DNA from: a virus
Taxonomy: Duplodnaviria > Heunggongvirae > Uroviricota > Caudoviricetes
Length of the DNA stretch: 22,252 nucleotides
Direction: 5' to 3' (one strand)
Virus record (IMG/VR): IMGVR_UViG_2693429719_000008
Location: 1 to 22,252 of that record
Shown here: piece after piece, positions 1 through 22,252 of the stretch
Layout of the letters: every line of letters starts with the position of its first letter
Position numbering within the stretch: the stretch's first letter is position 1
Notes under the pieces: model-generated
Databases searched by the model: none
The model's input: the letters and a program-made list of their open reading frames with translations, nothing else
Told to the model about the DNA's origin: nothing
Position numbers and translations under genes: made by a program

Positions 1-1569
1 CTCTTTCGCGGTATCCGTACCGATTTCGGTAAGGTAAACCCCGTTTTTGTTTCGCTTACGTGGCATGCTGGCCACCGGCTTTCCGTAGACGGATGCCCCT
101 TTAATGGGGATCACCCGGAACAGCCCATGTTTTTTCGAGCGTTCATACACAATGGTCGGGTCAATCCCGCCAGTATCCCAGCAGATACGGGATACCGACA
201 TTTCTGCACCATTCCGGCGGATATAGGTTTTATTGATGGCCTCATCCACACGCAGCAGCGTCTGTTCATCATCGTGGCGGCCCATAATAATCTGCCGGTC
301 AATTAGCCAGCTTTCCTCACCCGGCCCCCATCCCCATACGCGCATTTCGTAGCGATCCAGCTGGGAGTCGATACCGGCAGTCAGGTAAGCCACACGGTCA
401 GGAACGGGCGCTGAATAATGCTCTTTCCGCTCTGCCATCACTTCAGCATCCGGACGTTCACCGATTTTCGCTTCCCATGTCTCACCGAGCGTGGTGTTCA
501 CGAAGGTTTTACGTTTTCCCGTATCCCCTTTCGTTTTCATCCAGTCTTTGACAATCTGCACCCAGGTGGTGAACGGGCTGTACGCCGTCCAGATGTGAAA
601 GGTCACGCTGTCCGGCGGCTCAATCTCTTCACCGGATGACGAAAACCAGAGAATGCCATCACGGGTCCAGATCCCGGTCTTTTCGCAGATATAACGGGCA
701 TCAGTGAAGTCCAGCTCCTGCTGGCGGATGACGCAGGCATTATGTTCGCAGAGATAAAACACGCTGGAGGGATCATCCGGCGTCCATTTGAGGCCAAACG
801 GCGTCTCTTTATCGCCAAATTTAAGGTACTGCTCCTCCCCGCAGTGCGGGCAGGCAACATGAAAACGCATAAAATGCGGGGATTCACTGGCTGCACGCTC
901 AATCTGACAGGTGCCTCTCACTTTGGGCGTGGAGCCACGGATGGACTTTGGCCAGACCGAGCCTTCAATACGCTTGTCACCCAGGAACGTCGGAGAGCCT
1001 TCCTGTTCAATATCATCATCAAAGGCAGCAAGTTCATCATAACCCGCCACATCCACTGACTTTTCACGGTAGTTTTTTGCCGCTTTACCGCCCAGGCACC
1101 AGAAGCCACGACCATTGGTGAAACGCTTCATGGTGAGCGTGTTATCCCGGTGCTTTTTGCCATACCACGGGGCCAGCGCCAGCAGCGACGGAATATCACG
1201 GATGGTCGGCTCGACGTGGGTTTTCATAAAGTTCTCGGCATCACCATCCGTCGGCAACCAGATAAGGGTGTTGCGCTGCTTATGCTCTATGAAGTAGGCA
1301 TAAACACCCAACAGCATTTTGGAATAACCGACACGGGCAGACTTCACCACATTTACCTCGCGGATGTAGTCGCTGCCCATCGCATTCATGATGGCCCGCT
1401 GAAAGGGCAGTGTTTCCCAGCGCCCTTCCTGGTATGCGGATTCTTTCGGGAGATAGTAATTAGCATCCGCCCATTCAACGGCGGTCTGTGGCTCCGGCCT
1501 GAACAGTGAGCGAAGCCCGGCGCGGACAAAATGCCGCAGCCTGTTAACCTGACTGTTCGATATATTCAC
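1..1569 (-). CDS. A: Terminase large subunit gpA, N-terminal ~523 codons; gene runs off the window start
   Basis: RC of 1567-1569 is GTG followed by NISNSQVNRLRHFVRAGLRSLF; RC of 1-60 translates in the same frame to RKRNKNGVYLTEIGTDTAKE; both match lambda A as I recall it. Not in the ORF track because no stop falls inside the window. Confidence 0.9.
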   Translation of the reverse strand, partial: MNISNSQVNRLRHFVRAGLRSLFRPEPQTAVEWADANYYLPKESAYQEGRWETLPFQRAIMNAMGSDYIREVNVVKSARVGYSKMLLGVYAYFIEHKQRNTLIWLPTDGDAENFMKTHVEPTIRDIPSLLALAPWYGKKHRDNTLTMKRFTNGRGFWCLGGKAAKNYREKSVDVAGYDELAAFDDDIEQEGSPTFLGDKRIEGSVWPKSIRGSTPKVRGTCQIERAASESPHFMRFHVACPHCGEEQYLKFGDKETPFGLKWTPDDPSSVFYLCEHNACVIRQQELDFTDARYICEKTGIWTRDGILWFSSSGEEIEPPDSVTFHIWTAYSPFTTWVQIVKDWMKTKGDTGKRKTFVNTTLGETWEAKIGERPDAEVMAERKEHYSAPVPDRVAYLTAGIDSQLDRYEMRVWGWGPGEESWLIDRQIIMGRHDDEQTLLRVDEAINKTYIRRNGAEMSVSRICWDTGGIDPTIVYERSKKHGLFRVIPIKGASVYGKPVASMPRKRNKNGVYLTEIGTDTAKE

Positions 1570-2089
1570 TCAGCAACCCCGGTATCAGTTCATCCAGCGC
1601 GGCTGCTTTGTTCATGGCTTTGATGATATCCCGTTTCAGGAAATCAACATGTCGGTTTTCCAGTTCCGGAAAACGCCGCTGCACCGACAGGGGGATCCCG
1701 TCGAGAATACTGGCAATTTCACCTGCGATCCGCGACAGCACGAAAGTACAGAATGCGGTTTCCACCACTTCAGCGGAGTCTCTGGCATTTTTCAGCTCCT
1801 GTGCGTCGGCCTGCGCACGCGTAAGTCGATGGCGTTCGTACTCAATAGTCCCTGGCTGGAGATCTGTCTCGCTGGCCTGCCGCAGTTCTTCAACTTCCCG
1901 GCGCAGCTTTTCGTTCTCAATTTCAGCATCCCTTTCGGCATACCATTTTATGGCGGCGGCAGAGTCATAAAGCACCTCATTACCCTTCCCACCACCTCGC
2001 AGAACGGGCATTCCCTGCTCCTGCCAGTTCTGAATGGTACGGATACTCGCACCGAAAATGTCAGCCAGCTGCTTTTTGTTGACTTCCAT
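1544..2089 (-). CDS. nu1: Terminase small subunit Nu1
   Basis: 181 aa MEVNKKQLADIFGASIRTIQNWQEQGMPVLRGGGKGNEV... is near-identical to lambda Nu1 as I recall it; stop overlaps the A start as in lambda. Confidence 0.95.
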   Translation of the reverse strand: MEVNKKQLADIFGASIRTIQNWQEQGMPVLRGGGKGNEVLYDSAAAIKWYAERDAEIENEKLRREVEELRQASETDLQPGTIEYERHRLTRAQADAQELKNARDSAEVVETAFCTFVLSRIAGEIASILDGIPLSVQRRFPELENRHVDFLKRDIIKAMNKAAALDELIPGLLSEYIEQSG

Positions 2090-2300
2090 TGTTCATTCCA
2101 CGGACAAAAACAGAGAAAGGAAACGACAGAGGCTAAAAAGCCCGTTTTCAGCACCTGTCGTTTCCTTTCTTTTCAGGGGGGGTTTTAAATAAAAACATTA
2201 GGTTACGGCGAAGAAGAACGGAAACGCCTTAAACCGGAAAATTTTCATAAATAGCGAAAACCCGCGCGCCTTCCGCCCCGTAACGTTCTGGATCGCCGGA
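2090..2300. other. cos region (cosB, cosN, cosQ side); cohesive-end 12-mer equivalent at 2267-2278
   Basis: RC of 2161-2266 matches the first ~110 nt of the lambda left end (CGCGGGTTTTCGCTATTTATGAAAATTTTCCGG...); the cosN flank CGTTACG is present at 2279-2285. Confidence 0.75.
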
Positions 2301-2456
2301 AAGGACCCGAAAATGATAATACATATCAATTACACTTAAAGGGGGGGGTTAATTTGTTCACATCAACACTCCGGACCCCAATGGCCTTCTACTCTGGTTT
2401 TGCCATAAAATAGTCCTGATACATATTCATATCAGTTAGTCATATACGGAAAAAAT

Positions 2457-2783
2457 ATGGGCATTACTATTTTCAGCAGTGAAATACAGGATGTTGATAG
2501 CGAAGCGATGTACAAGAGTTGGCTAGCAACCCATTCCGATGGATTCGTTATTAATCTGCTTAAGTCGGCCAGCGGGAAAGGCAGAAAAAATGATGCCAGA
2601 TTTACGCGGATTCATCGAGCCTCATGCAAATCAATCAACCCGTTAATCAGCCCAAAAAATCACGCCGGCTTTACTACTGGCCGATACCAAAAAGTATGTG
2701 TTCTTACGCTTGACGAGGCCGAGTCCACCGCAGGCCAACTAACAGGACTGCCAACCATCCAGAGATGTCATTGGTGTATATAA
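2457..2783 (+). CDS. Hypothetical protein, cargo gene next to cos, transcribed opposite to the terminase genes
   Basis: 108-aa ORF preceded by an AT-rich region and followed by a hairpin terminator; no family recognised. Confidence 0.35.
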   Translation: MGITIFSSEIQDVDSEAMYKSWLATHSDGFVINLLKSASGKGRKNDARFTRIHRASCKSINPLISPKNHAGFTTGRYQKVCVLTLDEAESTAGQLTGLPTIQRCHWCI

Positions 2784-2827
2784 GATACTGCAGTTACGAT
2801 GGGCCTGCCCATGATGACGGAATAATA

Positions 2828-2846
2828 AACCGCCAAAAAGGCGGTT
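2828..2846. terminator. Bidirectional rho-independent terminator-like hairpin between convergent ORFs
   Basis: AACCGCC-AAAAA-GGCGGTT stem-loop flanked by A/T-rich runs on both strands, directly after the stops of the 2457..2783 (+) and 2848..3135 (-) ORFs. Confidence 0.5.
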
Positions 2847-2847
2847 A

Positions 2848-3135
2848 TTAAATTTGACCTCTTGACTTTTCTATTTCATAAAGACCCACTCCATCTCCTG
2901 CATCAAGCAATGCATAATATTCAGGGTCTTTAATTCGATCTATCTGATTTGAAATTTCAAGTAACTCATCCTTTAAAGAATCTACTTCAGAGGCTAATCT
3001 TTCATTTTCATCCCTCAGCTCCCTAACTTCTTGCTGTAAAGACAGTAAGCTCTTCCCGGTTGCTGGAAATCGGTTTATCTCATGCCAGATTGCAACTATT
3101 AAAGCTAATACCGCAACGGTTAAAGATGTCATCAT
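2848..3135 (-). CDS. Small membrane-anchored coiled-coil protein, function unknown
   Basis: 95 aa with an N-terminal hydrophobic segment (SLTVAVLALIVAIW) followed by heptad-like charged sequence (LQQEVRELRDENERLASEVDSLKDELLEI); GGGAGA-type RBS before ATGATG. Confidence 0.5.
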   Translation of the reverse strand: MMTSLTVAVLALIVAIWHEINRFPATGKSLLSLQQEVRELRDENERLASEVDSLKDELLEISNQIDRIKDPEYYALLDAGDGVGLYEIEKSRGQI

Positions 3136-3163
3136 TGGTCTCCCTTTACTTTACAGGATATAG

Positions 3164-3200
3164 CACCATCACAGACACTCTACGAGATCCTGTGATGGTG
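3164..3200. repeat. Perfect 11-bp inverted repeat (CACCATCACAG / CTGTGATGGTG) with 15-nt spacer in the 5' region of the 2848..3135 gene
   Basis: Read directly from the sequence. Confidence 0.6.
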
Positions 3201-3242
3201 AGATTAGAATGGAGGCTGTCTATGGTGATGCACCTGTGGATG

Positions 3243-3782
3243 TTATGATTTTTCGATCATTTTTATTACATTTTTGGCTGGCTTAATTTTCATCGTATCG
3301 CCGGTAGCAAGGTGCACAAGCAACATTAATTTGCGAACGTTGCCGCCCTGTTCCCATATCTTATTTTTCATATCTCTGGCCCAGTCGCCATTAGTATCAT
3401 TTTGAATAAAGAAAAATGCATATTCGCCATGCTCAATTTTTTTTGGTAAATCGTCACCAAACCCACCCCCCAGAATCTGAAGTAGTGAGTTTTTTGTACC
3501 GAACGTCCATGTTACTGAAGTTATAGTTGCGGTTTGAATGCCAACATTTGCAATGTTGATCGTAACTCCAAACGTGCTCACATTTTGGCCTGTGATGCCC
3601 CCAAGCGATACTGTTCCTCTTAACTTCGGTCGAGGTCGACGGTTAGAAATATATAAAGTCAGGCATACTGCCATAAAGGTTGCAATGCCTGAAAACCACG
3701 TTCCTACCATTGACCAAAAAGCCCATTCTGCTGTATTTCTAGTGGCAACCAATGATTCGTAAGCTATATAATCTGCGTTCAT
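3243..3782 (-). CDS. Single-pass membrane protein, function unknown; start uncertain (ATG at 3782 with GAGGTG RBS, or ATG at 3824)
   Basis: AT-rich coding region; the track ORF extends to 3986 through GC-rich DNA that is probably not coding. N-terminal hydrophobic segment AEWAFWSMVGTWFSGIATFMAVCLTLYI followed by a ~130-aa soluble part. Confidence 0.45.
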   Translation of the reverse strand: MNADYIAYESLVATRNTAEWAFWSMVGTWFSGIATFMAVCLTLYISNRRPRPKLRGTVSLGGITGQNVSTFGVTINIANVGIQTATITSVTWTFGTKNSLLQILGGGFGDDLPKKIEHGEYAFFFIQNDTNGDWARDMKNKIWEQGGNVRKLMLLVHLATGDTMKIKPAKNVIKMIEKS

Positions 3783-4100
3783 CTTCACCTCATTTATCGA
3801 TGAAGTGATTGTAACTAAAAGCATTATCGCAAGCACTAAGTGAATGCCAACCACACTCTCGCAGTAGCTGCGCTCATTCCCTTGAGGCCATGTGTCAGGG
3901 GTATCTCGTGAATCCCTCACCACTAACCGGAAGCTGACTGGCGACCAGCCTGGAGTACCGGTGCGCTTCTTCCCGTTACCCCTCACCAGTACGCCCTCAG
4001 CTTTTTACCTGAGACTGGCTACCCGCAACTTTGGGTATTCGGGGCAGCATCATGACTGCTGCATTGGCGCCACTTGCCACGGTCCGTCCGCTTTACTGCT

Positions 4101-4358
4101 TCATAGCTTGATCCTCTCTGCTTCAATTTTTCGAATATCAGCTTTATCTCGGTTACAGGTCGCCAGCGCGGAAAGCAGACTGACATTCAAATCCAGACTG
4201 CCCCCATAGGTCAGCGGATCAGGAATAACTGGTTGTGGGGTCTCAGTGGTCAGATTCGCCGGTAGCGGTACCGCTGGAACTGGTACGTAAACTGTCCGCG
4301 TACCGGCGCAGCCGTTCAGCTGCACGAGCAGGAACAGGACGGGCAGCGCAATCATCAT
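4101..4358 (-). CDS. o-spanin (Rz1-like outer-membrane lipoprotein), overlapping the 3' end of the i-spanin gene in another frame
   Basis: Internal start MMIALPVLFLLVQLNGC gives a lipoprotein-type signal with Cys, followed by a proline-rich mature part (VPVPAVPLPANLTTETPQPVIPDP). Confidence 0.6.
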   Translation of the reverse strand: MMIALPVLFLLVQLNGCAGTRTVYVPVPAVPLPANLTTETPQPVIPDPLTYGGSLDLNVSLLSALATCNRDKADIRKIEAERIKL

Positions 4359-4635
4359 TCGCAACAGCCGTTTTGATATCTGTCTGGGTTCTCTGTGACT
4401 CCAGTGCAATCTGCTGTTTTGCATGCTGGCTAGCCTCCAGAACTGTATTGACGATTTGCAGTGATTGCAGGACGTTATTGGTAATGACAGTTGTCGATTT
4501 GGCATTTTGTACAGCCTCATCAGCACGTTTCTTTTCGTGCTGATATTTGCTGTAGTAGTGGTTGGCAGACCAGATGAAAGAACCGATGACAGTAACGAGA
4601 AAAGCAGCGATAACCAGCTTATAGCTCAACTTCAT
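4243..4635 (-). CDS. i-spanin (Rz-like)
   Basis: 130 aa with N-terminal TM (LVIAAFLVTVIGSFIW) then coiled-coil-like sequence; sits directly after the endolysin with an embedded/overlapping lipoprotein ORF. Confidence 0.7.
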   Translation of the reverse strand: MKLSYKLVIAAFLVTVIGSFIWSANHYYSKYQHEKKRADEAVQNAKSTTVITNNVLQSLQIVNTVLEASQHAKQQIALESQRTQTDIKTAVANDDCAARPVPARAAERLRRYADSLRTSSSGTATGESDH

Positions 4636-5095
4636 TTACCACCCCACCAGCCTCTTTAAATCGGGAAATCAGGTCACCGATTTTATGTTCATACTGACCG
4701 TAACCTGCTCCGGGTAACGAAGCCCAGATATTGCTGCAACAGTCGATTGCCTGACGGATGTCACCGCGATCAATCATTAGTAAAGCACCACGCTCCTTAA
4801 TCTGCTGCAATGCAACAGCATCCTGGCTTTTAGGAGAGAAGTCTGTCAGCCCTAACTGCTTGCGGTAAGCATCCCACCAGCGTGAAAGAAGTTGATAACG
4901 GCCTGCGGCTGTTGATTTGAGTTTCGGGTTTAGCGTGACAAGTTTTCGAGGGTGATCGGAGTAATCAGTGAAGAGTTCGCCACCGACAATAACGTCATAA
5001 CCGCGGTTACGTGTCGGTTGTCGCCCGTTATCCGTTCCTTCTGACCACGCCAACATATCGAGGAAAGCTTTACGCTGAGGATTAAGATTTTGCAT
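4619..5095 (-). CDS. R: Endolysin, lambda R-type lytic transglycosylase
   Basis: 158 aa ...NPQRKAFLDMLAWSEGTDNGRQ...YDVIVGGELFTDYSDHPRKLVTLNPKLKST...GRYQLLSRWWDAYRKQLGL... closely matches lambda R as I recall it. Confidence 0.9.
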   Translation of the reverse strand: MQNLNPQRKAFLDMLAWSEGTDNGRQPTRNRGYDVIVGGELFTDYSDHPRKLVTLNPKLKSTAAGRYQLLSRWWDAYRKQLGLTDFSPKSQDAVALQQIKERGALLMIDRGDIRQAIDCCSNIWASLPGAGYGQYEHKIGDLISRFKEAGGVVNEVEL

Positions 5096-5399
5096 TTTTC
5101 ACCCCTGTCAGTCGTTCCCAGAAGTACGTCAGTGCAACCGAGCCCATCGCACCACTAATCCCCGCTGTCGCGAGAATCATGTAAATACTGAATCCACTTT
5201 CGATACTGATCAGGCCACCAATAACACCGGTGAATCCCGATACCACTATCTGAGCCAGAGCATTTATCCAGCTCCACGTTGCTTTACTTTGCTTCACATC
5301 TATCAGATAGCGGACCAAACCGCCCCAACCTGCGATGATCAGCAAAACGAGCCAGAACGCTCCGGCAAGGCTCTCTTTTTCGTGCATATGAATAGCCAA
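5082..5399 (-). CDS. Holin (three predicted TM segments, dual-Met N-terminus MAIHM)
   Basis: 105 aa with three hydrophobic stretches, immediately upstream of and overlapping the endolysin gene; not lambda S by sequence. Confidence 0.7.
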   Translation of the reverse strand: MAIHMHEKESLAGAFWLVLLIIAGWGGLVRYLIDVKQSKATWSWINALAQIVVSGFTGVIGGLISIESGFSIYMILATAGISGAMGSVALTYFWERLTGVKNAKS

Positions 5400-5615
5400 T
5401 GTTTCGCCGCCGACGAAAGGCCGGGACGCTAATGATTAAAAACTTACATGGGAAATATTGTTATAAACAGTCAACTCAAAATAACTAAAAAATCTTATAA
5501 CTAAGCGAATGGCCTTCAAAAGCCGATCCATGCAACTTGCATAAAACGATCTTTATCAATGAGTTACATGTGTGGTTAAATACCATGCTTTAAGGACTAA
5601 GAGCATTACCAGCAG

Positions 5616-6419
5616 ATGACAGAAAAAGATAACATTGGTAAGTTAATTTGGCATATTGCTTGCGATGAATCTGGCATTGATGGGCAACGTTTCTACGGCT
5701 TTGGCAGTCTGTGGATGAAGTACCAACGCCGTGGGGATTTCTGTCAACTAATCAGAGAACTACGCAGCAAACATGGTTTTTTTGAAGAAATAAAATGGCA
5801 AAAAGCCCATTCAAAAAGATACTCTGAATTTTATCTTGAGCTGATCGACTTATTCTTTAGAGTTCCTTGGCTAGCTTTTCATTGTATCGTGGTTGAAAAA
5901 TCAATAGTAAACAAGACATTTCATAATGGGGATTATGACCTGGCAAGGAGAAAGCACTTCACAAATCTCATTACCACAAAAATTAGCTCTGTAATTTCTG
6001 CACACCCTGAAAGAGACAGTTACTTCAGGATTGAAGTTGATCCTATCGCATCTCGTTATAAAAAGGCCGATGAAGAACTAAATGTTATTGCCAATAACAT
6101 ATTGAATAGAAAATTTGGTCGTAAAGGGATAATCAGCAGTGTAGTGACAAAAGACTCTAAAGCATCTGAAAACATTCAGCTAGCCGATTTTTTCTTAGGT
6201 GCGGTTATGTGCGCATATCAAGGAAAAGCTTCATCTGAAGCCAAAATAAGAGTATCAAACTATGTTGCTTCATATTTAGGCTGGGATCATTTGCAATATG
6301 ATACATGGCACACTGAGAGAAAATTTAATATCTGGTATTTTTATGATAAAACTCGAGGGTCACGAGATATAGAAACTCAAAATGTTAGCTTAAAGTATCC
6401 ACTTCCCCAAAAGAAATAG
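5616..6419 (+). CDS. DUF3800-like protein, cargo gene of unknown function
   Basis: 267 aa with N-terminal HIACDESGIDG and C-terminal NIQLADFFLG motifs that I associate with DUF3800; lies in an AT-rich island with its own upstream AT-rich region. Confidence 0.6.
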   Translation: MTEKDNIGKLIWHIACDESGIDGQRFYGFGSLWMKYQRRGDFCQLIRELRSKHGFFEEIKWQKAHSKRYSEFYLELIDLFFRVPWLAFHCIVVEKSIVNKTFHNGDYDLARRKHFTNLITTKISSVISAHPERDSYFRIEVDPIASRYKKADEELNVIANNILNRKFGRKGIISSVVTKDSKASENIQLADFFLGAVMCAYQGKASSEAKIRVSNYVASYLGWDHLQYDTWHTERKFNIWYFYDKTRGSRDIETQNVSLKYPLPQKK

Positions 6420-6538
6420 ACGTCGACCTCTCAGCCGACACGGTTGGAGTCCCAGACCAATTATCGAGTCGAAGTTACCAACTTGGCGGTTATCTTTTGG
6501 GAGCCGCCCCTTCATTCCCAAAACCTTTATTGCAGAAA

Positions 6539-6567
6539 AATCTATATCCTGGAAATTGGATAGTCAA
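6539..6567 (-). promoter_or_regulatory. Candidate late promoter (pR'-like)
   Basis: On the minus strand TTGACT, 17-nt spacer, TAGATT, about 75 nt downstream of the Q-like stop. Confidence 0.35.
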
Positions 6568-6640
6568 CCCTTACGACACCTACGAACAGTTGCACATACA
6601 ACATTGGCAAAATATCAGATTTACACGGAATATATGCCTT

Positions 6641-7330
6641 TCAATCCAGTTTTGCAATACTTTGCTGTGAAAATGTCGTCTTTTGTTTTGAACGTGTTCT
6701 CGTTACAAGCAATAAAGCTTCGCTATCAAGCTGTAGAAAAATGTGCTTCATTGCAACCCAGCGTTCAGTAAATGTCTCAGACCAGTTTTTTGATGTCACT
6801 CCCACCAGTGATGCCAGCTCCTGGTATTCATAGGTCTTACGCCCTGCCAGCTCGTTCTTCACATCCTGTGCCGCCAGCCAGATCAACTTCTTCAAACGTT
6901 CCAGTGTCTTACCTGCAATTTTTCTGGTACCCAACAGAGTCTTAAACTCGCTCCATGCCCACTGCGTTATGGTGACCTGATGTTCCCAGCGAACACTTTC
7001 GCTGTAACTCCACAGCAACCACGCTTTCTGATGTTCTTCGAGAGACAGAACCGCGCGGCGCCATGACGAGGTTGAGAACTCAACCTGGCTTACCAGTGCA
7101 ATGGATGAACCTTTTGCGTACGACTGCTTACCGGAAATCGGCGGATTATCCAGCGTAATCATCCTGCCAGTTACCTCATCCAGAATGCGCAGCTTCTTTC
7201 GTTTGTATGTACCAGTATCAAATTGTGCATGCTCCAGCCAGGCTTCAAGCTGTCCTTTCGTTGCTCCGCTCAAATCAGCGGTAGCCACAATGAGTTGCTC
7301 GCGGACATACTGTAAATATTGGGTATTCAT
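6641..7330 (-). CDS. Putative late-gene antiterminator, Q-position protein (long cysteine-free type)
   Basis: 229-aa ORF in the Q slot between ylcG/rusA and the lysis genes; start overlaps the ylcG-like stop; contains no Cys, so it is not a lambda/82/21 zinc-finger Q. Assignment is mainly positional. Confidence 0.4.
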   Translation of the reverse strand: MNTQYLQYVREQLIVATADLSGATKGQLEAWLEHAQFDTGTYKRKKLRILDEVTGRMITLDNPPISGKQSYAKGSSIALVSQVEFSTSSWRRAVLSLEEHQKAWLLWSYSESVRWEHQVTITQWAWSEFKTLLGTRKIAGKTLERLKKLIWLAAQDVKNELAGRKTYEYQELASLVGVTSKNWSETFTERWVAMKHIFLQLDSEALLLVTRTRSKQKTTFSQQSIAKLD

Positions 7331-7467
7331 GCGGCAGCTCCTTTCAGTGTTTTGGCGTAATTCTTCAGTATCCGGTAATCGGTCAAAACAGAACCAGGAA
7401 AACGATATAAGCGCAGGCGCACCCAGCGGCGGCGAAGACGCTCTGCCATATAAGACTCAAACATCAT
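7327..7467 (-). CDS. ylcG: YlcG-like small protein (46 aa)
   Basis: Hand-translated [46 protein letters not shown]; ATG overlaps the rusA stop and its stop overlaps the Q-like ATG; matches the DLP12 rusA-ylcG-Q order. Below the ORF-track size cutoff. Confidence 0.45.
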
Positions 7468-7826
7468 TCATTCCCCAGTTCAGTGATGGTCAGTTCCAGC
7501 TTCCCACCTTTGGTAACAGGCATCTTCACAACGCGGTAATCAACGACCAGCTCATCATCCAGCCAGAAACCTGCTTTAGTGAGTGCGTCAAAAGCGGCTT
7601 TTTGCAGATTATCCAGGTCACGGCGACGGCGATCCGGCATGTGGCACTCAATGCGGATTTTCACAGGCATAGCCAGACCGATATCCAGCATTGAGCCTTT
7701 AATGATTCGGGCGACGTTATCACGGTATGCCTGCCCTTCTGCGCTGATGTGCGTGCGCCCGCGATTATGCCTGTAGTAGCGGTTATTGCTCGGCGGCCAG
7801 GGTAGTGTGATGTGGTAAGTATTCAC
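7464..7826 (-). CDS. rusA: RusA Holliday-junction resolvase
   Basis: From GTG at 7826: [41 protein letters not shown]...[35 protein letters not shown]... matches RusA as I recall it; AGGGGG RBS upstream. Confidence 0.85.
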
Positions 7827-8113
7827 GCCTTGATTACCCCCTCTTTCAGCCAGATAACCTGCGTTCTCGCCATACCTTCCAGCGCGCATTCTTTTGCGTA
7901 CTCAGCATCGACAAAATGCGTGCGGCGGTCGATTTCGTCGTGACAGGCAGAACAGGCAATGGTGGCAATAAGGTCTGGCGGTTTAATACCGGTGCCGCAC
8001 AATCCAGCCAGCCGGATATGTGCCAGTACAGACGTTTCAGGGTTGCCATTACATACGCCAGGGATTCTTACCTGGCATTCCCGACCACGCGCTGCTTTTC
8101 TCAAATCAGCCAT
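7823..8113 (-). CDS. ybcO: YbcO-like protein (Cys-rich, DLP12-type nin gene)
   Basis: From internal ATG: [64 protein letters not shown]..., recognised as YbcO. Confidence 0.75.
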
Positions 8114-8276
8114 GATTCCTCCTTGCTGCCAGTCGCAACCATTTTTTATCAACCAGGCTGGCGGTATATCCGAGCAGTGTTGGTATTTCGGATGGCTTCA
8201 GCTCAGGTTTACGCTTACGACGATTTGGTACTCTGTAGATGTGTCCGTTCATGACACGAATAAGCGGTGTAGCCAT
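8106..8276 (-). CDS. ninE: NinE family protein
   Basis: From internal ATG: [56 protein letters not shown]; start overlaps the ybcN stop. Confidence 0.75.
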   Translation of the reverse strand: MATPLIRVMNGHIYRVPNRRKRKPELKPSEIPTLLGYTASLVDKKWLRLAARRNHG

Positions 8277-8731
8277 TACGCCTCCTGCTTGTCGCGCAGC
8301 AGCTGGAACTCGCAGCTCTGCGGAATAGTCAGGTGGCAACCAATATTCATCGCCCAGGCTTCAACCTTACACAGGAAGACATACATCTCTCCGGTATCGA
8401 GATCGGAGGTATGACGTAATGACTGAATGGTGGTGATTTCACCGGTTACGACATCAACCAGGTCTTTGGTTTCAAAACCGAGATAAGTGTGTTTGAGAGC
8501 ATCTTTTACCCAAGCTGCAGTAGCGAACGATTTCCCCCTGCTTATGAGGTATTCACTGATTTCGCTGTACCACATGTGGCTAAGTGCATTCTGGGAAAGA
8601 CTGCGTCTCTCGCGCCACGGTTTAAGCACCATGCGAAAGCATTTTCCGTCCTCCAGATAAGGCTGGATCTGCTGACCGATAGCGGTGAAGTTACCGCGAT
8701 GTAATTTGATGCCGTCTTGTGGGAGGTTCAC
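8276..8731 (-). CDS. ybcN: YbcN-like protein (NinB position)
   Basis: 151 aa ...[61 protein letters not shown]..., recognised as DLP12 YbcN; GTG start. Confidence 0.75.
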
Positions 8732-8764
8732 GCTTCACCTCCGCAGAGGTCAAACGTTGGATGC

Positions 8765-8890
8765 AAAAAATCGCAGGTGCATTTCTGCATCTGTGAAGGG
8801 AGAAGAGAGTTTGGATTGTGTGTGCGCATAAACGTCCCCGTTTAGCGCAGAAGTCACCGGAGTTGTTCAGGTTCCGGTGATACAATTATG
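8765..8890 (+). repeat. 126-bp direct repeat, copy A (partner at 10949..11074, about 92% identical)
   Basis: Hand alignment at offset 2184 gives 116/126 matches; contains a 10-bp-stem hairpin (8853-8881) and a second imperfect hairpin. Confidence 0.85.
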
Positions 8891-8941
8891 GCGAATTGAT
8901 GACGGAGAATCAATTTTGCGAAAATGACACGATTGATCTAC

Positions 8942-9574
8942 TCAGGCCTTGGAAAGCTTGAGCTTACCCTTTACGTGCAGAGTGTTAATTAACCAGAAGG
9001 CCCCGAGCAAACACATACAATGCGCGCTAGTGACTAACTTACAAATACGAATGCGATTTTCTTCAAGATCAGGAGGTAGCTCTTTCATCAACGCTATAGC
9101 GTAGATTCCATCCTTGAGAATTGGCTCAACAACTTGATGCACGTAGCCACCATGGTTAATCTCTTCTAACTTTATGTTTTTAATCGATTCTGCGAGTTTA
9201 TCAACCTCTTCATTTGTAATTACATATTCAATTTTATGAGCGTACTTGTTACGTATTGTGTTGAGCTCAGCCATAGCGTCTGCAAGCGAGACAGGAAGCC
9301 CTAACAGAACTGCGGCAGACAGCTTTGACGCAAAATACTTATAGCTTCTTATCGAATTGTATTTTTCAGAGCCATCAGGTCGTAAGTTTTCAATAACAAC
9401 CCGAAGAAAGTCCTCATGAATTAGCATCAATTTTAATAGCGCGGCAGACTCATCCTCATAGTTAGCTATCGAGGCCATTTTATTAAGATCTAGAAAATAG
9501 CCAAAGTCATGATCGATTTTCACGTAGTTACCCTCATCCGTTGTTGGACTTTGTTCAATTCGAGAGAATTTCAT
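8942..9574 (-). CDS. Hypothetical protein with a possible HEPN-type Rx4H motif; candidate effector of the nin cargo cassette
   Basis: 210 aa, AT-rich; contains NTIRNKYAHK (R-x4-H); predicted mostly helical; start ATG overlaps the stop of an upstream 58-aa ORF. Confidence 0.5.
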   Translation of the reverse strand: MKFSRIEQSPTTDEGNYVKIDHDFGYFLDLNKMASIANYEDESAALLKLMLIHEDFLRVVIENLRPDGSEKYNSIRSYKYFASKLSAAVLLGLPVSLADAMAELNTIRNKYAHKIEYVITNEEVDKLAESIKNIKLEEINHGGYVHQVVEPILKDGIYAIALMKELPPDLEENRIRICKLVTSAHCMCLLGAFWLINTLHVKGKLKLSKA

Positions 9575-9747
9575 TTATCTTCCTCCTGTTTCATATATCT
9601 AGGGTCAGATGCTTTAGGCTGGGTGATGCTATGCTCAATGGAGAAGCCGGACGCGCTCCATGTTGATTTGCCAGTTTGAGCTATCGTGACAACACATTCA
9701 TTATTGTCGATGTTAACTTCGCGCAGCACTGGTAACTGTGAATTCAT
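9571..9747 (-). CDS. Small protein (58 aa) translationally coupled to the downstream 210-aa gene
   Basis: Hand-translated MNSQLPVLREVNIDNNECVVTIAQTGKSTWSASGFSIEHSITQPKASDPRYMKQEEDK; GGAG RBS 8 nt upstream; stop TGA overlaps the next ATG. Below the ORF-track size cutoff. Confidence 0.4.
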   Translation of the reverse strand: MNSQLPVLREVNIDNNECVVTIAQTGKSTWSASGFSIEHSITQPKASDPRYMKQEEDK

Positions 9748-9817
9748 TTTCTAACTCCTGTTTAATGTTGACACCGCATTTATGCTGTCACGACACAATT
9801 ACTTTCTATCCTGCTGT

Positions 9818-9838
9818 GATGCTGCTGACAGCGGCATC
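9818..9838. promoter_or_regulatory. Imperfect 21-bp palindrome (GATGCTGCTGACAGCGGCATC) upstream of the small-ORF/210-aa operon; candidate operator
   Basis: 18/21 positions are self-complementary; located in the 160-bp gap between the Bro-N gene and the small ORF. Confidence 0.35.
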
Positions 9839-9909
9839 CAATACCTTACCTTCTCAGCATTCTGCAAAATCGATGACGAGTCATGACCGGTTCGCGTAGC
9901 TCAGTGAAA

Positions 9910-10521
9910 TTACTGCAACCTTTCCTGACGGAAATATGGTAACACTCGACTCCACTTATCATCCTGCCAAGGCTGGAATTTTACATGTGCCGTTTCTCTG
10001 GCGAGGATTGCTCGCGCTCTGTTGAGTATCTGGGGATATTCTTGCTCGATAGAAGTAAAGCGACCGGCTTCGCGGTGCTCCGCGACCTGAAGAAGTGGAG
10101 TAACGTTCTGGCAGGCAGTTAACATCACATCACTTGCTCGCCATAACCAAGCAAGTGTGCAAAGTTCGTTATCAGTGAATTGTTTTGTGATTGGGGATTG
10201 TTGAATTTCTCGATCGAGAAGATCCAGCACCCAGCGGCGGAATTCTTTGGCCACAGGAGTACGAGCAAACATGGCGATCAGATGGGCGCCTCGCAGGGAG
10301 AAAATGCGTATTGTTTTCTGGTAGTTCCCTGAGACACTCAAATTGAGGGTCTCAGTCATATCTGCCCTAAATTCATCGGAATTTCGATCGTAGATCTGAG
10401 TAACGGCATCAGATTTTTTATATCCGAGAGCTTGAGCAATCTCAACGGCAGTAAGCCAGATATTGTTGTTGTGGTTAATAGGATGGAATTTTGTTTGATG
10501 AAAGACTAGTTGTGTGCTCAT
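9910..10521 (-). CDS. Bro-N / antirepressor-like protein
   Basis: 203 aa; the N-terminal region (...NIWLTAVEIAQALGYKKSDAVTQIY...IFSLRGAHLIAMFARTPVAKEFRRWVLDLLD) resembles Bro-N/AntA-type phage regulatory domains. Confidence 0.55.
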   Translation of the reverse strand: MSTQLVFHQTKFHPINHNNNIWLTAVEIAQALGYKKSDAVTQIYDRNSDEFRADMTETLNLSVSGNYQKTIRIFSLRGAHLIAMFARTPVAKEFRRWVLDLLDREIQQSPITKQFTDNELCTLAWLWRASDVMLTACQNVTPLLQVAEHREAGRFTSIEQEYPQILNRARAILARETAHVKFQPWQDDKWSRVLPYFRQERLQ

Positions 10522-10676
10522 GGTGATTACCTATAAATCAAGTTAACCACCACCGCTGACGCCAATCAGTTTGGTGGTGAGACATGTAGGGTTGGCGTAA
10601 CCGGGGTAATCAACCGGCCCGACCGAAGTCGGCCCTACACGCCCCACCATAATTCAGATGTGCGTATGCTTACGAC

Positions 10677-10701
10677 AATAAAAAACACGCTCGCGGCGTG
10701 T
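10677..10701 (-). terminator. Rho-independent terminator for minus-strand (lambda-rightward) transcription
   Basis: Minus-strand ACACGC-CGCGA-GCGTGT hairpin followed by TTTTTATT. Confidence 0.6.
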
Positions 10702-10791
10702 AGTAGTCGCGATTACCTTATCCGGGACGCCAATCCCGTGTGCCGATTTTGCGGCAACGCGTAAGAATATATCCCCAGATAAATCATATCG

Positions 10792-10881
10792 TCAACCCCA
10801 GTAAATGGACACCATGATGATCACAGCCATAGCTGCTACAACTGTTGCAACTACTTTATGCCAAGACATCACGATTTCCAT
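10792..10881 (-). CDS. Small hydrophobic peptide (29 aa), possible membrane toxin-like ORF
   Basis: Hand-translated MEIVMSWHKVVATVVAAMAVIIMVSIYWG; AAGG RBS-like sequence upstream. Below the ORF-track size cutoff. Confidence 0.3.
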   Translation of the reverse strand: MEIVMSWHKVVATVVAAMAVIIMVSIYWG

Positions 10882-10948
10882 ATCGCCTTTAGCCGCCAGA
10901 CGAACAGAGATTCCCAGCTTTATACTGCCGAGGCCAAACACCGAATAT

Positions 10949-11074
10949 AAAAAACCGCAGGTGCATTTCTACATCTGTGAAGGGAGAAGATAATTTGGAT
11001 TGTATGTGCGCATAAACGTCCCCGTTTAGCGCAGAAGTCATCGGAGTTGTTCAGGCTCCGATGACATGATTATG
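10949..11074 (+). repeat. 126-bp direct repeat, copy B (partner at 8765..8890)
   Basis: See copy A; the hairpin in copy B (11037-11065) is a perfect 10-bp stem. Confidence 0.85.
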
Positions 11075-11101
11075 AAAGGTTGATTCTAAAAAAATCAAAA
11101 A

Positions 11102-11359
11102 TTAATTTTTAGTTGTGTCTTCTTGAAAAGAAGTTCTCACTCTTAAAATATGATATCCAATAGAATTGATATCGCTTTTAGCTCTTACGTCATTGATACC
11201 TATCATCCCAGGTTCTAACAACTCACTTTTTTTGATAATTGAAAATTTCGAGAAGTCAGGATCACTCACCCCGAGGGCATTTCCTGTAACCACTGTATTC
11301 GCTGGGACAACAAGATACTTAGAATTACAAATATCACTTTTATAAATATCTACATACAT
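11102..11359 (-). CDS. Hypothetical protein in an AT-rich moron immediately downstream of P
   Basis: 85-aa ORF in a strongly AT-rich block (about 11075-11615) with a long AT-rich upstream region; no family recognised. Confidence 0.4.
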   Translation of the reverse strand: MYVDIYKSDICNSKYLVVPANTVVTGNALGVSDPDFSKFSIIKKSELLEPGMIGINDVRAKSDINSIGYHILRVRTSFQEDTTKN

Positions 11360-11615
11360 TATAGTTTTCCTTTTTACAACTTAGACATTTCAAATCATAG
11401 AAATTAACATGTTACATCTTCGCATTATGTTTTGTCATCTATGAATATTGAGAATCACTTGCATGTTGCAATGTCTTCGACTGCTCACAGCGTAAGTATC
11501 CCTGCAAAATCATATCTTCAAGCTCAGTTCTATTAAAAAAATAACTTAATTATTTCTGCGTCGATTGATATTTCCTTCTAGCCCAATTTTGCACACAAAA
11601 ACCAGTATTGCTCAC

Positions 11616-12317
11616 TCATGCTCTGTCTCCTTTCAGCCCAAACTTAGCTTTGATTTCTGCGATCTTCGCCAGAGCCTGTGCACGATTTAGAGGTCTACCG
11701 CCCATGACAGGAAGTTGTTTTACTGGTTCAGGTATAGCCTCACCACGGTTAATTCGTGCGGTCATACAGGACAGTTCATCGGCAGCCTTGCGCCGTAATT
11801 CCGCGTCAGTCAACGCATTGGCCCGCATGTTCTGATACAGGTTGGTAACCAGCCAGTAGTGCGCGTTTGATTTCCACGGATAAGACTCTGCATCCGGATA
11901 CAGCCCGCGCTTCCGGCAATACTCGTAAACCATATCAACCAGCTCGCTGGCGTTTGGCAGCCCGGCGGTAACGGATGCTTCTTCCCGGCACCAGGCGACA
12001 AACTGCCCGGGTGATGGCAGGAATGGTCGATTCTGCCGACGGGCTACGCGCATTCCAGCGTTAACCTGTTCCATTGTGGTGATCCCGTTTTCCCGGAAAG
12101 CCAGCACCCACTGGCGGCGGATTTCGTTCAGTTCATTCTGGTCACGGTTAGCCAGGCTCGCCGGGAAAGTTGCCAGTAACTGGCTGAACACACCGTTGAT
12201 GATCTGCGCTACCTGCTGTACCTGAGGCTTTTCGTCGTACTGTTCCGGCATGTTGTTGGCGATCCGACGCATCTGCTCACGGTCAAAGTTAACCATCTGT
12301 GCGGCGATGTTTTTCAT
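11616..12317 (-). CDS. P: Replication protein P (DnaB helicase loader)
   Basis: 233 aa MKNIAAQMVNFDREQMRRIANNMPEQYDEKPQVQQVAQIINGVFSQLLATFPASLANRDQNE... is near-identical to lambda P as I recall it. Confidence 0.95.
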   Translation of the reverse strand: MKNIAAQMVNFDREQMRRIANNMPEQYDEKPQVQQVAQIINGVFSQLLATFPASLANRDQNELNEIRRQWVLAFRENGITTMEQVNAGMRVARRQNRPFLPSPGQFVAWCREEASVTAGLPNASELVDMVYEYCRKRGLYPDAESYPWKSNAHYWLVTNLYQNMRANALTDAELRRKAADELSCMTARINRGEAIPEPVKQLPVMGGRPLNRAQALAKIAEIKAKFGLKGDRA

Positions 12318-13333
12318 AGATCCACCCCGTAAATCCAGTCAGTGTTTGTCAGGTCGAGTTTTGGTTTGCCGACTGTCACGCCAGCCTGTTGCTTGTTCCG
12401 GTTGATTTCGAGCTGGGTCCACTTGTCGCGGAGTTTGGCCGGACTCAGCACGTTACCGGACCAGAAGTTGTCCTGGCAGGCCCAGCGGAACAGTACACAC
12501 ATGTCGCGGTGGTTACGTCCATCACGTTCACGCATCAGACGGATATCGTTAGCCCACCCTGCAAAATTCGGTTTTCTGGCTGATGGCGCGATGGTCTTCA
12601 CCATGTCAAACATCCACTCTGCGGCGGTCAGGTCTTCTGCTGTCCCCCACTTGCTGCCGCTCTGAATCGCAGCATCCGCTTTCACCACAGGAAGGTCGTT
12701 TTCTGGCAGGTCAGAGGATTCGCCAGAATTCTCGGACGAATAAGGTTTTATATTGTCTTTTGTTAGTTTGTCTTTTGTGTTTACCTGATTCGGGTAAGTG
12801 CCTTTACCTGATTTGGGTAAACTTTTCTTACCTGATTCAGGTAAATTTACCTCTTTCAGGTAAACTTTATTTTTCTTACCTGATTCGGGTAATTTTGACC
12901 ATTCACTGACCACATTATTAATGCCGATATTCCGCCCGCTCTGAATAAAAATCCCACGCTTTACCAGAACACTTTTTGCAGCAGAACACTTGTGCGGCAA
13001 TATCCCGGTCAACTCGGAAAGTTGCTCGTTGCTCACCCAATCCAGTTTTTTATTAAAGCCATATGTTTTGCGCATGACAGCCAGGAAGACCAGAAGCTGG
13101 TGCTGTGTTAATCCGGCCAGCATTACAGCTTCCAGCAACTCATTTGCAATGCGCGTATAACCATCATCGAGATCTGCCACGCGCGGCTCCTTTTGTGCCG
13201 CATCCGGCACTGGAAAATTGAATATCTCAGCAGTGTTTGCCATAATTCCTCCCGCAATGAGTGTGTTACGATTTGCATCTGAAAGTCGGTTCTGTTCCCG
13301 CAGACCGACTTTCGCCATTTTTGAACCTGTCAT
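12314..13333 (-). CDS. O: Replication initiator O, hybrid: non-lambda N-terminal iteron-binding domain with lambda-like C-terminal P-interacting domain (alternative start at 13243)
   Basis: N-terminal region has the VADLDDGY motif but otherwise differs from lambda O; the C-terminal ~100 aa (AAEWMFDMVKTIAPSARKPNFAGWANDIRLMRERDGRNHRDMCVLFRWACQD...) matches lambda O; iterons are embedded in the gene. Confidence 0.85.
   Translation of the reverse strand: MTGSKMAKVGLREQNRLSDANRNTLIAGGIMANTAEIFNFPVPDAAQKEPRVADLDDGYTRIANELLEAVMLAGLTQHQLLVFLAVMRKTYGFNKKLDWVSNEQLSELTGILPHKCSAAKSVLVKRGIFIQSGRNIGINNVVSEWSKLPESGKKNKVYLKEVNLPESGKKSLPKSGKGTYPNQVNTKDKLTKDNIKPYSSENSGESSDLPENDLPVVKADAAIQSGSKWGTAEDLTAAEWMFDMVKTIAPSARKPNFAGWANDIRLMRERDGRNHRDMCVLFRWACQDNFWSGNVLSPAKLRDKWTQLEINRNKQQAGVTVGKPKLDLTNTDWIYGVDL
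12781..12892. repeat. Replication origin iterons inside O: five copies of TTACCTGATTCGGGTAA (one degenerate), with an adjacent AT-rich tract at about 12740-12780
   Basis: Palindromic 17-mers at 12781, 12804, 12828, 12847 (degenerate) and 12876; the AT-rich block lies on the downstream side in the O direction, as in lambda ori. Confidence 0.8.
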
Positions 13334-13875
13334 ATTGCCCCCAGCATGGTGGTGACCATCGCCATCAATGGACCAGCCAGATCTGGGTCCACTCGAAACA
13401 TCGACACAATGCCTTCACTCATCTCCTTCAGTTTCTGGTGGCGTGGTGCGTTGAGAATGACCGCCTGCTTTGCCTCACTGAGTTCCTTTTCCATTTCAGC
13501 CAGCCGAGCCATGAAGCTATCCTGCTCAACCAGGTGGCCGCGATATTCCAGCGGTAGTACCGCCAGAATTGCCGGGGTCAGTTCACGCACGTTATTTCGG
13601 TATTTTTCAGAATCGAATTTGTTATCGAGGAAGCGGAACAGCTTCTGGCGTGCACGACTGACATCATCAGGAAAATCGATGGTGCCGCCGCCCTGTGCTC
13701 GATACTCATTCACAATGAGTGCGGCAACTACATCCTGATTATCTTCAGCAGACCAGGCGCGGACGGCATCACGAATTTTTTCGTGGCCTGGCACCTGTTT
13801 TATTTGAGAACGATTTATCACCGCAGTCGGGCTAAATCCGCTAGTCTGTTGGTATGTAAGTGGTTGCATAATCAT
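13330..13875 (-). CDS. YdaT-like protein in the cII position
   Basis: 181 aa; motifs NEYRAQGGG and TPAILAVLPLEYRGHL resemble Rac YdaT as I recall it; placed between cro and O. Confidence 0.5.
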   Translation of the reverse strand: MIMQPLTYQQTSGFSPTAVINRSQIKQVPGHEKIRDAVRAWSAEDNQDVVAALIVNEYRAQGGGTIDFPDDVSRARQKLFRFLDNKFDSEKYRNNVRELTPAILAVLPLEYRGHLVEQDSFMARLAEMEKELSEAKQAVILNAPRHQKLKEMSEGIVSMFRVDPDLAGPLMAMVTTMLGAI

Positions 13876-13899
13876 CGCCTTATCAGTTAACGCCGCAGA

Positions 13900-14127
13900 T
13901 TAGGCGGCAGAATTACTCGCGTTAAACAATGGTGCGAGGTCGGGACGAATATCTGCTGGCTTAATCTTTCCACCAGTGGCTGAGACAATTTTCATTACAT
14001 AGCGGGCATCAATTCCGCCACCGTGTAGCCAACGCCAAACAGTGGGCTGGGCTACACCGCATAGATCTGCCAGTCGTTTTTGACTACCTGTAATACTGAT
14101 TGCGAGTTGAATGGTTTGATTTGTCAT
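13900..14127 (-). CDS. cro: Cro-like repressor (helix-turn-helix)
   Basis: 75 aa from the ATG at 14127 (the track ORF begins 2 codons upstream at TTG): MTNQTIQLAISITGSQKRLADLCGVAQPTVWRWLHGG...; divergent from cI across the operator region; AGGA RBS. Confidence 0.65.
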   Translation of the reverse strand: MTNQTIQLAISITGSQKRLADLCGVAQPTVWRWLHGGGIDARYVMKIVSATGGKIKPADIRPDLAPLFNASNSAA

Positions 14128-14237
14128 TATCAATTCCTATTGGTATTACAATGAATGGATAATAGCAATGCGTATTAACCATGGCAATAGCAAAACGTGT
14201 TTTGACCATCAATACGCAAGCGTATAAATTAAAACTT
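14128..14237. promoter_or_regulatory. OR region: three 16-bp operator sites at 25-bp spacing with divergent pR and pRM
   Basis: Sites AATAGCAATGCGTATT (14161-14176), AATAGCAAAACGTGTT (14186-14201), AATACGCAAGCGTATA (14211-14226). pR on the minus strand: -35 TTGCCA (14182-14187), 17-nt spacer, -10 TATTAT (14159-14164). pRM -10 TATAAA at 14223-14228 places the start close to the cI ATG. Confidence 0.6.
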
Positions 14238-14930
14238 ATGAAAAAAGAAACTCTTGCTGATCGCTTAAACCTAGCGATGGAACAATCTGGGATGTCTCAA
14301 GGCGCTCTTGCAAAGGCGTCTGGCGTAGCTCAACCCACAATCTGGAGACTGACAAGCGGCAACGCGCGCGGCTCAACAAAAATTGTTGAAATAGCTAATG
14401 CATTGGGTGTTCGAACAGAGTGGCTCTCATCAGGCATAGGCCCGATGAGAAATGACGGTCAACAATCAGGGAAGCCTACTGTCAACCATTCCAAATACTT
14501 CAAGATTGACGTTCTTGATATAGAAGTGAGTGCCGGGCCGGGAGTCATCAACCGTGAGTTTGTAGAAGTCCTACGCTCGGTTGAGTACTCGTTTGACGAT
14601 GCTCGTCACATGTTCGATGGCAGGAAGGCGGAAAATATCCGCATCATTAACGTACGTGGTGACAGCATGTCAGGAACAATCGAACCAGGTGATCTGCTGT
14701 TCGTTGATATCACGGTTAAATCTTTCGACGGTGATGGCATCTATGCGTTTCTGTACGACGACACAGCCCATGTAAAGCGCCTGCAAATGATGAAGGATAA
14801 GCTGTTGGTTATCTCTGATAACAAGAGCTACTCACCGTGGGACCCGATCGAGAAAGACGAGATGAACCGGGTGTTCATTTTTGGGAAAGTCATCGGGAGC
14901 ATGCCGCAGACCTACAGGAAGCATGGGTAG
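14238..14930 (+). CDS. cI: CI-type prophage repressor (N-terminal HTH, C-terminal S24 LexA-like autopeptidase)
   Basis: MKKETLADRLNLAMEQSGMSQGALAKASGVAQPTIWRL... HTH, then VRGDSMSGTIEPGDLLFVD and AHVKRL (Ser/Lys dyad context). The track ORF starts at 14181, but that would place operators inside the coding sequence. Confidence 0.85.
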   Translation: MKKETLADRLNLAMEQSGMSQGALAKASGVAQPTIWRLTSGNARGSTKIVEIANALGVRTEWLSSGIGPMRNDGQQSGKPTVNHSKYFKIDVLDIEVSAGPGVINREFVEVLRSVEYSFDDARHMFDGRKAENIRIINVRGDSMSGTIEPGDLLFVDITVKSFDGDGIYAFLYDDTAHVKRLQMMKDKLLVISDNKSYSPWDPIEKDEMNRVFIFGKVIGSMPQTYRKHG

Positions 14931-14965
14931 GTAGTATGTAAAGAATTACCTTTGGTTGATTTGTA

Positions 14966-14995
14966 ATAGCTACCGATTACGTTATCGGTAGCTAT
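14966..14995 (+). terminator. Perfect 12-bp inverted repeat hairpin (ATAGCTACCGAT / ATCGGTAGCTAT, 6-nt loop) between cI and the downstream gene; partial terminator or protein-binding site
   Basis: Read directly; followed by AAGAAATTTTTAT, so the T-run is offset 7 nt from the stem. Confidence 0.4.
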
Positions 14996-15053
14996 AAGAA
15001 ATTTTTATGTCTTTAACTGTGTTTATTTATTCAATACTAGTTGGACTATAGCA

Positions 15054-16076
15054 ATGAAAGATAACAGACAAAAAGTCGTTCATTATAAAAAAGCAGTAAT
15101 CCCACACAGCAAATCATCATTACAAAACATACTACTTAGTATTATAGGTGAGGGCGGCGTTGCAGAAAAAGTACTTAGTAGACAAGAAAAAATAACACCT
15201 TCAGATGAAAATTCGGGGTATCGTTTCTTAAATAAAAGCGACACATACAAAACTATACTTTTTGGGCAACTGGTTTTATTTGAAAAAGACAAAAGCCAGT
15301 CTCTATTAGAGCTTAGTGATAATGTTAAATTTTATGACATTAACTCCATCACGTCTAATGATATAATTATTGATGGAGATAAACGTAGTGACAAAAAAAG
15401 AGAGTTTGTAGATTCAATTTTATATTTTGGTGTACTAAACAACCATGTCATGATCGTTCAATCCACATCGCTTCGAGCAAGGGAGCTTGAGGCGCATTTG
15501 AATTGGCTAATTAATACATTCACAGATGAAAAAGAATCTGTGTTAATGCTTCAAGATAAGCCATCCGAAGAAACGATGAAAAAAATGGAGAAAGCACCAG
15601 CCAAGAGCATAAAAATTGGTGGATTACCCATTACTTCAGAAGTTAAAAATTCAGAGAACCAAACACCCTCCTTTTCAAATGGTTCGGTGAAGACAATAAA
15701 ATACCGCCCAATAGGGAAAGGAGGTGCGCTACTAAAAGCATTTTTTGGCGATAACTGGGCAAATGATATAAACATTAAAGATTCATTAGATGAGGCCAAT
15801 TTACAAGTAAGCCTCGAGATTACATACTTCAGAAAAACAAATGATAGCGGTCAAGCTGTTATAGACAGTATTGCTACCTCACTACGACATCTAGATGAGG
15901 ATGATATTAGCATCAAACTTCAAGGCGGTGGGGAAATAACGGGAAAAGAGATAAAATTATCCGGAAAAATTAGCGTTGAACATAACAATGGCATTATTGA
16001 TGAAAATGATTTATTCTTAAAAATGCATAAGTGGCTGTTCTCAAAACTTGATGCCGGAGAATTGGTTGCAAAATAA
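15054..16076 (+). CDS. Hypothetical soluble protein in the rexA position, candidate phage-exclusion component
   Basis: 340 aa, AT-rich, directly downstream of cI on the same strand; no Walker or nuclease motif recognised. Confidence 0.5.
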   Translation: MKDNRQKVVHYKKAVIPHSKSSLQNILLSIIGEGGVAEKVLSRQEKITPSDENSGYRFLNKSDTYKTILFGQLVLFEKDKSQSLLELSDNVKFYDINSITSNDIIIDGDKRSDKKREFVDSILYFGVLNNHVMIVQSTSLRARELEAHLNWLINTFTDEKESVLMLQDKPSEETMKKMEKAPAKSIKIGGLPITSEVKNSENQTPSFSNGSVKTIKYRPIGKGGALLKAFFGDNWANDINIKDSLDEANLQVSLEITYFRKTNDSGQAVIDSIATSLRHLDEDDISIKLQGGGEITGKEIKLSGKISVEHNNGIIDENDLFLKMHKWLFSKLDAGELVAK

Positions 16077-16097
16077 CCTACCAAAAGGAGGGCGATA

Positions 16098-16604
16098 ATG
16101 AAATCGAACATCATCCACCTTATTGGTATGTTGGTCTTCTATTTTGCTGGTTACTTTTTGTTCAAGTTAGCATTGGGCTATATTACACCGGGTGTTGTCC
16201 TAACAGCTCCGTGGGCTGTGGTTGGACTCATGCAATTGCCATTATCATATTGTATACAAGCCATTTTTAAGGCAAATGAGGCCAATGACCACTCGTCTTT
16301 AACCCCTAGTGAGGTTAGGCGATTAGTGCCAATAGTCAAATCCAAGAGACTGAAATTGGTTTTATTATTAGCTTTCTATGTATTTTCAACTTTGTTTGTA
16401 ATCTTGGGGTTAATAGCAAGCACAAATGATCAAGCCCTACTCTTCAGGGTCTTAAAAATTTCAGGTGGATTACTCTTTATTTCTCTCTATACCAGTGTAT
16501 TCGTTCATAAAATAATGGTTGAGCTTCAAGAGTTTAAAGCGTTATTAAACCGAAGAGAATCAGAGAAGAAGGAAAGAGAGTCACTCCTGGATAGATTAAA
16601 ATGA
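16098..16604 (+). CDS. Four-TM membrane protein in the rexB position, candidate phage-exclusion component
   Basis: 168 aa with four hydrophobic segments and a charged C-terminal tail (NRRESEKKERESLLDRLK); GGAGG RBS; starts 22 nt after the preceding gene. Confidence 0.5.
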   Translation: MKSNIIHLIGMLVFYFAGYFLFKLALGYITPGVVLTAPWAVVGLMQLPLSYCIQAIFKANEANDHSSLTPSEVRRLVPIVKSKRLKLVLLLAFYVFSTLFVILGLIASTNDQALLFRVLKISGGLLFISLYTSVFVHKIMVELQEFKALLNRRESEKKERESLLDRLK

Positions 16605-16613
16605 CCCCCCCTC

Positions 16614-16640
16614 CCCGGCCGTCGTGCCGGGTTTTCTTTT
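16614..16640 (+). terminator. Rho-independent terminator ending the cI / rex-position operon
   Basis: CCCGGC-CGTCGT-GCCGGG hairpin followed by TTTTCTTTT, 10 nt after the stop. Confidence 0.7.
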
Positions 16641-16765
16641 GCCTCCCCTCATCACACACCGTTCAAAAAACCACCATAACCCCCGCTTCAGTTATCGCTA
16701 TGCGATGCAAGTCACAAAATTAATTCCTTTTGCTATCAAACAGTTAATATCAAAATACATCAATC

Positions 16766-16808
16766 AATAGCAATAAGTATTGATATCACCAATAGCAATA
16801 GCTATTAT
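16766..16808 (+). promoter_or_regulatory. OL / pL: two operator sites overlapping a near-consensus sigma70 promoter reading rightward in the window
   Basis: Operators AATAGCAATAAGTATT (16766-16781) and AATAGCAATAGCTATT (16791-16806), 25-bp spacing, same consensus as OR; -35 TTGATA (16780-16785), 17-nt spacer, -10 TATTAT (16803-16808); operator/promoter overlap geometry is identical to pR. Confidence 0.6.
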
Positions 16809-16881
16809 TACCATGTCGCAACAACACAACGATACGGCAACCACCTGATTCGCCGTTGCGATGACCGCTTAGATCCGCAGC

Positions 16882-17292
16882 TTGAATTTCAGCAGGCTCC
16901 GGGGAGTGCGAGGGGTGAAGCGGACGCGTGAACGTCGGTGTGACCAGCTCAAATCAACTCAACACTTCATACCTCAGTCGCTTCAACGAGGCGGCTTAGT
17001 TATGACAACCGGCGGCCATCCACCGCCTGAATACGCGCAGAAGTCTCTATATGTTCAGCAGCCCAGCTTACGGGCAGGAGTTTTTATGGTTCATCAACAT
17101 TACGGAACTCAGACCGTTAATCGCGGTGCCGTCCGGCCAGGTATGCTGGTTAAACACAAAGATGGTACCTGGACGGCATCAGCTAATTTGCGCGGTCGGC
17201 TTTACTTGCATCGCGGCATCGAACGAACGTACACAAAAGATTTGCTCGTGGAGGTTTACCTGAATGGTACTGGCGGTGGTCTGAGCCACTAA
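16882..17292 (+). CDS. Hypothetical basic protein in the N position (TTG start in the track; alternative ATG at 17002 with GAGG RBS)
   Basis: If read from TTG the N-terminus contains an Arg-rich stretch (RGVRGVKRTRERR) reminiscent of N-type ARM motifs, but the rest shows no resemblance to lambda N. Confidence 0.3.
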   Translation: MNFSRLRGVRGVKRTRERRCDQLKSTQHFIPQSLQRGGLVMTTGGHPPPEYAQKSLYVQQPSLRAGVFMVHQHYGTQTVNRGAVRPGMLVKHKDGTWTASANLRGRLYLHRGIERTYTKDLLVEVYLNGTGGGLSH

Positions 17293-17296
17293 CTAC

Positions 17297-17611
17297 TCAC
17301 TTGTTTGGGCCGTGTGGAGCCAAAGCAAATTCAAGGTTGTAGATACTCCCATCAGGGGCTTTGAAATCAACCTCAAACCGAGATGGCGGATTGAATGGAT
17401 CGAGTACATTTTCTGCTACGCATGTAGATCTCCAATTGATATGGCCTTTGCCAAGCGAGCGAGATTCCCACCAAGCTCTCCAGGTCTGGTCTTGCGGTTG
17501 ATCACTCCCCTTTTCCCTTACATACCAATGATTCTTTTTCGACTGCTTACCCATTTCTGCGGTTGGGTACATCGGAGAAGACTTTAACTTATCAATCAGC
17601 ATTCTAGACAC
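17297..17611 (-). CDS. Hypothetical protein transcribed opposite to the pL operon
   Basis: 104-aa ORF whose stop lies 4 nt from the stop of the convergent 16882..17292 ORF; no family recognised. Confidence 0.4.
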   Translation of the reverse strand: MSRMLIDKLKSSPMYPTAEMGKQSKKNHWYVREKGSDQPQDQTWRAWWESRSLGKGHINWRSTCVAENVLDPFNPPSRFEVDFKAPDGSIYNLEFALAPHGPNK

Positions 17612-17740
17612 CTTATTTATCAGATTTTGAGCAAGACATAGTGTGATCCAACATTTTGATTAATCAAGCGAGTTCATTCAAACAACTATGCAGTTAACGC
17701 ACTGTCTGGATCCGCACATCAAAATTTCAGGAGTTTATCC

Positions 17741-18037
17741 ATGAACGCTTATTACATTCAGGATCGTCTTGAGGCTCAGAGCTGGGCGCGTCACTACCAG
17801 CAGATCGCCCGTGAAGAGAAAGAGGCAGAACTGGCAGACGACATGGAAAAAGGCCTGCCCCAGCACCTGTTTGAATCACTCTGCATCGATCATTTGCAAC
17901 GCCACGGGGCCAGCAAAAAAGCCATTACCCGTGCGTTTGATGACGATGTTGAGTTTCAGGAGCGCATGGCAGAACACATCCGGTACATGGTTGAAACCAT
18001 TGCTCACCACCAGGTTGATATTGATTCAGAGGTATAA
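17741..18037 (+). CDS. gam: Gam, RecBCD inhibitor (short 98-aa form)
   Basis: [60 protein letters not shown]... matches lambda Gam as I recall it; upstream frame is closed by a stop, so the long form is not encoded here. Confidence 0.95.
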
Positions 18038-18042
18038 AACGG

Positions 18043-18828
18043 ATGAGTACAGCACTCGCAACGCTGGCTGGGAAGCTGGCTGAACGTGTCGGCATGGATT
18101 CTGTCGACCCACAGGAACTGATCACCACTCTTCGTCAGACGGCATTTAAAGGTGATGCCAGCGATGCGCAGTTCATCGCATTGCTGATCGTCGCCAACCA
18201 GTACGGCCTTAATCCGTGGACGAAAGAAATTTACGCCTTCCCCGATAAGCAGAACGGCATCGTTCCGGTGGTGGGCGTTGATGGCTGGTCCCGCATCATC
18301 AACGAAAACCAGCAGTTTGACGGCATGGACTTTGAACAGGACAACGAATCCTGCACATGCCGGATTTACCGCAAAGACCGCAATCATCCGATCTGCGTTA
18401 CCGAGTGGATGGATGAATGCCGCCGCGAACCATTCAAAACCCGCGAAGGCAGAGAAATCACGGGGCCGTGGCAGTCGCATCCCAAACGGATGTTACGGCA
18501 TAAAGCCATGATTCAGTGTGCCCGTCTCGCCTTCGGATTTGCTGGTATCTATGACAAGGATGAAGCCGAGCGCATTGTCGAAAATACCGCATACACTGCA
18601 GAACGTCAGCCGGAACGCGACATCACTCCGGTTAACGATGAAACCATGCAGGAGATTAACACTCTGCTGATTGCCCTGGATAAAACATGGGATGACGACT
18701 TATTGCCGCTCTGTTCCCAGATATTTCGCCGCGACATTCGCGCATCGTCAGAACTGACACAGGCCGAAGCAGTGAAAGCTCTTGGATTCCTGAAACAGAA
18801 AGCCACTGAGCAGAAGGTGGCAGCATGA
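18043..18828 (+). CDS. bet: Bet (Red-beta) single-strand annealing protein
   Basis: 261 aa [66 protein letters not shown]... matches lambda Bet. Confidence 0.95.
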
Positions 18829-19505
18829 CACCGTACATTATCCTGCAGCGTACCGGGATCGACGTGAGAGCTGTCGAACAGGGGGATGATGCATGGCACA
18901 AATTACGGCTCGGCGTCATCACCGCTTCAGAAGTTCACAACGTGATAGCAAAGCCCCGATCAGGAAAGAAGTGGCCTGACATGAAAATGTCCTACTTCCA
19001 CACCCTGCTGGCTGAGGTTTGCACCGGTGTGGCTCCGGAAGTTAACGCTAAAGCGCTGGCCTGGGGAAAACAGTACGAGAACGACGCCAGAACCCTGTTT
19101 GAATTCACTTCCGGCGTGAATGTTACTGAATCCCCGATCATCTATCGCGACGAAAGTATGCGCACCGCCTGCTCTCCCGATGGTTTATGCAGTGACGGCA
19201 ATGGCCTTGAGCTGAAATGCCCGTTTACCTCCCGGGATTTCATGAAGTTCCGGCTCGGTGGTTTCGAGGCCATAAAGTCGGCTTACATGGCCCAGGTGCA
19301 GTACAGCATGTGGGTGACGCGAAAAGATGCCTGGTACTTTGCCAACTATGACCCGCGTATGAAGCGTGAAGGACTGCATTATGTCGTGGTTGAGCGGGAT
19401 GAAAAGTACATGGCGGGTTTTGACGAGATGGTGCCGGAGTTCATCGAAAAAATGGACGAGGCACTGGCTGAAATTGGTTTTGTATTTGGGGAGCAATGGC
19501 GATGA
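18825..19505 (+). CDS. exo: Exo (Red-alpha) 5'-3' exonuclease
   Basis: 226 aa [65 protein letters not shown]... matches lambda Exo. Confidence 0.95.
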
Positions 19506-19684
19506 CGCATCCTCACGATAATATCCGGGTAGGTGCGATCACTTTCGTCTACTCCGTTACAAAGCGAGGCTGGGTATTTCCCGGCCTTTCTGTTATCCAA
19601 AATCCACTGAAAGCCCAGCGGCTGGCTGAGGAGATAAATAATAAACGAGGGGCTGTATGCACAAAGCATCTCCCGTTGAGTTAA
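19496..19684 (+). CDS. lambda orf60a-like small protein
   Basis: 62 aa [31 protein letters not shown]...; position and sequence match what I recall downstream of lambda exo. Confidence 0.65.
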
Positions 19685-19848
19685 GAACGAGTATCGAGAT
19701 GGCACATAGCCTCGCTCAAATTGGAGTCAGGTTTGTGCCAATACCAGTAGAAACAGACGAAGAATTTCATACGTTAGCCACATCCCTTTCACAAAAGCTG
19801 GAAATGATGGTGGCGAAAGCAGAAGCAGATGAGAGAGACCAGGTATGA
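19657..19848 (+). CDS. lambda orf63-like small protein
   Basis: 63 aa [63 protein letters not shown]. Confidence 0.65.
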   Translation: MHKASPVELRTSIEMAHSLAQIGVRFVPIPVETDEEFHTLATSLSQKLEMMVAKAEADERDQV

Positions 19849-19928
19849 CAACCACTGAATGCATTTTTCTGGCAGCGGGCTTCATATTCTGTGTGCTTAT
19901 GCTTGCCGACATGGGACTTGTTCAGTGA
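19845..19928 (+). CDS. Possible 27-aa hydrophobic peptide coupled between orf63 and orf61
   Basis: Hand-translated MTTTECIFLAAGFIFCVLMLADMGLVQ; ATG overlaps the orf63 stop and its TGA overlaps the GTG of orf61. Below the ORF-track size cutoff. Confidence 0.3.
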   Translation: MTTTECIFLAAGFIFCVLMLADMGLVQ

Positions 19929-20140
19929 CACCTCAGCAGGAAAACGCCCTTCGCAGTATTGCCCGTCAGGCTAATTATGAAATCAAAAAAGCCAGACAGC
20001 AGTTTCCGGATAAAAACGTCGATGACATTTGCCGTAGCGTACTGAAGAAGCACCGCGAAACGGTAACGCTGATGGGATTCACACCGACTCATTTAAGCCT
20101 GGCGATCGGCATGTTAAACGGCGTCTTTAAGGAACGGTGA
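19925..20140 (+). CDS. lambda orf61-like small protein (GTG start)
   Basis: VTPQQENALRSIARQANYEIKKARQQFPDKNVDDICRSVLKKHRETVTLMGFTPTHLSLAIGMLNGVFKER; the track ORF from 19859 probably over-extends the N-terminus. Confidence 0.55.
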   Translation: MTPQQENALRSIARQANYEIKKARQQFPDKNVDDICRSVLKKHRETVTLMGFTPTHLSLAIGMLNGVFKER

Positions 20141-20162
20141 ACATGAAAAACAAAATCATCAT

Positions 20163-20183
20163 GGAGCTACAGGCTCCTTTTTT
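20163..20183 (+). terminator. Weak rho-independent terminator in the early-left operon
   Basis: GGAGC-TACAG-GCTCC stem-loop followed by TTTTTT. Confidence 0.45.
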
Positions 20184-20238
20184 ATTATTCGCATTCACCC
20201 TCAAGCGTATTAACCAACAATTCAGGGATTAATGAAAG

Positions 20239-20457
20239 ATGGCAGACATCATTGATTCAGCATCAGAAATTGAAGAATTACAGCGCAACACAGCAATAAA
20301 AATGCGCCGCCTGAACCACCAGGCTATATCTGCCACTCATTGTTGTGAGTGTGGCGATCCGATAGATGAACGAAGACGCCTGGCCGTTCAGGGTTGTCGG
20401 ACTTGTGCAAGTTGCCAGGAGGAGATCGAACTTAAGAACAAACAATGGGGACTGTGA
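20239..20457 (+). CDS. TraR/DksA-family C4 zinc-finger protein (lambda orf73-like)
   Basis: 72 aa with CCECGDP...CRTCASC (Cx2C...Cx2C); matches my recollection of lambda Orf73, a TraR homolog. Confidence 0.7.
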   Translation: MADIIDSASEIEELQRNTAIKMRRLNHQAISATHCCECGDPIDERRRLAVQGCRTCASCQEEIELKNKQWGL

Positions 20458-20504
20458 TGGCCTCAAAGCAGCAAATTTCAACATCGTCCAACTGAGGTGT
20501 AAAA

Positions 20505-20744
20505 ATGTTCAGAATCATTTTTCCTAACACCTGGTACGTCGACCACCACGGCACTCCCTGCAAAATCCTGCGTTCTACCCACAACAAAGTTCACTACATC
20601 CGAAAAGGCAGAACATGTATCGCCAGCATGTTCCGCTTTAATCATGACTTTGAACCTGTGAATAAAGCTGATGCAGATCGGATAGCAGAAGAGATCGAAA
20701 CGGCAGAACACATTAAGAAGTTACGTGCCATACGCAGGAAATAG
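20505..20744 (+). CDS. Hypothetical small His/Cys-containing protein (possibly Ea8.5-like)
   Basis: 79-aa ORF between orf73 and xis; the Ea8.5 assignment is positional only. Confidence 0.35.
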   Translation: MFRIIFPNTWYVDHHGTPCKILRSTHNKVHYIRKGRTCIASMFRFNHDFEPVNKADADRIAEEIETAEHIKKLRAIRRK

Positions 20745-20883
20745 AAAAATTGATAAATTCAATACTGCATTTCTCAGCATTAAATTTATCTCTATGACCA
20801 GTCAAGAGATGTACCTGCCATGAGCTTAATATCATGTCAGATATATCGGTCACAAACTCCCTCAGCAGCTAAGAGGAGGACAA

Positions 20884-21120
20884 ATGTCTCGACTAATCAC
20901 TTTACAGGACTGGGCTAAAGAAGAATTTGGGGACTTAGCACCAAGTGAGCGAGTTCTGAAAAAATACGCGCAAGGGAAAATGATGGCCCCACCCGCTATA
21001 AAAGTTGGTCGCTACTGGATGATTGACCGAAATTCCCGTTTTGTAGGAACGCTTGCAGAACCGCAACTCCCAATAAACGCAAACCCAAAACTCCAACGGA
21101 TAATCGCTGATGGCTGCTAG
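20884..21120 (+). CDS. xis: Excisionase-like protein (Xis)
   Basis: 78-aa protein immediately upstream of and overlapping int (MSRLITLQDWAKEEFGDL...VGRYWMIDRNSRFVG); GAGGAGGA RBS; not lambda Xis by sequence. Confidence 0.65.
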   Translation: MSRLITLQDWAKEEFGDLAPSERVLKKYAQGKMMAPPAIKVGRYWMIDRNSRFVGTLAEPQLPINANPKLQRIIADGC

Positions 21121-22252
21121 ACCCCGATCTCACAAAATCTCTATACCCAATTTATATTGCAAATTAGATAAGCGAACCGGAAAGGTATATTGGCAATACA
21201 AACATCCACTATCCGGTCGTTTTCATAGCTTAGGAACTGATGAGAATGAAGCAAAACAAGTTGCTACTGAAGCAAATACCATTATTGCTGAACAACGTAC
21301 TCGACAAATATTAAGCGTCAATGAGCGTCTAGAAAGAATGAAAGGCAGGCGCTCAGACATTACGGTGACAGAATGGCTTGATAAATATATTTCTATCCAG
21401 GAGGACAGGCTGCAACATAATGAACTAAGACCCAACTCCTATCGGCAAAAAGGCAAACCCATTCGTCTTTTCCGTGAGCATTGTGGAATGCAACACCTCA
21501 AGGATATTACCGCACTTGATATTGCCGAAATAATTGATGCTGTAAAGGCTGAAGGTCATAACAGGATGGCGCAAGTCGTGAGAATGGTGTTGATCGACGT
21601 CTTCAAAGAAGCACAACACGCAGGACATGTTCCGCCAGGATTTAACCCAGCGCAGGCAACAAAACAACCGCGAAATCGAGTAAACCGCCAAAGATTATCA
21701 CTGCCCGAATGGCAGGCAATATTTGACAGCGTAAGCAGACGGCAGCCCTATTTAAAATGCGGGATGCTACTTGCTCTTGTCACTGGACAACGTTTAGGCG
21801 ATATCTGCAATTTGAAATTCTCTGATATCTGGGACGACATGTTGCACATTACTCAGGAAAAAACCGGTTCAAAACTTGCTATTCCGCTTAACCTGAAATG
21901 CGATGCTCTGAATATTACCCTTCGTGAAGTTATATCTCAGTGCAGGGATGCTGTTGTTAGTAAATATCTGGTCCATTACCGTCACACAACCTCTCAAGCA
22001 AACAGAGGGGACCAGGTTTCTGCAAATACTCTGACAACGGCTTTTAAAAAGGCCAGGGAAAAATGTGGCATAAAATGGGAGCAAGGAACTGCGCCCACAT
22101 TTCATGAGCAGCGATCTCTGTCAGAACGGTTATATCGGGAACAGGGTCTGGATACGCAAAAGTTGTTAGGTCATAAATCCAGAAAAATGACCGACCGATA
22201 CAATGATGATCGTGGTAAAGACTGGGTTATCGTAGATATGAAAACAGCATAG
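21110..22252 (+). CDS. int: Tyrosine integrase, lambda Int family, with a non-lambda specificity module
   Basis: 380 aa; catalytic-region motifs LVTGQRLGD, FHEQRSLSERLY, LLGHK and MTDRYNDDRG parallel lambda Int (R, H-x-x-R, Y); stop is the last codon of the window. Confidence 0.9.
   Translation: MAARPRSHKISIPNLYCKLDKRTGKVYWQYKHPLSGRFHSLGTDENEAKQVATEANTIIAEQRTRQILSVNERLERMKGRRSDITVTEWLDKYISIQEDRLQHNELRPNSYRQKGKPIRLFREHCGMQHLKDITALDIAEIIDAVKAEGHNRMAQVVRMVLIDVFKEAQHAGHVPPGFNPAQATKQPRNRVNRQRLSLPEWQAIFDSVSRRQPYLKCGMLLALVTGQRLGDICNLKFSDIWDDMLHITQEKTGSKLAIPLNLKCDALNITLREVISQCRDAVVSKYLVHYRHTTSQANRGDQVSANTLTTAFKKAREKCGIKWEQGTAPTFHEQRSLSERLYREQGLDTQKLLGHKSRKMTDRYNDDRGKDWVIVDMKTA

What the first reader, a model, noticed from the sequence alone, without database searches (positions are those of the whole stretch)
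2261..2285. cos core differs from the lambda cohesive end at 6 of 12 positions while the flanks are lambda-like
The flanks match lambda (CGTTACG on one side, CGCGGGTTTTCGCTATTTATG on the other), but the 12-mer between them reads GGGCGGAAGGCG on the lambda top strand where I recall lambda having GGGCGGCGACCT. The adjacent terminase genes Nu1 and A are essentially lambda-identical, so a changed cosN could mean either a degenerate, non-packageable prophage or a variant cohesive end tolerated by lambda-type terminase.
Basis: partly seen in the sequence, partly recalled or inferred. Interest (0 to 1): 0.45.

Follow-up and report, generated by a model that had tools for sequence, protein, structure and literature searches.

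The report
Natural variant of lambda cohesive-end site
This is the DNA-packaging cut site (cos) of a lambda-like prophage; its sticky end differs from lambda's at five positions, in the half of the site already known to tolerate change, and the same variant recurs in intact, isolated phages, so it is an ordinary working allele and not a sign of decay.

Summary
On the minus strand, window 2278..2267 reads GGGCGGAAGGCG between CGTTACG and CGCGGGTTTTCGCTATTTATG. Lambda's 12-mer is indeed GGGCGGCGACCT. The two differ at 5 of 12 positions (bp 7, 8, 9, 10, 12), not 6.

[quoted passage not shown] Published genetics shows that substitutions there barely affect terminase, and natural variation there is common. 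Every element known to matter is intact: cosQ, bp 1-6, both CG pairs flanking the nicks, cosB R3/R2/R1, Nu1 and gpA.

The same allele sits at 166 places in 155 of 5,426 complete E. coli genomes, against 7,405 canonical places. It is also in 23 PLSDB plasmids, at least one of them an intact N15-like phage-plasmid, and in the isolated temperate phage PhiR46.1.

No terminase residue tracks the allele.

Verdict: a functional, recurrent minority cosN allele cut by lambda-type terminase, giving ends incompatible with lambda's. The degenerate-prophage reading is not supported. Interest is low.

One mildly notable point: sites with lambda-type flanks show two discrete alleles with almost no intermediates.

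The parts
2267..2278 (-). cosN cohesive-end 12-mer GGGCGGAAGGCG (bp 1 = 2278, bp 12 = 2267). This is the inferred 12-nt 5' overhang.
   Evidence: Aligned column for column with the annotated lambda/DE3 cos site.
2267..2272 (-). Right half of cosN, bp 7-12: AAGGCG in place of lambda CGACCT (5 of 6 differ). This is the only unusual part.
2273..2280 (-). Left half of cosN, bp 1-6 GGGCGG, plus the CG that flanks the top-strand nick. Identical to lambda.
   Evidence: CG at bp -2/-1 was not fixed by the search pattern and is invariant in 119 IMG/VR sites; bp 1-6 were fixed by that pattern.
2265..2266 (-). CG (bp 13-14) flanking the bottom-strand nick, conserved.
   Evidence: PMC4669245 section 14 says these CG pairs are highly conserved.
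2302..2308 (-). cosQ heptamer GGGTCCT, the packaging-termination signal, identical to lambda.
2214..2229 (-). cosB R3 (bp 50-65 in the numbering of PMC9026076), the TerS-binding site that positions TerL. Identical to lambda.
   Evidence: alignment; numbering.
2155..2170 (-). cosB R2 16-mer AGAAAGGAAACGACAG, inverted relative to R1.
2114..2129 (-). cosB R1 16-mer CTGTCGTTTCCTTTCT.
1544..2089 (-). Nu1 (TerS), 181 aa, 3 substitutions relative to lambda (V46A, A75T, L132I).
1..1569 (-). A (TerL), GTG start at 1569, runs off the window start. 523 aa are visible, with 2 substitutions relative to lambda (T450I, I459V).

Best explanation
The site is the functional cos of a lambda-type prophage carrying a natural minority allele of cosN.

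Shown: cosQ, bp 1-6, the CG pairs at both nick positions, cosB (R3, R2, R1) and the lambda-type Nu1 and gpA are all present, with lambda spacing.

Inferred from published lambda genetics: TerS bound at R3 anchors TerL to nick the bottom strand between bp 12 and 13, largely regardless of the sequence at bp 7-12. A second TerL nicks the top strand at the conserved left half. The result is a 12-nt 5' overhang, GGGCGGAAGGCG.

The overhang has the same G+C content (10 of 12) and nearly the same predicted duplex stability as lambda's, so the chromosome should cyclise normally with its own partner end. It would pair with a lambda end at only about 6 contiguous positions. The allele therefore changes cohesive-end compatibility, not packageability.
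For: (1) All five changes fall in bp 7-12. bp 1-6, both CG flanks, cosQ and cosB are identical to lambda.

(2) PMC4669245 reports three things. Mutations at bp 7-12 have minimal effect, for example C11G has none whereas the symmetric G2C lowers yield about 10-fold. N15 (bp 9, 12) and Gifsy-1 (bp 8, 9, 11) differ naturally in this half. Lambda terminase gives equal yields on cosN-lambda and cosN-N15.

(3) The exact allele recurs widely:
- 166 places in 155 of 5,426 complete E. coli genomes, against 7,405 canonical places;
- 23 PLSDB plasmids from E. coli, Shigella sonnei, E. albertii and E. fergusonii;
- 7 of 119 IMG/VR sites.

(4) It occurs in demonstrably or apparently functional elements. 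[quoted passage not shown]

(5) There is no terminase co-variation. No column of gpA (4 variant vs 28 canonical sequences) or Nu1 (4 vs 49) segregates with the allele. The window's gpA is 99.8% identical to gpAs next to canonical cos.

(6) The allele is combined with several cosQ-cosN spacers and with at least three TerS/cosB types, and with lambda-type gpA wherever a TerL is present.

(7) Predicted overhang duplex energy is -18.6 kcal/mol against -19.0 for lambda. A lambda/variant heteroduplex gives -9.5.

(8) The early and lysis genes checked in the window are intact.
Against: - No virion end of any phage with this allele has been determined. No phage record starts at this 12-mer, so the nick positions and the 12-nt length rest on homology.
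- This allele differs at 5 positions, more than the alleles tested experimentally (2 for N15), so full nicking efficiency is an extrapolation.
- bp 11-16 read CGCGCG here, which could in principle blur the bottom-strand nick position.
- The window lacks the last 118 residues of gpA and all head and tail genes, so the competence of this particular prophage is not shown.
- A close relative, the SCU-301 prophage, has several tail genes annotated as frameshifted. These could be sequencing errors or real decay.
Confidence: 0.85

Rival explanations
1. The cos site is dead. The five substitutions abolish nicking or cyclisation, and the prophage is a decaying remnant that can no longer be packaged.
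For: The site shows 5 of 12 differences from the canonical end. A closely related prophage in E. coli SCU-301 has frameshift-annotated tail genes. Only about 2% of lambda-type cos sites carry this allele.
Against: The changes avoid every position known to matter. The identical hexamer is found in an isolated temperate phage and in an intact phage-plasmid. It recurs unchanged in many different flanking contexts, which decay would not produce. Nu1, gpA and the early and lysis genes checked in the window are intact.
Confidence: 0.04
2. The allele is functional, and it marks a second, selectively maintained cohesive-end compatibility type. bp 7-12 are constrained to match the local population of phages. 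Mixed concatemers or recombinants between the two types give chromosomes with unmatched ends, creating a partial barrier between lineages.
For: Sites with the lambda-type right flank show two discrete alleles with almost no intermediates: 111 CGACCT, 7 AAGGCG and 1 CGACCG across at least 4 cosB types. The equally long spacer bp -8..-3 has 10 haplotypes. The allele is enriched on phage-plasmids: 16 of 166 variant places are on plasmids, against 19 of 7,405 canonical places. A 2-nt end mismatch already lowers viable yield 4-fold. The lambda/variant heteroduplex is predicted to pair at only 6 bp.
Against: Dimorphism could equally reflect one old substitution block spread by recombination, together with the heavy sampling of near-identical E. 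coli prophages. No fitness data exist. Across other cosB families many further hexamers occur (GAGCGT, GAGCGG, GCGGCG and others), as expected if the half-site drifts freely.
Confidence: 0.1
3. Sequencing or assembly artefact at a G+C-rich site.
For: None beyond the local G+C richness.
Against: The identical 37-mer is found in 155 independent complete genomes, 23 plasmids and 2 phage records.
Confidence: 0.01

Closest known systems
Bacteriophage lambda cos (cosQ-cosN-cosB; cohesive end GGGCGGCGACCT)
   Same: cosQ GGGTCCT, bp 1-6, both CG nick flanks, bp 13-~70 including R3, then R2 and R1, the spacing to Nu1, and Nu1 and gpA at 98-99% identity.
   Different: bp 7, 8, 9, 10 and 12 of the cohesive end; 4 positions in the cosQ-cosN spacer; a few bases in the I1 region. 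Rotational symmetry of the 22-bp cosN falls from 10 to 8 positions.
cosN of phage N15 / phiD326 (differs from lambda at bp 9 and 12) and of Gifsy-1 (bp 8, 9, 11)
   Same: [quoted passage not shown] For N15, lambda TerL was shown experimentally to cut the site at full efficiency (PMC4669245).
   Different: The allele here differs at 5 positions, not 2 or 3. It sits next to a lambda-specific tripartite cosB and lambda Nu1, not the single-R3 cosB of N15. It has not been tested experimentally.
cos of mEp213 / LLS (GGGCGGCGCGCT)
   Same: Another right-half variant, inferred from sequence in a lambdoid phage (PMC12315714).
   Different: It has two differences from lambda (bp 9 and 10) and very different head genes.
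Escherichia phages PhiR46_1 (PV340565) and YDC107_1 (CP025712), and phage-plasmids such as pAH01-1
   Same: They carry the identical 12-mer and flanks, a lambda-type cosB, Nu1 at about 93% identity and gpA at about 99% identity to the window.
   Different: They are N15-like telomere phage-plasmids (protelomerase, RepA, SopAB). The window is an integrative lambdoid prophage with int/xis, O/P, and Red exo/bet.

Membership tests
lambda-like cos site (12-nt 5' cohesive ends, cosQ-cosN-cosB) | cosQ heptamer GGGTCCT about 23 bp upstream of the top-strand nick | tested here: met
   Window 2302..2308 (-), same spacing as lambda.
lambda-like cos site (12-nt 5' cohesive ends, cosQ-cosN-cosB) | [quoted passage not shown] | tested here: met
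   These are the conserved features named in PMC4669245 section 14 and summarised from Vahanian 2017 in PMC9303873.
lambda-like cos site (12-nt 5' cohesive ends, cosQ-cosN-cosB) | Tripartite cosB (R3-I1-R2-R1, with R2 inverted) at fixed distance from cosN | tested here: met
   R3 at bp 50-65 is identical to lambda. The R2 and R1 inverted 16-mers are at 2155..2170 and 2114..2129. IHF binding at I1 was not tested.
lambda-like cos site (12-nt 5' cohesive ends, cosQ-cosN-cosB) | Followed by the TerS (Nu1) and TerL (A) genes of the lambda family | tested here: met
   Nu1 differs at 3 of 181 aa and gpA at 2 of 523 aa from lambda. The gpA C-terminus lies outside the window.
lambda-like cos site (12-nt 5' cohesive ends, cosQ-cosN-cosB) | Terminase actually produces 12-nt 5' overhangs at this position | not testable with these tools
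   This needs virion end sequencing or an in vitro cos-cleavage assay. No deposited phage record begins at this 12-mer.
Canonical lambda cohesive-end compatibility group (ends anneal with lambda, 21, phi80, 434) | Cohesive end identical to GGGCGGCGACCT | tested here: not met
   5 mismatches, at bp 7, 8, 9, 10 and 12. The predicted lambda/variant duplex pairs only 6 bp, at -9.5 against -19.0 kcal/mol.

The most novel reading that the evidence does not exclude
The AAGGCG end may be a second, selectively maintained 'cohesive-end type' among Escherichia lambda-type packaging modules. It is concentrated in N15-like phage-plasmids and has spread into integrative lambdoids. The near absence of intermediates would then mean that bp 7-12 are held by selection for end-matching within a recombining phage population, contrary to the published view that these positions are unconstrained. 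A further possibility is that the CGCGCG created at bp 11-16 shifts or blurs the bottom-strand nick, giving a different overhang length.
Probability: 0.1. Interest if true: 0.4.

Novelty: new member of a known kind. Interest (0 to 1): 0.15.

Why it matters
It matters little beyond correct annotation. A prophage with this end should not be scored as defective because its cos does not match lambda exactly, and tools that locate cos by the canonical 12-mer will miss about 2% of lambda-type sites in E. coli.

It offers a natural 5-mismatch test case for two published claims: that the cosB-proximal half of cosN is sequence-tolerant, and that end mismatch reduces viability.

The two-allele pattern hints, weakly, that end compatibility may shape recombination between phage-plasmids and integrated lambdoids.

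Tried and rejected
- **Key survey paper.** Vahanian et al. 2017 (Virology 509:140), the survey of natural cosN variation, is not held. I could not check whether this exact allele is already listed there.
- **Literature search for the sequence.** A full-text search for GGGCGGAAGGCG and its complement found only unrelated plant and Streptomyces papers.
- **Terminase co-variation.** A test for terminase residues co-varying with the allele was negative. The variant set was only 4 sequences, and the window contributes only 523 of gpA's 641 residues.
- **Species-level scan.** The one-genome-per-species scan for the variant gave one real hit (Escherichia sp. E1V33). The other five hits are in environmental metagenome-assembled genomes (Actinomycetota, Acidobacteriota, Loktanella) and I take them to be chance matches; I did not inspect them. 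The scan therefore says little about range outside Escherichia.
- **Simple inversion.** I considered whether the hexamer arose by inversion of the lambda sequence. The reverse complement of lambda GCGACCTC is GAGGTCGC, against GAAGGCGC here, so two further changes would be needed. This is no better than plain substitution or import. This check was done by hand from the sequence.
- **Source genome.** The window's source genome is not in the E. coli collection. The best matches cover 80% of the query at 99.2% identity, so the rest of this prophage could not be inspected directly.
- **Artefact.** Rejected on recurrence.

Full report
**What is there**

The minus strand of the window is lambda's conventional top strand. 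Reading it, window 2308..2072 contains the following elements:
- cosQ (GGGTCCT, 2308..2302);
- a 21-nt spacer;
- CG, then the 12-mer GGGCGGAAGGCG (2278..2267), then CG;
- a stretch identical to lambda through R3 (bp 50-65, 2229..2214);
- the I1 region;
- the inverted R2 (2170..2155) and R1 (2129..2114) 16-mers;
- the Nu1 start codon at 2089.

Nu1 (1544..2089) differs from lambda at 3 of 181 residues. Gene A starts with GTG at 1569 and runs off the window; it differs at 2 of the 523 visible residues. The cos pattern occurs once in the window, with none expected by chance.

**Check of the observation**

The quoted flanks and the 12-mer are exact.

The count is wrong by one. The ends differ at bp 7, 8, 9, 10 and 12, and bp 11 (C) is retained, so the figure is 5 of 12. 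The left flank is lambda-like only for the seven bases quoted; the rest of the cosQ-cosN spacer differs at four positions.

**What the changes hit and miss**

All five substitutions lie in the right, cosB-proximal half of the cohesive end. The left half, both CG dinucleotides next to the nick positions, cosQ and cosB are unchanged.

This is the pattern the Feiss laboratory describes for natural and induced cosN variation (PMC4669245):
- Mutations at bp 7-12 have minimal phenotype. C11G has none, while the symmetric G2C costs about 10-fold in yield.
- The explanation given is that TerS bound at R3 anchors TerL for bottom-strand nicking.
- N15 and phiD326 differ from lambda at bp 9 and 12, and Gifsy-1 at bp 8, 9 and 11.
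- The CG pairs and cosQ are conserved.
- Lambda terminase gives the same burst on cosN-lambda as on cosN-N15.

A later survey (Vahanian et al. 2017) is summarised by others as finding the first 4 bp and the two flanking bp on each side highly conserved. I could not read that paper.

**How common the allele is**

I searched with a 37-mer centred on the variable hexamer, so that only exact carriers can seed a match.

| Collection | Variant (AAGGCG) | Canonical (CGACCT) |
|---|---|---|
| Complete E. coli genomes | 166 places in 155 of 5,426 genomes (150 chromosomal, 16 on plasmids) | 7,405 places in 4,097 genomes (19 on plasmids) |
| Phage records | 2 | 53 |
| PLSDB plasmids | 23 non-mobilizable plasmids, mostly 42-50 kb (E. 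coli, Shigella sonnei, E. albertii, E. fergusonii) | not searched |
| IMG/VR sites with the lambda-type right flank (first 120 stretches returned) | 7 | 111 (plus 1 CGACCG and 1 spurious match) |

The allele therefore makes up about 2-6% of lambda-type cos sites. It is strongly over-represented on plasmids.

**Is it functional?**

One of the two phage records, PhiR46_1 (PV340565), has ECOR13 as its recorded host. [quoted passage not shown] Its genome is an N15-like phage-plasmid with a complete lambda head and tail module.

Plasmid pAH01-1 is the same kind of element. It has protelomerase, SopAB, RepA and 56 genes with no pseudogenes.

Within the window, every gene I checked is full length: int, exo, bet, the S24 repressor, O, P, NinB, RusA, Q, holin and endolysin.

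None of this proves that this particular prophage is inducible. It does remove the reason for suspecting that the cos site is dead.

**Does the terminase co-vary?**

It does not. I aligned complete gpA from 3 variant loci plus the window's partial gpA against 28 canonical sequences, and Nu1 from 4 variant loci against 49 canonical. No column segregates with the allele. The window's gpA is 99.8% identical to gpAs that sit next to canonical cos.

The allele also appears in several different contexts:
- with at least five different cosQ-cosN spacers;
- with lambda-type cosB and Nu1;
- with a different cosB and a chimeric TerS whose N-terminal DNA-binding domain is not lambda's, which from memory resembles phage 21 (L009, L048);
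- next to an Nu1-like protein that is not followed by a TerL, possibly a satellite (L072).

Wherever a TerL is present, it is lambda-type gpA.

**Mechanism**

Two steps are inferred from lambda genetics. TerS at R3 positions TerL to nick between bp 12 and 13 irrespective of the bp 7-12 sequence. A second TerL nicks at the conserved left half.

The overhang properties are computed, not measured. The overhang keeps 10 of 12 G+C. Its predicted self-duplex energy is -18.6 kcal/mol, against -19.0 for lambda. A lambda/variant hybrid pairs only 6 bp, at -9.5.

The functional consequence is therefore a change in end compatibility, not in packageability. A 2-nt mismatch already lowers viable yield four-fold, so a 5-nt mismatch would probably be lethal to a chromosome with one end of each type.

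**What is mildly interesting**

Across 119 IMG/VR sites sharing the lambda-type right flank, and spanning at least four cosB types, bp 7-12 show only three haplotypes (111, 7 and 1). The equally long spacer stretch bp -8..-3 shows ten. The search pattern fixed bp 1-6 and most of bp 13-25, so invariance at those positions is by construction; bp 7-12 and the spacer were free to vary.

In a wider scan anchored on cosQ, many further hexamers appear, each tied to its own cosB family: GAGCGT, GAGCGG, GCGGCG, GAGCAT and several singletons.

So the half-site varies freely between families but looks dimorphic within the lambda-flank family. This could reflect selection for end-matching. It could equally reflect one old block spread by recombination, together with redundant sampling. 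I cannot separate these possibilities here.

**Comparison and novelty**

The site passes every testable criterion for a lambda-like cos site. It fails only identity with the canonical cohesive end, which is not a defining feature of the group as Feiss defines it.

Right-half cosN variation and its tolerance by terminase are established knowledge. This particular hexamer, with 5 differences against 2-3 in the described cases, is not printed in any paper I could search. It is present but unannotated in public phage, plasmid and genome records. I therefore file it as a new (or at least undescribed in accessible text) member of a known kind, with low interest.

**Limits**

- No physical ends are known for any carrier of this allele.
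- Nicking efficiency on a 5-substitution half-site is extrapolated from milder alleles.
- The CGCGCG run at bp 11-16 leaves a small chance of an altered nick position.
- The co-variation test has only four variant sequences.
- The source genome is not in the collections searched.
- A close relative, the SCU-301 prophage, has frameshift-annotated tail genes of uncertain meaning.

Noticed in passing
window 5616..6419 (+): A DUF3800 protein (267 aa) sits between Q (6641..7330, -) and the holin (5082..5399, -), in the opposite orientation. This is the classic moron slot where Stx phages carry the toxin genes. It matches the PADLOC candidate defence family PDC-M04A (E = 7.5e-35).
   Followed up: partly
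window 2457..2783 (+): A 108-aa ORF lies between cos and the lysis cassette, transcribed opposite to the late operon. It has no Pfam, PHROG or PADLOC match. A related prophage in E. coli SCU-301 has a hypothetical protein annotated at the corresponding position.
   Followed up: partly
window 15054..16604 (+): A two-gene cassette (340 aa and 168 aa) lies immediately downstream of the S24-type repressor (14181..14930), at the position of lambda rexAB. It matches only PHROGs of unknown function and has no PADLOC hit. It may be an uncharacterised prophage-encoded exclusion or defence pair.
   Followed up: partly
L140 (67, 8202, 10738), L160, L176, L185: Several IMG/VR contigs carry two or three cosQ-cosN-like sites (GGGCGG plus GAGCGT or GAGCGG alleles) within 2.5-8 kb of each other. 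They may be tandem satellites or PICI-like elements with their own cos.
   Followed up: no
L009 12072-12805; L048 2615-3348: Here the variant cosN is followed by a different cosB (repeats containing CATGTCGG) and a 181-aa TerS. The first ~70 residues of this TerS are not lambda's ([29 protein letters not shown]...), while the rest is identical to the window's Nu1. Lambda-type gpA follows. This looks like a natural specificity-domain swap.
   Followed up: partly
L072 4116-4803: Here the variant cosN is followed, about 160 bp later, by a 175-aa Nu1-like protein and then a 91-aa ORF where a TerL would be expected. This is consistent with a satellite (PICI-type cos plus Rpp-like redirecting protein). 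The identification was not tested.
   Followed up: no
E. coli genome collection: 16 of 166 variant cos places are on plasmids, against 19 of 7,405 canonical places. Nearly half of the plasmid-borne lambda-type cos sites therefore carry the variant end, which suggests it is the usual allele of an Escherichia N15-like phage-plasmid lineage.
   Followed up: partly
window 2176..2182 and 2340..2347: There are two homopolymer runs near cos. One is C7 (minus strand) inside the I1 region, where lambda has ATACCCTC. The other is C8 (minus strand) about 30 bp upstream of cosQ. No function is known for either, and both are prone to length errors in sequencing.
   Followed up: no

What the first reader, a model, noticed from the sequence alone, without database searches (positions are those of the whole stretch)
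2848..3824. Two membrane-protein cargo genes between the spanins and cos, with a perfect 11-bp inverted repeat between them
In the slot where lambda carries bor there are two co-directional AT-rich genes: a ~180-aa single-pass membrane protein and a 95-aa TM plus coiled-coil protein resembling FtsB/FtsL-type or spanin-type architecture. They are separated by CACCATCACAG-N15-CTGTGATGGTG about 20 nt upstream of the second gene's RBS. Membrane proteins at this locus in lambdoid phages are often superinfection-exclusion or host-interaction factors. The perfect inverted repeat suggests dedicated regulation (operator or RNA hairpin).
Basis: partly seen in the sequence, partly recalled or inferred. 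Interest (0 to 1): 0.6.

Follow-up and report, generated by a model that had tools for sequence, protein, structure and literature searches.

The report
Two prophage cargo cassettes, shared hairpin junction
The two small membrane-protein genes are real but unrelated add-on genes of a lambda-like E. coli prophage, and the perfect inverted repeat between them is not a private switch but a diverged copy of a 40-base hairpin that marks the front edge of many different add-on genes in temperate phages of enteric bacteria and seems never to have been described.

Summary
Two AT-rich genes on the minus strand lie between Rz/Rz1 and cos. A is 179 aa (3243-3782) and B is 94-95 aa (2848-3135). A perfect 11-bp inverted repeat (3164-3174 / 3190-3200) sits 19 nt upstream of B's ribosome-binding site.

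A and B are not a pair. They occur together only in this prophage lineage (5 of 5,426 E. coli genomes), while 49 other loci hold A alone and 25 hold B alone, nearly all in the same lysis-to-packaging slot.

The repeat is one copy of a 40-nt element, consensus GGCATTACAGCAGGCATTCACTGAGTGCCTGTGATAATGC. The window holds a second, partly deleted copy upstream of A. The element is found in more than 120 viral contigs and in phi80, mEp390, ZF40 and E. coli Nissle 1917. It starts right after the upstream gene's stop codon, precedes at least 39 unrelated small genes, and occurs in co-oriented arrays of 1-4. Its stem covaries, with G·U pairs favouring the sense strand. Sequence mosaicism switches partners exactly at it.

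It has no Rfam match and is unannotated. The closest analogue is the PeSL cassette of T4-like phages. Both proteins belong to uncharacterised families, and the resemblance of B to FtsB/DivIC is below threshold.

The parts
3243..3782 (-). Gene A, 179 aa. It has an N-terminal transmembrane helix (about residues 20-45) followed by RRPRPKLR, then an Ig-like beta-sandwich and a C-terminal helix. The family is uncharacterised.
2848..3135 (-). Gene B, 95 aa, or 94 aa from the second ATG at 3132. It has a transmembrane helix, a long helix 24-69 and two short helices. Conserved motifs are WHEINRFPAT(G/N)KS and R[IL]KDPEYYALLDAGDGxGLY.
   Evidence: ORF. RefSeq names it a hypothetical protein, WP_024223836.1. 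23 clusters, all from Enterobacteriaceae. Alignment A2. Model with pLDDT 88. DivIC hits below threshold.
3163..3202 (-). Copy of the 40-nt junction element upstream of B. It contains the reported inverted repeat (arms 3164-3174 and 3190-3200). The sense-strand RNA hairpin has 12 pairs, a 2x2 internal loop, 3 pairs and a 3-nt loop.
   Evidence: -21.8 kcal/mol, z -4.4, 0 of 200 shuffles fold as well. It is 27/40 identical to the fully paired variant of the element. Covariance model R1 gives 27.8 bits, but R1 includes this sequence. The independent model R2 gives 15.4 bits, E=0.06, which is still the best hit in the window.
3821..3860 (-). Copy of the junction element upstream of A. Its right arm is intact (TAGTGCTTGCGATAATGC). 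Its left arm has lost 12 nt (GGCAT[TACAGCAGGCAT]TCACT), which abolishes the hairpin.
   Evidence: alignment A6; -8.6 kcal/mol, z -0.45. R1 gives 32.2 bits.
3823..3850 (-). Sigma-70 promoter-like site TTGGCA-16-GATAAT, preceded by TG. The 12-nt deletion in the element created it. It is the likely promoter of an A-B transcript.
   Evidence: 10 of 12 matches plus TG, the only such site upstream of A or B on this strand. Alignment A6.
3783..3820 (-). 5' untranslated region of A. It holds a conserved TACAAT and a CACTTCAT stretch complementary to the ribosome-binding region ATGAGGTG.
   Evidence: Conserved at a fixed distance in A homologues. Pairing is possible in 76% of cells, but there is no covariation beyond shuffles.
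2828..2846 (-). Intrinsic terminator that closes the A-B unit (AACCGCCTTTTTGGCGGTT followed by a T-rich tail).
2794..2819 (-). 3' junction motif CGTCATCATGGGCAGGCCCATCGTAA. It follows the terminator of A, B and other cassettes in 32 loci.

Best explanation
The region holds two independent accessory-gene cassettes placed in tandem in the lysis-to-packaging hotspot of a lambda-like E. coli prophage. Each cassette begins with a copy of a widespread 40-nt hairpin element.

The reported inverted repeat is B's copy of that element. Its lower stem has changed on both sides (TAATGC to TGGTG, GCATTA to CACCA), so the hairpin is kept and is even more perfect. A's copy has lost 12 nt of its left arm. That loss destroyed the hairpin and created a good sigma-70 promoter (TTGGCA-16-TGcGATAAT).

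The most likely workings are as follows.
1. A and B are transcribed together from this promoter in the lysogen, and from read-through late transcription after induction. The transcript ends at the terminator at 2846-2828. This step is inferred.
2. In that RNA the inverted repeat forms a -21.8 kcal/mol hairpin between the two coding regions, with no T-run after it. It would act as a stabiliser, attenuator or processing point, not as an operator. The hairpin is supported by covariation in the element family. Its function is inferred.
3. At the DNA level, the element and a conserved terminator-plus-motif at the 3' end serve as short patches of homology at which cassettes are exchanged between phages. 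Mosaic joints at the element are shown. The mechanism of exchange is inferred.

A and B are inner-membrane-anchored proteins of unknown function. Their domains probably face the cytoplasm, judged from the positive charges after each transmembrane helix. My best guess, which is weak, is that each acts alone at the membrane in phage-versus-phage competition or lysis modulation.
For: Independence of A and B:
- They are found together only in near-identical copies of this prophage. 49 loci hold A alone and 25 hold B alone.
- Gene tables show each gene alone between the lysis genes and the terminase in lambda-, HK97- and P22-like prophages.
- Distant relatives of A are solitary genes in variable regions.

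The element family:
- It occurs in more than 120 viral contigs, with flanks that diverge immediately on both sides.
- The window holds exactly two copies.
- It sits 30-43 nt upstream of the start of A in most A loci, and upstream of B in several B contexts.
- At least 39 unrelated protein clusters lie downstream of it.
- It forms co-oriented arrays of 1-4 copies, each bounding one small gene.
- It is present, unannotated, in the same slot in phi80, mEp390, ZF40 and E. coli Nissle 1917.

The hairpin:
- 85% of cells are paired, against at most 44% when the partners are slid.
- There are 50 cells with a change on both sides, against 14.9±2.8 in shuffles; 0 of 500 shuffles reach the observed value. 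The result is similar on alignment A5.
- G·U cells outnumber A·C cells 75 to 22.
- The sense strand folds at -22.1 kcal/mol and the antisense strand at -17.2.

The mosaic joint:
- The region upstream of A in the window shares its upstream flank with L051 and L102, and its downstream flank with L139 and L146. The switch occurs at the element.

Promoter and terminator. The 3' junction motif occurs in 32 loci.
Against: - An independent covariance model, built without the window's sequences, scores the inverted-repeat copy only 15.4 bits (E=0.06) and the copy upstream of A only in part. Homology of the inverted repeat to the family therefore rests on its position, 27/40 identity and shared geometry.
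- There are no transcript data, so the promoter, co-transcription and any RNA function are inferred.
- The element also carries a conserved -10-like GATAAT, with its A and T kept in every variant and often a TG before it. A promoter role cannot be separated from the hairpin role. However, the canonical copies lack a -35 and are not called by the promoter scan.
- Cells in the covariation counts are not independent evolutionary events.
- About half the B contexts (L012-L019, L198) have a different upstream region without the element.
- Membrane topology was not computed with a dedicated predictor.
Confidence: 0.6

Rival explanations
1. The element, including the inverted repeat, is mainly a promoter. 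Its right arm TG-n-GATAAT would be an extended -10 that gives each cassette weak constitutive expression in the lysogen. The palindrome would be a by-product or an attenuator, as in PeSLs.
For: G33, A34, T35, A36, A37 and T38 are each at least 90% conserved, although G33 and A34 are unpaired. The two key -10 positions (A at 2, T at 6) survive in every variant, including TAAAAT and the window's GATGGT. Several copies follow a terminator T-run directly, where transcription would need to restart. The copy upstream of A has become a full promoter-like site.
Against: The canonical copies have no -35, and the scan does not call them. The second sequence class (GGCTTCGATAAT) lacks the TG. In some contexts only 15 nt separate the element from the start codon, so a transcript starting there would lose the ribosome-binding site. 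The upper stem covaries, which a promoter does not require. The window's copy upstream of B has a poor -10 (GATGGT) but a perfected stem.
Confidence: 0.3
2. The inverted repeat is a dedicated double-stranded DNA operator for a repressor or activator that controls gene B.
For: It is a perfect 11-bp dyad lying just upstream of B.
Against: Neither cassette holds a regulator gene. The same element precedes at least 39 unrelated genes in phages that are not related overall. The arms show compensatory changes, and G·U-compatible changes favour one strand, which an operator would not tolerate. No promoter-like site overlaps it.
Confidence: 0.05
3. A and B form one two-component membrane system, such as a lysis-timing pair, a spanin-like pair or an exclusion complex.
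For: They are adjacent, co-directional and probably co-transcribed, and both are membrane-anchored. They lie next to the lysis cassette.
Against: They co-occur only in this lineage; 49 loci hold A alone and 25 hold B alone. One otherwise identical prophage has A frameshifted and B intact (L144). The phage already has Rz and Rz1.
Confidence: 0.07
4. B mimics FtsB/DivIC or FtsL and inhibits host cell division, in the manner of SPO1 gp56 (that comparison is from my own knowledge).
For: DivIC (PF04977) is the best Pfam hit for 21 of 21 family members, best E=1.9e-6, and the match covers the transmembrane helix plus the coiled coil. Pseudomonas FtsB (8bh1_E) matches at E=0.007 over residues 30-90.
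Against: All hits are below Pfam's gathering score (23 against 28.9 bits) and sit among generic coiled coils. A Foldseek search of the model finds nothing. The family's conserved motifs (WHEINRFPAT, KDPEYYALLDAGDG) are not FtsB motifs. The N-tail carries no positive charge and R22 and K28 follow the helix, which suggests the opposite topology (N-terminus out, C-terminus in).
Confidence: 0.12

Closest known systems
PeSL (promoter-early stem-loop) mobile regulatory cassettes of T4-like phages (Arbiol et al. 2010, PMC2839356; Comeau et al. 2014, PMC4122927)
   Same: Both are short conserved intergenic motifs. Each starts at the stop codon of the upstream gene, combines a -10 box with an overlapping stem-loop that contains G·T pairs, and ends before the ribosome-binding site and start codon of a small gene of unknown function. 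Both are concentrated in the most plastic part of the genome, are repeated in arrays, and are the points where modules are swapped (one search compared).
   Different: PeSLs carry consensus sigma-70 promoters with a -35 box and an AT-rich upstream region, and their stems act as terminators. There are about 50 per genome, and they occur in lytic myoviruses. The element here has only a -10-like hexamer and no T-run. There are 1-4 copies per phage. It lies within the late operon of temperate phages of Enterobacterales, and its 40-nt sequence is conserved across unrelated phage types. Neither promoter nor terminator activity was tested here.
Morons of lambdoid phages (bor and lom of lambda, gene 15 of HK97; Juhala et al. 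2000, from my own knowledge)
   Same: AT-rich extra genes inserted between conserved late genes, each with its own promoter and terminator, often encoding membrane or surface proteins that are expressed from the prophage.
   Different: Classical morons were not described as sharing a common boundary element. Here the cassettes share a 5' hairpin element and a 3' terminator-plus-motif.
Integron attC sites and REP elements (from my own knowledge)
   Same: Imperfect palindromes with conserved ends and a variable, covarying centre, lying between cassettes or cistrons. REP hairpins stabilise upstream mRNA, and attC sites recombine as folded single strands.
   Different: No integrase or RAYT-type transposase is associated with the element. 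It is single-copy in most genomes: one place per genome in the 94 E. coli genomes that have the canonical form. It sits at the 5' side of the gene it travels with.
FtsB/DivIC family (PF04977), for protein B
   Same: A protein of about 95 aa with an N-terminal transmembrane helix followed by a leucine-zipper-like coiled coil.
   Different: Scores are below threshold, the conserved motifs differ, and the topology is probably inverted.

Membership tests
40-nt junction hairpin element (defined here; consensus GGCATTACAGCAGGCATTCACTGAGTGCCTGTGATAATGC) | Sequence and structure match to a covariance model of the family | tested here: inconclusive
   Model R1 gives 27.8 bits, E=3e-6, for 3202-3163 and 32.2 bits for 3860-3821, but R1 was built with these two sequences among its 94. 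The independent model R2 gives 15.4 bits, E=0.06, for the inverted-repeat copy, which is the best hit in the window, and only a partial hit for the copy upstream of A.
40-nt junction hairpin element | Hairpin of about 18 pair positions with a 3-nt loop, on the coding strand | tested here: met
   For the copy upstream of B, the structure is ..((((((((((((..(((...)))..)))))))))))). at -21.8 kcal/mol, with the same geometry as the canonical copy. The copy upstream of A does not meet this, because its left arm is partly deleted.
40-nt junction hairpin element | Position: co-oriented with the late genes, in the lysis-to-packaging interval, 15-110 nt upstream of a cassette gene | tested here: met
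   The window's copies lie 27 nt (B) and 38 nt (A) before the start codons. Homologues of A and B in other phages carry canonical copies at the same distances.
40-nt junction hairpin element | A mosaic breakpoint coincides with the element | tested here: met
   Alignment A6 for the copy upstream of A.
PeSL-type mobile regulatory cassette | Active sigma-70 promoter within the motif | not testable with these tools
   Only the copy upstream of A passes a consensus scan. The canonical copies do not. No expression data are available.
PeSL-type mobile regulatory cassette | The stem-loop acts as a terminator or attenuator | not testable with these tools
   The hairpin is stable, but no T-run follows it.
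PeSL-type mobile regulatory cassette | Repeated intergenic motif at the borders of variable small genes, mediating modular exchange | tested here: met
Moron (lambdoid accessory transcription unit) | Extra gene or genes between conserved neighbours, with deviating base composition, their own promoter and a terminator | tested here: met
   The slot is occupied by different genes in related phages. G+C is 37-41% against 48-54%. Promoter-like site and terminator; neither was tested for function.
FtsB/DivIC (PF04977), for protein B | Score at or above Pfam's gathering threshold | tested here: not met
   23.0 bits against 28.9 bits. All 21 family members match at E<=0.01; the best E-value is 1.9e-6.
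FtsB/DivIC (PF04977), for protein B | N-terminus in, C-terminus out, with a periplasmic coiled coil and a C-terminal FtsQ-binding segment | not tested
   Only charge counting was done: N-tail net 0, and +1 after the helix. No topology predictor or interaction test was available.
Spanin (Rz-like i-spanin), for protein B | Match to an Rz family model, and a partner o-spanin lipoprotein gene embedded or adjacent | tested here: not met
   PHROG Rz-like families match only at E=0.03-0.09. No lipoprotein ORF is embedded. The phage already has Rz and Rz1 at 4101-4635.
Known anti-phage defence proteins (PADLOC) | Match to a PADLOC model | tested here: not met
   No hit for A or for 61 members of its family. 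B gives only a coiled-coil match to LmuB at E=0.005.

The most novel reading that the evidence does not exclude
The 40-nt hairpin may be an undescribed functional cis-element of temperate phages across the Enterobacterales. It could be a structured RNA signal in late and accessory transcripts, recognised by a specific nuclease or protein, that sets how accessory genes are expressed. It could instead be a structure-specific recombination site that lets phages trade single-gene cassettes, much as integrons do. In either case it would give a sequence tag for finding phage accessory genes systematically.
Probability: 0.25. Interest if true: 0.75.

Novelty: new variant of a known kind. Interest (0 to 1): 0.55.

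Why it matters
The element would give a simple sequence handle for locating accessory genes in enterobacterial prophages. Such genes include candidate exclusion, defence and virulence genes. It would also give a concrete mechanism, short conserved junctions, for the single-gene mosaicism long seen in lambdoid phages.

The element is present in phi80, in DH5alpha/DH10B-type laboratory strains and in the probiotic strain Nissle 1917. Its function can therefore be tested directly with standard genetics.

Protein A also defines a large family with no annotation (about 1,000 clusters at 50% identity): a membrane-anchored beta-sandwich protein.

Tried and rejected
- Pfam, PHROGs, PADLOC and NCBIfam gave no informative family for A or for ORF108, and only coiled-coil noise for B.
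- Megablast against 50,697 phage records found nothing for the A-B region.
- Rfam has no family at the element, either at gathering scores or at E<=1.
- A literature search with fragments of the element's sequence returned no paper. Searches on moron boundaries and on phi80 found no description of it.
- I considered and rejected LexA, CRP, Fur and sigma-54 sites by reading the sequence. The half-sites are in the wrong order or at the wrong spacing. This was my own inspection, not a tool result.
- The idea of an anti-Shine-Dalgarno hairpin in the 5' untranslated region of A did not hold up. RNAalifold predicts no consensus structure, and the named pairing shows no covariation beyond shuffles.
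- About three quarters of the genome-contig hits to the 18-mer pattern were chance matches outside the Enterobacterales.
Full report
**Setting.** The window is a lambda-like prophage of E. coli, read on the minus strand. The genes run in this order:
- holin (5082-5399)
- GH24 lysozyme (4619-5095)
- Rz (4243-4635), with embedded Rz1/LysC (4101-4424)
- gene A (3243-3782)
- gene B (2848-3135)
- an intrinsic terminator (2846-2828)
- a convergent ORF of 108 aa (2457-2783, + strand)
- lambda-type cosB repeats (2114-2170)
- Nu1 (1544-2089)

The same 1-kb A-B segment is found at 99.8% identity or more in only 5 of 5,426 complete E. coli genomes, and in none of 50,697 phage records. RefSeq calls both products hypothetical proteins.

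**Check of the observation.** The inverted repeat CACCATCACAG-N15-CTGTGATGGTG lies at 3164-3174 / 3190-3200. It is the only perfect inverted repeat of 11 nt or more, with arms no more than 40 nt apart, in the window. About 0.22 would be expected by chance. It ends 19 nt before the GGGAG ribosome-binding site of B. A has 40.7% G+C and B has 37.2%, against 48-54% for the neighbouring late genes.

**The proteins.**
- A has an N-terminal transmembrane helix followed by RRPRPKLR. After that come an Ig-like beta-sandwich and a C-terminal helix (model pLDDT 85).
- A profile of A's close relatives finds 976 clusters at E<=1e-3 among 1.84 billion representatives. All are about 175-195 aa long.
- None of these has a match in Pfam, PADLOC, NCBIfam or PDB sequences, and none carries a name.
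- B has a transmembrane helix, a 45-residue helix and two short helices (pLDDT 88).
- B has strongly conserved motifs, WHEINRFPAT(G/N)KS and R[IL]KDPEYYALLDAGDGxGLY.
- DivIC is the best Pfam hit for all 21 members of B's family, but it never reaches the gathering score.
- FtsB from the PDB matches at E=0.007 among generic coiled coils, and hhalign gives 30% probability. B is therefore FtsB-like in architecture only.
- Charge counts suggest that both proteins have the N-terminus outside and the C-terminal domain in the cytoplasm: +5 after A's helix, and 0 before against +1 after B's helix. This is an inference, not a prediction from a dedicated tool.

**A and B are not a pair.** Across all loci fetched, A and B occur together only in near-identical copies of this prophage, and in one of those copies A is frameshifted. 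49 loci hold A without B and 25 hold B without A. Gene tables show each gene alone, between the lysis genes and the terminase, in lambda-, HK97- and P22-like prophages of Citrobacter, Raoultella, Enterobacter, Klebsiella and E. coli. Distant relatives of A are solitary genes in other variable regions.

**What the inverted repeat is.** Comparison of the regions upstream of A and B homologues revealed a shared core, GAGTGYCTGYGATRRTGC. This core occurs twice in the window, once upstream of B (where it is the inverted repeat) and once upstream of A.

All but two of these contigs carry a discrete 40-nt element, GGCATTACAGCAGGCATTCACTGAGTGCCTGTGATAATGC, whose flanks diverge immediately on both sides.

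The element has these properties:
- It begins 0-2 nt after the stop codon of the upstream gene, or directly after a terminator T-run.
- It lies 15-110 nt before the next start codon.
- At least 39 unrelated, mostly small, protein clusters follow it.
- Phage loci carry 1-4 co-oriented copies, and each copy bounds one gene.
- It lies 30-43 nt upstream of A in most A loci, and upstream of B in several B contexts. It is absent from one class of B contexts.
- It is present and unannotated in the same slot in phi80 (44298-44337), mEp390, Pectobacterium phage ZF40 and E. coli Nissle 1917, and also in DH10B/DH5alpha-type laboratory strains.
- Among species-representative genomes, full copies occur only in Enterobacterales.
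- Rfam has no family for it, and the text search found no paper containing its sequence.

**Hairpin or double-stranded site?** On 94 distinct copies, 85% of cells pair, against at most 44% when the partners are slid. Eleven of the 18 pairs change on both sides. There are 50 such cells, against 14.9±2.8 in shuffles, and no shuffle out of 500 reaches the observed value. A model-derived alignment gives the same picture.

A second sequence class keeps the ends but swaps G-C for C-G in the upper stem. Outside the fixed positions, G·U cells outnumber A·C cells 75 to 22. The sense strand folds at -22.1 kcal/mol and the antisense strand at -17.2. This favours a hairpin on the coding strand, most simply in RNA.

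The window's copy upstream of B has changed both sides of the lower stem and folds at -21.8 kcal/mol (z -4.4).

There are two caveats. Cells are not independent evolutionary events. And a covariance model built without the window's sequences gives the inverted-repeat copy only 15.4 bits (E=0.06). That is the best hit in the window but is not significant on its own (compared).

**Promoter features.** The right arm reads TG-n-GATAAT. The A and T that matter most in a -10 box survive in every variant. The canonical copies have no -35, however, and a consensus scan does not call them.

In the window's copy upstream of A, a 12-nt deletion between two GGCAT repeats removed the hairpin and produced TTGGCA-16-GATAAT with a TG before it. 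This is the only good promoter-like site ahead of A and B. No terminator lies between A and B, and one follows B. An A-B transcript carrying the hairpin between the two coding regions is therefore the simplest reading. It is inferred, not shown.

**Junction role.** Alignment A6 shows that the window shares the sequence upstream of the element with L051 and L102, which carry other genes downstream. It shares the sequence downstream of the element with the A cassettes of L139 and L146, which have other upstream neighbours. The similarity switches partners at the element. A matching 3' junction follows A, B and other cassettes in 32 loci. It consists of a terminator plus GCCATCACCATGGGCAGACCCATCGTAATGGC, and in the window it lies at 2794-2819.

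**Comparison with known systems.** The closest described system is the PeSL of T4-like phages. A PeSL runs from the upstream stop codon, through a promoter with an overlapping stem-loop that contains G·T pairs, to the ribosome-binding site and start of a small variable gene. PeSLs are repeated in plastic regions and mediate modular shuffling (PMC2839356).

The element here differs in several ways:
- It has only a -10-like hexamer.
- No T-run follows the stem.
- There are few copies per genome.
- It sits in the late operon of temperate phages.
- Its sequence is conserved across an order of bacteria.

I therefore rate it a new variant of a known kind.

**Verdict.** The finding is real and non-random. 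The inverted repeat is a generic cassette-junction hairpin and not a dedicated regulator, and the two genes are independent cargo of unknown function. Interest is moderate. It rests mainly on the widespread, unannotated element, which can be tested directly in common laboratory strains.

Noticed in passing
window 10570-10756 (-): Rfam finds a C4 antisense RNA (74 bits) and, next to it, isrK (61 bits). This P1/P7-type antisense immunity module for an antirepressor sits in a lambda-like prophage. The same pair occurs in IMG/VR locus L043.
   Followed up: no
window 5616-6419 (+): A DUF3800 gene (267 aa, 36.6% G+C) lies on the opposite strand between Q and the holin. It matches the PADLOC candidate defence model PDC-M04A at E=7.5e-35.
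   Followed up: partly
window 2457-2783 (+): A convergent ORF of 108 aa occupies the bor-like position next to cos. It has no family match in Pfam, PHROGs, PADLOC or NCBIfam. RefSeq annotates it in only some of the five genomes.
   Followed up: partly
window 2794-2819 (-); L003 7148, L007 6559, L008 6349 and others: A second conserved junction motif, GCCATCACCATGGGCAGACCCATCGTAATGGC, is itself a small palindrome. It follows the terminators of many cassettes, in 32 loci.
   Followed up: partly
window 3783-3820 (-), and A homologues: The 5' untranslated region of A carries a conserved TACAAT/TATAAT/TATACT hexamer and a stretch complementary to the ribosome-binding site. Pairing is possible in 76% of cells, but there is no covariation.
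   Followed up: yes
L090 4753-5103, L041, L083, L087, L094, L115, L118, L124 and others: A recurring unit has a second-class element (…GGCTTCGATAATGC), then an 81-aa gene (MAEITDSEQIRLDL…), then a canonical element exactly 311 nt later. It occurs in many unrelated phage contigs.
   Followed up: partly
L144 / L191 (IMGVR_UViG_2778261498_000003): An otherwise identical prophage has gene A frameshifted while B is intact.
   Followed up: no
window 12803-12863 and 14959-15002: There is a cluster of three TTTACCTGATT/AATCAGGTAAA-type inverted repeats, and a separate 22-nt palindrome. They may be operators. I did not examine them.
   Followed up: no
window 3861-4100 (-): About 240 nt with no convincing gene lie between Rz1 and the element upstream of A. 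The end of this stretch (CTCAAGGGAATGAGCGCAGCTACTGCGAGAGTGTGG) is conserved in other phages upstream of canonical elements. A 247-aa ORF called here by one gene-caller (P0001) is probably spurious.
   Followed up: partly
OM284015.1, Elizabethkingia phage EKP1, 35844-35883: A perfect copy of the enterobacterial element occurs in a phage recorded as infecting Elizabethkingia. This is an unexpected host for the element. The record may be misassigned or contaminated.
   Followed up: no

What the first reader, a model, noticed from the sequence alone, without database searches (positions are those of the whole stretch)
5400..6780. AT-rich island carrying a DUF3800-like gene, inserted antisense between the Q-like gene and holin
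The Q-to-lysis junction is a classic cargo site (for example stx in Stx phages). Here a 267-aa protein with DESG and QLAD motifs, which I associate with the uncharacterised DUF3800 family, is encoded on the strand opposite to late transcription with its own AT-rich upstream region. A candidate pR'-like promoter (6539-6567, minus strand) would drive late transcripts antisense through the gene, so the gene could be expressed in the lysogen and silenced by convergent late transcription after induction, which is the logic expected of a prophage-encoded defense or fitness factor. The compositional shift begins inside the last ~45 codons of the Q-like gene, suggesting the island replaced its original 3' end.
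Basis: partly seen in the sequence, partly recalled or inferred. Interest (0 to 1): 0.7.

Follow-up and report, generated by a model that had tools for sequence, protein, structure and literature searches.

The report
Prophage nuclease gene beside 6S-like RNA
Between the late-gene switch (Q) and the lysis genes of this E. coli prophage sits an imported, backwards-facing gene for an RNase H-like nuclease (DUF3800), and it always travels tail-to-tail with a small structured RNA gene that turns out to be a relative of phage lambda's 50-year-old, still function-less "6S RNA".

Summary
ORF 5616-6419 (+) is a bona fide DUF3800 protein (Pfam above cut-off; DE and QxxD motifs; predicted RNase H2-like fold). 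It is AT-rich and lies antisense between a phage-82-type Q gene and the holin.

- The Q 3' end is native (98% identical to phage 82 Q up to the stop codon). The foreign segment is 5433-6596.
- The Q82-cognate late promoter is at 6657-6629, not 6567-6539.

It sits at a conserved position in front of a ~105-nt structured RNA (6525-6420, late strand) with four helices and a pseudoknot, supported by covariation. This RNA is homologous to the core of phage lambda 6S RNA and matches no Rfam family.

In prophages, DUF3800 genes of this clade always end 3-25 nt from this RNA. This holds across three unrelated Q families and in P2-like phages. The RNA also occurs widely without DUF3800.

Best reading: a two-gene moron, a lysogen-expressed nuclease (candidate defence effector, PADLOC PDC-M04A) plus a convergent 6S-like RNA partner or regulator, which Q-modified late transcription overruns. 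The function is inferred, not shown.

The parts
5616..6419 (+). DUF3800 gene (267 aa), a predicted RNase H2-like nuclease. Candidate catalytic residues are D17, E18, D142 and D191.
5541..5586 (+). Conserved promoter block of the DUF3800 gene: GATC 5548-5551, -35 TTATCA 5553-5558, TG 5573-5574, -10 TTAAAT 5576-5581. The inferred start is near 5588.
   Evidence: This is the only conserved stretch in upstream alignments of 22 homologous loci whose flanks are otherwise unrelated. Read from the sequence. Promoter function is inferred.
5433..5540 (.). AT-rich spacer between the holin start and the conserved DUF3800 promoter. It is part of the imported segment and its function is unknown.
   Evidence: Absent from PhiR47_2. 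Retained next to the holin in IS1-truncated copies in Rac-like remnants.
6420..6525 (-). Structured RNA element homologous to the core of phage lambda 6S RNA. P1' is a hairpin at 6441-6420 with a GAGA (GNRA) loop. P2' pairs 6483-6478 with 6447-6442. P3' pairs 6470-6468 with 6457-6455. P4' pairs 6508-6504 with 6489-6485. The pseudoknot pairs 6523-6516 with 6502-6495.
   Evidence: 83-94% nucleotide identity next to genes whose proteins are only 70-86% identical. On the MAFFT alignment A2, 90% of cells are paired, 12 pairs show changes on both sides, and 0/500 shuffles reach the observed values. The wide alignment A7 gives 92% paired. The pseudoknot covaries in at least 9 sequence types. Model R1 hits lambda 44607-44717 on the late strand, 66.5 bits. 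No Rfam match.
6409..6419 (-). U-rich run directly after the P1' hairpin on the late strand, which is the antisense of the Lys-rich C-terminal codons and stop of DUF3800. Together with P1' it is terminator-like.
   Evidence: Terminator-like site 6441..6420 plus CTATTTCTTT. U-rich tails after P1' are specific to DUF3800-bearing loci: mean 6.1 U per 12 nt against 2.3. Termination is inferred.
6539..6567 (-). The inferred start is near 6532.
   Evidence: Scan hit. A sigma70-like site holds this position in most DUF3800 loci whatever lies upstream. Strict hits pile up 100-114 nt from the P1' anchor (32/46), against 125-134 in lambda-like loci, where the site is lambda pR' itself.
6597..6657 (-). 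Phage-82-type late promoter pR' with its initial transcribed and pause region: -35 6657-6652, -10 6634-6629, start near 6622. It overlaps the Q stop codon.
   Evidence: Scan hit. Conserved together with Q in PhiR47_2 (to 6597) and phage 434. The assignment to the known phage 82 pR' with its +25 pause rests on my own knowledge of the Roberts laboratory work.
6641..7330 (-). Q antiterminator of the phage 82 family, intact with a native C-terminus.
   Evidence: PF06323, E 6e-95. 98.4% nucleotide identity to X92588. Protein alignment A3.
5082..5399 (-). Holin, the first late gene downstream of the module.
   Evidence: PF16083 and phrog_785.

Best explanation
Shown:
- The segment 5433-6596 is an imported, self-contained two-gene 'moron' set into the late leader of a phage-82-type prophage, 25 nt downstream of the start of the cognate pR'.
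- Gene 1 (+ strand) encodes a 267-aa DUF3800 protein. It has an RNase H2-like predicted fold and an intact D-E-D-D set, and a promoter block (extended -10) conserved across homologues lies upstream of it.
- Gene 2 (late strand, tail-to-tail, 3-25 nt from the DUF3800 stop in all relatives) is a ~105-nt pseudoknotted RNA element of the lambda 6S RNA family. A promoter-like site at a conserved position lies just upstream of it.

Inferred:
- In the lysogen both promoters fire. The nuclease is made, and a ~115-nt RNA is made that stops at the P1' hairpin plus U-run abutting the DUF3800 stop.
- The nuclease acts as a lysogen-expressed effector against incoming phages or other mobile DNA. Its likely substrates are RNA/DNA hybrids or structured RNA, by analogy with RNase H2, PIWI and retron type VII DUF3800 effectors.
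- The 6S-like RNA is its partner. Most likely it is a regulator or antidote, acting by pairing with the DUF3800 3' UTR or by binding the protein.
- After induction, Q82-modified polymerase from 6657-6629 reads through the RNA gene and then antisense through DUF3800 to reach the holin. That should shut the nuclease gene down and flood the cell with the RNA.
For: Protein:
- establish family, motifs and fold.
- DUF3800 is described as an RNase H-fold nuclease in retron type VII and as a Cas12a2/a3 and Cas13 accessory (PMC7736814, PMC10910872, PMC12669027).

Mobility and independence:
- The gene is AT-rich relative to its flanks in all enterobacterial loci.
- No conserved protein neighbour was found in 57 loci.
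- The module occurs in 63/5426 complete E. coli genomes.
- Homologues in Vibrio, Colwellia and Ferrimonas are integron cassettes.

RNA:
- establish conservation, structure and homology to lambda 6S.

Coupling:
- Every prophage-clade DUF3800 gene (at least 62% identity) with sequence available abuts the RNA. This includes P2-like contexts next to gpA.
- The RNA promoter position is conserved in front of the RNA regardless of what lies upstream.
- DUF3800 genes are already known to associate with at least 11 unrelated structured RNAs in either orientation (Weinberg 2017, PMC5737381).

Topology relative to Q and holin.
Against: - No experiment and no expression data were available. Defence rests on a PADLOC 'candidate' model and on guilt by location.
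- The RNA is much commoner than the pairing. Only 10/80 viral and 21/80 metagenomic loci with the RNA motif carry DUF3800, and lambda itself has the RNA alone. The RNA therefore has a life of its own.
- Integron-cassette homologues (64-68% identical) have no room for the RNA, so the protein cannot strictly need it.
- In one subgroup (L127-L137) no promoter lies between a terminator and the RNA.
- G-U versus A-C counts do not settle the strand on their own.
- No canonical tR' is seen in the window, so how pR' transcripts are stopped in the lysogen is unclear.
Confidence: 0.5

Rival explanations
1. DUF3800 is a stand-alone, lysogen-expressed nuclease (defence or exclusion), and its contact with the 6S-like RNA is historical only. 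The gene landed once at the 3' end of a lambda-type late-leader RNA gene. The pair then spread by recombination, because the conserved RNA serves as a homology arm.
For: The RNA exists without DUF3800 in most loci and in lambda. Integron-cassette homologues work without it. No conserved protein partner was found. Other small AT-rich ORFs sit in the same place next to the same RNA (L214 174 aa, L175 152 aa).
Against: The junction (3-25 nt) is kept while the proteins diverge to 62% identity. The pair is also found outside Q contexts, in P2-like phages. A dedicated RNA promoter is maintained at a fixed position even downstream of the phage's own pR'-tR'. The general DUF3800-ncRNA association is documented.
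Confidence: 0.3
2. Toxin-antitoxin or abortive-infection pair. DUF3800 is a toxic nuclease and the constitutively made, pseudoknotted RNA is its antidote. The RNA would act either type III-like (RNA binds the protein) or type I-like (convergent antisense to the 3' UTR, as in RalR/RalA or TxpA/RatA). Loss of RNA synthesis during infection would release the nuclease.
For: Tail-to-tail layout with an abutting or overlapping 3' end and a shared hairpin. The RNA has its own promoter. It is a pseudoknotted RNA. Lambda 6S RNA is abundant in lysogens, according to PMC7547250.
Against: The RNA is single-copy, not tandem repeats. The toxin is not a small membrane peptide. RNA-less integron cassettes of close homologues would be lethal if the protein were a constitutive toxin. 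Toxicity is unknown.
Confidence: 0.2
3. Selfish homing-type nuclease gene. DUF3800 cuts related phage DNA at or near the conserved leader-RNA gene and copies itself there by repair. This would explain the fixed junction and patchy distribution.
For: The gene is AT-rich, has its own promoter, and is inserted intergenically beside a highly conserved sequence. Its presence among otherwise near-identical prophages is sporadic.
Against: The RNase H2/PIWI-like fold is not a known homing endonuclease fold. The same family occurs as integron cassettes and as CRISPR and retron accessories. The window shows replacement of 232 bp rather than a clean insertion.
Confidence: 0.08
4. Phage housekeeping. The RNase H-like enzyme serves the prophage itself, for example by removing R-loops or processing leader RNA at the convergently transcribed late leader, and so tunes basal pR' read-through and lysis timing.
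For: It sits exactly in the late leader. It shows RNase H2 similarity. No canonical tR' is present in the window.
Against: Most lambdoid phages do without it. The family is widespread outside phage late regions.
Confidence: 0.08

Closest known systems
DUF3800 (Pfam PF12686) nucleases, including the retron type VII effector and the TPR-DUF3800 accessories of Cas12a2/a3 and Cas13
   Same: HMM match above the cut-off. N-terminal DE motif and C-terminal QxxD motif. RNase H2-like predicted fold. Linked to mobile elements and defence loci.
   Different: Single-domain 267-aa protein with no RT, TPR or Cas neighbour. The acidic set here is D-E-D-D, not the D-E-E-D noted for retron VII. It is carried as a prophage moron or an integron cassette.
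DUF3800-associated structured RNAs of Weinberg et al. 2017 (DUF3800-I to -XI, drum, skipping-rope; Rfam RF02969, RF02968 and others)
   Same: A complex, conserved RNA encoded next to a DUF3800 gene, here in convergent orientation. [quoted passage not shown]
   Different: No match to any Rfam 15 model, even at E up to 10. Unlike those motifs, this RNA has a known transcript homologue (lambda 6S RNA) and occurs mostly without DUF3800.
Phage lambda 6S RNA (pR'-tR' leader transcript, 194 nt)
   Same: The covariance model built from DUF3800-linked copies hits lambda 44607-44717 on the late strand, 66.5 bits, E 6e-22. It has the same helices and the same pseudoknot, with compensatory changes. A TTGACT-17-TAxATT promoter lies directly upstream.
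   Different: In lambda the promoter is the Q-loading pR', and the RNA runs on to a separate tR'. In the window the cognate Q82 promoter lies 90 nt further upstream. The RNA is followed at once by a U-run and the antisense DUF3800 gene. No function is known for lambda 6S RNA (PMC7547250).
Cargo at the Q-lysis junction of lambdoid prophages (stx in Stx phages; membrane-protein morons after Q in phage 434)
   Same: Same site, between Q/pR' and the holin.
   Different: That cargo is on the late strand and is expressed by Q read-through. This gene is antisense with its own promoter, so it is expected to be on in the lysogen and off after induction.
PADLOC candidate system PDC-M04
   Same: The protein matches both PDC-M04A models (E 7.5e-35 and 1.4e-15).
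   Different: PDC-M04 is a multi-gene candidate. No conserved second protein gene accompanies this clade, and the candidate has no published phenotype that I could find.

Membership tests
DUF3800 (PF12686) | Match to the Pfam model above the gathering score | tested here: met
   42.6 bits against a cut-off of 21, E 1.3e-10, residues 16-197.
DUF3800 (PF12686) | N-terminal DE motif and C-terminal QxxD motif (as described in PMC7736814) | tested here: met
   D17-E18 and Q188/D191 are invariant in 24 homologues (definition).
DUF3800 (PF12686) | RNase H-like (RNase H2-like) fold | tested here: met
DUF3800 (PF12686) | Nuclease activity | not testable with these tools
   Only the conservation of D17, E18, D142 and D191 can be shown.
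PADLOC PDC-M04 candidate defence system | Component A present | tested here: met
   PDLC04353, E 7.5e-35, covering 13-243 of 267.
PADLOC PDC-M04 candidate defence system | Partner protein gene (component B) adjacent | tested here: not met
   No conserved protein neighbour in 57 genome loci. The two unassigned window ORFs that were scanned gave no PADLOC hit. The other window ORFs were not scanned.
PADLOC PDC-M04 candidate defence system | Protection against phage | not testable with these tools
   No paper mentioning PDC-M04 is in the library.
Lambda 6S RNA family (late-leader RNA) | Sequence and structure homology to the lambda 6S core | tested here: met
   R1, built without lambda, hits lambda at 66.5 bits, E 6e-22. 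The pseudoknot is kept with different sequence.
Lambda 6S RNA family (late-leader RNA) | Sigma70 promoter directly upstream, on the strand of Q and the late genes | tested here: met
   TTGACT-17-TAGATT at 6567..6539, with positional conservation. Q lies on the same strand in 54/80 viral loci.
Lambda 6S RNA family (late-leader RNA) | That promoter is the Q-loading late promoter | tested here: not met
   The promoter co-inherited with Q82 is 6657..6629. The module's promoter came in with the foreign segment.
Lambda 6S RNA family (late-leader RNA) | Short terminated transcript in the lysogen | tested here: inconclusive
   P1' hairpin plus a U-run is terminator-like. There are no expression data.
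Rfam DUF3800-I..XI, drum, skipping-rope | Match to the covariance model | tested here: not met
   No such hit at E up to 10 on 5250-6800 or on 6405-6545. The families are in Rfam 15.
Type III toxin-antitoxin (ToxIN-like) | Tandem repeats of the antitoxin RNA next to an endoribonuclease toxin | tested here: not met
   The RNA element is single-copy in all loci. The pseudoknot is present, but the toxin fold differs.
Integron gene cassette | attC recombination sites flanking the ORF | tested here: not met
   Not present in the window. Present around homologues in Vibrio, Colwellia, Psychromonas and Ferrimonas.
Phage 82-type Q module | PF06323 Q protein with co-inherited promoter-proximal region | tested here: met

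The most novel reading that the evidence does not exclude
Lambda 6S RNA is not a by-product of antitermination. It would be a member of a widespread, pseudoknotted RNA family that is the cognate partner of DUF3800 nucleases. In prophages carrying both, the RNA would keep the nuclease in check and give the prophage self-immunity when late transcription floods the cell with it. Phages such as lambda that carry the RNA alone would use it as an RNA decoy against DUF3800-based exclusion by resident prophages.
Probability: 0.15. Interest if true: 0.9.

Novelty: new variant of a known kind. Interest (0 to 1): 0.62.

Why it matters
DUF3800 is a large family of RNase H-fold proteins of unknown function. 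It keeps turning up beside structured RNAs, retrons and CRISPR effectors.

Here it occurs in E. coli prophages, a genetically tractable setting. It is paired with an RNA whose lambda homologue has been known as a transcript since 1971 and, according to PMC7547250, still has no ascribed function.

Two open questions therefore become testable with standard lambda genetics:
- What do DUF3800 nucleases do with their RNAs?
- Does lambda 6S RNA have a function?

The result also gives a concrete example of a moron whose layout predicts expression in the lysogen and shut-off by Q-dependent late transcription.

Tried and rejected
- Known RNA family: no Rfam family matches in the island, either at gathering scores or at E up to 10. 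Rfam also finds nothing near distant homologues.
- tRNA or tmRNA-like reading of GGTTGGAGTCC: ARAGORN finds nothing, and the stretch is the 5' strand of a covarying helix.
- Thermodynamic signal: single-sequence folds of the flanks are no more stable than shuffles. Only comparative data reveal the structure.
- My own first reading, that the element is the 3' UTR of the DUF3800 mRNA on the + strand, was abandoned. The element was found without DUF3800, next to Q on the other strand, and in lambda 6S RNA. RNAalifold's alternative pairing of the 5' part rests on invariant columns only.
- Conserved protein partner: none found.
- AT-rich spacer without the gene as a natural variant: those copies are IS1 truncations in Rac-like remnants.
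- blastn of the element against the phage collection is too insensitive. It misses lambda.
- The 2026 preprint that mentions DUF3800 with a tRNA-derived messenger could not be read.
- No paper giving the phage 82 pR' sequence was found in the library. That assignment therefore rests on conservation and on my own knowledge.
- No solved structure was found by sequence.
Full report
THE OBSERVATION

The window is part of a lambdoid prophage whose late genes run on the minus strand:
- Q at 7330..6641 (Pfam PF06323, the phage 82 Q family, E 6e-95);
- holin at 5399..5082;
- lysozyme at 5095..4619;
- an Rz-like gene at 4635..4243.

Between Q and the holin, on the plus strand, lies a 267-aa ORF at 5616..6419. 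G+C falls to 0.34-0.41 across 5400-6400, against about 0.50 on either side. The ORF matches:
- Pfam DUF3800 above its curated cut-off (42.6 against 21 bits);
- PHROG 3732, function unknown (E 5e-135);
- both PADLOC models of the defence candidate PDC-M04A (E 7.5e-35).

These are invariant in a 24-sequence alignment spanning Enterobacterales to Myxococcota.

BOUNDARIES AND THE Q GENE

- Phage PhiR47_2 has the same Q and holin without the island. Homology covers window 5000-5432 and 6597-7400, so 5433-6596 (1164 bp) replaces 232 bp.
- Q is 98.4% identical at the nucleotide level to phage 82 Q (X92588) up to the stop codon. The protein is 98%, 97% and 88% identical to the Q proteins of phage 82, PhiR47_2 and 434, including the last 45 residues.
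- The low G+C of the Q 3' end is thus native. The idea that the island replaced it is refuted.
- The island is present in 63 of 5426 complete E. coli genomes, 44 of them full-length. The partial copies are IS1 truncations in Rac-like remnants.

THE LATE PROMOTER

- The promoter co-inherited with Q82-type genes is TTGCAA-17-TATATT at 6657..6629. It overlaps the Q stop codon.
- Together with about 25 nt of initial transcribed sequence, it is conserved in PhiR47_2 and largely in phage 434. Similarity then stops abruptly.
- This fits the phage 82 pR' with its promoter-proximal pause at +25, which I know from the Roberts laboratory literature. I found no paper in the library that prints the sequence.

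THE PROTEIN

- An AlphaFold2 model built on the alignment is confident (pLDDT 89.8).
- No solved relative is found by sequence.
- D17 and E18 sit on the first strand, D142 at the end of strand 4, and D191 in a helix. I read this as a D-E-D-D arrangement by analogy with RNase H2. The residues are invariant, but catalysis is inferred.
- The literature agrees on the fold and treats DUF3800 as the effector of retron type VII and as an accessory of Cas12a2/a3 and some Cas13 loci.

GENOMIC CONTEXT OF RELATIVES

- In 57 genome loci there is no conserved protein neighbour.
- In Enterobacterales the gene always has lower G+C than its flanks.
- In Vibrio, Colwellia, Psychromonas and Ferrimonas the gene is an integron cassette bounded by attC sites.
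- Upstream of the enterobacterial genes the only conserved DNA is a ~45-nt block: AAACGATCTTTATCAA, then N, then TGnTTAAAT. This reads as a -35, a 17-nt spacer and an extended -10, at window 5553-5581, with a conserved GATC at 5548-5551.

THE UNEXPECTED PART: A CONSERVED ELEMENT AFTER THE STOP CODON

- Directly after the stop codon, about 105 nt (window 6422-6525) are 83-94% identical between loci whose proteins are only 70-86% identical.
- nhmmer finds this element 3-25 nt after the stop in essentially every prophage-borne relative down to 62% protein identity.
- On a sequence-only MAFFT alignment of 44 distinct copies, a four-helix structure with a pseudoknot gives 90% paired cells and 12 pairs with changes on both sides. 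No shuffle out of 500 reaches the observed values, and partner columns slid by 1-3 give at most 52% paired.
- A wider, model-fitted alignment gives 92% paired. It adds G-C/C-G and G-C/A-U exchanges in the two helices that were invariant before.
- The pseudoknot is kept with at least nine unrelated sequences, for example UUUUGGGA/UCCCAAAA, CUCACGG/CCGUGAG and GGGACGCAGG/CCUGCGUCCU.
- No Rfam 15 family matches, although the published DUF3800-associated motifs are in Rfam.

WHICH STRAND, AND WHAT THE ELEMENT IS

I first took the element for the 3' UTR of the DUF3800 mRNA. That reading did not survive.

- A pattern scan of metagenomes and viral contigs found the element in many places without DUF3800: 59 of 80 and 70 of 80 loci respectively.
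- In 54 of 80 viral loci a Q gene lies about 200 nt away on the opposite strand to my model.
- In locus L152 the element follows a lambda-type pR' that carries the AACGATGGGTTA pause signature.
- The covariance model, built without lambda, hits phage lambda itself at 44607-44717 on the late strand (66.5 bits, E 6e-22). That is positions about +20 to +130 of the 194-nt 6S RNA made from pR' and ended at tR'.
- On the late strand the conserved '10-nt loop' of the first hairpin becomes three more pairs (G.U, C-G, U.G) capped by a G-N-G-A tetraloop. The only variable loop base is the N.
- The lambda pseudoknot has a G.U on that strand where the other strand would have A.C.
- G-U against A-C counts over the remaining pairs are not decisive. 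The strand assignment therefore rests mainly on the known lambda transcript, on orientation relative to Q, and on the GNRA loop.
- According to Sy et al. [quoted passage not shown]

- In DUF3800-bearing loci a sigma70-like site sits at a fixed distance in front of the RNA, whatever lies upstream. That upstream region can be a Qlambda-type pR' with its own terminator, a Q21-type leader with a terminator, the Q82 leader of this window, or P2-like DNA.
- Strict promoter hits pile up 100-114 nt from the hairpin anchor (32 of 46 hits). In lambda-like loci they pile up at 125-134 (47 of 56 hits), which is lambda pR' itself.
- The window's TTGACT-17-TAGATT is thus the promoter of the 6S-like RNA gene. 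It is homologous in place and in -35 sequence to lambda pR' (TTGACT-17-TAAATT), but it is not the promoter at which Q82 loads.
- One subgroup (L127-L137) has a terminator directly before the RNA and no promoter there. This remains an exception I cannot explain.

THE TAIL-TO-TAIL JUNCTION

- On the late strand the last hairpin (6441-6420) is followed at once by CUAUUUCUUUU, the antisense of the Lys-rich end of DUF3800. The scan flags this as terminator-like.
- Such U-rich tails occur only where DUF3800 is present: mean 6.1 U in 12 nt against 2.3.
- In lambda the RNA instead runs on to a separate tR'.
- Whether this hairpin stops transcripts from 6532 and 6622 in the lysogen is inferred, not shown. 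The window has no other convincing tR'.

RECURRENCE AT THE Q-LYSIS JUNCTION

In 60 non-redundant loci with the module:
- the first sizeable ORF on the RNA side is a Q protein of the lambda family (15), the 21 family (12) or the 82 family (1), or DUF1133 (6);
- in other loci it is a P2 gpA (4) or a methylase (4);
- the first ORF on the promoter side is a holin of five different families in at least 21;
- 49 of 60 neighbours on each side are on the opposite strand.

The pair therefore recurs at the Q-lysis junction, always antisense to the late operon, but it also travels together into P2-like phages.

MOST LIKELY MECHANISM

Shown:
- the anatomy;
- family membership;
- the fold prediction;
- the RNA structure and its homology to lambda 6S;
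- the fixed pairing and the promoter positions.

Inferred:
- the nuclease is made in the lysogen from its own promoter and acts against incoming nucleic acid, probably on RNA/DNA hybrids or structured RNA;
- the 6S-like RNA is its partner, most simply a regulator or antidote;
- Q82-modified polymerase overruns both genes after induction, silencing DUF3800 and over-producing the RNA.

I put this at about 0.5. The main rival (0.3) is that the nuclease is a stand-alone defence or exclusion gene and the RNA is only the landing site and homology arm. The main arguments for that rival are the integron cassettes without the RNA and the many RNA genes without DUF3800. Toxin-antitoxin, homing-nuclease and phage-housekeeping readings are less likely but not excluded.

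COMPARISON WITH WHAT IS KNOWN, AND NOVELTY

- The gene is already annotated in RefSeq as 'DUF3800 domain-containing protein'.
- The association of DUF3800 genes with diverse structured RNAs was reported in 2017.
- Cargo at the Q-lysis junction is classic.

Against the libraries I could search, three things appear new:
1. The RNA next to this clade is a lambda-6S-type RNA with its own promoter, convergent and abutting.
2. Lambda 6S RNA belongs to a widespread family with a covariation-supported pseudoknotted structure that is not in Rfam 15.
3. The pair recurs across three unrelated Q families.

I rate it a new variant of a known kind, with interest 0.62. The score is driven by how directly testable it is in E. 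coli and lambda.

Noticed in passing
window 10570-10654 (-) and 10680-10756 (-): Rfam gathering-score hits to C4 antisense RNA (74 bits) and to isrK (61 bits), side by side. This is an ant/immunity-type RNA region like that of P1/P7 and Gifsy-1. [quoted passage not shown]
   Followed up: no
window 8942-9574 (-): A 210-aa ORF in a second AT-rich patch (G+C 0.38-0.43) in the nin region. It matches phrog_5712 (function unknown, E 7e-65) with no Pfam or PADLOC hit, and may be another moron.
   Followed up: partly
window 3243-3986 (-): A 247-aa ORF with predicted membrane segments, between the lysis cassette and the packaging genes. G+C is about 0.40-0.44. It has no Pfam or PADLOC hit and only weak PHROG hits.
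   Followed up: partly
window 5548-5551, and homologous loci (alignment): A GATC (Dam site) just upstream of the -35 of the DUF3800 promoter is kept in nearly all homologues even where neighbouring bases change. Many copies of the RNA also carry GAUC in the P4 loop (GGCGG-GAUC), though the window's copy does not.
   Followed up: no
L018, L022-L028, L066 (Colwellia, Psychromonas, Salinivibrio, Vibrio, Ferrimonas): Homologues 64-68% identical to the window protein are integron gene cassettes. attC-like repeats (...TAACAAG ... GCGTTA...) lie immediately after the stop codon and again upstream, with no 6S-like RNA.
   Followed up: partly
L214 2657-3181 and L175 10805-11263 (oriented with the RNA model on +): Two other small AT-rich ORFs (174 aa and 152 aa, no Pfam hit) occupy the place of DUF3800 next to the same RNA, 100-175 nt from it. 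In L221 a P2 Ogr-like zinc-finger ORF ends 20 nt from the RNA. In L192 and L173 the RNA lies near a CI-type repressor gene.
   Followed up: partly
L012 7195-8070: In Xenorhabdus hominickii a Tad2-like (Thoeris anti-defence 2) protein gene sits between the Q21-type gene and the DUF3800/RNA module. A counter-defence gene and a candidate defence gene thus share the same cargo site.
   Followed up: no
L269 822-1016 (phage lambda 44621-44815): The annotated lambda 'orf-64' hypothetical protein lies entirely within the 6S RNA and tR' region and overlaps the conserved structured core. It is probably not a real gene.
   Followed up: no
L127-L137, L145, L146: In one subgroup of DUF3800 loci the 6S-like RNA directly follows an intrinsic terminator of a lambda-like pR' leader, with no promoter in between. 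There the pseudoknot's 3' strand abuts helix P4 with no linker, so these copies may fold or be expressed differently.
   Followed up: partly
L152 2178-2249 (-): A tRNA-Met gene lies downstream of the lambda-type pR' and the 6S-like RNA in a DUF3800-less phage. This recalls the tRNA genes found after Q in Stx phages.
   Followed up: no

Follow-up and report, generated by a model that had tools for sequence, protein, structure and literature searches.

The block of genes between P (11616-12317) and ybcN (8276-8731) in this lambdoid Escherichia coli prophage raised the question of whether it forms one defence cassette, as first proposed from the DNA alone, or brings together parts of different origin. 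We consider it probable (about 80%) that the block as a whole combines a HepS-type nuclease, a 58-aa recombination scar and an RNA-gated antirepressor in a cargo slot. Two accessory modules already known from prophages would then form a mosaic in a recombination-prone position. According to the list of open reading frames of the window (the entire stretch of DNA analysed, 22,252 nt), all genes of the block are encoded on the minus strand. The following features were distinguished.

8728-8829, minus strand: ylcH ORF in copy A of the direct repeat (33 codons, intact; its stop overlaps the ybcN start).
8743..8890, minus strand: direct repeat copy A, a conserved ylcH boundary element with promoter-like hexamers, a hairpin and a terminator-like hairpin (fold z = -3.7).
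8942..9574, minus strand: hepS-like gene, recognised by HepS homology and encoding a 210-aa stand-alone HEPN protein (predicted catalytic residues R108, N109 and H113).
9571..9747, minus strand: 58-aa chimeric ORF, a recombination scar according to DNA and protein alignments.
9571..9662, minus strand: 3' remnant of a theta homologue, 98% identical to a frameshifted theta pseudogene of E. coli 09A19CPO009.
9748..9909, minus strand: non-coding spacer from ant to the 58-aa ORF, 79% identical to sequence that precedes another cargo in other E. coli.
9910..10521, minus strand: antirepressor Ant, 203 aa, Bro-N and P22AR_C domains (Pfam PF02498, 2e-13; PF10548, 2e-16).
10543..10650, minus strand: 35-codon ORF, overlapping the C4 RNA and ending 21 nt before ant.
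10570..10654, minus strand: C4 antisense RNA (Rfam RF01695, 74.2 bits versus a gathering threshold of 45).
10680..10756, minus strand: isrK-type sRNA with its own terminator at 10685-10701 (Rfam RF01394, 61.2 bits versus a gathering threshold of 50).
10766..10795, minus strand: promoter-like site TTGACG-18-TATATT, a candidate by its consensus match (10 of 12 positions) and placed to start the isrK transcript.
10792..10941, minus strand: 49-aa ORF of unknown function (phrog_4612; PHROG, 2.5e-23), between copy B and isrK.
10927..11074, minus strand: direct repeat copy B, the same ylcH element, with a ylcH-like ORF broken by an in-frame TAG.

The two direct repeats that had been reported at 126 bp proved to be real and to extend over 148 nt each (8743-8890 and 10927-11074; 87% identical), the 126 bp representing the best-conserved core (BLAST segment 11074..10949). 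Such a length and identity are far beyond chance. The repeats enclose 2036 nt (8891-10926), which agrees with the predicted block of about 2.06 kb, but the AT-richness attributed to it was only moderate: its GC content was 44.5%, the window as a whole having 46.4% and the ybcN-rusA and O-P genes on either side about 51%. The AT-rich part corresponds to the hepS-like gene (40.3% GC). Both repeat copies were also found in two related loci, L011 and L012, whose cargo differs, and a ylcH-type ORF is annotated in relatives. As anticipated, related E. coli prophages carried unrelated genes at the same position: a 225-aa protein in L012, which matched no solved structure by sequence, a 169-aa phrog_1779 protein in L013, and emrE, ybcK and a hydrolase gene in L017. 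Each repeat is a copy of the conserved ylcH element, and such copies bound a cargo slot in which other E. coli hold other genes. This defines a cargo slot of DLP12/lambda-type prophages, running from the theta gene to the ylcH element, in which candidate defence genes vary among E. coli strains.

The 210-aa protein had not been recognised as a member of a described family; the family it belongs to was published in January 2026, together with crystal structures. HepS (STM14_3211; PDB 9oij and 9oik) is the 'HEPN Solo' abortive-infection anticodon nuclease of the Salmonella Typhimurium prophage Gifsy-1 (Sargen et al., Nature 2026; PMC13043305). It works alone, is non-toxic when overexpressed and has no conserved partner, and the criteria applied to such proteins are that they be stand-alone, shorter than 250 aa and devoid of any extra domain or conserved partner gene (PMC13043305). 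Searching the PDB with a profile of the 210-aa family retrieved HepS (9oij_A, E = 2.8e-107) and HepS-H105A (9oik_A, E = 8.8e-106), both over the full length. By BLASTP, 105 of 208 residues were identical to those of Salmonella HepS (50%, E = 6e-73), and the best PHROG assignment was phrog_5712 (7e-65). An AF2 prediction based on 9 close sequences only was unusable (pLDDT 41), and an alignment of 75 sequences was used instead (pLDDT 89, pTM 0.86). When this model was compared with the PDB using Foldseek, the sole matches with E ≤ 0.001 were 9oij and 9oik (TM 0.84-0.95, rmsd 1.2-1.3 Å), so that the predicted fold appears to be that of HepS.

The Rx4H motif noted from the DNA, IRNKYAHK (residues 107-114, including R108 and H113), was likewise confirmed: R108, N109 and H113 were invariant in the 9 close homologues and in 75/75 diverse homologues, down to about 20% identity. 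Besides HEPN, no Pfam domain was detected in the protein, which is shorter than 250 aa; the Pfam HEPN matches themselves were below threshold (DUF4145, E = 0.011; HEPN_Swt1, E = 0.05), and the NCBIfam search gave nothing meaningful. With respect to defence-system annotation (DefenseFinder/PADLOC), PADLOC v2.0.0 was run on the 210-aa and 58-aa proteins and returned no match. This result is uninformative because genuine HepS is also absent from its 2023 library, in which HepS itself obtained merely a chance-level match (0.005). Overall, these comparisons support the assignment of the 210-aa protein to the HepS family, as a putative stand-alone HEPN RNase-type defence effector, and support the HEPN/Abi reading originally given to it.

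In HepS, the trigger is the nascent tail-tip protein J of lambda, to which S13, D15, S202 and T203 form hydrogen bonds; D15, Y20 and I107 couple trigger binding to the active site, Y20/I107 being an allosteric pair; R100/H105 are essential, as is K78 at the tetramer interface; F66, K78 and L83 are tetramerisation residues; and K71 and N101 are proposed anticodon contacts (PMC13043305). By homology, the protein described here would most likely be present in the lysogen as a tetramer without activity. On infection by a siphovirus, a late protein of that phage would bind the N- and C-terminal strands of the nuclease and switch it on allosterically, and the activated protein would cut the anticodon loops of particular tRNAs, with catalysis by R108/H113 from paired protomers, thereby aborting the infection. 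The tetramer, the trigger, the tRNA targets, the abortive phenotype and expression in the lysogen are all proposed by analogy with HepS.

Residue by residue, the catalytic and allosteric positions were conserved (R100/N101/H105 of HepS corresponding to R108/N109/H113, Y20 to Y26 and I107 to I115), as were K71 (K79), L83 (L91) and D15 (D21). Among the four trigger residues, D15 alone was kept, the three others being replaced (S13 by K19, S202 by K209 and T203 by A210). At the tetramer interface, L91 was kept, F66 was conservatively replaced by Y72, and K78 was changed to S86. Moreover, the N-terminal strand contained a 6-residue insertion and the C-terminal tail was 7 residues shorter. Because the J-contact residues, the terminal strands and the K78 position have diverged, the trigger, and even tetramer-dependent activation, may differ from those of HepS. 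The diverged trigger residues concern which trigger is recognised and leave membership of the HepS family unaffected.

These differences leave room for a tentative alternative, to which we give less credence, in which the E. coli/Enterobacter clade keeps the HepS fold with its catalytic and allosteric core and has retooled N- and C-terminal strands that answer to another trigger. Candidates would be, possibly, J proteins of escapers substituted at F924, or another late phage protein, and the enzyme might cut other tRNAs. The parts most diverged from HepS are indeed the trigger-contact residues and both terminal strands, and residues 10-16 form the most variable stretch within the clade. In addition, J has F at the position equivalent to lambda 924 in SCU-301, used as the best proxy for the late region (99.8% identical over window positions 1-8700); if the prophage's own J matches this proxy, it would self-trigger a canonical HepS. 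The SCU-301 protein is a lead only, because that genome has no hepS, lambdoid phages are mosaic and the prophage's own J lies outside the window, and it carries little weight for the resident J. On the other hand, the residues coupling trigger to active site (D15, Y20 and I107) and the proposed anticodon contacts (K71 and N101) are conserved, and the N- and C-terminal strands are still paired in the AF2 model. If the alternative were true, HepS-type sensors would be diversifying through an arms race against tail-tip proteins, and a resident J of the phenylalanine type may be tolerated by the prophage. With its conserved catalytic core and diverged sensor surface, the protein is a naturally occurring variant with which the recognition of tail-tip proteins by HepS could be mapped.

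The role first suggested for the 58-aa ORF was not supported. The two genes do overlap by 4 nt (ATGA), as had been observed, but the ORF is a lineage-specific fusion of two fragments and not a conserved partner. A small gene encoding a 64-aa protein contributed its 5' half (residues 1-30), and a phage theta (HolE/Hot-like) gene that had been frameshifted contributed its 3' end (residues ~29-58). From position 9662 to 8700, the window was 98.4% identical to L011 (3963..3001), and the theta pseudogene is annotated as 'DNA polymerase III subunit theta, frameshifted'. In Enterobacter loci, hepS is overlapped by an intact 82-aa theta gene, again through ATGA; no theta gene or small ORF precedes HepS itself or its more distant homologues. 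The overlap is inherited from the theta-hepS junction. A theta-homologue gene overlapping hepS in this way was first frameshifted; the 5' half of another small gene then took the place of its 5' portion, giving the 58-aa ORF. A functional partnership between theta and HepS was also considered but rejected: their adjacency is clade-specific, theta decays while hepS is intact, and distant homologues lack theta.

Many HEPN toxins have small partners, HepT/MntA being one example, and a toxin-antitoxin or two-component Abi system, in which the 58-aa protein would neutralise or regulate a HEPN toxin and translational coupling would set their ratio, would fit the genuine ATGA overlap, the good Shine-Dalgarno sequence of the ORF (CAGGAG) and its 100% conservation in 16 E. 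coli genomes. We nevertheless find it very improbable. The identity among these genomes is explained by recent common descent, not selection; the ORF joins fragments of two unrelated genes; and among 5.8e9 proteins it formed one 98%-identical cluster with no homologue beyond it (six clusters for the parent 64-aa family). Searches of the ORF against Pfam, PADLOC and NCBIfam gave no match, and no theta domain was detected in it. Moreover, orthologous hepS genes follow an intact or frameshifted theta gene, or nothing, and the hepS-like gene has its own strong Shine-Dalgarno sequence (AGGAGG, 8 nt upstream). HepS alone, without a partner, is non-toxic (PMC13043305). By comparison with HepS, the 58-aa ORF would not be needed for the function of the nuclease; of the two proposals made for the pair, abortive infection is retained through HepS homology and toxin-antitoxin is abandoned, the 58-aa ORF being chimeric and without a family.

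Upstream of the 58-aa ORF, the spacer (9748-9909) showed no consensus promoter and no terminator, and no isrJ-like RNA was found between ant and hepS; it is a possible promoter or leader for the hepS-like gene. Since no consensus promoter lies directly upstream, constitutive expression of this gene in the lysogen is treated here only as an assumption.

The hepS-like gene was present in 18 of 5426 complete E. coli genomes, with an intact ORF in 18/18, and in most carriers it was located within DLP12-type defective prophages. No copy was detected by tblastn in 50,697 sequenced phage genomes, and a scan of species-representative genomes yielded one close relative only. Compared with Enterobacter orthologues, dN was 0.11-0.16 and dS was saturated; dN/dS relative to L011 was 0.07. 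The gene is under purifying selection. That it is a decaying, non-functional passenger of a degenerate prophage, as its rarity, the decayed theta neighbour and the defective state of most carrier prophages might suggest, is hardly credible given that the ORF is full length in every carrier and the catalytic residues are intact, and that synonymous sites are saturated while non-synonymous change is low. The HepS defence family is extended here to a rare E. coli prophage allele.

The remaining part of the block (9910-10795) concerns the antirepressor. The Bro-N/antirepressor-like identity first given to this protein was upheld by its two Pfam domains, and searches against PHROG returned anti-repressor Ant families (down to 2e-53); no match to solved structures was obtained by sequence. 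The loop of the C4 RNA, UUGAUUACC (10605-10611), is complementary at the sequence level to GGUAAUC at 10525-10531, just upstream of the ant start codon, and also to GGUAAUC inside isrK (10711-10717). The isrK region contains an a1/b1-type C4 target, for which the Rfam model RF03163 (c4-a1b1) gave 36.4 bits at 10719-10770, below its threshold of 46.7. By position, the 35-codon ORF would be the analogue of orf45 in the Gifsy-1 isrK locus. As judged from its sequence, the Bro-N gene is a separate, ordinary antirepressor module under predicted control by isrK and C4 RNAs, not a component of one defence cassette as had been supposed. In this second module, the isrK and C4 antisense RNAs would gate expression of the antirepressor, in the manner of P1 immI and Gifsy-1 isrK-orf45-anrP. 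In close relatives, the same ant gene was found under Arc/Mnt-type protein control instead.

Among known systems, the nuclease most resembles HepS, with the same length (210 aa), one HEPN domain, 50% identity along the whole protein and a superposable predicted fold. The RNxxxH catalytic motif, the Y20/I107 pair and the tRNA-contact residues K71/N101 are kept, and both genes occupy the accessory region that follows the replication genes of a lambdoid prophage and lack a conserved partner. The upstream context differs, a theta-gene remnant with an ATGA overlap being found here, whereas HepS is preceded by a dATP/dGTP pyrophosphohydrolase gene and then a 108-nt gap. PrrC, RloC, RemAIN and Tha are other phage-protein-activated anticodon nucleases or HEPN defences (PMC13043305). 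The HepS-like protein would share with them the principle of a latent RNase that halts translation once a phage component has activated it, but no sequence relationship was detected, and those systems have extra domains or partner proteins.

As in HEPN-MNT (HepT/MntA) pairs, an Rx4-6H HEPN RNase gene overlaps a small upstream ORF. Unlike MntA, however, the 58-aa ORF has no nucleotidyltransferase or other domain, is chimeric and is missing from orthologous loci; unlike HEPN toxins paired with antitoxins, HepS is inactive by default and has no antitoxin. This case shows that a small ORF overlapping a HEPN gene is not necessarily an antitoxin: the present one was traced stepwise to gene decay and recombination. 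Phage-encoded homologues of DNA polymerase III theta (Pfam PF06440) include Hot of P1. The 58-aa ORF ends in 19 residues (SITQPKASDPRYMKQEEDK) that match the C-terminal end of the 82-aa prophage theta homologues lying ahead of hepS in Enterobacter; in contrast to intact theta homologues, it keeps the 3' end only, part of it read out of frame.

Finally, the antirepressor module resembles Gifsy-1 isrK-orf45-anrP (PMC4825925) and P1/P7 immI (C4 RNA-icd-ant) in comprising, in the same order, an isrK-type sRNA with its terminator, a C4-type RNA, an overlapping short ORF and an antirepressor gene. As in Gifsy-1 isrK and P1 immI, the C4 loop is complementary to the ribosome-binding region of ant, and the RNA encoded upstream contains a second complementary site. 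The module differs in lying in the nin region and not after Q, and in its antirepressor, Ant combining Bro-N and P22AR_C domains whereas Gifsy-1 AnrP is of the ORF6N type.

All genes of the block between P and ybcN are on the minus strand; listed in the direction of transcription, with coordinates decreasing, the features are:

11616-12317, minus strand: P
11102-11359, minus strand: AT-rich 85-aa ORF
10927-11074, minus strand: direct-repeat copy B
10792-10941, minus strand: 49-aa ORF
10680-10756, minus strand: isrK-type sRNA (Rfam)
10570-10654, minus strand: C4 antisense RNA (Rfam)
9910-10521, minus strand: Bro-N/P22AR_C protein, 203 aa
162-nt spacer, minus strand: between the Bro-N gene and the 58-aa ORF
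9571-9747, minus strand: 58-aa ORF
8942-9574, minus strand: hepS-like 210-aa ORF
8743-8890, minus strand: direct-repeat copy A
8276-8731, minus strand: ybcN

The original prediction of a repeat-flanked block encoding Bro-N, 58-aa and 210-aa proteins was borne out: the 148-nt direct repeats are 87% identical to each other, the 58-aa and 210-aa ORFs have ATGA in common, and IRNKYAHK occupies residues 107-114 of the 210-aa protein. The 2036-nt inter-repeat block, described as AT-rich, is only modestly so (44.5% GC versus ~51% in flanking genes), with a lower value for the hepS-like gene (40.3%). Between P and repeat copy B, in the position of ren in relatives, the 85-aa ORF lies within an island of 32% GC; it had no match in Pfam, PHROGs, NCBIfam or PADLOC.

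The 210-aa protein was securely identified as a member of the HepS family. HepS ('HEPN Solo'), from prophage Gifsy-1, is a one-protein abortive-infection system against siphoviruses (PMC13043305, Nature 2026), with homologues reported across Enterobacteriaceae at 35-50% identity (PMC13043305). The HEPN/abortive-infection idea proposed for the 210-aa protein was right, and its family is now known. Pfam gave only sub-threshold HEPN matches, both centred on the motif (DUF4145, E = 0.011; HEPN_Swt1, E = 0.05), PADLOC gave no match, and PHROGs assigned phrog_5712, of unknown function (7e-65). A search of 5.8 billion proteins returned only 16 clusters, enterobacterial without exception. The profile built from these relatives matched, among all PDB sequences, HepS (9oij_A, E = 2.8e-107) and HepS-H105A (9oik_A), both over their full length, and the protein was 50% identical to Salmonella HepS across 208 residues (E = 6e-73). 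An exhaustive profile search detected 111 relatives; in an alignment of 75 sequences, the only invariant positions were E54, R108, N109, and H113, which include both ends of the R-x4-H motif. The AlphaFold2 model, with a 75-sequence alignment as input (pLDDT 89), had HepS chains as its sole significant matches among PDB folds (TM 0.84-0.95, rmsd 1.2-1.3 Å). Relative to Enterobacter orthologues, dN was 0.11-0.16 with saturated synonymous sites, and the gene is therefore under purifying selection.

The 58-aa ORF had been proposed as the partner of this protein; judged by its sequence, it is instead a scar composed of two gene fragments, with no domain match in Pfam, PADLOC or NCBIfam and a single 98%-identical cluster among 5.8 billion proteins. 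In Enterobacter and an Enterobacter MAG, the same 4-nt overlap with the start of hepS is made by an intact 82-85-aa homologue of DNA polymerase III theta (C-terminus ...SITLPKASDPRYLKQEEGK). The theta gene upstream of hepS is annotated as frameshifted in E. coli 09A19CPO009, to which the window is 98.4% identical from 9662 downwards; the 58-aa ORF therefore takes residues ~29-58 from theta, partly out of frame. Its residues 1-30 correspond by homology to the first 30 of an unannotated 64-aa ORF, which precedes another cargo gene in other E. coli and is found full-length in a few clusters. In E. coli SF-468 (locus L013, 3501-3700; MKSQSPVQHEVNIDGKEYVV...), this ORF precedes a 169-aa cargo gene, and the 5' half of such an ORF is the source of the N-terminus. 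Neither theta nor a small ORF was found upstream of Gifsy-1 hepS and the more distant homologues examined, and the authors describing HepS reported no conserved partner gene (PMC13043305). A toxin-antitoxin reading was rejected with ~95% confidence, because the 58-aa ORF is chimeric, belongs to no family and is absent from orthologous loci, and because the hepS-like gene has its own strong SD (AGGAGG) within the end of the upstream ORF. In the Enterobacter and Klebsiella loci (L005-L010, L019), an intact HolE/Hot-like phage theta gene always overlaps the hepS start via ATGA, apart from the Klebsiella aerogenes copies, which start 17 codons later, 62 nt away from theta, and therefore lack the N-terminal sensor strand.

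The Bro-N gene had also been assigned to the cassette; by analogy with characterized loci, it forms a module of its own, of a known type. According to Pfam and PHROGs its product is an antirepressor (ant), and Rfam places C4 (RF01695, 74.2 bits; gathering score 45) and isrK (RF01394, 61.2 bits; gathering score 50) immediately upstream on the same strand; the model of the a1/b1 target matches below its threshold. GGUAAUC, to which the C4 loop (10605-10611) is complementary, occurs within isrK and again right in front of the ant start codon. A promoter-like site lies at the expected start of the isrK transcript, whose terminator is recognisable. A 35-codon ORF (10543-10650, minus strand) overlaps C4, as does orf45 of Gifsy-1, and stops 21 nt short of ant. 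This layout matches the Gifsy-1 isrK-orf45-anrP locus and P1 immI (PMC4825925), whereas close E. coli relatives carry the same ant gene with Arc/Mnt-type regulators instead of isrK/C4.

Each repeat copy contains promoter-like hexamers (TTGATT-17/18-CATAAT), a hairpin in which the copies differ by one compensatory change, a 33-codon ylcH ORF (intact in copy A, cut short by an in-frame TAG in copy B), and a terminator-like hairpin with a U-run. The RNA fold z-score of the element is -3.7. From these features, it resembles a functional unit more than a mere site of recombination; candidates for its identity are a small transcript, a leader and a tR2-like terminator region. Both copies are also present in relatives with other cargo. 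The alternative cargo seen between P and ybcN comprises emrE/ybcK/hydrolase in E. coli SCU-301 (L017), a 169-aa protein in SF-468 (L013, 2842-3351; phrog_1779, function unknown), and, in the hepS position of E. coli 24A16CRGN010 (L012, 3217-3894), a 225-aa protein with another R-x4-H HEPN-like motif (RLRNNLFH). The annotated N-terminus of the latter is a theta-gene remnant (MREQLEHLRDYF...). It matches phrog_27260 and nothing in PDB or PADLOC, and may add a second HEPN defence candidate, so far undescribed, to this slot. Of 5426 complete E. coli genomes, 18 carry the hepS-like gene (16 with the 58-aa version, two with frameshifted theta); the 50,697 sequenced phages searched yielded no copy.

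Elsewhere in the window, a 267-aa DUF3800 protein (5616-6419, plus strand), whose gene stands between Q (6641-7330) and the holin gene in the opposite orientation, matches PADLOC candidate defence family PDC-M04A (7.5e-35) and phrog_3732, and is probably another defence-type moron. Two co-directional plus-strand ORFs (15054-16076, 340 aa, phrog_3482; 16098-16604, 168 aa, phrog_16807) immediately follow the cI-like repressor gene (14181-14930), where lambda has rexAB; neither matches anything in Pfam or PADLOC, and they are therefore a candidate lysogen-expressed exclusion pair.

HepS is triggered when the nascent tail-tip protein J binds, by the region around lambda F924, and makes up a composite beta-sheet together with both HepS termini; activated HepS cuts anticodon loops, tRNA-Thr(GGT) first (PMC13043305). 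Gifsy prophages have I in place of F at the trigger position, by which self-targeting is avoided (PMC13043305). The SCU-301 prophage is closely related, integrated beside icd, and its late region is 99.8% identical to window 1-8700, with several tail genes annotated as frameshifted. Its J (13345-16827), 85% identical to lambda J, has F at the trigger position (GDQIFMNEVF). As the closest available proxy for the late genes of this prophage, it provides only a lead, because the SCU-301 genome has no hepS.

That the window protein has the same trigger as HepS is not secure, and the most interesting point is whether its diverged sensor strands alter trigger specificity. R100 and H105 are essential in HepS, Y20 and I107 relay the allosteric change, and the tetramer requires F66, K78, and L83 (PMC13043305). 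The window protein keeps R100/N101/H105, Y20, I107, K71, L83, and D15, with F66 replaced by Y and K78 by S. Of the residues that contact the trigger, S13 and S202 are each replaced by K, and T203 by A. Relative to Gifsy-1 HepS, there is a six-residue insertion in the N-terminal strand, and the C-terminal tail is seven residues shorter; within the clade, variability is highest at residues 10-16.

Follow-up and report, generated by a model that had tools for sequence, protein, structure and literature searches.

A duplicated element of lambda-like prophages corresponds to the structured leader of the ninB-to-Q genes

The stretch of viral DNA analysed here (the window, 22,252 nucleotides; IMG/VR record IMGVR_UViG_2693429719_000008) carries two similar copies of one sequence on either side of a block of cargo genes. 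What is this repeated sequence, and why does it occur twice? An earlier note, made from the letters alone, had pointed to a hairpin within the repeat as a possible structured RNA, terminator or protein-binding site, and to the copies as possible recombination substrates. We compared both copies with their homologs in other phages and prophages and examined their folding, reading frames and surroundings.

Results

The repeat is the leader of ninB/ybcN

A repeat scan of the window gave a single long direct-repeat family, 8743-8890 and 10927-11074 (148 nt, 87% identity, spacing 2184). The repeat pair is therefore real, with 129/148 identical positions by direct count and 36 nt as the longest perfect run common to both copies. 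A repeat of this length and identity within 22 kb is far beyond chance. For the shorter 126-nt version of the pair proposed earlier (8765-8890 and 10949-11074), the quoted identity of about 92% was near right; the count is 115/126 (91.3%) and not 116/126. The two copies do bracket a cassette, as had been noticed.

We observed that the repeat, read on the minus strand, is the leader before ninB/ybcN in phage 82 (orf33 region) and in DLP12 of E. coli K-12 (ylcH). The earlier note had suggested a search for recurrence among lambdoid phages, and the element indeed recurs, with 92-97% identity to phage 82, DLP12 and many other phages, always immediately 5' of ninB/ybcN. It was present in 2849 of the 5426 complete E. 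coli genomes, and also in prophages of Enterobacter, Citrobacter, Trabulsiella, Lelliottia and others. There is good support for the view that, in a large group of lambda-like Enterobacteriaceae prophages, this unit serves as the 5' leader and control region of the ninB/ybcN-to-Q block, and that it functions as an RNA from the minus strand of the window.

From 5' to 3', the element consists of promoter-like hexamers, two hairpins (HP1 and HP2), an ORF of 31-33 codons that contains a third hairpin (HP3), and a fourth hairpin (HP4) over the ninB Shine-Dalgarno (SD) sequence. Copy A (8728-8913, minus strand) is a complete leader before ninB, and copy B (10927-11098, minus strand) keeps the promoter-like site and both 5' hairpins (HP1 and HP2) but only the first half of the ORF. 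The repeat thus contains a promoter-like site, the leader and, of a small annotated gene, the 5' half. It is not a chance duplication of a known gene's end, the case that the earlier note had named as a refutation. Folding of the 158-nt leader gave -56.3 kcal/mol (z = -6.2). Neither copy matched an Rfam 15 family at the gathering thresholds, and at E values up to 10 the only overlap with the repeat was a chance snoRNA match (E = 0.72). We refer informally to the family defined in this analysis as the ylcH/orf33-ninB leader, phage 82/DLP12 type. Copy A lies directly 5' of a ninB/ybcN-family gene and has the open 31-34-codon ORF of this family from HP2 to an ATGA/GTGA overlap (33 codons, GTGA), whereas copy B has neither feature.

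A promoter-like site at the 5' edge

A consensus scan of the minus strand found sigma-70-like hexamers with 9/12 matches at both copies, spaced within the 16-18 nt of a sigma-70 promoter. In copy A (8885-8913), the -35 TTGATT (8913-8908) and the -10 CATAAT (8890-8885) are separated by 17 nt, and in copy B (11069-11098) the same hexamers (11098-11093 and 11074-11069) by 18 nt. All 161 distinct homologs have the hexamers at one fixed distance from HP1; both match at least 4/6 positions in 150 of these 161, and TTGATT-17-CATAAT itself occurs in 102. Where the -35 is absent from a homolog, the -10 becomes a consensus extended TGnTATAAT. The hexamers of copy B are also conserved in an identical copy-B-type element of another locus (L037). 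The -35/-10 region of copy A can also be read as an inverted repeat, TTGAT-N8-ATCAA.

Homology with other prophages starts exactly at the -35, and the genes upstream are unrelated. A terminator-like hairpin is present within about 100 nt 5' of the -35 in 23/140 distinct upstream flanks; in one subfamily this hairpin (GGCCTCTTCGGAGGCC and a T-run) ends just before the -35.

HP1 and HP2 covary as RNA hairpins

HP1 is the hairpin seen in the earlier note. On the minus strand, the arms are UCACCGGA and UCCGGUGA in copy A (8854-8880; 8 bp with an A.C mismatch beside the loop, loop region ACCUGAACAAC) and GUCAUCGGAG and CUCCGAUGAC in copy B (11037-11065; 10 bp, loop CCUGAACAA). The compensatory change that had been described between the arms is present, a C-G pair in copy A being a U-A pair in copy B. 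A second difference, beside the loop (A in copy A, G in copy B), adds a G-C pair in copy B and leaves the A.C mismatch in copy A. HP1 folded at -12.1 kcal/mol in copy A (z = -4.6) and -15.1 kcal/mol in copy B (z = -5.9), and no shuffled sequence did as well in either case.

HP2 has the same sequence in both copies (GCGCUAAACG-GGGA-CGUUUA(U)GCGC; 8824-8848 in copy A, where it folds at -12.1 kcal/mol, and 11008-11032 in copy B, both minus strand). Its loop carries an SD sequence (GGGGA), and the AUG of the small ORF (8829-8827 in copy A) is paired in its 3' arm. This architecture is constant over at least six unrelated stem sequences in the homologs (TAAACG/CGTTTA, ATTTAAG/CTTAAAT, TTTGAG/CTCAAA, ATATGATT/AATTATAT, TCTGATT/AATTAGA and CTTCGATG/CATTGAAG).

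A single compensatory pair between two copies is weak evidence alone, and it is the homolog survey that makes it solid. MAFFT and RNAalifold on raw alignments missed HP1 and HP2, because stems differing in length and sequence were misaligned, and a covariance-model alignment was used instead. Among 101 distinct sequences, 95.5% of the HP1 and HP2 cells were in standard pairs, whereas shuffles gave 77.5% and sliding the partners gave 50% or less; these counts were made on the structure-fitted alignment, and many of the cells come from related sequences and are not independent events. In this alignment 18/20 pairs change on both sides (9/10 in HP1 and 9/10 in HP2). At the compensatory HP1 pair the states are UG (47), CG (43) and UA (7), so that the U.G intermediate (UCAUCGG/CCGGUGA) is the commonest in the population. 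HP1 cells contained 105 G.U as against 24 A.C, and therefore the pairing is good on the minus-strand RNA and poor on its complement. Together these counts bear out the suggestion of selection on structure.

The loop of HP1 keeps the consensus YUGARC while the sequence of the stem changes completely. The arm variants include UCAYCGGAG, UCGCAGUCGG, UUGCUGAYGG, CUGCCAGCGG, UGCCGCCGG and others, each with a matching partner. The homologs were gathered with exact-match seeds inside the element, and for one seed the conservation of loop and linker is partly by construction; with the second seed, placed in the ORF, 97/120 distinct upstream sequences had the same loop and linker and the others varied. 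In two small lineages the loop (GAA/GAG) and the linker (UUC/CUC) covary. We considered an H-type pseudoknot between them and rejected it as sterically unlikely, because the linker begins 1 nt past a 10-bp stem.

A covariance model of the two 5' hairpins had exactly two matches in the window, copy B at 107.6 bits (10991-11068, every pair standard) and copy A at 99.4 bits, scores that are partly by construction since both copies are in the seed alignment. The next match scored 19.5 bits and was the palindromic stem read on the opposite strand; homologs outside the seed scored 29-74 bits.

The small ORF keeps its frame and endpoint and not its peptide

The small ORF of copy A (8728-8829, minus strand, 33 codons) is a homolog of phage 82 orf33 and K-12 ylcH (572368-572469), both annotated as CDS. 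Its stop UGA overlaps the GUG start of ninB (GUGA at 8731-8728). Among the 161 distinct homologs, the frame is open over 31-34 codons in 154, and the stop/start overlap (ATGA/GTGA) is present in 152.

The peptide itself behaved differently from frame and endpoint. Variation by codon position was 209/178/233 and 103/92/80 in two counts, with no third-position excess, and nonsynonymous changes outnumbered synonymous ones by about 5-6 to 1 (323 vs 55, and 168 vs 33). Pfam and PHROG searches with the peptide gave no family match. A protein function for the small ORF was rejected on these two grounds, the lack of a Pfam/PHROG family and the lack of purifying selection on the peptide. Frame and endpoint are conserved, the peptide is not, and the downstream SD is sequestered in a conserved hairpin, which is the pattern of a coupled regulatory upstream ORF.

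HP3, HP4 and the genes downstream

HP3 of copy A (CACAGAUGCA-GAAA-UGCACCUGCG, 8772-8795, followed by a U-run at 8765-8770; minus strand, 8765-8795 in all) forms the most conserved nucleotide block of the element and lies inside the small ORF. Its compensatory changes are few (A-U to U.G in three sequences, A-U to C-G in one). The U-run is the T-run that had been read as compatible with a small transcript end. Such an end is possible and weakly supported: a terminator scan flags HP3 and the T-run as a weak terminator-like site with 5 pairs and 2-3 nt between stem and U-run, but the stem alone folds at only -7.3 kcal/mol, the site is within the ORF, and the run is not conserved, being interrupted in many homologs (AUUUUCU; AAUUCUUU in DLP12). 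In the fold of the full-length leader, the U-run does not trail a stem; its pairing partner is the A-rich 5' side of HP3.

HP4 of copy A (ACGUUUGACCUC-UGCG-GAGGUGAAGCGU, 8728-8758, minus strand) buries the SD of ninB (GGAGG) and adjoins its GUG start. It folds at -17.1 kcal/mol (z = -6.1), and its pairing is kept in three sequence types; in 10-11 of 30 sequences, 3/6 consensus pairs have both members changed.

The gene served by copy A (8276-8731, minus strand) encodes a ninB/ybcN-type protein of 151 aa (PHROG 72 NinB/Orf, E = 2.8e-51; the Pfam NinB match is weak). It is followed, with no intergenic gaps, by ninE-, ybcO-, rusA- and ylcG-like ORFs and then by a Q-like ORF (6641-7330). This order from ninB onward is the same in phage 82 and DLP12, and we found no strong terminator between the leader and Q in the window. 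We also evaluated whether the leader is a Q-dependent promoter and rejected this, as the PR' region 3' of Q (TTGACT-17-TAGATT, 6567-6539) is unlike it.

Copy B heads an anti-repressor cassette

In copy B, the small ORF (10969-11013, minus strand) reads MRTYNPNYLLPSQM and is then cut at codon 15 by a TAG that is CAG in copy A. The same TAG occurs in two other loci (L037 and L123), and four copy-B-type elements (L131, L038, L180 and L184) keep an open ORF of 46-53 codons. The remnant of HP3 (10956-10979, -5.3 kcal/mol) is followed by a U6 run (10949-10954) that is well kept in copy-B-type elements. This last part of the homology (10927-10979, minus strand) is succeeded by a conserved copy-B-type continuation (...UUCGGUGUUU...GGGARUCUCURUUYGUCUGGCGGCUAAAGG). 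Since the ORF is stopped here, and the copy-B hairpins are degraded in some loci (L180, L131, L002), copy B may be partly decaying.

The cassette follows on the minus strand. A small hydrophobic ORF (10792-10941) has 49 codons from GTG 10941, or 29 from ATG 10881 (MEIVMSWHKVVATVVAAMAVIIMVSIYWG), and its C-terminal half matches PHROG 4612 (E = 1.1e-12). A promoter scan placed the isrK promoter-like site at 10795-10766 (TTGACG-18-TATATT), and Rfam identified the isrK/c4-a1b1 RNA (10680-10756) and the C4 antisense RNA (10570-10654), with cassette matches to RF01394 (61.2 bits), RF01695 (74.2 bits) and RF03163 (36.4 bits, below gathering). The anti-repressor Ant (9910-10521, Bro-N and P22AR_C), a 58-aa ORF (9571-9747) and a 210-aa ORF (8942-9574, PHROG 5712) complete it.

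We observed the upstream copy, then isrK, then C4 at a fixed distance in all eight two-copy loci that carry isrK/C4, and the copy-B-plus-small-ORF sequence was present at 80% coverage or more in 297 E. coli genomes. Copy B is the head of the isrK-C4-Ant module, and the fusion is an established mosaic variant and not a local accident. These counts, eight other two-copy loci and about 297 E. coli genomes, led us to reject a fresh target duplication around the cargo, because they show copy B to be a conserved component of the cassette. Integron-like attC sites and transposon ends were set aside as well: what is directly repeated is an expression signal, and one of its copies, B, is cassette DNA.

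The proposal that the copies serve as recombination substrates for loss of the cassette is mechanistically plausible, given the 36-nt perfect run, but the predicted excision product was not found in the 5426 complete E. coli genomes: for a synthetic deletion junction (flank of copy B, hybrid leader and ninB), coverage by any match stayed at or below 59%.

Discussion

A probable translationally coupled leader

Taken as a whole, the reading that we consider probable is that the element is the leader of the ninB-to-Q block, acts as an RNA, and works as a translationally coupled gate. The hairpin of the earlier note was rightly taken for structured RNA, on the minus strand; it does not stand alone and is the first of four hairpins in a leader with a small ORF before ninB. 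The leader would be an off-by-default gate, in which HP4 would block direct entry of ribosomes at ninB. We infer that most translation of ninB would therefore come from ribosomes that had first passed through the short ORF and opened HP4. In such translational coupling it would be the act of translating the short ORF that matters and not the peptide, and HP2 would throttle the short ORF itself. For HP1, which lies at or a few nt from the predicted start of the transcript, the likeliest role is stabilisation of the 5' end, together with recognition of its conserved loop by some factor. The duplication would place a second copy of the same promoter and 5' hairpins before the cassette, and therefore the ninB unit and the cassette would answer the same inputs.

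Published work on rusA, which lies downstream in DLP12, concludes that the operon is adequately expressed only with insertions that bring in a promoter (PMC4118853). This fits an off-by-default leader, but it can also mean that the promoter-like site is weak or inactive. What the papers naming ylcH contribute is limited to an RNA change of two-fold and a predicted operon; in that prediction the ybcM-ylcH junction has the lowest correlation (0.54).

A more specific reading, which we put forward tentatively and regard as rather doubtful, is that HP1 and HP2 form a dedicated and hitherto unrecognised cis-regulatory RNA whose YUGARC loop binds a specific trans factor (a protein of phage or host, or an RNA) and thereby controls entry into the ninB-to-Q operon.

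Alternative explanations

Could the element instead release a short RNA? A promoter-like site, three hairpins and a U-run stand in the right order for transcription to stop at HP3, giving an RNA of about 110 nt (HP1, HP2 and HP3) that either acts in trans or is an attenuator product, read through upon translation of the short ORF or by antitermination-modified RNA polymerase. The well-kept U6 run of copy-B-type elements agrees with this. Moreover, there are no intergenic gaps or strong terminators from the leader to Q, and therefore, were the promoter live, it would be biologically sensible for a lysogen to have some block after it. Yet HP3 is weak in both copies and has an internal mismatch, its U-run is interrupted in many homologs and is paired with the 5' side of HP3 in the full-length fold, the block is inside an ORF with a conserved frame and a ninB overlap, and no Rfam family matches. 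We think this explanation unlikely, and the element is not convincing as a terminator or a stand-alone sRNA. The Hfq-bound prophage sRNAs of EHEC (AgvB/AsxR, EcOnc) were considered here and rejected, as those described are at the moron site downstream of PR'; we checked that EcOnc13/32 in Sp3 lie downstream of Q. Nor is HP1 the terminator that the earlier note had allowed for: it is followed by CUUCUGCGC (minus strand) or UACAAUUAU (plus strand) and by no U-run, and the terminator scan did not report it.

The annotators of phage 82 suggested a "possible regulator-binding site", and on that line the HP1 arms, or the TTGAT-N8-ATCAA over the -35, would be the DNA site of a repressor for a nin-region promoter. 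The palindrome is right at the predicted transcription start, and the TTGAT-N8/9-ATCAA arms are kept with a variable spacer, as in protein sites. A third TTGAT...ATCAA (14116-14133) lies over the start of a cro-like gene, giving three matches against 0.42 expected, but the extra match is not significant because two of the three are the repeat copies. Against an operator, and so against the protein-binding option raised earlier, the half-site sequence of the HP1 arms is not conserved: unrelated sequences replace it wholesale while pairing and loop are kept, and the mismatches are overwhelmingly G.U, on one strand only. The element is also common to phages of different immunity types (82, phi80, HK639, DLP12), and therefore an immunity-specific repressor is unlikely. 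We judge a DNA operator quite improbable. A further alternative is a cis-acting antitermination RNA of the nut or put kind, with HP1 and HP2 acting on RNA polymerase, by binding or modifying it either themselves or through a phage protein, and so enabling it to reach Q. Two adjacent stem-loops lie directly 3' of a promoter-like site at the entry to an operon ending in Q, the loop is conserved and the stem variable as in boxB, and HK639 is annotated with terminators in the region. But no boxA-like sequence (CGCTCTTA-like) is near either copy on the minus strand, and the stem of 9-10 bp with a loop of 9 nt departs from the 5-bp stem and pentaloop of boxB, so that neither copy shows the nut combination of boxA with a 5-bp stem and a GNRNA-type pentaloop. 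HP2 is plainly a translation-initiation structure, there is no strong terminator from leader to Q to overcome in the window, and no Rfam family matched; antitermination seems to us very improbable. That the element is purely a homology patch for module exchange, its copies serving cassette gain and loss with no role in expression, we hold to be extremely improbable. The 5' edge is a mosaic junction with many unrelated upstream genes, and a 36-nt perfect run within 87-91% identity is in the range of rare recombinants by phage Rad52-type recombinases (PMC3945230). A homology patch has no need, however, of compensatory changes, a G.U strand bias, an ORF frame or a stop/start overlap, and the predicted deletion junction was not found in the 5426 E. 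coli genomes. As the sole explanation it is already contradicted by the covariation, while linker and expression roles are not exclusive.

Relation to known systems

The closest relatives of the leader are orf33-orf151 of phage 82 (GenBank X92588) and ylcH-ybcN of DLP12, which have the same element in the same position, 93% identical across 158 nt; there too a 33-codon ORF, the same one, overlaps the start of the ninB-family gene. The X92588 annotation already marks putative -35/-10 sequences and a palindrome. In the phage 82 and K-12 annotations the element is treated as a promoter, as a DNA site for a possible regulator and as a gene for a protein. The RNA reading, with four covarying hairpins and an unconserved peptide, is absent from these records and from the searchable literature. 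The window differs from both phages in its second, partial copy.

Upstream ORFs whose translation frees a hidden ribosome-binding site for the next gene include secM-secA and the erm leader peptides. As in such coupled systems, translation of the short ORF of the leader would melt the hairpin that hides the next SD, stop and start overlap, and the peptide is free while frame and endpoint are kept. Unlike the secM/erm type, the leader has no known stalling motif or inducer, its short ORF is closed by HP2, and it has an extra conserved 5' hairpin, HP1.

In lambda, the tR2/nin entry has the same map position, from the replication genes (here plus cargo) to ninB and the operon to Q, but there a classic strong terminator (AGGCCTGCTGGTAATCGCAGGCCTTTTTATTT) is followed directly by an SD and ninB, with no leader hairpins or short ORF. 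Since a tR2-like terminator lies just 5' of the leader in some relatives, the leader is an addition and not a homolog of tR2. The boxB (nut) and HK022-type put RNAs are similar in having a conserved loop on a freely covarying stem in a lambdoid early operon; the leader is unlike them in its map position, in HP2 being a translation element and in having no boxA.

The cargo, and not the repeat, resembles P1/P7 immI (c4-icd-ant) and the Gifsy-1 isrK locus, cassettes of this kind (PMC4825925). The order is immI-like: isrK/a1b1, C4 RNA, and an anti-repressor with C4-complementary sequences at its ribosome-binding site. Gifsy-1 and Stx phages match the isrK-C4 part only, without the copy-B leader. 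The cassette is also autonomous between conserved genes, like the lambdoid morons and mosaic boundaries (Juhala et al. 2000, cited in PMC4104026; for traces of homologous recombination, PMC3945230). There too the junctions fall in a conserved short sequence, but in the window that sequence is a functional structured expression signal, and it is duplicated.

Significance

The element is a widespread but undescribed RNA control region. It is present in about half of complete E. coli genomes, K-12 included, with no RNA-family annotation and essentially no literature, and it stands at the only entry to an operon ending in the late-gene antiterminator Q. The seed alignment, with its strong covariation, is ready for a new cis-regulatory RNA family. 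Our analysis suggests that the annotated protein YlcH has no function as a peptide and that its reading frame is regulatory, and the proposed coupled leader offers a concrete, cheaply testable model for the low expression of the nin and Q genes. If HP1 and HP2 do form a switch bound by a trans factor, activation of the late genes would have a second checkpoint in a large share of the prophages of E. coli, and the small membrane protein that heads the isrK-C4-Ant module would be controlled by reuse of that switch. As the duplication shows, the leader is a portable signal for expression that is used again when phage cassettes are assembled.

The repeat pair and its prophage context

We observed that the window contains a single long direct repeat, 8743-8890 versus 10927-11074, with copies of 148 nt that are spaced 2184 nt apart and are 87% identical (129 of 148 positions by direct count). 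An earlier note had proposed a shorter pair, 8765-8890 and 10949-11074, and a hairpin with paired C-to-T and G-to-A changes between the copies; 115 of these 126 positions were identical and the hairpin was present as described.

The window is a lambda-like prophage with its early-right operon on the minus strand, in the order O, P, an 85-aa ORF, copy B, a cassette, copy A, a ninB/ybcN-family gene, the nin genes and a Q-like ORF. The O gene (12314-13333, minus strand) contains five iterons (12776-12896, consensus TTACCTGATTCGGGTAA, spacing 19-29 nt), which are the expected lambdoid replication origin. The P gene (11616-12317, minus strand) matched Pfam Phage_lambda_P. The ninB/ybcN-family gene (8276-8731, minus strand) comes directly after copy A, and the Q-like ORF (6641-7330, minus strand) after the tightly packed nin genes.

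The cassette begins with a small hydrophobic ORF between copy B and isrK (10792-10941, minus strand; MEIVMSWHKVVATVVAAMAVIIMVSIYWG from the ATG at 10881; PHROG 4612), which is in frame with the shortened copy-B ORF in the window and overlapped in another frame in other loci. It is followed by isrK and the C4 antisense RNA (both identified by Rfam), the anti-repressor Ant (domains Bro-N and P22AR_C) and two ORFs without assigned function. A promoter-like site of isrK, TTGACG-18-TATATT, overlaps the end of the hydrophobic ORF. The C4-complementary motifs UUGGCGU and GGUAAUC occur both within isrK, which also gave a sub-threshold c4-a1b1 match, and shortly ahead of the Ant start codon (10521). 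The minus-strand segments 10570-10795 and 10521-10560 form a complete control unit resembling immI of P1.

Distribution of the leader

The minus strand of copy A, the leader upstream of ninB, was 93.7% identical to the region upstream of orf151 in phage 82 and 93% identical to that upstream of ybcN in the DLP12 prophage of K-12. It also matched the equivalent position in phi80, HK639, HK225, and Klebsiella and Enterobacter phages. Sequence, ORF and putative promoter are already on record for phage 82 in GenBank entry X92588, which annotates putative -35/-10 elements, a palindrome labelled 'possible regulator-binding site', and a 33-codon ORF (orf33) overlapping orf151. K-12 carries the orf33 counterpart, named ylcH in the gene table of a compendium study. 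No description of the four-hairpin architecture, of its covariation or of ylcH as non-coding was found in Rfam 15 or in the searchable literature.

The leader was present in 2849 of 5426 complete E. coli genomes, and in prophages of Enterobacter, Citrobacter, Trabulsiella, Lelliottia, Scandinavium and others. Lambda, in contrast, is without it, and there the terminator tR2 is followed directly by the ninB ribosome-binding site. The enterobacterial prophage leader was also seen on a 1115-bp contig (NZ_JAVHZE010000050.1) of an assembly of the actinobacterium Kocuria sabuli, most likely as assembly contamination.

Homologs were gathered with two independent exact-match seeds, the loop of the first hairpin (HP1) plus linker and the small ORF, giving about 160 distinct elements. 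Homology starts abruptly at TTGATT, and the sequence further upstream is unrelated between genomes. The leader opens with TTGATT-17-CATAAT; the -10-like hexamer lies 4-5 nt before HP1 in 161/161 distinct elements, and both hexamers match at 4 or more of 6 positions in 150/161. The few elements without a -35 have TGnTATAAT at the -10 instead. Since the hexamers are conserved at a fixed distance, the transcript is predicted to start at the base of HP1. In 23 of 140 distinct upstream flanks, a terminator-like hairpin lies no more than about 100 nt ahead of the -35; a subfamily of nine loci carries a strong one, GGCCTCTTCGGAGGCC with a T-run, ending just before the -35, like lambda tR2 set in front of the leader.

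The hairpins covary as RNA

The HP1 stem (9-10 bp) has been repeatedly replaced among homologs (UCAYCGGAG/CUCCGRUGA, UCGCAGUCGG/CCGGUUGCGA, UUGCUGAUGG/CCAUUGGUGA, CUGCCAG/CUGGCAG, GCCGCCGG/CCGGCGG), while its loop is kept as YUGARC, mostly CCUGAACAA. HP2 has a GGGA loop within at least six unrelated stem sequences, with the ribosome-binding site (SD) in or adjoining the loop; the small ORF starts, with AUG or GUG, in the 3' arm. For HP4, three sequence types are seen, and in all of them the ninB SD is paired. Predicted stabilities were -12.1 (HP1, copy A), -15.1 (HP1, copy B), -12.1 (HP2), -7.3 (HP3, copy A), -5.3 (HP3, copy B) and -17.1 kcal/mol (HP4).

A covariance model of HP1 and HP2, built from 32 sequences, aligned 107 hits from 98 sources (101 distinct rows); in the window, the leader-hairpin model matched copies A and B only. 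Standard pairs made up 95.5% of cells; shuffling the columns lowered this to 77.5%, and sliding the partners to 50% or less. Changes on both sides were observed in 18/20 pairs. All pairing measures exceeded 500/500 shuffles, although a structure-fitted alignment of related sequences biases such counts in favour of the structure. Whole-stem replacement can also be seen in the raw sequences, and HP3 and HP4 likewise retain pairing through changes. The covariation anticipated in the earlier note was thus borne out: its compensatory pair is C-G in 43 rows, U.G in 47 and U-A in 7, the U.G state being the wobble intermediate on the classic C-G/U-A path. Across HP1, G.U cells outnumber A.C cells (105 versus 24), so that the helix is sound as minus-strand RNA but poor as the complementary strand.

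In four loci, GAA in the HP1 loop is changed to GAG along with a change of UUC to CUC or CUU in the linker after HP1, so that a 3-bp loop-linker complementarity is preserved. We considered a pseudoknot here, but the geometry speaks against it.

A small ORF conserved in frame but not in peptide

The small ORF (31-33 codons in the alignment) is open at 31-34 codons in 154/161 elements; in 152/161 its stop overlaps the ninB start as ATGA or GTGA. Its variation is spread evenly over the three codon positions, departures from the consensus are about 5-6 times as often nonsynonymous as synonymous, and it matched no protein family in Pfam or PHROG. Conservation covers frame and endpoint but not the peptide, a pattern typical of a frame in which the act of translation, and not the product, would count.

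The HP3-capable block inside this ORF is nearly invariant in nucleotide sequence. In Enterobacter sp. BIGb0383 (NZ_RJKQ01000002.1), a type I-E CRISPR array at about 5377-5586 on the plus strand (repeat CGGTTTATCCCCGCTGGCGCGGGGAACAC) holds a 32-nt spacer, TTGTCACAGATGCAGAAATGCACCTGCGATTT, identical to this most conserved block of the leader. The host immune system therefore targets exactly its invariant sequence.

Copy B heads an anti-repressor module

In copy B, the hexamers, HP1 and HP2 are followed by 14 codons of the ORF and then by TAG (CAG in copy A), and the sequence diverges soon after. The same continuation was found in eight further loci; isrK and then C4 follow the upstream copy at a fixed distance in 8/8, and the copy-B ORF is still open, at 46-53 codons, in 4/8. 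At 80% coverage or more, 297 complete E. coli genomes contain copy B plus the small hydrophobic ORF. The match in Stx phages and Gifsy-1 is limited to the isrK-C4 part. Strain SCU-113 has only one leader, and there the same Ant-side genes are under Arc-type regulators. One mosaic version of the anti-repressor module therefore has copy B as its conserved head. The copies do flank the cargo, as the earlier note held, but copy B was not duplicated upon cargo entry.

HP1 of copy B is restored to full Watson-Crick pairing, which argues for continued use as RNA, while the TAG in the window and degraded hairpins in some loci indicate looser constraint. A duplication different in kind was seen in another IMG/VR contig, which has two full leaders (6847-6924 and 10950-11027) 4.1 kb apart; the 33-codon ORF is intact in both, and neither isrK nor C4 lies between them.

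Alternative explanations

A DNA operator at HP1, the protein-binding site suggested earlier, is contradicted by the turnover of the stem and by the strand bias of G.U over A.C. The inverted repeat TTGAT-N8-ATCAA over the -35 could be a protein site, since its arms are kept; a third copy (14116-14133) lies over the ribosome-binding site and start of a cro/ydaS-like gene. However, two of the three matches in the window (0.42 expected) are the repeat copies themselves, and a single further match falls short of significance. Termination at the T-run (8765-8770), where the earlier note saw a possible small transcript end, would give a small RNA or attenuated transcript; this is possible, but HP3 is weak and the U-run is not kept among homologs.

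For a nut- or put-like role, no boxA was found near either copy, and no strong terminator to overcome was found between the leader and Q. The leader as a pure recombination linker would suit its 5' edge, a mosaic junction, and the longest identical run between the copies (36 nt), but cannot explain the covariation. Phage recombinases act on similarly diverged DNA (PMC3945230), and copies A and B could recombine, as had been proposed; the predicted deletion junction was, however, not found in the 5426 complete E. coli genomes.

Proposed mechanism

We conclude that this is a structured leader with a putative coupling upstream ORF; the structure is well supported, and the mechanism is what we infer from the sequences. 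If the transcript starts at its base, HP1 would be a 5'-terminal hairpin. Such hairpins stabilise mRNAs. Its conserved loop suggests recognition by some factor. HP4 would conceal the ninB ribosome-binding site, and ribosomes ending the small ORF would unfold HP4 and reinitiate at ninB, as implied by the overlapping stop and start codons and by a frame that is kept open. In the compendium study, ybcL to quuD is one predicted operon, with its weakest link (0.54) at ybcM-ylcH. HP2 would restrict the small ORF itself and, together with the HP4 block, would keep ninB output low by default. This fits the published finding, from work on rusA downstream in DLP12, that the operon needs promoter-supplying insertions to be adequately expressed (PMC4118853).

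Follow-up and report, generated by a model that had tools for sequence, protein, structure and literature searches.

A two-gene prophage cassette downstream of cI, probably a so far unrecognised relative of the Rex phage-exclusion system

Rex was the first abortive-infection system to be discovered. The Rex-like systems described to date number only five, and in four of them the membrane protein is the effector. [quoted passage not shown] For RexABpp of a Pseudomonas putida prophage, defence depends on both genes, and overexpression of RexA causes RexB-dependent membrane damage (Sci Rep 2026, PMC12894663). The RexA structure of 2024 and this P. putida paper of 2026 are already known; what is new here is a fairly widespread, previously unrecognised sequence family.

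The window, i.e. the whole stretch of DNA analysed (22,252 nucleotides of the IMG/VR virus record IMGVR_UViG_2693429719_000008), is 98.3% identical along its full length to Escherichia phage Perceval, which resides as a prophage in the AIEC strain LF82. Its immunity region contains the following features.

14181/14238–14930, + strand: cI-type immunity repressor gene (HTH_3 and Peptidase_S24); left boundary of the slot
14931–16613, + strand: AT-rich exchangeable cargo cassette, delimited by blastn boundaries against phages with GevTA or HipAD and by GC content
14959–15002, + strand: hairpin with 22-nt inverted arms, 30 nt past the cI stop
15054–16076, + strand: ORF-A, 340 aa, soluble, with a predicted RexA fold (ORF call, AF2/Foldseek)
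16098–16604, + strand: ORF-B, 168 aa, predicted basic inner-membrane protein with four transmembrane (TM) helices and a long charged C-terminal helix (AF2, charge pattern)
16614–16641, + strand: intrinsic terminator ending the immunity transcript (terminator scan, fold); backbone, tIMM-like
16765–16813, + strand: OL operators (AATAGCAAT-type repeats) overlapping a pL-like promoter (16780–16808)

The cI start at 14238 is the one annotated in Perceval (as CI repressor), where ORF-A (A) and ORF-B (B) correspond to PERCE_43 ("hypothetical protein") and PERCE_42 ("transmembrane protein"), respectively. The AATAGCAAT-type operator repeats are common to OL and OR (14125–14208, between cro and cI), and the pL-like promoter was located in a promoter scan by a TTGATA-17-TATTAT match. 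The start of ORF-B is preceded by a strong Shine–Dalgarno sequence, AAAGGAGGG. Beginning ten bases past the B stop, the terminator consists of a CCCGGC-6 nt-GCCGGG stem with six G:C pairs, followed by TTTTCTTTTG, and we take it to be the positional equivalent of lambda tIMM. The hairpin of the cassette (14959–15002) has an RNA folding energy of −21.3 kcal/mol (z = −4.6), with none of 200 shuffled sequences equally stable; it is possibly an attenuator or an RNA-stability element that would decouple A from cI. The two reading frames are not chance ORFs, since A has 129 homologue clusters, B has 87 profile matches, and transcripts of both are present in a 98%-identical lysogen.

The first-pass annotation of this DNA had placed a two-gene module directly after cI on the same strand, in the slot and with the architecture of the lambda arrangement cI–rexA–rexB–terminator–OL/pL, and the ORF calls, terminator, operators, and blastn comparisons all agree with this. 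Its description of the module as AT-rich is borne out as well, the cassette (14931–16613) having 35.8% GC against 48.6% for cI and 50.4% for the kil–gam–bet–exo side (16614–19505). It had further proposed a strong terminator just before OL/pL: the position is right, whereas the strength is decent and not exceptional (folding energy, −12.1 kcal/mol), and the element belongs to the phage backbone instead of the cassette. This assignment comes from pairwise blastn against sister phages that share the same cI and right flank with other cargo in between (GevT/GevA in PhiR47_2, and HipA/HipD in PhiR5_1), in which the homology ends at the cI stop (14930) and restarts where the terminator stem begins (16614). 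Thus, the cargo cassette occupies 14931–16613 in a fixed slot, and the terminator, conserved in the sister phages carrying other cargo, is part of the phage backbone. The module is present at an identity of at least 99% in 43 of 5,426 complete E. coli genomes, and lambda rexAB in 99 of the 5,426.

The 340-residue A protein reaches a maximum 19-residue hydropathy of only 1.12 and contains no hydrophobic segment, and is therefore soluble, as the first-pass annotation had stated. Its homologues, all annotated as "hypothetical", span Enterobacterales, Methylococcaceae, Pseudomonas, Aeromonas, Marinobacter, Halomonas, and others, and by the same search method the 129 clusters outnumber those of canonical RexA (31). 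A template-free AF2 model of the monomer, built from 73 family sequences, has a pLDDT of 71 and a pTM of 0.69, with confident regions at residues 1–180 and 300–335, and values below 50 at residues 190–254. When this model was compared by Foldseek with 350,542 PDB chains, lambda RexA (8TWQ_B) ranked first (E-value, 6.7e-4; probability, 0.99), with a global TM-score of only about 0.3. The model consists of an N-terminal β-rich domain, an inserted β/α domain containing four helices, and a C-terminal helix predicted with confidence. We infer that this order mirrors that of RexA, in which a dimerisation domain is inserted into a split globular domain, so far as the model can be trusted. A is accordingly predicted, from the AF2 model, to have a RexA-type fold (a split globular domain with a β/α insert; RdgC-like), and is best described as a putative cytoplasmic protein whose predicted fold resembles that of RexA and is related to that of RdgC. 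Membership of the RdgC family itself is not indicated, as neither an RdgC profile match nor RdgC as the closest structure was obtained; Pfam RdgC (PF04381) gave no match in any member of the A family.

The 168-residue B protein (pI 9.8) is modelled with high confidence (pLDDT 94) as four long helices at residues 2–27, 39–64, 70–107, and 112–167, in agreement with the four helices anticipated from the sequence. Its Lys and Arg residues are confined to the loop at residues 58–86 and the C-terminal tail, suggesting by the positive-inside rule an N-in/C-in topology like that of RexB. The B family has 87 representatives, nearly all of 160–195 aa, and is visible only by exhaustive profile search; in an alignment of 83 sequences, the only near-invariant positions lie in an S/TxxExRRL loop and an FKxxLxxR tail. 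As modelled, B is a small four-TM inner-membrane protein encoded directly downstream of A, as expected for the partner of a RexA-type protein. Foldseek of the B model against BFVD returned no RexB among the matches, and the sole near-significant match (U5P455, 108 aa, 32% identity) appears to be a shortened B homologue, possibly the copy cut by IS1 in Shigella phage SfIV.

Taken together, these features suggest that the cassette is probably a RexAB-type module of two components that is expressed in the lysogen and serves abortive infection or exclusion. It corresponds to RexAB in the predicted fold of A, in the topology of B, and in the adjacency, position, and lysogenic expression of the two genes, whereas neither protein falls into the RexA (PF15969) or RexB (PF15968) sequence family, and the pair is therefore filed as one of the RexAB kind. 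It is a new sequence family of this kind, outside the RexA and RexB Pfam families, and is most likely related to the classic Rex system of phage exclusion, a kinship that had gone unrecognised. The first-pass suggestion of a divergent Rex-like pair accordingly holds for A by its nearest structure and for B by its topology, with no homology of B to RexB detected. In the mechanism we propose, A would be the RexA-fold sensor, probably dimeric and DNA-binding, and B the inner-membrane effector, with four TM helices in an N-in/C-in orientation and kept in excess over A. Upon activation by infection, A would trigger B through the conserved cytoplasmic S/TxxExRRL loop and the basic C-terminal helix with its FKxxLxxR tail. 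In this state, B would permeabilise or depolarise the membrane or cause it to leak, and the damage would stop growth and abort the cycle of the superinfecting phage. The exclusion function of the pair, the interaction of A with B, and the effect on the membrane are put forward here as expectations from anatomy and predicted structure.

A broader reading is also conceivable, though we consider it doubtful: RexA-fold proteins may be a modular class of phage sensors that have been paired more than once with non-homologous four-TM effectors, in which case A and B would form a separate defence system having an effector and a trigger spectrum of its own, spreading as an autonomous moron across Gammaproteobacteria. 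If so, the pair would offer a second tractable handle, native to E. coli, on the 70-year-old question of how Rex is activated.

Expression of the cassette was assessed from published RNA-seq of LF82 (PMC9928086), which reports on the 98%-identical Perceval prophage in place of this exact strain and was used in that study to define morons. In overnight LB, PERCE_42 (B) was expressed 81-fold over the prophage background, and cI 11-fold, B being the top-expressed Perceval gene in LB (PMC9928086). Over five conditions, the log2(fpkm+5) values ranged as follows (PMC9928086, supplementary table).

B: 8.4–10.4
A: 4.2–9.6
cI: 6.2–8.1
kil, gam, bet, and exo: about 2.3–3.4

Both A and B were thus transcribed in all five conditions, with kil, gam, and bet silent, which bears out the expression in the lysogen that had been predicted from the position of the module. 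The A transcript, however, varies independently of cI, and in the condition "B6" lies about 5.6-fold above it, so that one or more promoters of the cassette's own are likely, instead of simple read-through from pRM. Promoter activity probably resides inside the cassette, and the hairpin at 14959–15002 could attenuate read-through from cI. Sigma-70-like matches are not enriched in the cassette (12 found, against 8.6 ± 3.5 expected from shuffled sequence), and the sequences upstream of divergent cassettes could not be aligned with one another; we claim no particular promoter.

The excess of the B transcript over that of A, seen in each of the five LF82 conditions, bears on the polarity of the pair. 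It is what would be expected if B were an antidote or sequestrator that neutralises a toxic effector, A, until infection releases the latter, an arrangement described for one Rex-like system, mycobacteriophage Butters gp30/gp31, and one with which strict A–B pairing, fitting either polarity, is compatible. Such a reversal of roles is unlikely here. The membrane protein is the effector in the other described systems, and B, a conserved and confidently predicted four-helix bundle that ends in a long basic tail, has the features usual in effectors that form pores or lesions. In lambda as well, rexB is expressed in excess, through its extra promoter pLIT; for a promoter within the cassette, this is a parallel and not evidence. 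The assignment of A as sensor and B as effector is the preferred one.

As the first-pass annotation had judged, no sequence resemblance to RexA or RexB was detected by any of the methods applied. BLASTP gave no link to RexA or RexB; Pfam gave no match for A, and the RexA profile (PF15969) none in all 73 family members at E≤10; the A family HMM provided no link to RexA among PDB sequences; and hhalign of the A profile against RexA profiles (26–47 sequences; shallow and enriched alignments; local and global modes) gave probabilities below 1%. The results for B were similar: the RexB profile (PF15968) matched neither B nor the 83 family members, hhalign against a 19-sequence RexB alignment gave a probability of 0.6%, and the B family HMM found no link to RexB among PDB sequences. 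HMMs run with filters off against lambda RexA and RexB also had no match. A and B thus lie outside the RexA and RexB sequence families, respectively. This lack of profile-level signal for A and of RexB homology for B, together with the moderate pLDDT of the A model and the toxin–antitoxin pairs found in the same slot of sister phages, would suit an alternative in which the likeness to RexA is a convergence of fold or an artefact of the model, and the pair is an unrelated lysogenic-conversion module (a membrane protein that prevents DNA injection or modifies the envelope, with an accessory cytoplasmic protein) or an addiction pair of toxin–antitoxin type. We regard this alternative as improbable.

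Defence and annotation libraries were similarly uninformative. The proposed check against PADLOC came out negative, PADLOC-DB v2.0.0 having no match for A or B at E≤1, nor PADLOC any for the homologues of A in Acinetobacter, the Stx2a phage, or SfIV. NCBIfam gave A and B insignificant matches alone, far below the curated cut-offs, and PHROGs gave only families of unknown function. In the GenBank entry PQ859669, an A homologue of 32% identity is called "DefenseFinder protein" with no system named, and PADLOC v2 has no match for it; if the current RexA model of DefenseFinder already reaches this branch, the novelty of the family would be somewhat lower. Kiwa, a pair of the four-TM KwaA and KwaB, was also considered, and was rejected because its gene order is opposite and no PADLOC or Pfam match was found.

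The pairing of A with B was surveyed in 114 loci of A homologues from GTDB genomes, IMG/VR, and assemblies. A B-family ORF lies directly downstream of A on the same strand in 110 of them (median gap, 15 bp), the four others being contig ends or ORF-calling artefacts, and the adjacency is kept down to 35% identity of A. Such strict co-occurrence is indirect evidence that exclusion would require both genes. In 50 of the 114, from diverse gammaproteobacteria, a CI/HTH-type repressor-like ORF is located upstream on the same strand, for example in prophages of Methylobacter, Pseudomonas, and Morganella, and in Acinetobacter phages. Elsewhere the pair is found at various accessory sites: between Q and the lysis genes, adjoining HicAB, in Klebsiella aerogenes; between Q and the holin gene in Shigella phage SfIV, with B truncated by IS1; between Q and the methylase/tRNA/stx2A region in Stx2a-converting O157:H7 phages; within the tail module in Serratia; at a prophage end in Xenorhabdus; and past the primase of a satellite-like element adjoining rpoD in Aeromonas. 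The family occurs in clinically relevant prophages. Since the cassette is also found far from any repressor, its likeness to the rex position is not universal, and the variety of sites points to a self-contained mobile moron, typical of prophage defence cargo and unlike a part of the core lysis–lysogeny switch. That the pair instead serves the prophage life cycle, with A as a RexA-like modulator of the CI/Cro switch favouring lytic growth and B as a RexB-like protease modulator or membrane factor, is very unlikely: the position right after cI here and in the repressor-proximal loci, the strong change of the A transcript with growth condition, and the bias that lambda RexA is reported to exert on the bistable switch independently of RexB would agree with it, but the cassette also resides off immunity regions (Q–lysis/stx2, tail modules, prophage ends, and the satellite-like element by the primase), and in the Perceval-like slot it is interchangeable with toxin–antitoxin-type cargo, which is the behaviour of a moron and not of a core regulator.

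If the pair is indeed an exclusion module of the RexAB type, these gammaproteobacterial "hypothetical protein" pairs would constitute a sixth RexAB-type lineage, including copies in AIEC LF82, Shigella phage SfIV, Stx2a-converting O157:H7 phages, and Acinetobacter baumannii prophages, and the slot between cI and the terminator of Perceval-like phages would be confirmed to be a defence hotspot with exchangeable content, as judged from the GenBank annotations of the GevTA and HipAD phages. That the family was missed by sequence-based tools (Pfam and PADLOC) represents a detection gap. The family would also provide an E. coli-native system for comparing how a RexA-fold sensor activates a membrane effector, and the pair may affect the host range of phage therapy for strains carrying such prophages.

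Among the known systems, lambda RexA/RexB (PF15969/PF15968; PDB ID: 8TWQ) shares with the present locus the order of cI, soluble protein, four-TM protein, terminator, and OL/pL on the repressor strand, expression in the lysogen, a small N-in/C-in four-TM partner, and a membrane gene expressed above the soluble one. It differs in that neither A nor B has detectable sequence or profile similarity to its counterpart; A is 61 residues longer than RexA (340 versus 279 aa) and has the low-confidence segment at residues 190–254, B is 24 residues longer than RexB (168 versus 144 aa) and has a long charged cytoplasmic C-terminal helix, and the A–B cassette also moves to non-immunity sites. RdgC (PF04381; PDB ID: 2OWL) is a more distant comparison, with a structural score for A much weaker than that of RexA, and is encoded on the chromosome by a gene that stands alone, with no membrane partner. 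The Rex-like pairs of actinobacteriophages (Sbash gp30/gp31, CarolAnn gp44/gp43, Toast gp42, and Butters gp30/gp31), compared here by description, resemble A–B in combining a soluble RexA-like protein with a membrane protein, in being expressed from the prophage, and, for some, in adjoining the immunity repressor; unlike A–B, they belong to Gram-positive hosts, and in Butters the roles are reversed, the soluble protein being the effector. The termini of RexApp reconstructed from the published primers (MHRTATFV... and ...VYNKQSRLMV) match no A-family member among the 114 loci, and primer-derived RexABpp DNA words had no match in IMG/VR, the fetched A loci, or JGI metagenomes; as judged by these non-matching termini, RexABpp apparently belongs to a different sequence family. 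RexABpp of P. putida prophage P1 (PP_5643/PP_5644; PMC12894663) is nevertheless like the present pair in having a four-TM partner with no detectable RexB homology and in lying downstream of a CI-like repressor, from which it is separated, unlike A–B in the window, by two extra genes, and by analogy it is the best functional precedent for the A–B pair.

Between cI and ORF-A, which encodes the soluble protein with a predicted RexA-fold, the cargo cassette contains a pronounced secondary-structure element:

14959-15002, + strand: near-perfect hairpin with 22-nt arms, 30 nt 3' of the cI stop codon

This hairpin (-21.3 kcal/mol; z = -4.6) is followed on its 3' side by AAGAAAUUUUUAUG, and may be an attenuator that uncouples ORF-A and ORF-B (the latter encoding a four-TM membrane protein) from the cI promoter pRM. 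The ORF-A start codon is overlapped by TGGACTATAGCAATG (15042-15056), in which 13 of 15 bases are alike to the segment TGGATAATAGCAATG (14156-14170) of the OR operators between cro and cI; the likeness could reflect chance or a repressor half-site.

The same prophage likely carries a second defence moron (accessory cargo gene), located in an AT-rich island (GC about 0.36–0.39) and adjoining the antiterminator gene:

5616-6419, + strand: DUF3800 protein, 267 aa
6641-7330, - strand: Q antiterminator

The DUF3800 protein matches the candidate defence family PDC-M04A of the PADLOC profile library (E-value, 7.5e-35). More AT-rich islands are found at 2200-3800, 9000-9800, and 10800-11600 (GC, 0.33–0.43), and three ORFs in such islands, with no match in Pfam or PADLOC, are candidates for additional morons:

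3243-3986, - strand: ORF, 247 aa
8942-9574, - strand: ORF, 210 aa
11102-11359, - strand: ORF, 85 aa

Homologues of ORF-A, in two of the following loci paired with ORF-B homologues, occur in other phages (coordinates within each locus; identities for the ORF-A product):

L187, 2992-4555: A-B pair of Stx2a_1447 (AP012536), 34% identical
L186, 2405-3827: A-B pair of SfIV (KC814930), 52% identical
L185, 2983-3984: A homologue of Acinetobacter phage phi1_092021 (PQ859669), 32% identical, downstream of the phage repressor

In the Stx2a-converting O157:H7 phages, the pair is flanked by Q and the stx2A/tRNA/methylase region, and in the Shigella phage SfIV it lies between Q and holin, with B cut to 108 aa by an IS1 insertion. 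An IS3 element is inserted in the module in one E. coli genome (NZ_CP128255.1). B also occurs as a 207-aa variant with an extended C-terminus, encoded in locus L046, and the homologue search gave a 207-aa B homologue (P0121; 28 member sequences). The Acinetobacter homologue is annotated as 'DefenseFinder protein' without a system name, and has no match in PADLOC v2.

Finally, a Methylobacter prophage (L005) encodes a bona fide RdgC (PF04381) at 9263-10174, ~3 kb downstream of its A-B pair and in the same early-left-like region. Some lambdoid phages have RdgC homologues to the left of cI, for which a RexA-like role has been suggested (Genome Research 2025).

Follow-up and report, generated by a model that had tools for sequence, protein, structure and literature searches.

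A probable N-less early-left control region in a lambdoid E. coli prophage: a KilR-family gene, a convergent orphan gene and a candidate antiterminator RNA

Introduction

The closest described counterparts of the region considered here are two antitermination systems and two groups of small early-left genes. In lambda, N and nutL occupy the interval between pL and the kil/gam region, and a nut site, present in both early operons, pairs boxA (CGCTCTTA) with a short boxB hairpin downstream of it. The put RNAs, as in HK022 and HK639, act in cis and without phage proteins: they work via the zinc-binding domain of the RNA polymerase beta-prime subunit and suppress terminators. Among the genes, KilR of the Rac prophage of E. 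coli K-12 (NF008465, phrog_294, PF27398) lies in an early-left operon upstream of recombination genes; the Kil described below is not known to be akin in sequence to lambda Kil. The sieB gene of Rac lies antisense in the same operon, next to kilR, and belongs with lambda sieB and rexAB to a group of small accessory genes that are expressed in lysogens, lie within or beside the pL operon and have their own promoters, a GC content below that of their flanks, and a patchy distribution.

The window analysed here is a stretch of 22,252 nt from a caudoviral record (IMGVR_UViG_2693429719_000008), whose features between the end of the cI operon and the int end of the pL operon are collected in Table 1. 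A sequence-only reading of this window had noted that neither N nor cIII is recognisable, which Pfam and PHROG searches confirm and extend to ral and sieB. We regard it as reasonably likely that the region controls the early-left genes of a lambdoid (Bievrevirus-like) E. coli prophage that lacks N, and that kil, the orphan gene orf101 and a leader RNA element, module A, work in it in the way set out below.

Table 1. Coordinates of features in the early-left region, in window positions unless a record is named.
Feature	Position	Strand	Description
Intrinsic terminator	16614..16640	+	CCCGGCCGTCGTGCCGGG then TTTTCTTTTG; closes the operon of cI plus two cargo genes, directly upstream of oL/pL
oL operators	16765-16782, 16790-16807	+	Two sites within 16765..16808; overlap pL
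pL	-35 TTGATA 16780-16785; -10 TATTAT 16803-16808	+	Predicted start ~16815
Module A	16860..16950	+	GAUGACCGCUUAGAU, hairpin 1 16875-16902 (loop AAUUUCAG), GGGGAGUGCGAGGGGUGAA, hairpin 2 16920-16939 (loop CGUGAA), GUGACCAGCU
Plus-strand ORF (mechanical call)	16882-17292	+	TTG start, 136 aa
Module B	16968..17085	+	CAUACC, stem-loop 1 16976-16996, invariant UUAUGACAACCGGCGGCCAUCCACCGCC (hairpin 17011-17027), variable linker, small hairpin 17061-17075, SD AGGAG 17076-17080
Mini-ORF in module B	ATG 17002	+	MTTGGHPPP...
kil	17086..17292	+	ATG start, 68 aa; predicted KilR-family FtsZ/cell-division inhibitor; last 68 codons of the plus-strand ORF
orf101	17297..17602	-	101 aa; WP_000904075, phrog_16212; orphan gene convergent with kil
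Minus-strand ORF (mechanical call)	17297-17611	-	GTG start, 104 aa
orf101 promoter/5' UTR (predicted)	17609..17667	-	-35 TTGATT 17667-17662; -10 CACACT 17645-17640 (16-nt spacer) or CACTAT 17643-17638; SD AAGGTG 17614-17609
gam	17741..18037	+	PF06064 Gam, E 3e-65
bet	18043-18828	+	Downstream of gam
exo	18825-19505	+	Downstream of gam
Intrinsic-terminator-like site	20163..20187	+	GGAGCTACAGGCTCC then TTTTTTATTA; pL operon, before the traR-like, xis and int genes
HK639 'putL-like antiterminator RNA'	NC_016158 34187-34312		GenBank feature

Results

Layout of the early-left region

The pL promoter, which CI is taken to control at the two oL operators, matches the consensus at 10 of 12 positions in a promoter scan, and the repeat that marks its operators, CAATAGCAAT..TATT, recurs at oR (14125-14208). 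The region from pL through the leader to kil is present in 2229 of 5426 E. coli genomes. Its transcript would open with an untranslated, structured leader of about 270 nt, formed by modules A and B, and continue through kil and an untranslated stretch into gam-bet-exo. This stretch, the kil-gam interval, amounts to 448 nt of RNA antisense to orf101, which pL transcripts cross before they reach gam; it contains no translatable plus-strand ORF with a Shine-Dalgarno sequence (17293-17740), and a C-rich, G-poor window lies within it at 17466-17543. The promoter scan found no plus-strand promoter between kil and gam, in agreement with the earlier proposal that pL transcription must read antisense through the minus-strand gene to reach gam, bet and exo. 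Further down the operon, the terminator-like site at 20163-20187 has an identical copy in phage Perceval, at the same intergenic position.

A KilR-family gene behind a non-coding leader

The plus-strand ORF had been taken for a basic protein with an Arg-rich N-terminus, read from TTG, and the region for one without a recognisable kil; both views are revised by profile searches and by comparison with relatives. Residues 60-135 of the ORF hit the PHROG family named 'Kil protein for bacterial septation inhibition' (phrog_294, E 2.9e-36), and the 68-aa product at its end matches NCBIfam NF008465, 'FtsZ inhibitor protein' (E 9e-17), with residues 1-66 aligned to profile positions 1-68 of 73. The same 68-aa gene, with the same start, is called by PGAP and RefSeq; its homologs carry PF27398 (KilR), its dN/dS against close homologs is 0.06-0.09, and the label 'phage encoded cell division inhibitor' is attached to this Kil by NCBI in thousands of E. 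coli genomes. On these profile matches the product is a predicted KilR-family FtsZ inhibitor. As in Rac, the gene precedes the recombination genes of its early-left operon, and the homology extends over the full length (68 aa against a 73-position profile); unlike K-12 KilR, it scores 60.8 bits in NF008465, under the curated cut-off of 92 bits for the K-12 KilR subfamily. By this score it is a divergent relative and not the K-12 equivalog.

Upstream of kil, the reading frame is broken in relatives by indels of +1 (L033), +5 (L103, L130 and L070) and -1 (L255-L258), in a stretch whose nucleotide identity in close relatives is nevertheless at least 93%. Because these indels break the frame, the Arg-rich stretch is read as non-coding: judged from the alignments, the long 'basic ORF' is an artefact, and its Arg-rich part is leader RNA that is in frame by chance in this strain. 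This RNA is G/C-rich and holds the two conserved elements of the pL leader described below. That the ORF should instead encode an N-like basic antiterminator, possibly fused to Kil and binding a nut site, is very improbable. The product read from TTG 16882 does start ...RGVRGVKRTRERRCDQLKS, resembling an arginine-rich motif, and two phage records carry an annotated long Kil of 125-139 aa; against this stand the broken frame in a conserved nucleotide context, the lack of any PHROG, Pfam or NCBIfam match for residues 1-59, the location of the TTG inside a covarying hairpin (hairpin 1 of module A), the retention of the RNA motifs by the divergent copies L109 and L180 in unrelated contexts, and the fact that PGAP and RefSeq call only the 68-aa gene. 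The assignment of kil plus leader corrects the annotations that stretch Kil to 125-139 aa in some phage records.

An orphan gene convergent with kil

The minus-strand gene, first read as 104 aa, proves to be real but shorter: its ATG at 17602, which gives 101 aa, is kept in all homologs, and the GTG at 17611 falls inside its Shine-Dalgarno sequence, AAGGTG. The convergent arrangement described earlier is confirmed, with the stop codons of kil (17290-17292) and orf101 (17297-17299) separated by 4 nt. orf101 evolves under purifying selection (pN 0.13-0.19, pS 0.76-0.88) and is by this measure a genuine protein-coding orphan gene: PADLOC, Pfam, NCBIfam and fold searches gave no match and no detectable relatives of known family, neither SieB nor Rex nor another known family is homologous to it, and no transmembrane segment is evident in the sequence.

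Upstream of the gene, a footprint of the form cTTGATTAA, 16 nt, CA(G/A)AAT is retained in most of 33 distinct orf101 upstream sequences, despite a spacer that varies; it is sigma-70-like and has no operator repeats. The -10 element of the window's own copy is weak, with 3 of 6 positions in agreement, and escaped the consensus promoter scan. Downstream of 17297, where just 4 nt separate the gene from kil, there is no minus-strand terminator-like site. The GC content of orf101 is 43.5%, as against about 51% in kil and gam, and the cassette occurs in 28 of 5426 E. coli genomes, compared with the 2229 that have the pL-leader-kil region; in relatives without it, kil and gam are 75 nt apart. The tail-to-tail arrangement with kil and its gap of 4 nt is found in 35 of 41 viral contigs, and the same order recurs in six contig loci (two Cronobacter turicensis assemblies and four metagenome or read-set assemblies). 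In two of the 41 viral contigs (L298 and L303) orf101 is convergent with a lambda-type N, at a gap of 12 nt; in L284 it comes after an N-type gene and the terminator of that gene, and has no kil beside it; and in L009, a decayed prophage, it is intact beside a truncated kil remnant of 40 aa. Co-evolution of Kil and Orf101 was considered and rejected, as their identities do not co-vary.

With its own promoter footprint, patchy presence and deviant GC content, orf101 has most of the marks of a moron; it is not a textbook one, because it lacks a terminator of its own. It shares small size, early-left location, an apparent promoter of its own, GC content below the flanks and patchy distribution with lambda rexAB and with the sieB genes of lambda and Rac, and its orientation against pL with Rac sieB; unlike SieB and Rex, it has no homologs among known families and no terminator. 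It is best read as a promoter-bearing antisense moron, which the lysogen probably produces and pL transcription probably shuts off. Of the earlier suggestion that it could be a moron or an anti-defence gene, the first part holds and the second finds no sign in PADLOC, Pfam, NCBIfam or fold searches; the control by transcriptional interference suggested with it is plausible, because the gene is moron-like in its promoter footprint, selection, lower GC and portability between contexts.

Two other roles were weighed. orf101 could be dedicated to Kil as its partner, acting as an antidote, an immunity factor or a cofactor and either binding Kil or shielding FtsZ, as might be suspected from a gap of exactly 4 nt that persists in the 35 viral contigs and all six contig loci despite very different Kil variants and neighbours. 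Against such a partnership, the convergent gene is a lambda-type N in L298 and L303 and no kil is adjacent in L284; Orf101 is 74-83% identical both where the linked Kil has 34% identity and where it has 81%; the gene is intact next to the kil remnant of L009; and about 2200 E. coli genomes have this kil without orf101. A role as partner is accordingly distinctly improbable. It is also unlikely, if somewhat less so, that orf101 is a lytic-cycle gene, for example for anti-defence or host takeover, which induction would turn on, be it from the gene's own promoter or from a different one. Its place among early genes, whose small orphan proteins are often anti-defence factors, would fit such a role; but the gene opposes the only strong early promoter, its conserved footprint is sigma-70-like without operator repeats, convergent pL transcription should lower and not raise its expression after induction, and it is intact in the degraded prophage L009.

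Two conserved modules in the pL leader

A search of 16550-17800 against Rfam, at gathering and at permissive thresholds, gave no match, and the folding z-score of the whole leader is 0.10. Its two modules are recognised by conservation. Module A, which starts about 45 nt past the predicted pL start site, is at least 93% identical in 16 coliphage records and occurs in 2196 of 5426 complete E. coli genomes (~40%), in none of which it is annotated; it is found behind several different oL/pL types. Six of its base pairs show compensatory changes, as against 0.8 in shuffles, all of them contributed by the two divergent copies L109 and L180, sequences from which the structure was itself derived; its folding energy is no better than that of shuffled sequence (z -0.1 to -1.4). 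A long-range pairing within the module, CCGCUU with AAGCGG, was rejected, as most copies read AAACGG and L180 cannot form it. A metagenome scan that excluded the window's own type added only close variants and two chance matches, a 17-mer scan of genome contigs gave only chance matches in GC-rich genomes, and the 15-mer GATGACCGCTTAGAT also matches a coding motif, 'DDRLD', of terminases in unrelated phages.

Module B, between module A and kil, is found in at least 120 viral contigs and also in phi80, KO-TP1, BHUENT6 and HK639, and the gene downstream of it varies among loci. Its stem-loop 1 has compensatory changes in 7 of 8 pairs, with 41 double-change cells compared with 12.4 in shuffles. 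The mini-ORF that opens within it is stopped or frame-shifted in the kil-linked relatives Cn5 and L133. A U-run follows the hairpin at 17011-17027, which bears a terminator annotation in HK639.

Module A in the place of put and nut elements

Like the put RNAs of HK022 and HK639, module A is an RNA of about 90 nt with two stems, just downstream of pL in an N-less lambdoid phage, with terminators further down the operon. The HK639 element is known from its GenBank feature and from a passage of PMC9378689 that cites it. In L109, the 5' and 3' flanks that bracket putL in HK639 enclose module A instead, which occupies exactly the putL slot and is followed by four ORFs, a strong intrinsic terminator, module B, kil, gam and recT. 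Among 135 distinct loci with module B, 75 have module A, 20 a put element of HK022/HK639 type and 4 an N gene, and no locus combines two; this exclusivity is incomplete in that it covers the 99 loci that could be classified, leaving 36 unclassified, and the test for N genes upstream of module B was crude (a regular expression and phmmer with four queries). The differences from put systems lie in sequence and placement: BLAST found no similarity of the leader to putL or putR in the HK022 early region, and none of module A to HK639 putL; the put motifs GAACGGCGCG, AAACCAUGCGUCGG and GGCGGG.UCAGGA.GA.CGGCAAU are absent from module A by BLAST and motif search; HK022 putL starts at +3, module A at about +45; and there is no second copy of module A in the window, the pR operon included, where the motifs of module B are likewise absent.

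The map position is also that of lambda N-nutL, and some relatives that carry orf101 have a lambda-type N there, as lambda does. Unlike lambda, the window has no N ORF or homolog: no conserved ORF with an N-terminal arginine-rich motif lies between pL and tL1, the candidate frame being broken in relatives and without a family match. The search for nut sites, proposed in the sequence-only reading, gave no boxA/boxB pair: the one sequence that resembles boxA, CGCTTAGA, agrees with it at 5 of 8 positions, without a boxB-like short hairpin next to it (hairpin 1 has an 8-nt loop on a stem of 9-10 bp) and without a second site in the pR operon. The opposite outcome, in which the plus-strand ORF would be homologous to a characterised N with nut sites and the minus-strand ORF unconserved, is not what was found: homology to N is absent, and orf101 is conserved.

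These comparisons suggest, as a possibility that we put at somewhat short of even, that module A represents a new sequence class of protein-independent, cis-acting processive antiterminator RNA, equivalent to put but unrelated to it in sequence, which would replace N-nutL in a lineage present in about 40% of sequenced E. coli and would allow antisense cassettes like orf101 to be tolerated in the pL operon. A tentative but serious alternative is that module A has another function, as an element of mRNA stability or processing, as a translational or Rho-modulating leader, or as a nut-like site for an unrecognised trans factor. The lack of similarity to known put RNAs, the unremarkable folding z-score and the single copy per phage would agree with this; the invariant single-stranded motifs could be protein-binding sites, and CGCUUAGA equals lambda boxA at 5 of 8 positions in our own comparison. 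The way in which module A exactly takes the place of HK639 putL within shared flanks, the mutual exclusivity with put and N in the 99 classified loci, and the strong terminator that separates module A from the downstream kil-gam-recT in L109 speak instead for antitermination, as does the absence of any gene for a candidate trans factor from the pL-kil interval of the window.

Discussion

Taken as a candidate antiterminator, module A would, like put RNA, target RNA polymerase in cis, early antitermination not being provided by an N protein; pL transcripts would thereby survive the untranslated stretch exposed to Rho and the terminator at 20163-20187. The cassette that carries orf101 is small and mobile, with a sigma-70-type promoter of its own and no terminator; it abuts kil at its 3' end, or N in a few phages, and always points against pL. 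orf101 would be transcribed in the lysogen, while pL is repressed, and its read-through RNA, antisense to kil, may damp leaky synthesis of Kil; after induction, convergent transcription from pL would silence it. That it might serve the lysogen, for instance by exclusion or defence, is guesswork based on where the gene lies.

As a pair, a KilR homolog and an orphan accessory gene are not out of the ordinary. orf101 offers a clean natural case of a promoter-bearing gene placed head-on to pL, useful for the study of transcriptional interference and of the antisense control of a toxic gene. A very common lineage of E. coli prophages runs its early-left operon without N. If module A is indeed a second, put-like class of antiterminator, the repertoire of RNAs known to reprogram RNA polymerase unaided by proteins would double, and two natural classes of such RNA could be compared in the way they engage the polymerase.

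Prophage setting and gene order

The window is a lambdoid prophage: its gene order agrees with that of the prophage in E. coli 88-3493, to which the stretch 16600-17750 is 99.9% identical, and with that of Bievrevirus coliphages, for example 4A7 and Perceval. For cI, the PGAP start at 14238 (230 aa) is more plausible than ATG 14181, from which a mechanical ORF of 249 aa (14181-14930) starts within the oR operator repeats; two copies of the same repeat overlap pL. The pR operon, in the opposite orientation, carries cro-like, cII/YdaT-like, O and P genes, Ant behind the C4 and isrK RNAs, NinB, a Q-like antiterminator and an endolysin; the C4/isrK/Ant set makes up a secondary immunity module akin to that of P1/P7 or Gifsy, within a lambdoid prophage.

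The slot between cI and pL holds rexAB in lambda. Here its two cargo genes encode, respectively, a 340-aa protein (phrog_3482) and a 168-aa membrane protein (phrog_16807), and a PADLOC search of the two gave no match. The cargo differs among otherwise similar prophages (compared loci L005 1049-2650 and L002 2580-3996), O157:H7 having a SIR2-family protein and 4A7 an unknown protein and an ASCH-domain protein; the slot looks like a hot spot for defence cargo.

Features of the prophage discussed in the text
Feature	Position	Strand	Remarks
C4 antisense RNA, isrK and Ant gene	10570-10756 and 9910-10521	-	Rfam 74 bits (C4) and 61 bits (isrK); both RNAs directly upstream of the anti-repressor (Ant) gene, pR operon
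Tandem repeats	12776-12896		within the O-like replication gene; five ~24-nt copies, all inverted repeats resembling TTACCTGATTCGGGTAA; presumably origin iterons
cI	14238-14930	+	PGAP start; end is the stop
Two cargo genes	15054-16076 and 16098-16604	+	function unknown; second membrane-like
Terminator	16614-16640	+	
pL	16780-16808	+	-35 TTGATA, -10 TATTAT; 10/12 consensus positions
Module A	16860-16950	+	GAUGACCGCUUAGAU, hairpin 1, GGGGAGUGCGAGGGGUGAA, hairpin 2, GUGACCAGCU, in this order
Module B	16968-17085	+	directly upstream of kil
kil	17086-17292	+	68 codons
orf101	17297-17602	-	convergent with kil
orf101 promoter	-35 17667-17662; -10 17645-17640	-	-10 CACACT, weak; conserved footprint
gam, then bet, exo	17741 (gam start)	+	
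orf60a/63/61-like (lambda) genes, TraR-like gene, xis, int	downstream of exo	+	
Terminator-like hairpin and T-run	20163-20187	+	pL operon, between orf61-like and TraR-like genes

The plus-strand ORF ends in kil

The plus-strand ORF read from TTG (16882-17292, 136 aa) and the minus-strand gene opposite are both present, with stop codons 4 nt apart, as the sequence-only reading had observed; its statement that the region has no recognisable kil is contradicted by the last 68 codons of this ORF. The hit to phrog_294 ('Kil protein for bacterial septation inhibition'; E 2.9e-36) covers residues 60-135, and the 68-aa product of ATG 17086 aligns from position 1 with the Rac KilR model of NCBIfam (NF008465, 'FtsZ inhibitor protein'; E 9e-17), its 60.8 bits lying below the curated cut-off of 92. 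A Shine-Dalgarno sequence, AGGAG, lies 5 nt upstream of this ATG, the PGAP and RefSeq annotations have this 68-aa gene too, and Pfam PF27398 KilR is found in its homologs. Two phage records annotate a version of 125-139 aa, in our view an over-annotation.

The part of the ORF upstream of kil is, on comparison of its relatives, conserved as nucleic acid and not as protein. Close relatives share at least 93% nucleotide identity over 16845-16962, and indels fall within the putative frame (compared loci L033, +1 insertion; L103, L130 and L070, +5 duplication; L255-L258, -1 deletion); the mini-ORF that starts at the in-frame ATG 17002, checked in relatives with the same kil, runs for 10 codons before a stop in strain Cn5, and differs in frame from kil in L133; and the block GCGCAGAAGTCT keeps its nucleotides while its reading frame varies between phages. 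The arginine codons derive from G/C-rich RNA motifs. The proposal of an N-like basic protein thus falls: its arginine-rich frame is not conserved, and the window, with no family hit and no room for the gene, has no N.

The minus-strand gene is a portable cassette

Judged by its substitutions, orf101 is a real gene, since in all pairwise comparisons pS is saturated (0.76-0.88) while pN is low (0.13-0.19). It starts at ATG 17602 (101 aa, Shine-Dalgarno AAGGTG), a start kept in all homologs. The family is tiny: searching 5.8 billion proteins yielded 12 clusters, and among 1.84 billion representatives there is essentially a single cluster at 50%; Pfam, NCBIfam and PADLOC gave no match, and its PHROGs entry is of unknown function. 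One 99-aa protein (P0012) equals Orf101 exactly over its first ~27-30 residues and matches lambda P (PF06992) over the remainder, apparently a recombination or assembly junction of the orf101 5' end with a replication gene.

Patchy presence, base composition, varied partners and an upstream footprint, taken together, argue that orf101 is a portable cassette that brings its own promoter and is inserted facing pL. Just 28 E. coli genomes have it, with identities of 99.6% or more in every case, compared with 2229 for the pL-kil region; its GC content is 43.5%, that of its neighbours ~51%. In relatives lacking it, kil and gam are 75 nt apart, and the window diverges from them within the last ~80 nt of kil. 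The footprint (cTTGATTAA, 16 nt, CA(G/A)AAT), upstream of orf101, is kept over a variable spacer in most of 33 distinct sequences. With no terminator found 3' of orf101, the cassette would be a moron in all respects but this one.

In 35 of 41 viral contigs orf101 stands tail-to-tail with a KilR-type gene at a gap of exactly 4 nt, and it could be read as a dedicated Kil antidote. This is less likely, as orf101 also occurs in N-linked contexts and Kil and Orf101 do not co-vary. In two contigs (L298, L303) its partner is a lambda-type N gene, at a 12-nt gap and with a tL1-like terminator beyond orf101; in a third (L284) it comes after an N of the 933W type, with a small ORF and a terminator in between; and in a decayed prophage (L009) orf101 is intact beside a truncated kil. 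Kil proteins linked to orf101 are mutually 34-81% identical, the Orf101 proteins 74-83%. Each member of the kil/orf101 pair belongs to an already known kind.

As for regulation of the cassette, in a lysogen pL would be repressed and the cassette promoter free, and the orf101 transcript would read antisense into kil and the leader, where it may help to silence a toxic gene; once the prophage is induced, orf101 should be turned off by the strong convergent transcription arriving from pL, ~815 bp away. Of the earlier interpretation, the antisense moron and the transcriptional interference are retained.

Two RNA elements in the pL leader

The pL leader consists of two separable conserved RNA elements, modules A and B. 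Of 5426 complete E. coli genomes, 2196 carry module A, in none of them as an annotated feature, and the element follows several different oL/pL types. In two divergent copies the single-stranded motifs are retained and the stems differ by compensatory changes (CACUUG/CAGGUG and ACGGGC/GCCCGU in L109; CUGAUGGUG/CACACAUCAG and GUGCACG/CGUGGGC in L180). Across an alignment of 17 sequences, double changes occur at 6 pairs, the shuffled value being 0.8 (0 of 500 shuffles attain 6) and that for slid registers 0-2, with all of this covariation coming from the same two sequences from which the structure was derived; folding energies are unexceptional.

Module B is a structured element that is widespread in the leaders of lambdoid early-left operons, present in at least 120 IMG/VR contigs and also in phi80, Klebsiella phage KO-TP1, Enterobacter phages and HK639 (further sites: locus L259, from HK639, 9040-9210; locus L003, from phi80, 3001-3140; and loci L014 and L015). 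An intrinsic terminator lies upstream of it in most phages. Covariation gives strong support to its first stem-loop (16976-16996), with compensatory changes in 7 of 8 pairs, 95.8% of cells paired, and 41 double-change cells against 12.4 in shuffles; slid controls collapse. An invariant 28-nt block (UUAUGACAACCGGCGGCCAUCCACCGCC) follows, including a GGCGG/CCGCC hairpin (17011-17027), then a variable-length linker, a small covarying hairpin and the Shine-Dalgarno sequence of the next gene, which is kil in the window and other genes elsewhere. In HK639 and other variants the invariant hairpin runs into a U-run and carries a terminator annotation; the U-run is absent in the window. Codons 4-9 of a mini-ORF in module B, MTTGGHPPP, make up this hairpin; a ribosome stalled at the PPP codons would mask its 3' arm, which suggests, as a speculation, a translation-controlled attenuator.

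A candidate antiterminator at the head of the operon

Several observations make module A a candidate cis-acting antiterminator. Viral contig L109 and HK639 are near-identical on both sides of a variable core, sharing the pL initial transcribed region (CCATCGAAACGAAACATCGA.AGCTGAG.GAAGTTAGCCAGCGGCGAAGTGGAG) as 5' flank and TTACCAGCAGCTCTTTGCGAGGGGCTGACGGTAAACAA as 3' flank; the core is an annotated 'putL-like antiterminator RNA' in HK639 and module A in L109, and in both operons a few ORFs and then a strong intrinsic terminator lead on to module B, which is followed by kil, a gam-like gene and recT. Module A is found at 75 of the 135 distinct module B loci, an HK022/HK639-type put at 20 and an N (detected with four queries) at 4; no locus has two of these, and 36 are unclassified. 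In pL transcripts the kil-gam stretch comprises 448 untranslated nt with a C-rich, G-poor part, which should be exposed to Rho. The terminator-like site further downstream, identical in Perceval (L001 7188-7212), implies that expression of xis and int from pL needs read-through; according to PMC9378689, put RNA suppresses termination of both kinds. On these grounds we hold it quite possible, if still short of probable, that module A acts in cis as an antiterminator and represents a new sequence class.

At the same slot, a relative carrying Kil and orf101 (L010 6400-7060, minus strand) has the pL initial transcribed sequence of HK639 and L109, then ~600 nt of GC-rich non-coding sequence with put-like motifs (e.g. 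UAAUACGGUCGGG, CGGCG), and may represent a third kind of leader cassette. In phi80, the product of the gene named 'N' in the 1988 record (X13065, 2685-2981) is 98 aa long and lacks an arginine-rich N-terminus (MIDDIKRIDSMINALRNMKQ...), and the name may not denote an N of the lambda type.

By sequence, module A falls outside the put family, and no second copy was found in the pR operon; the proposal is that it may work like put, not that it is a put. The unannotated module A, a candidate for a new class of antiterminator that is put-like, is the most interesting outcome of this re-examination.
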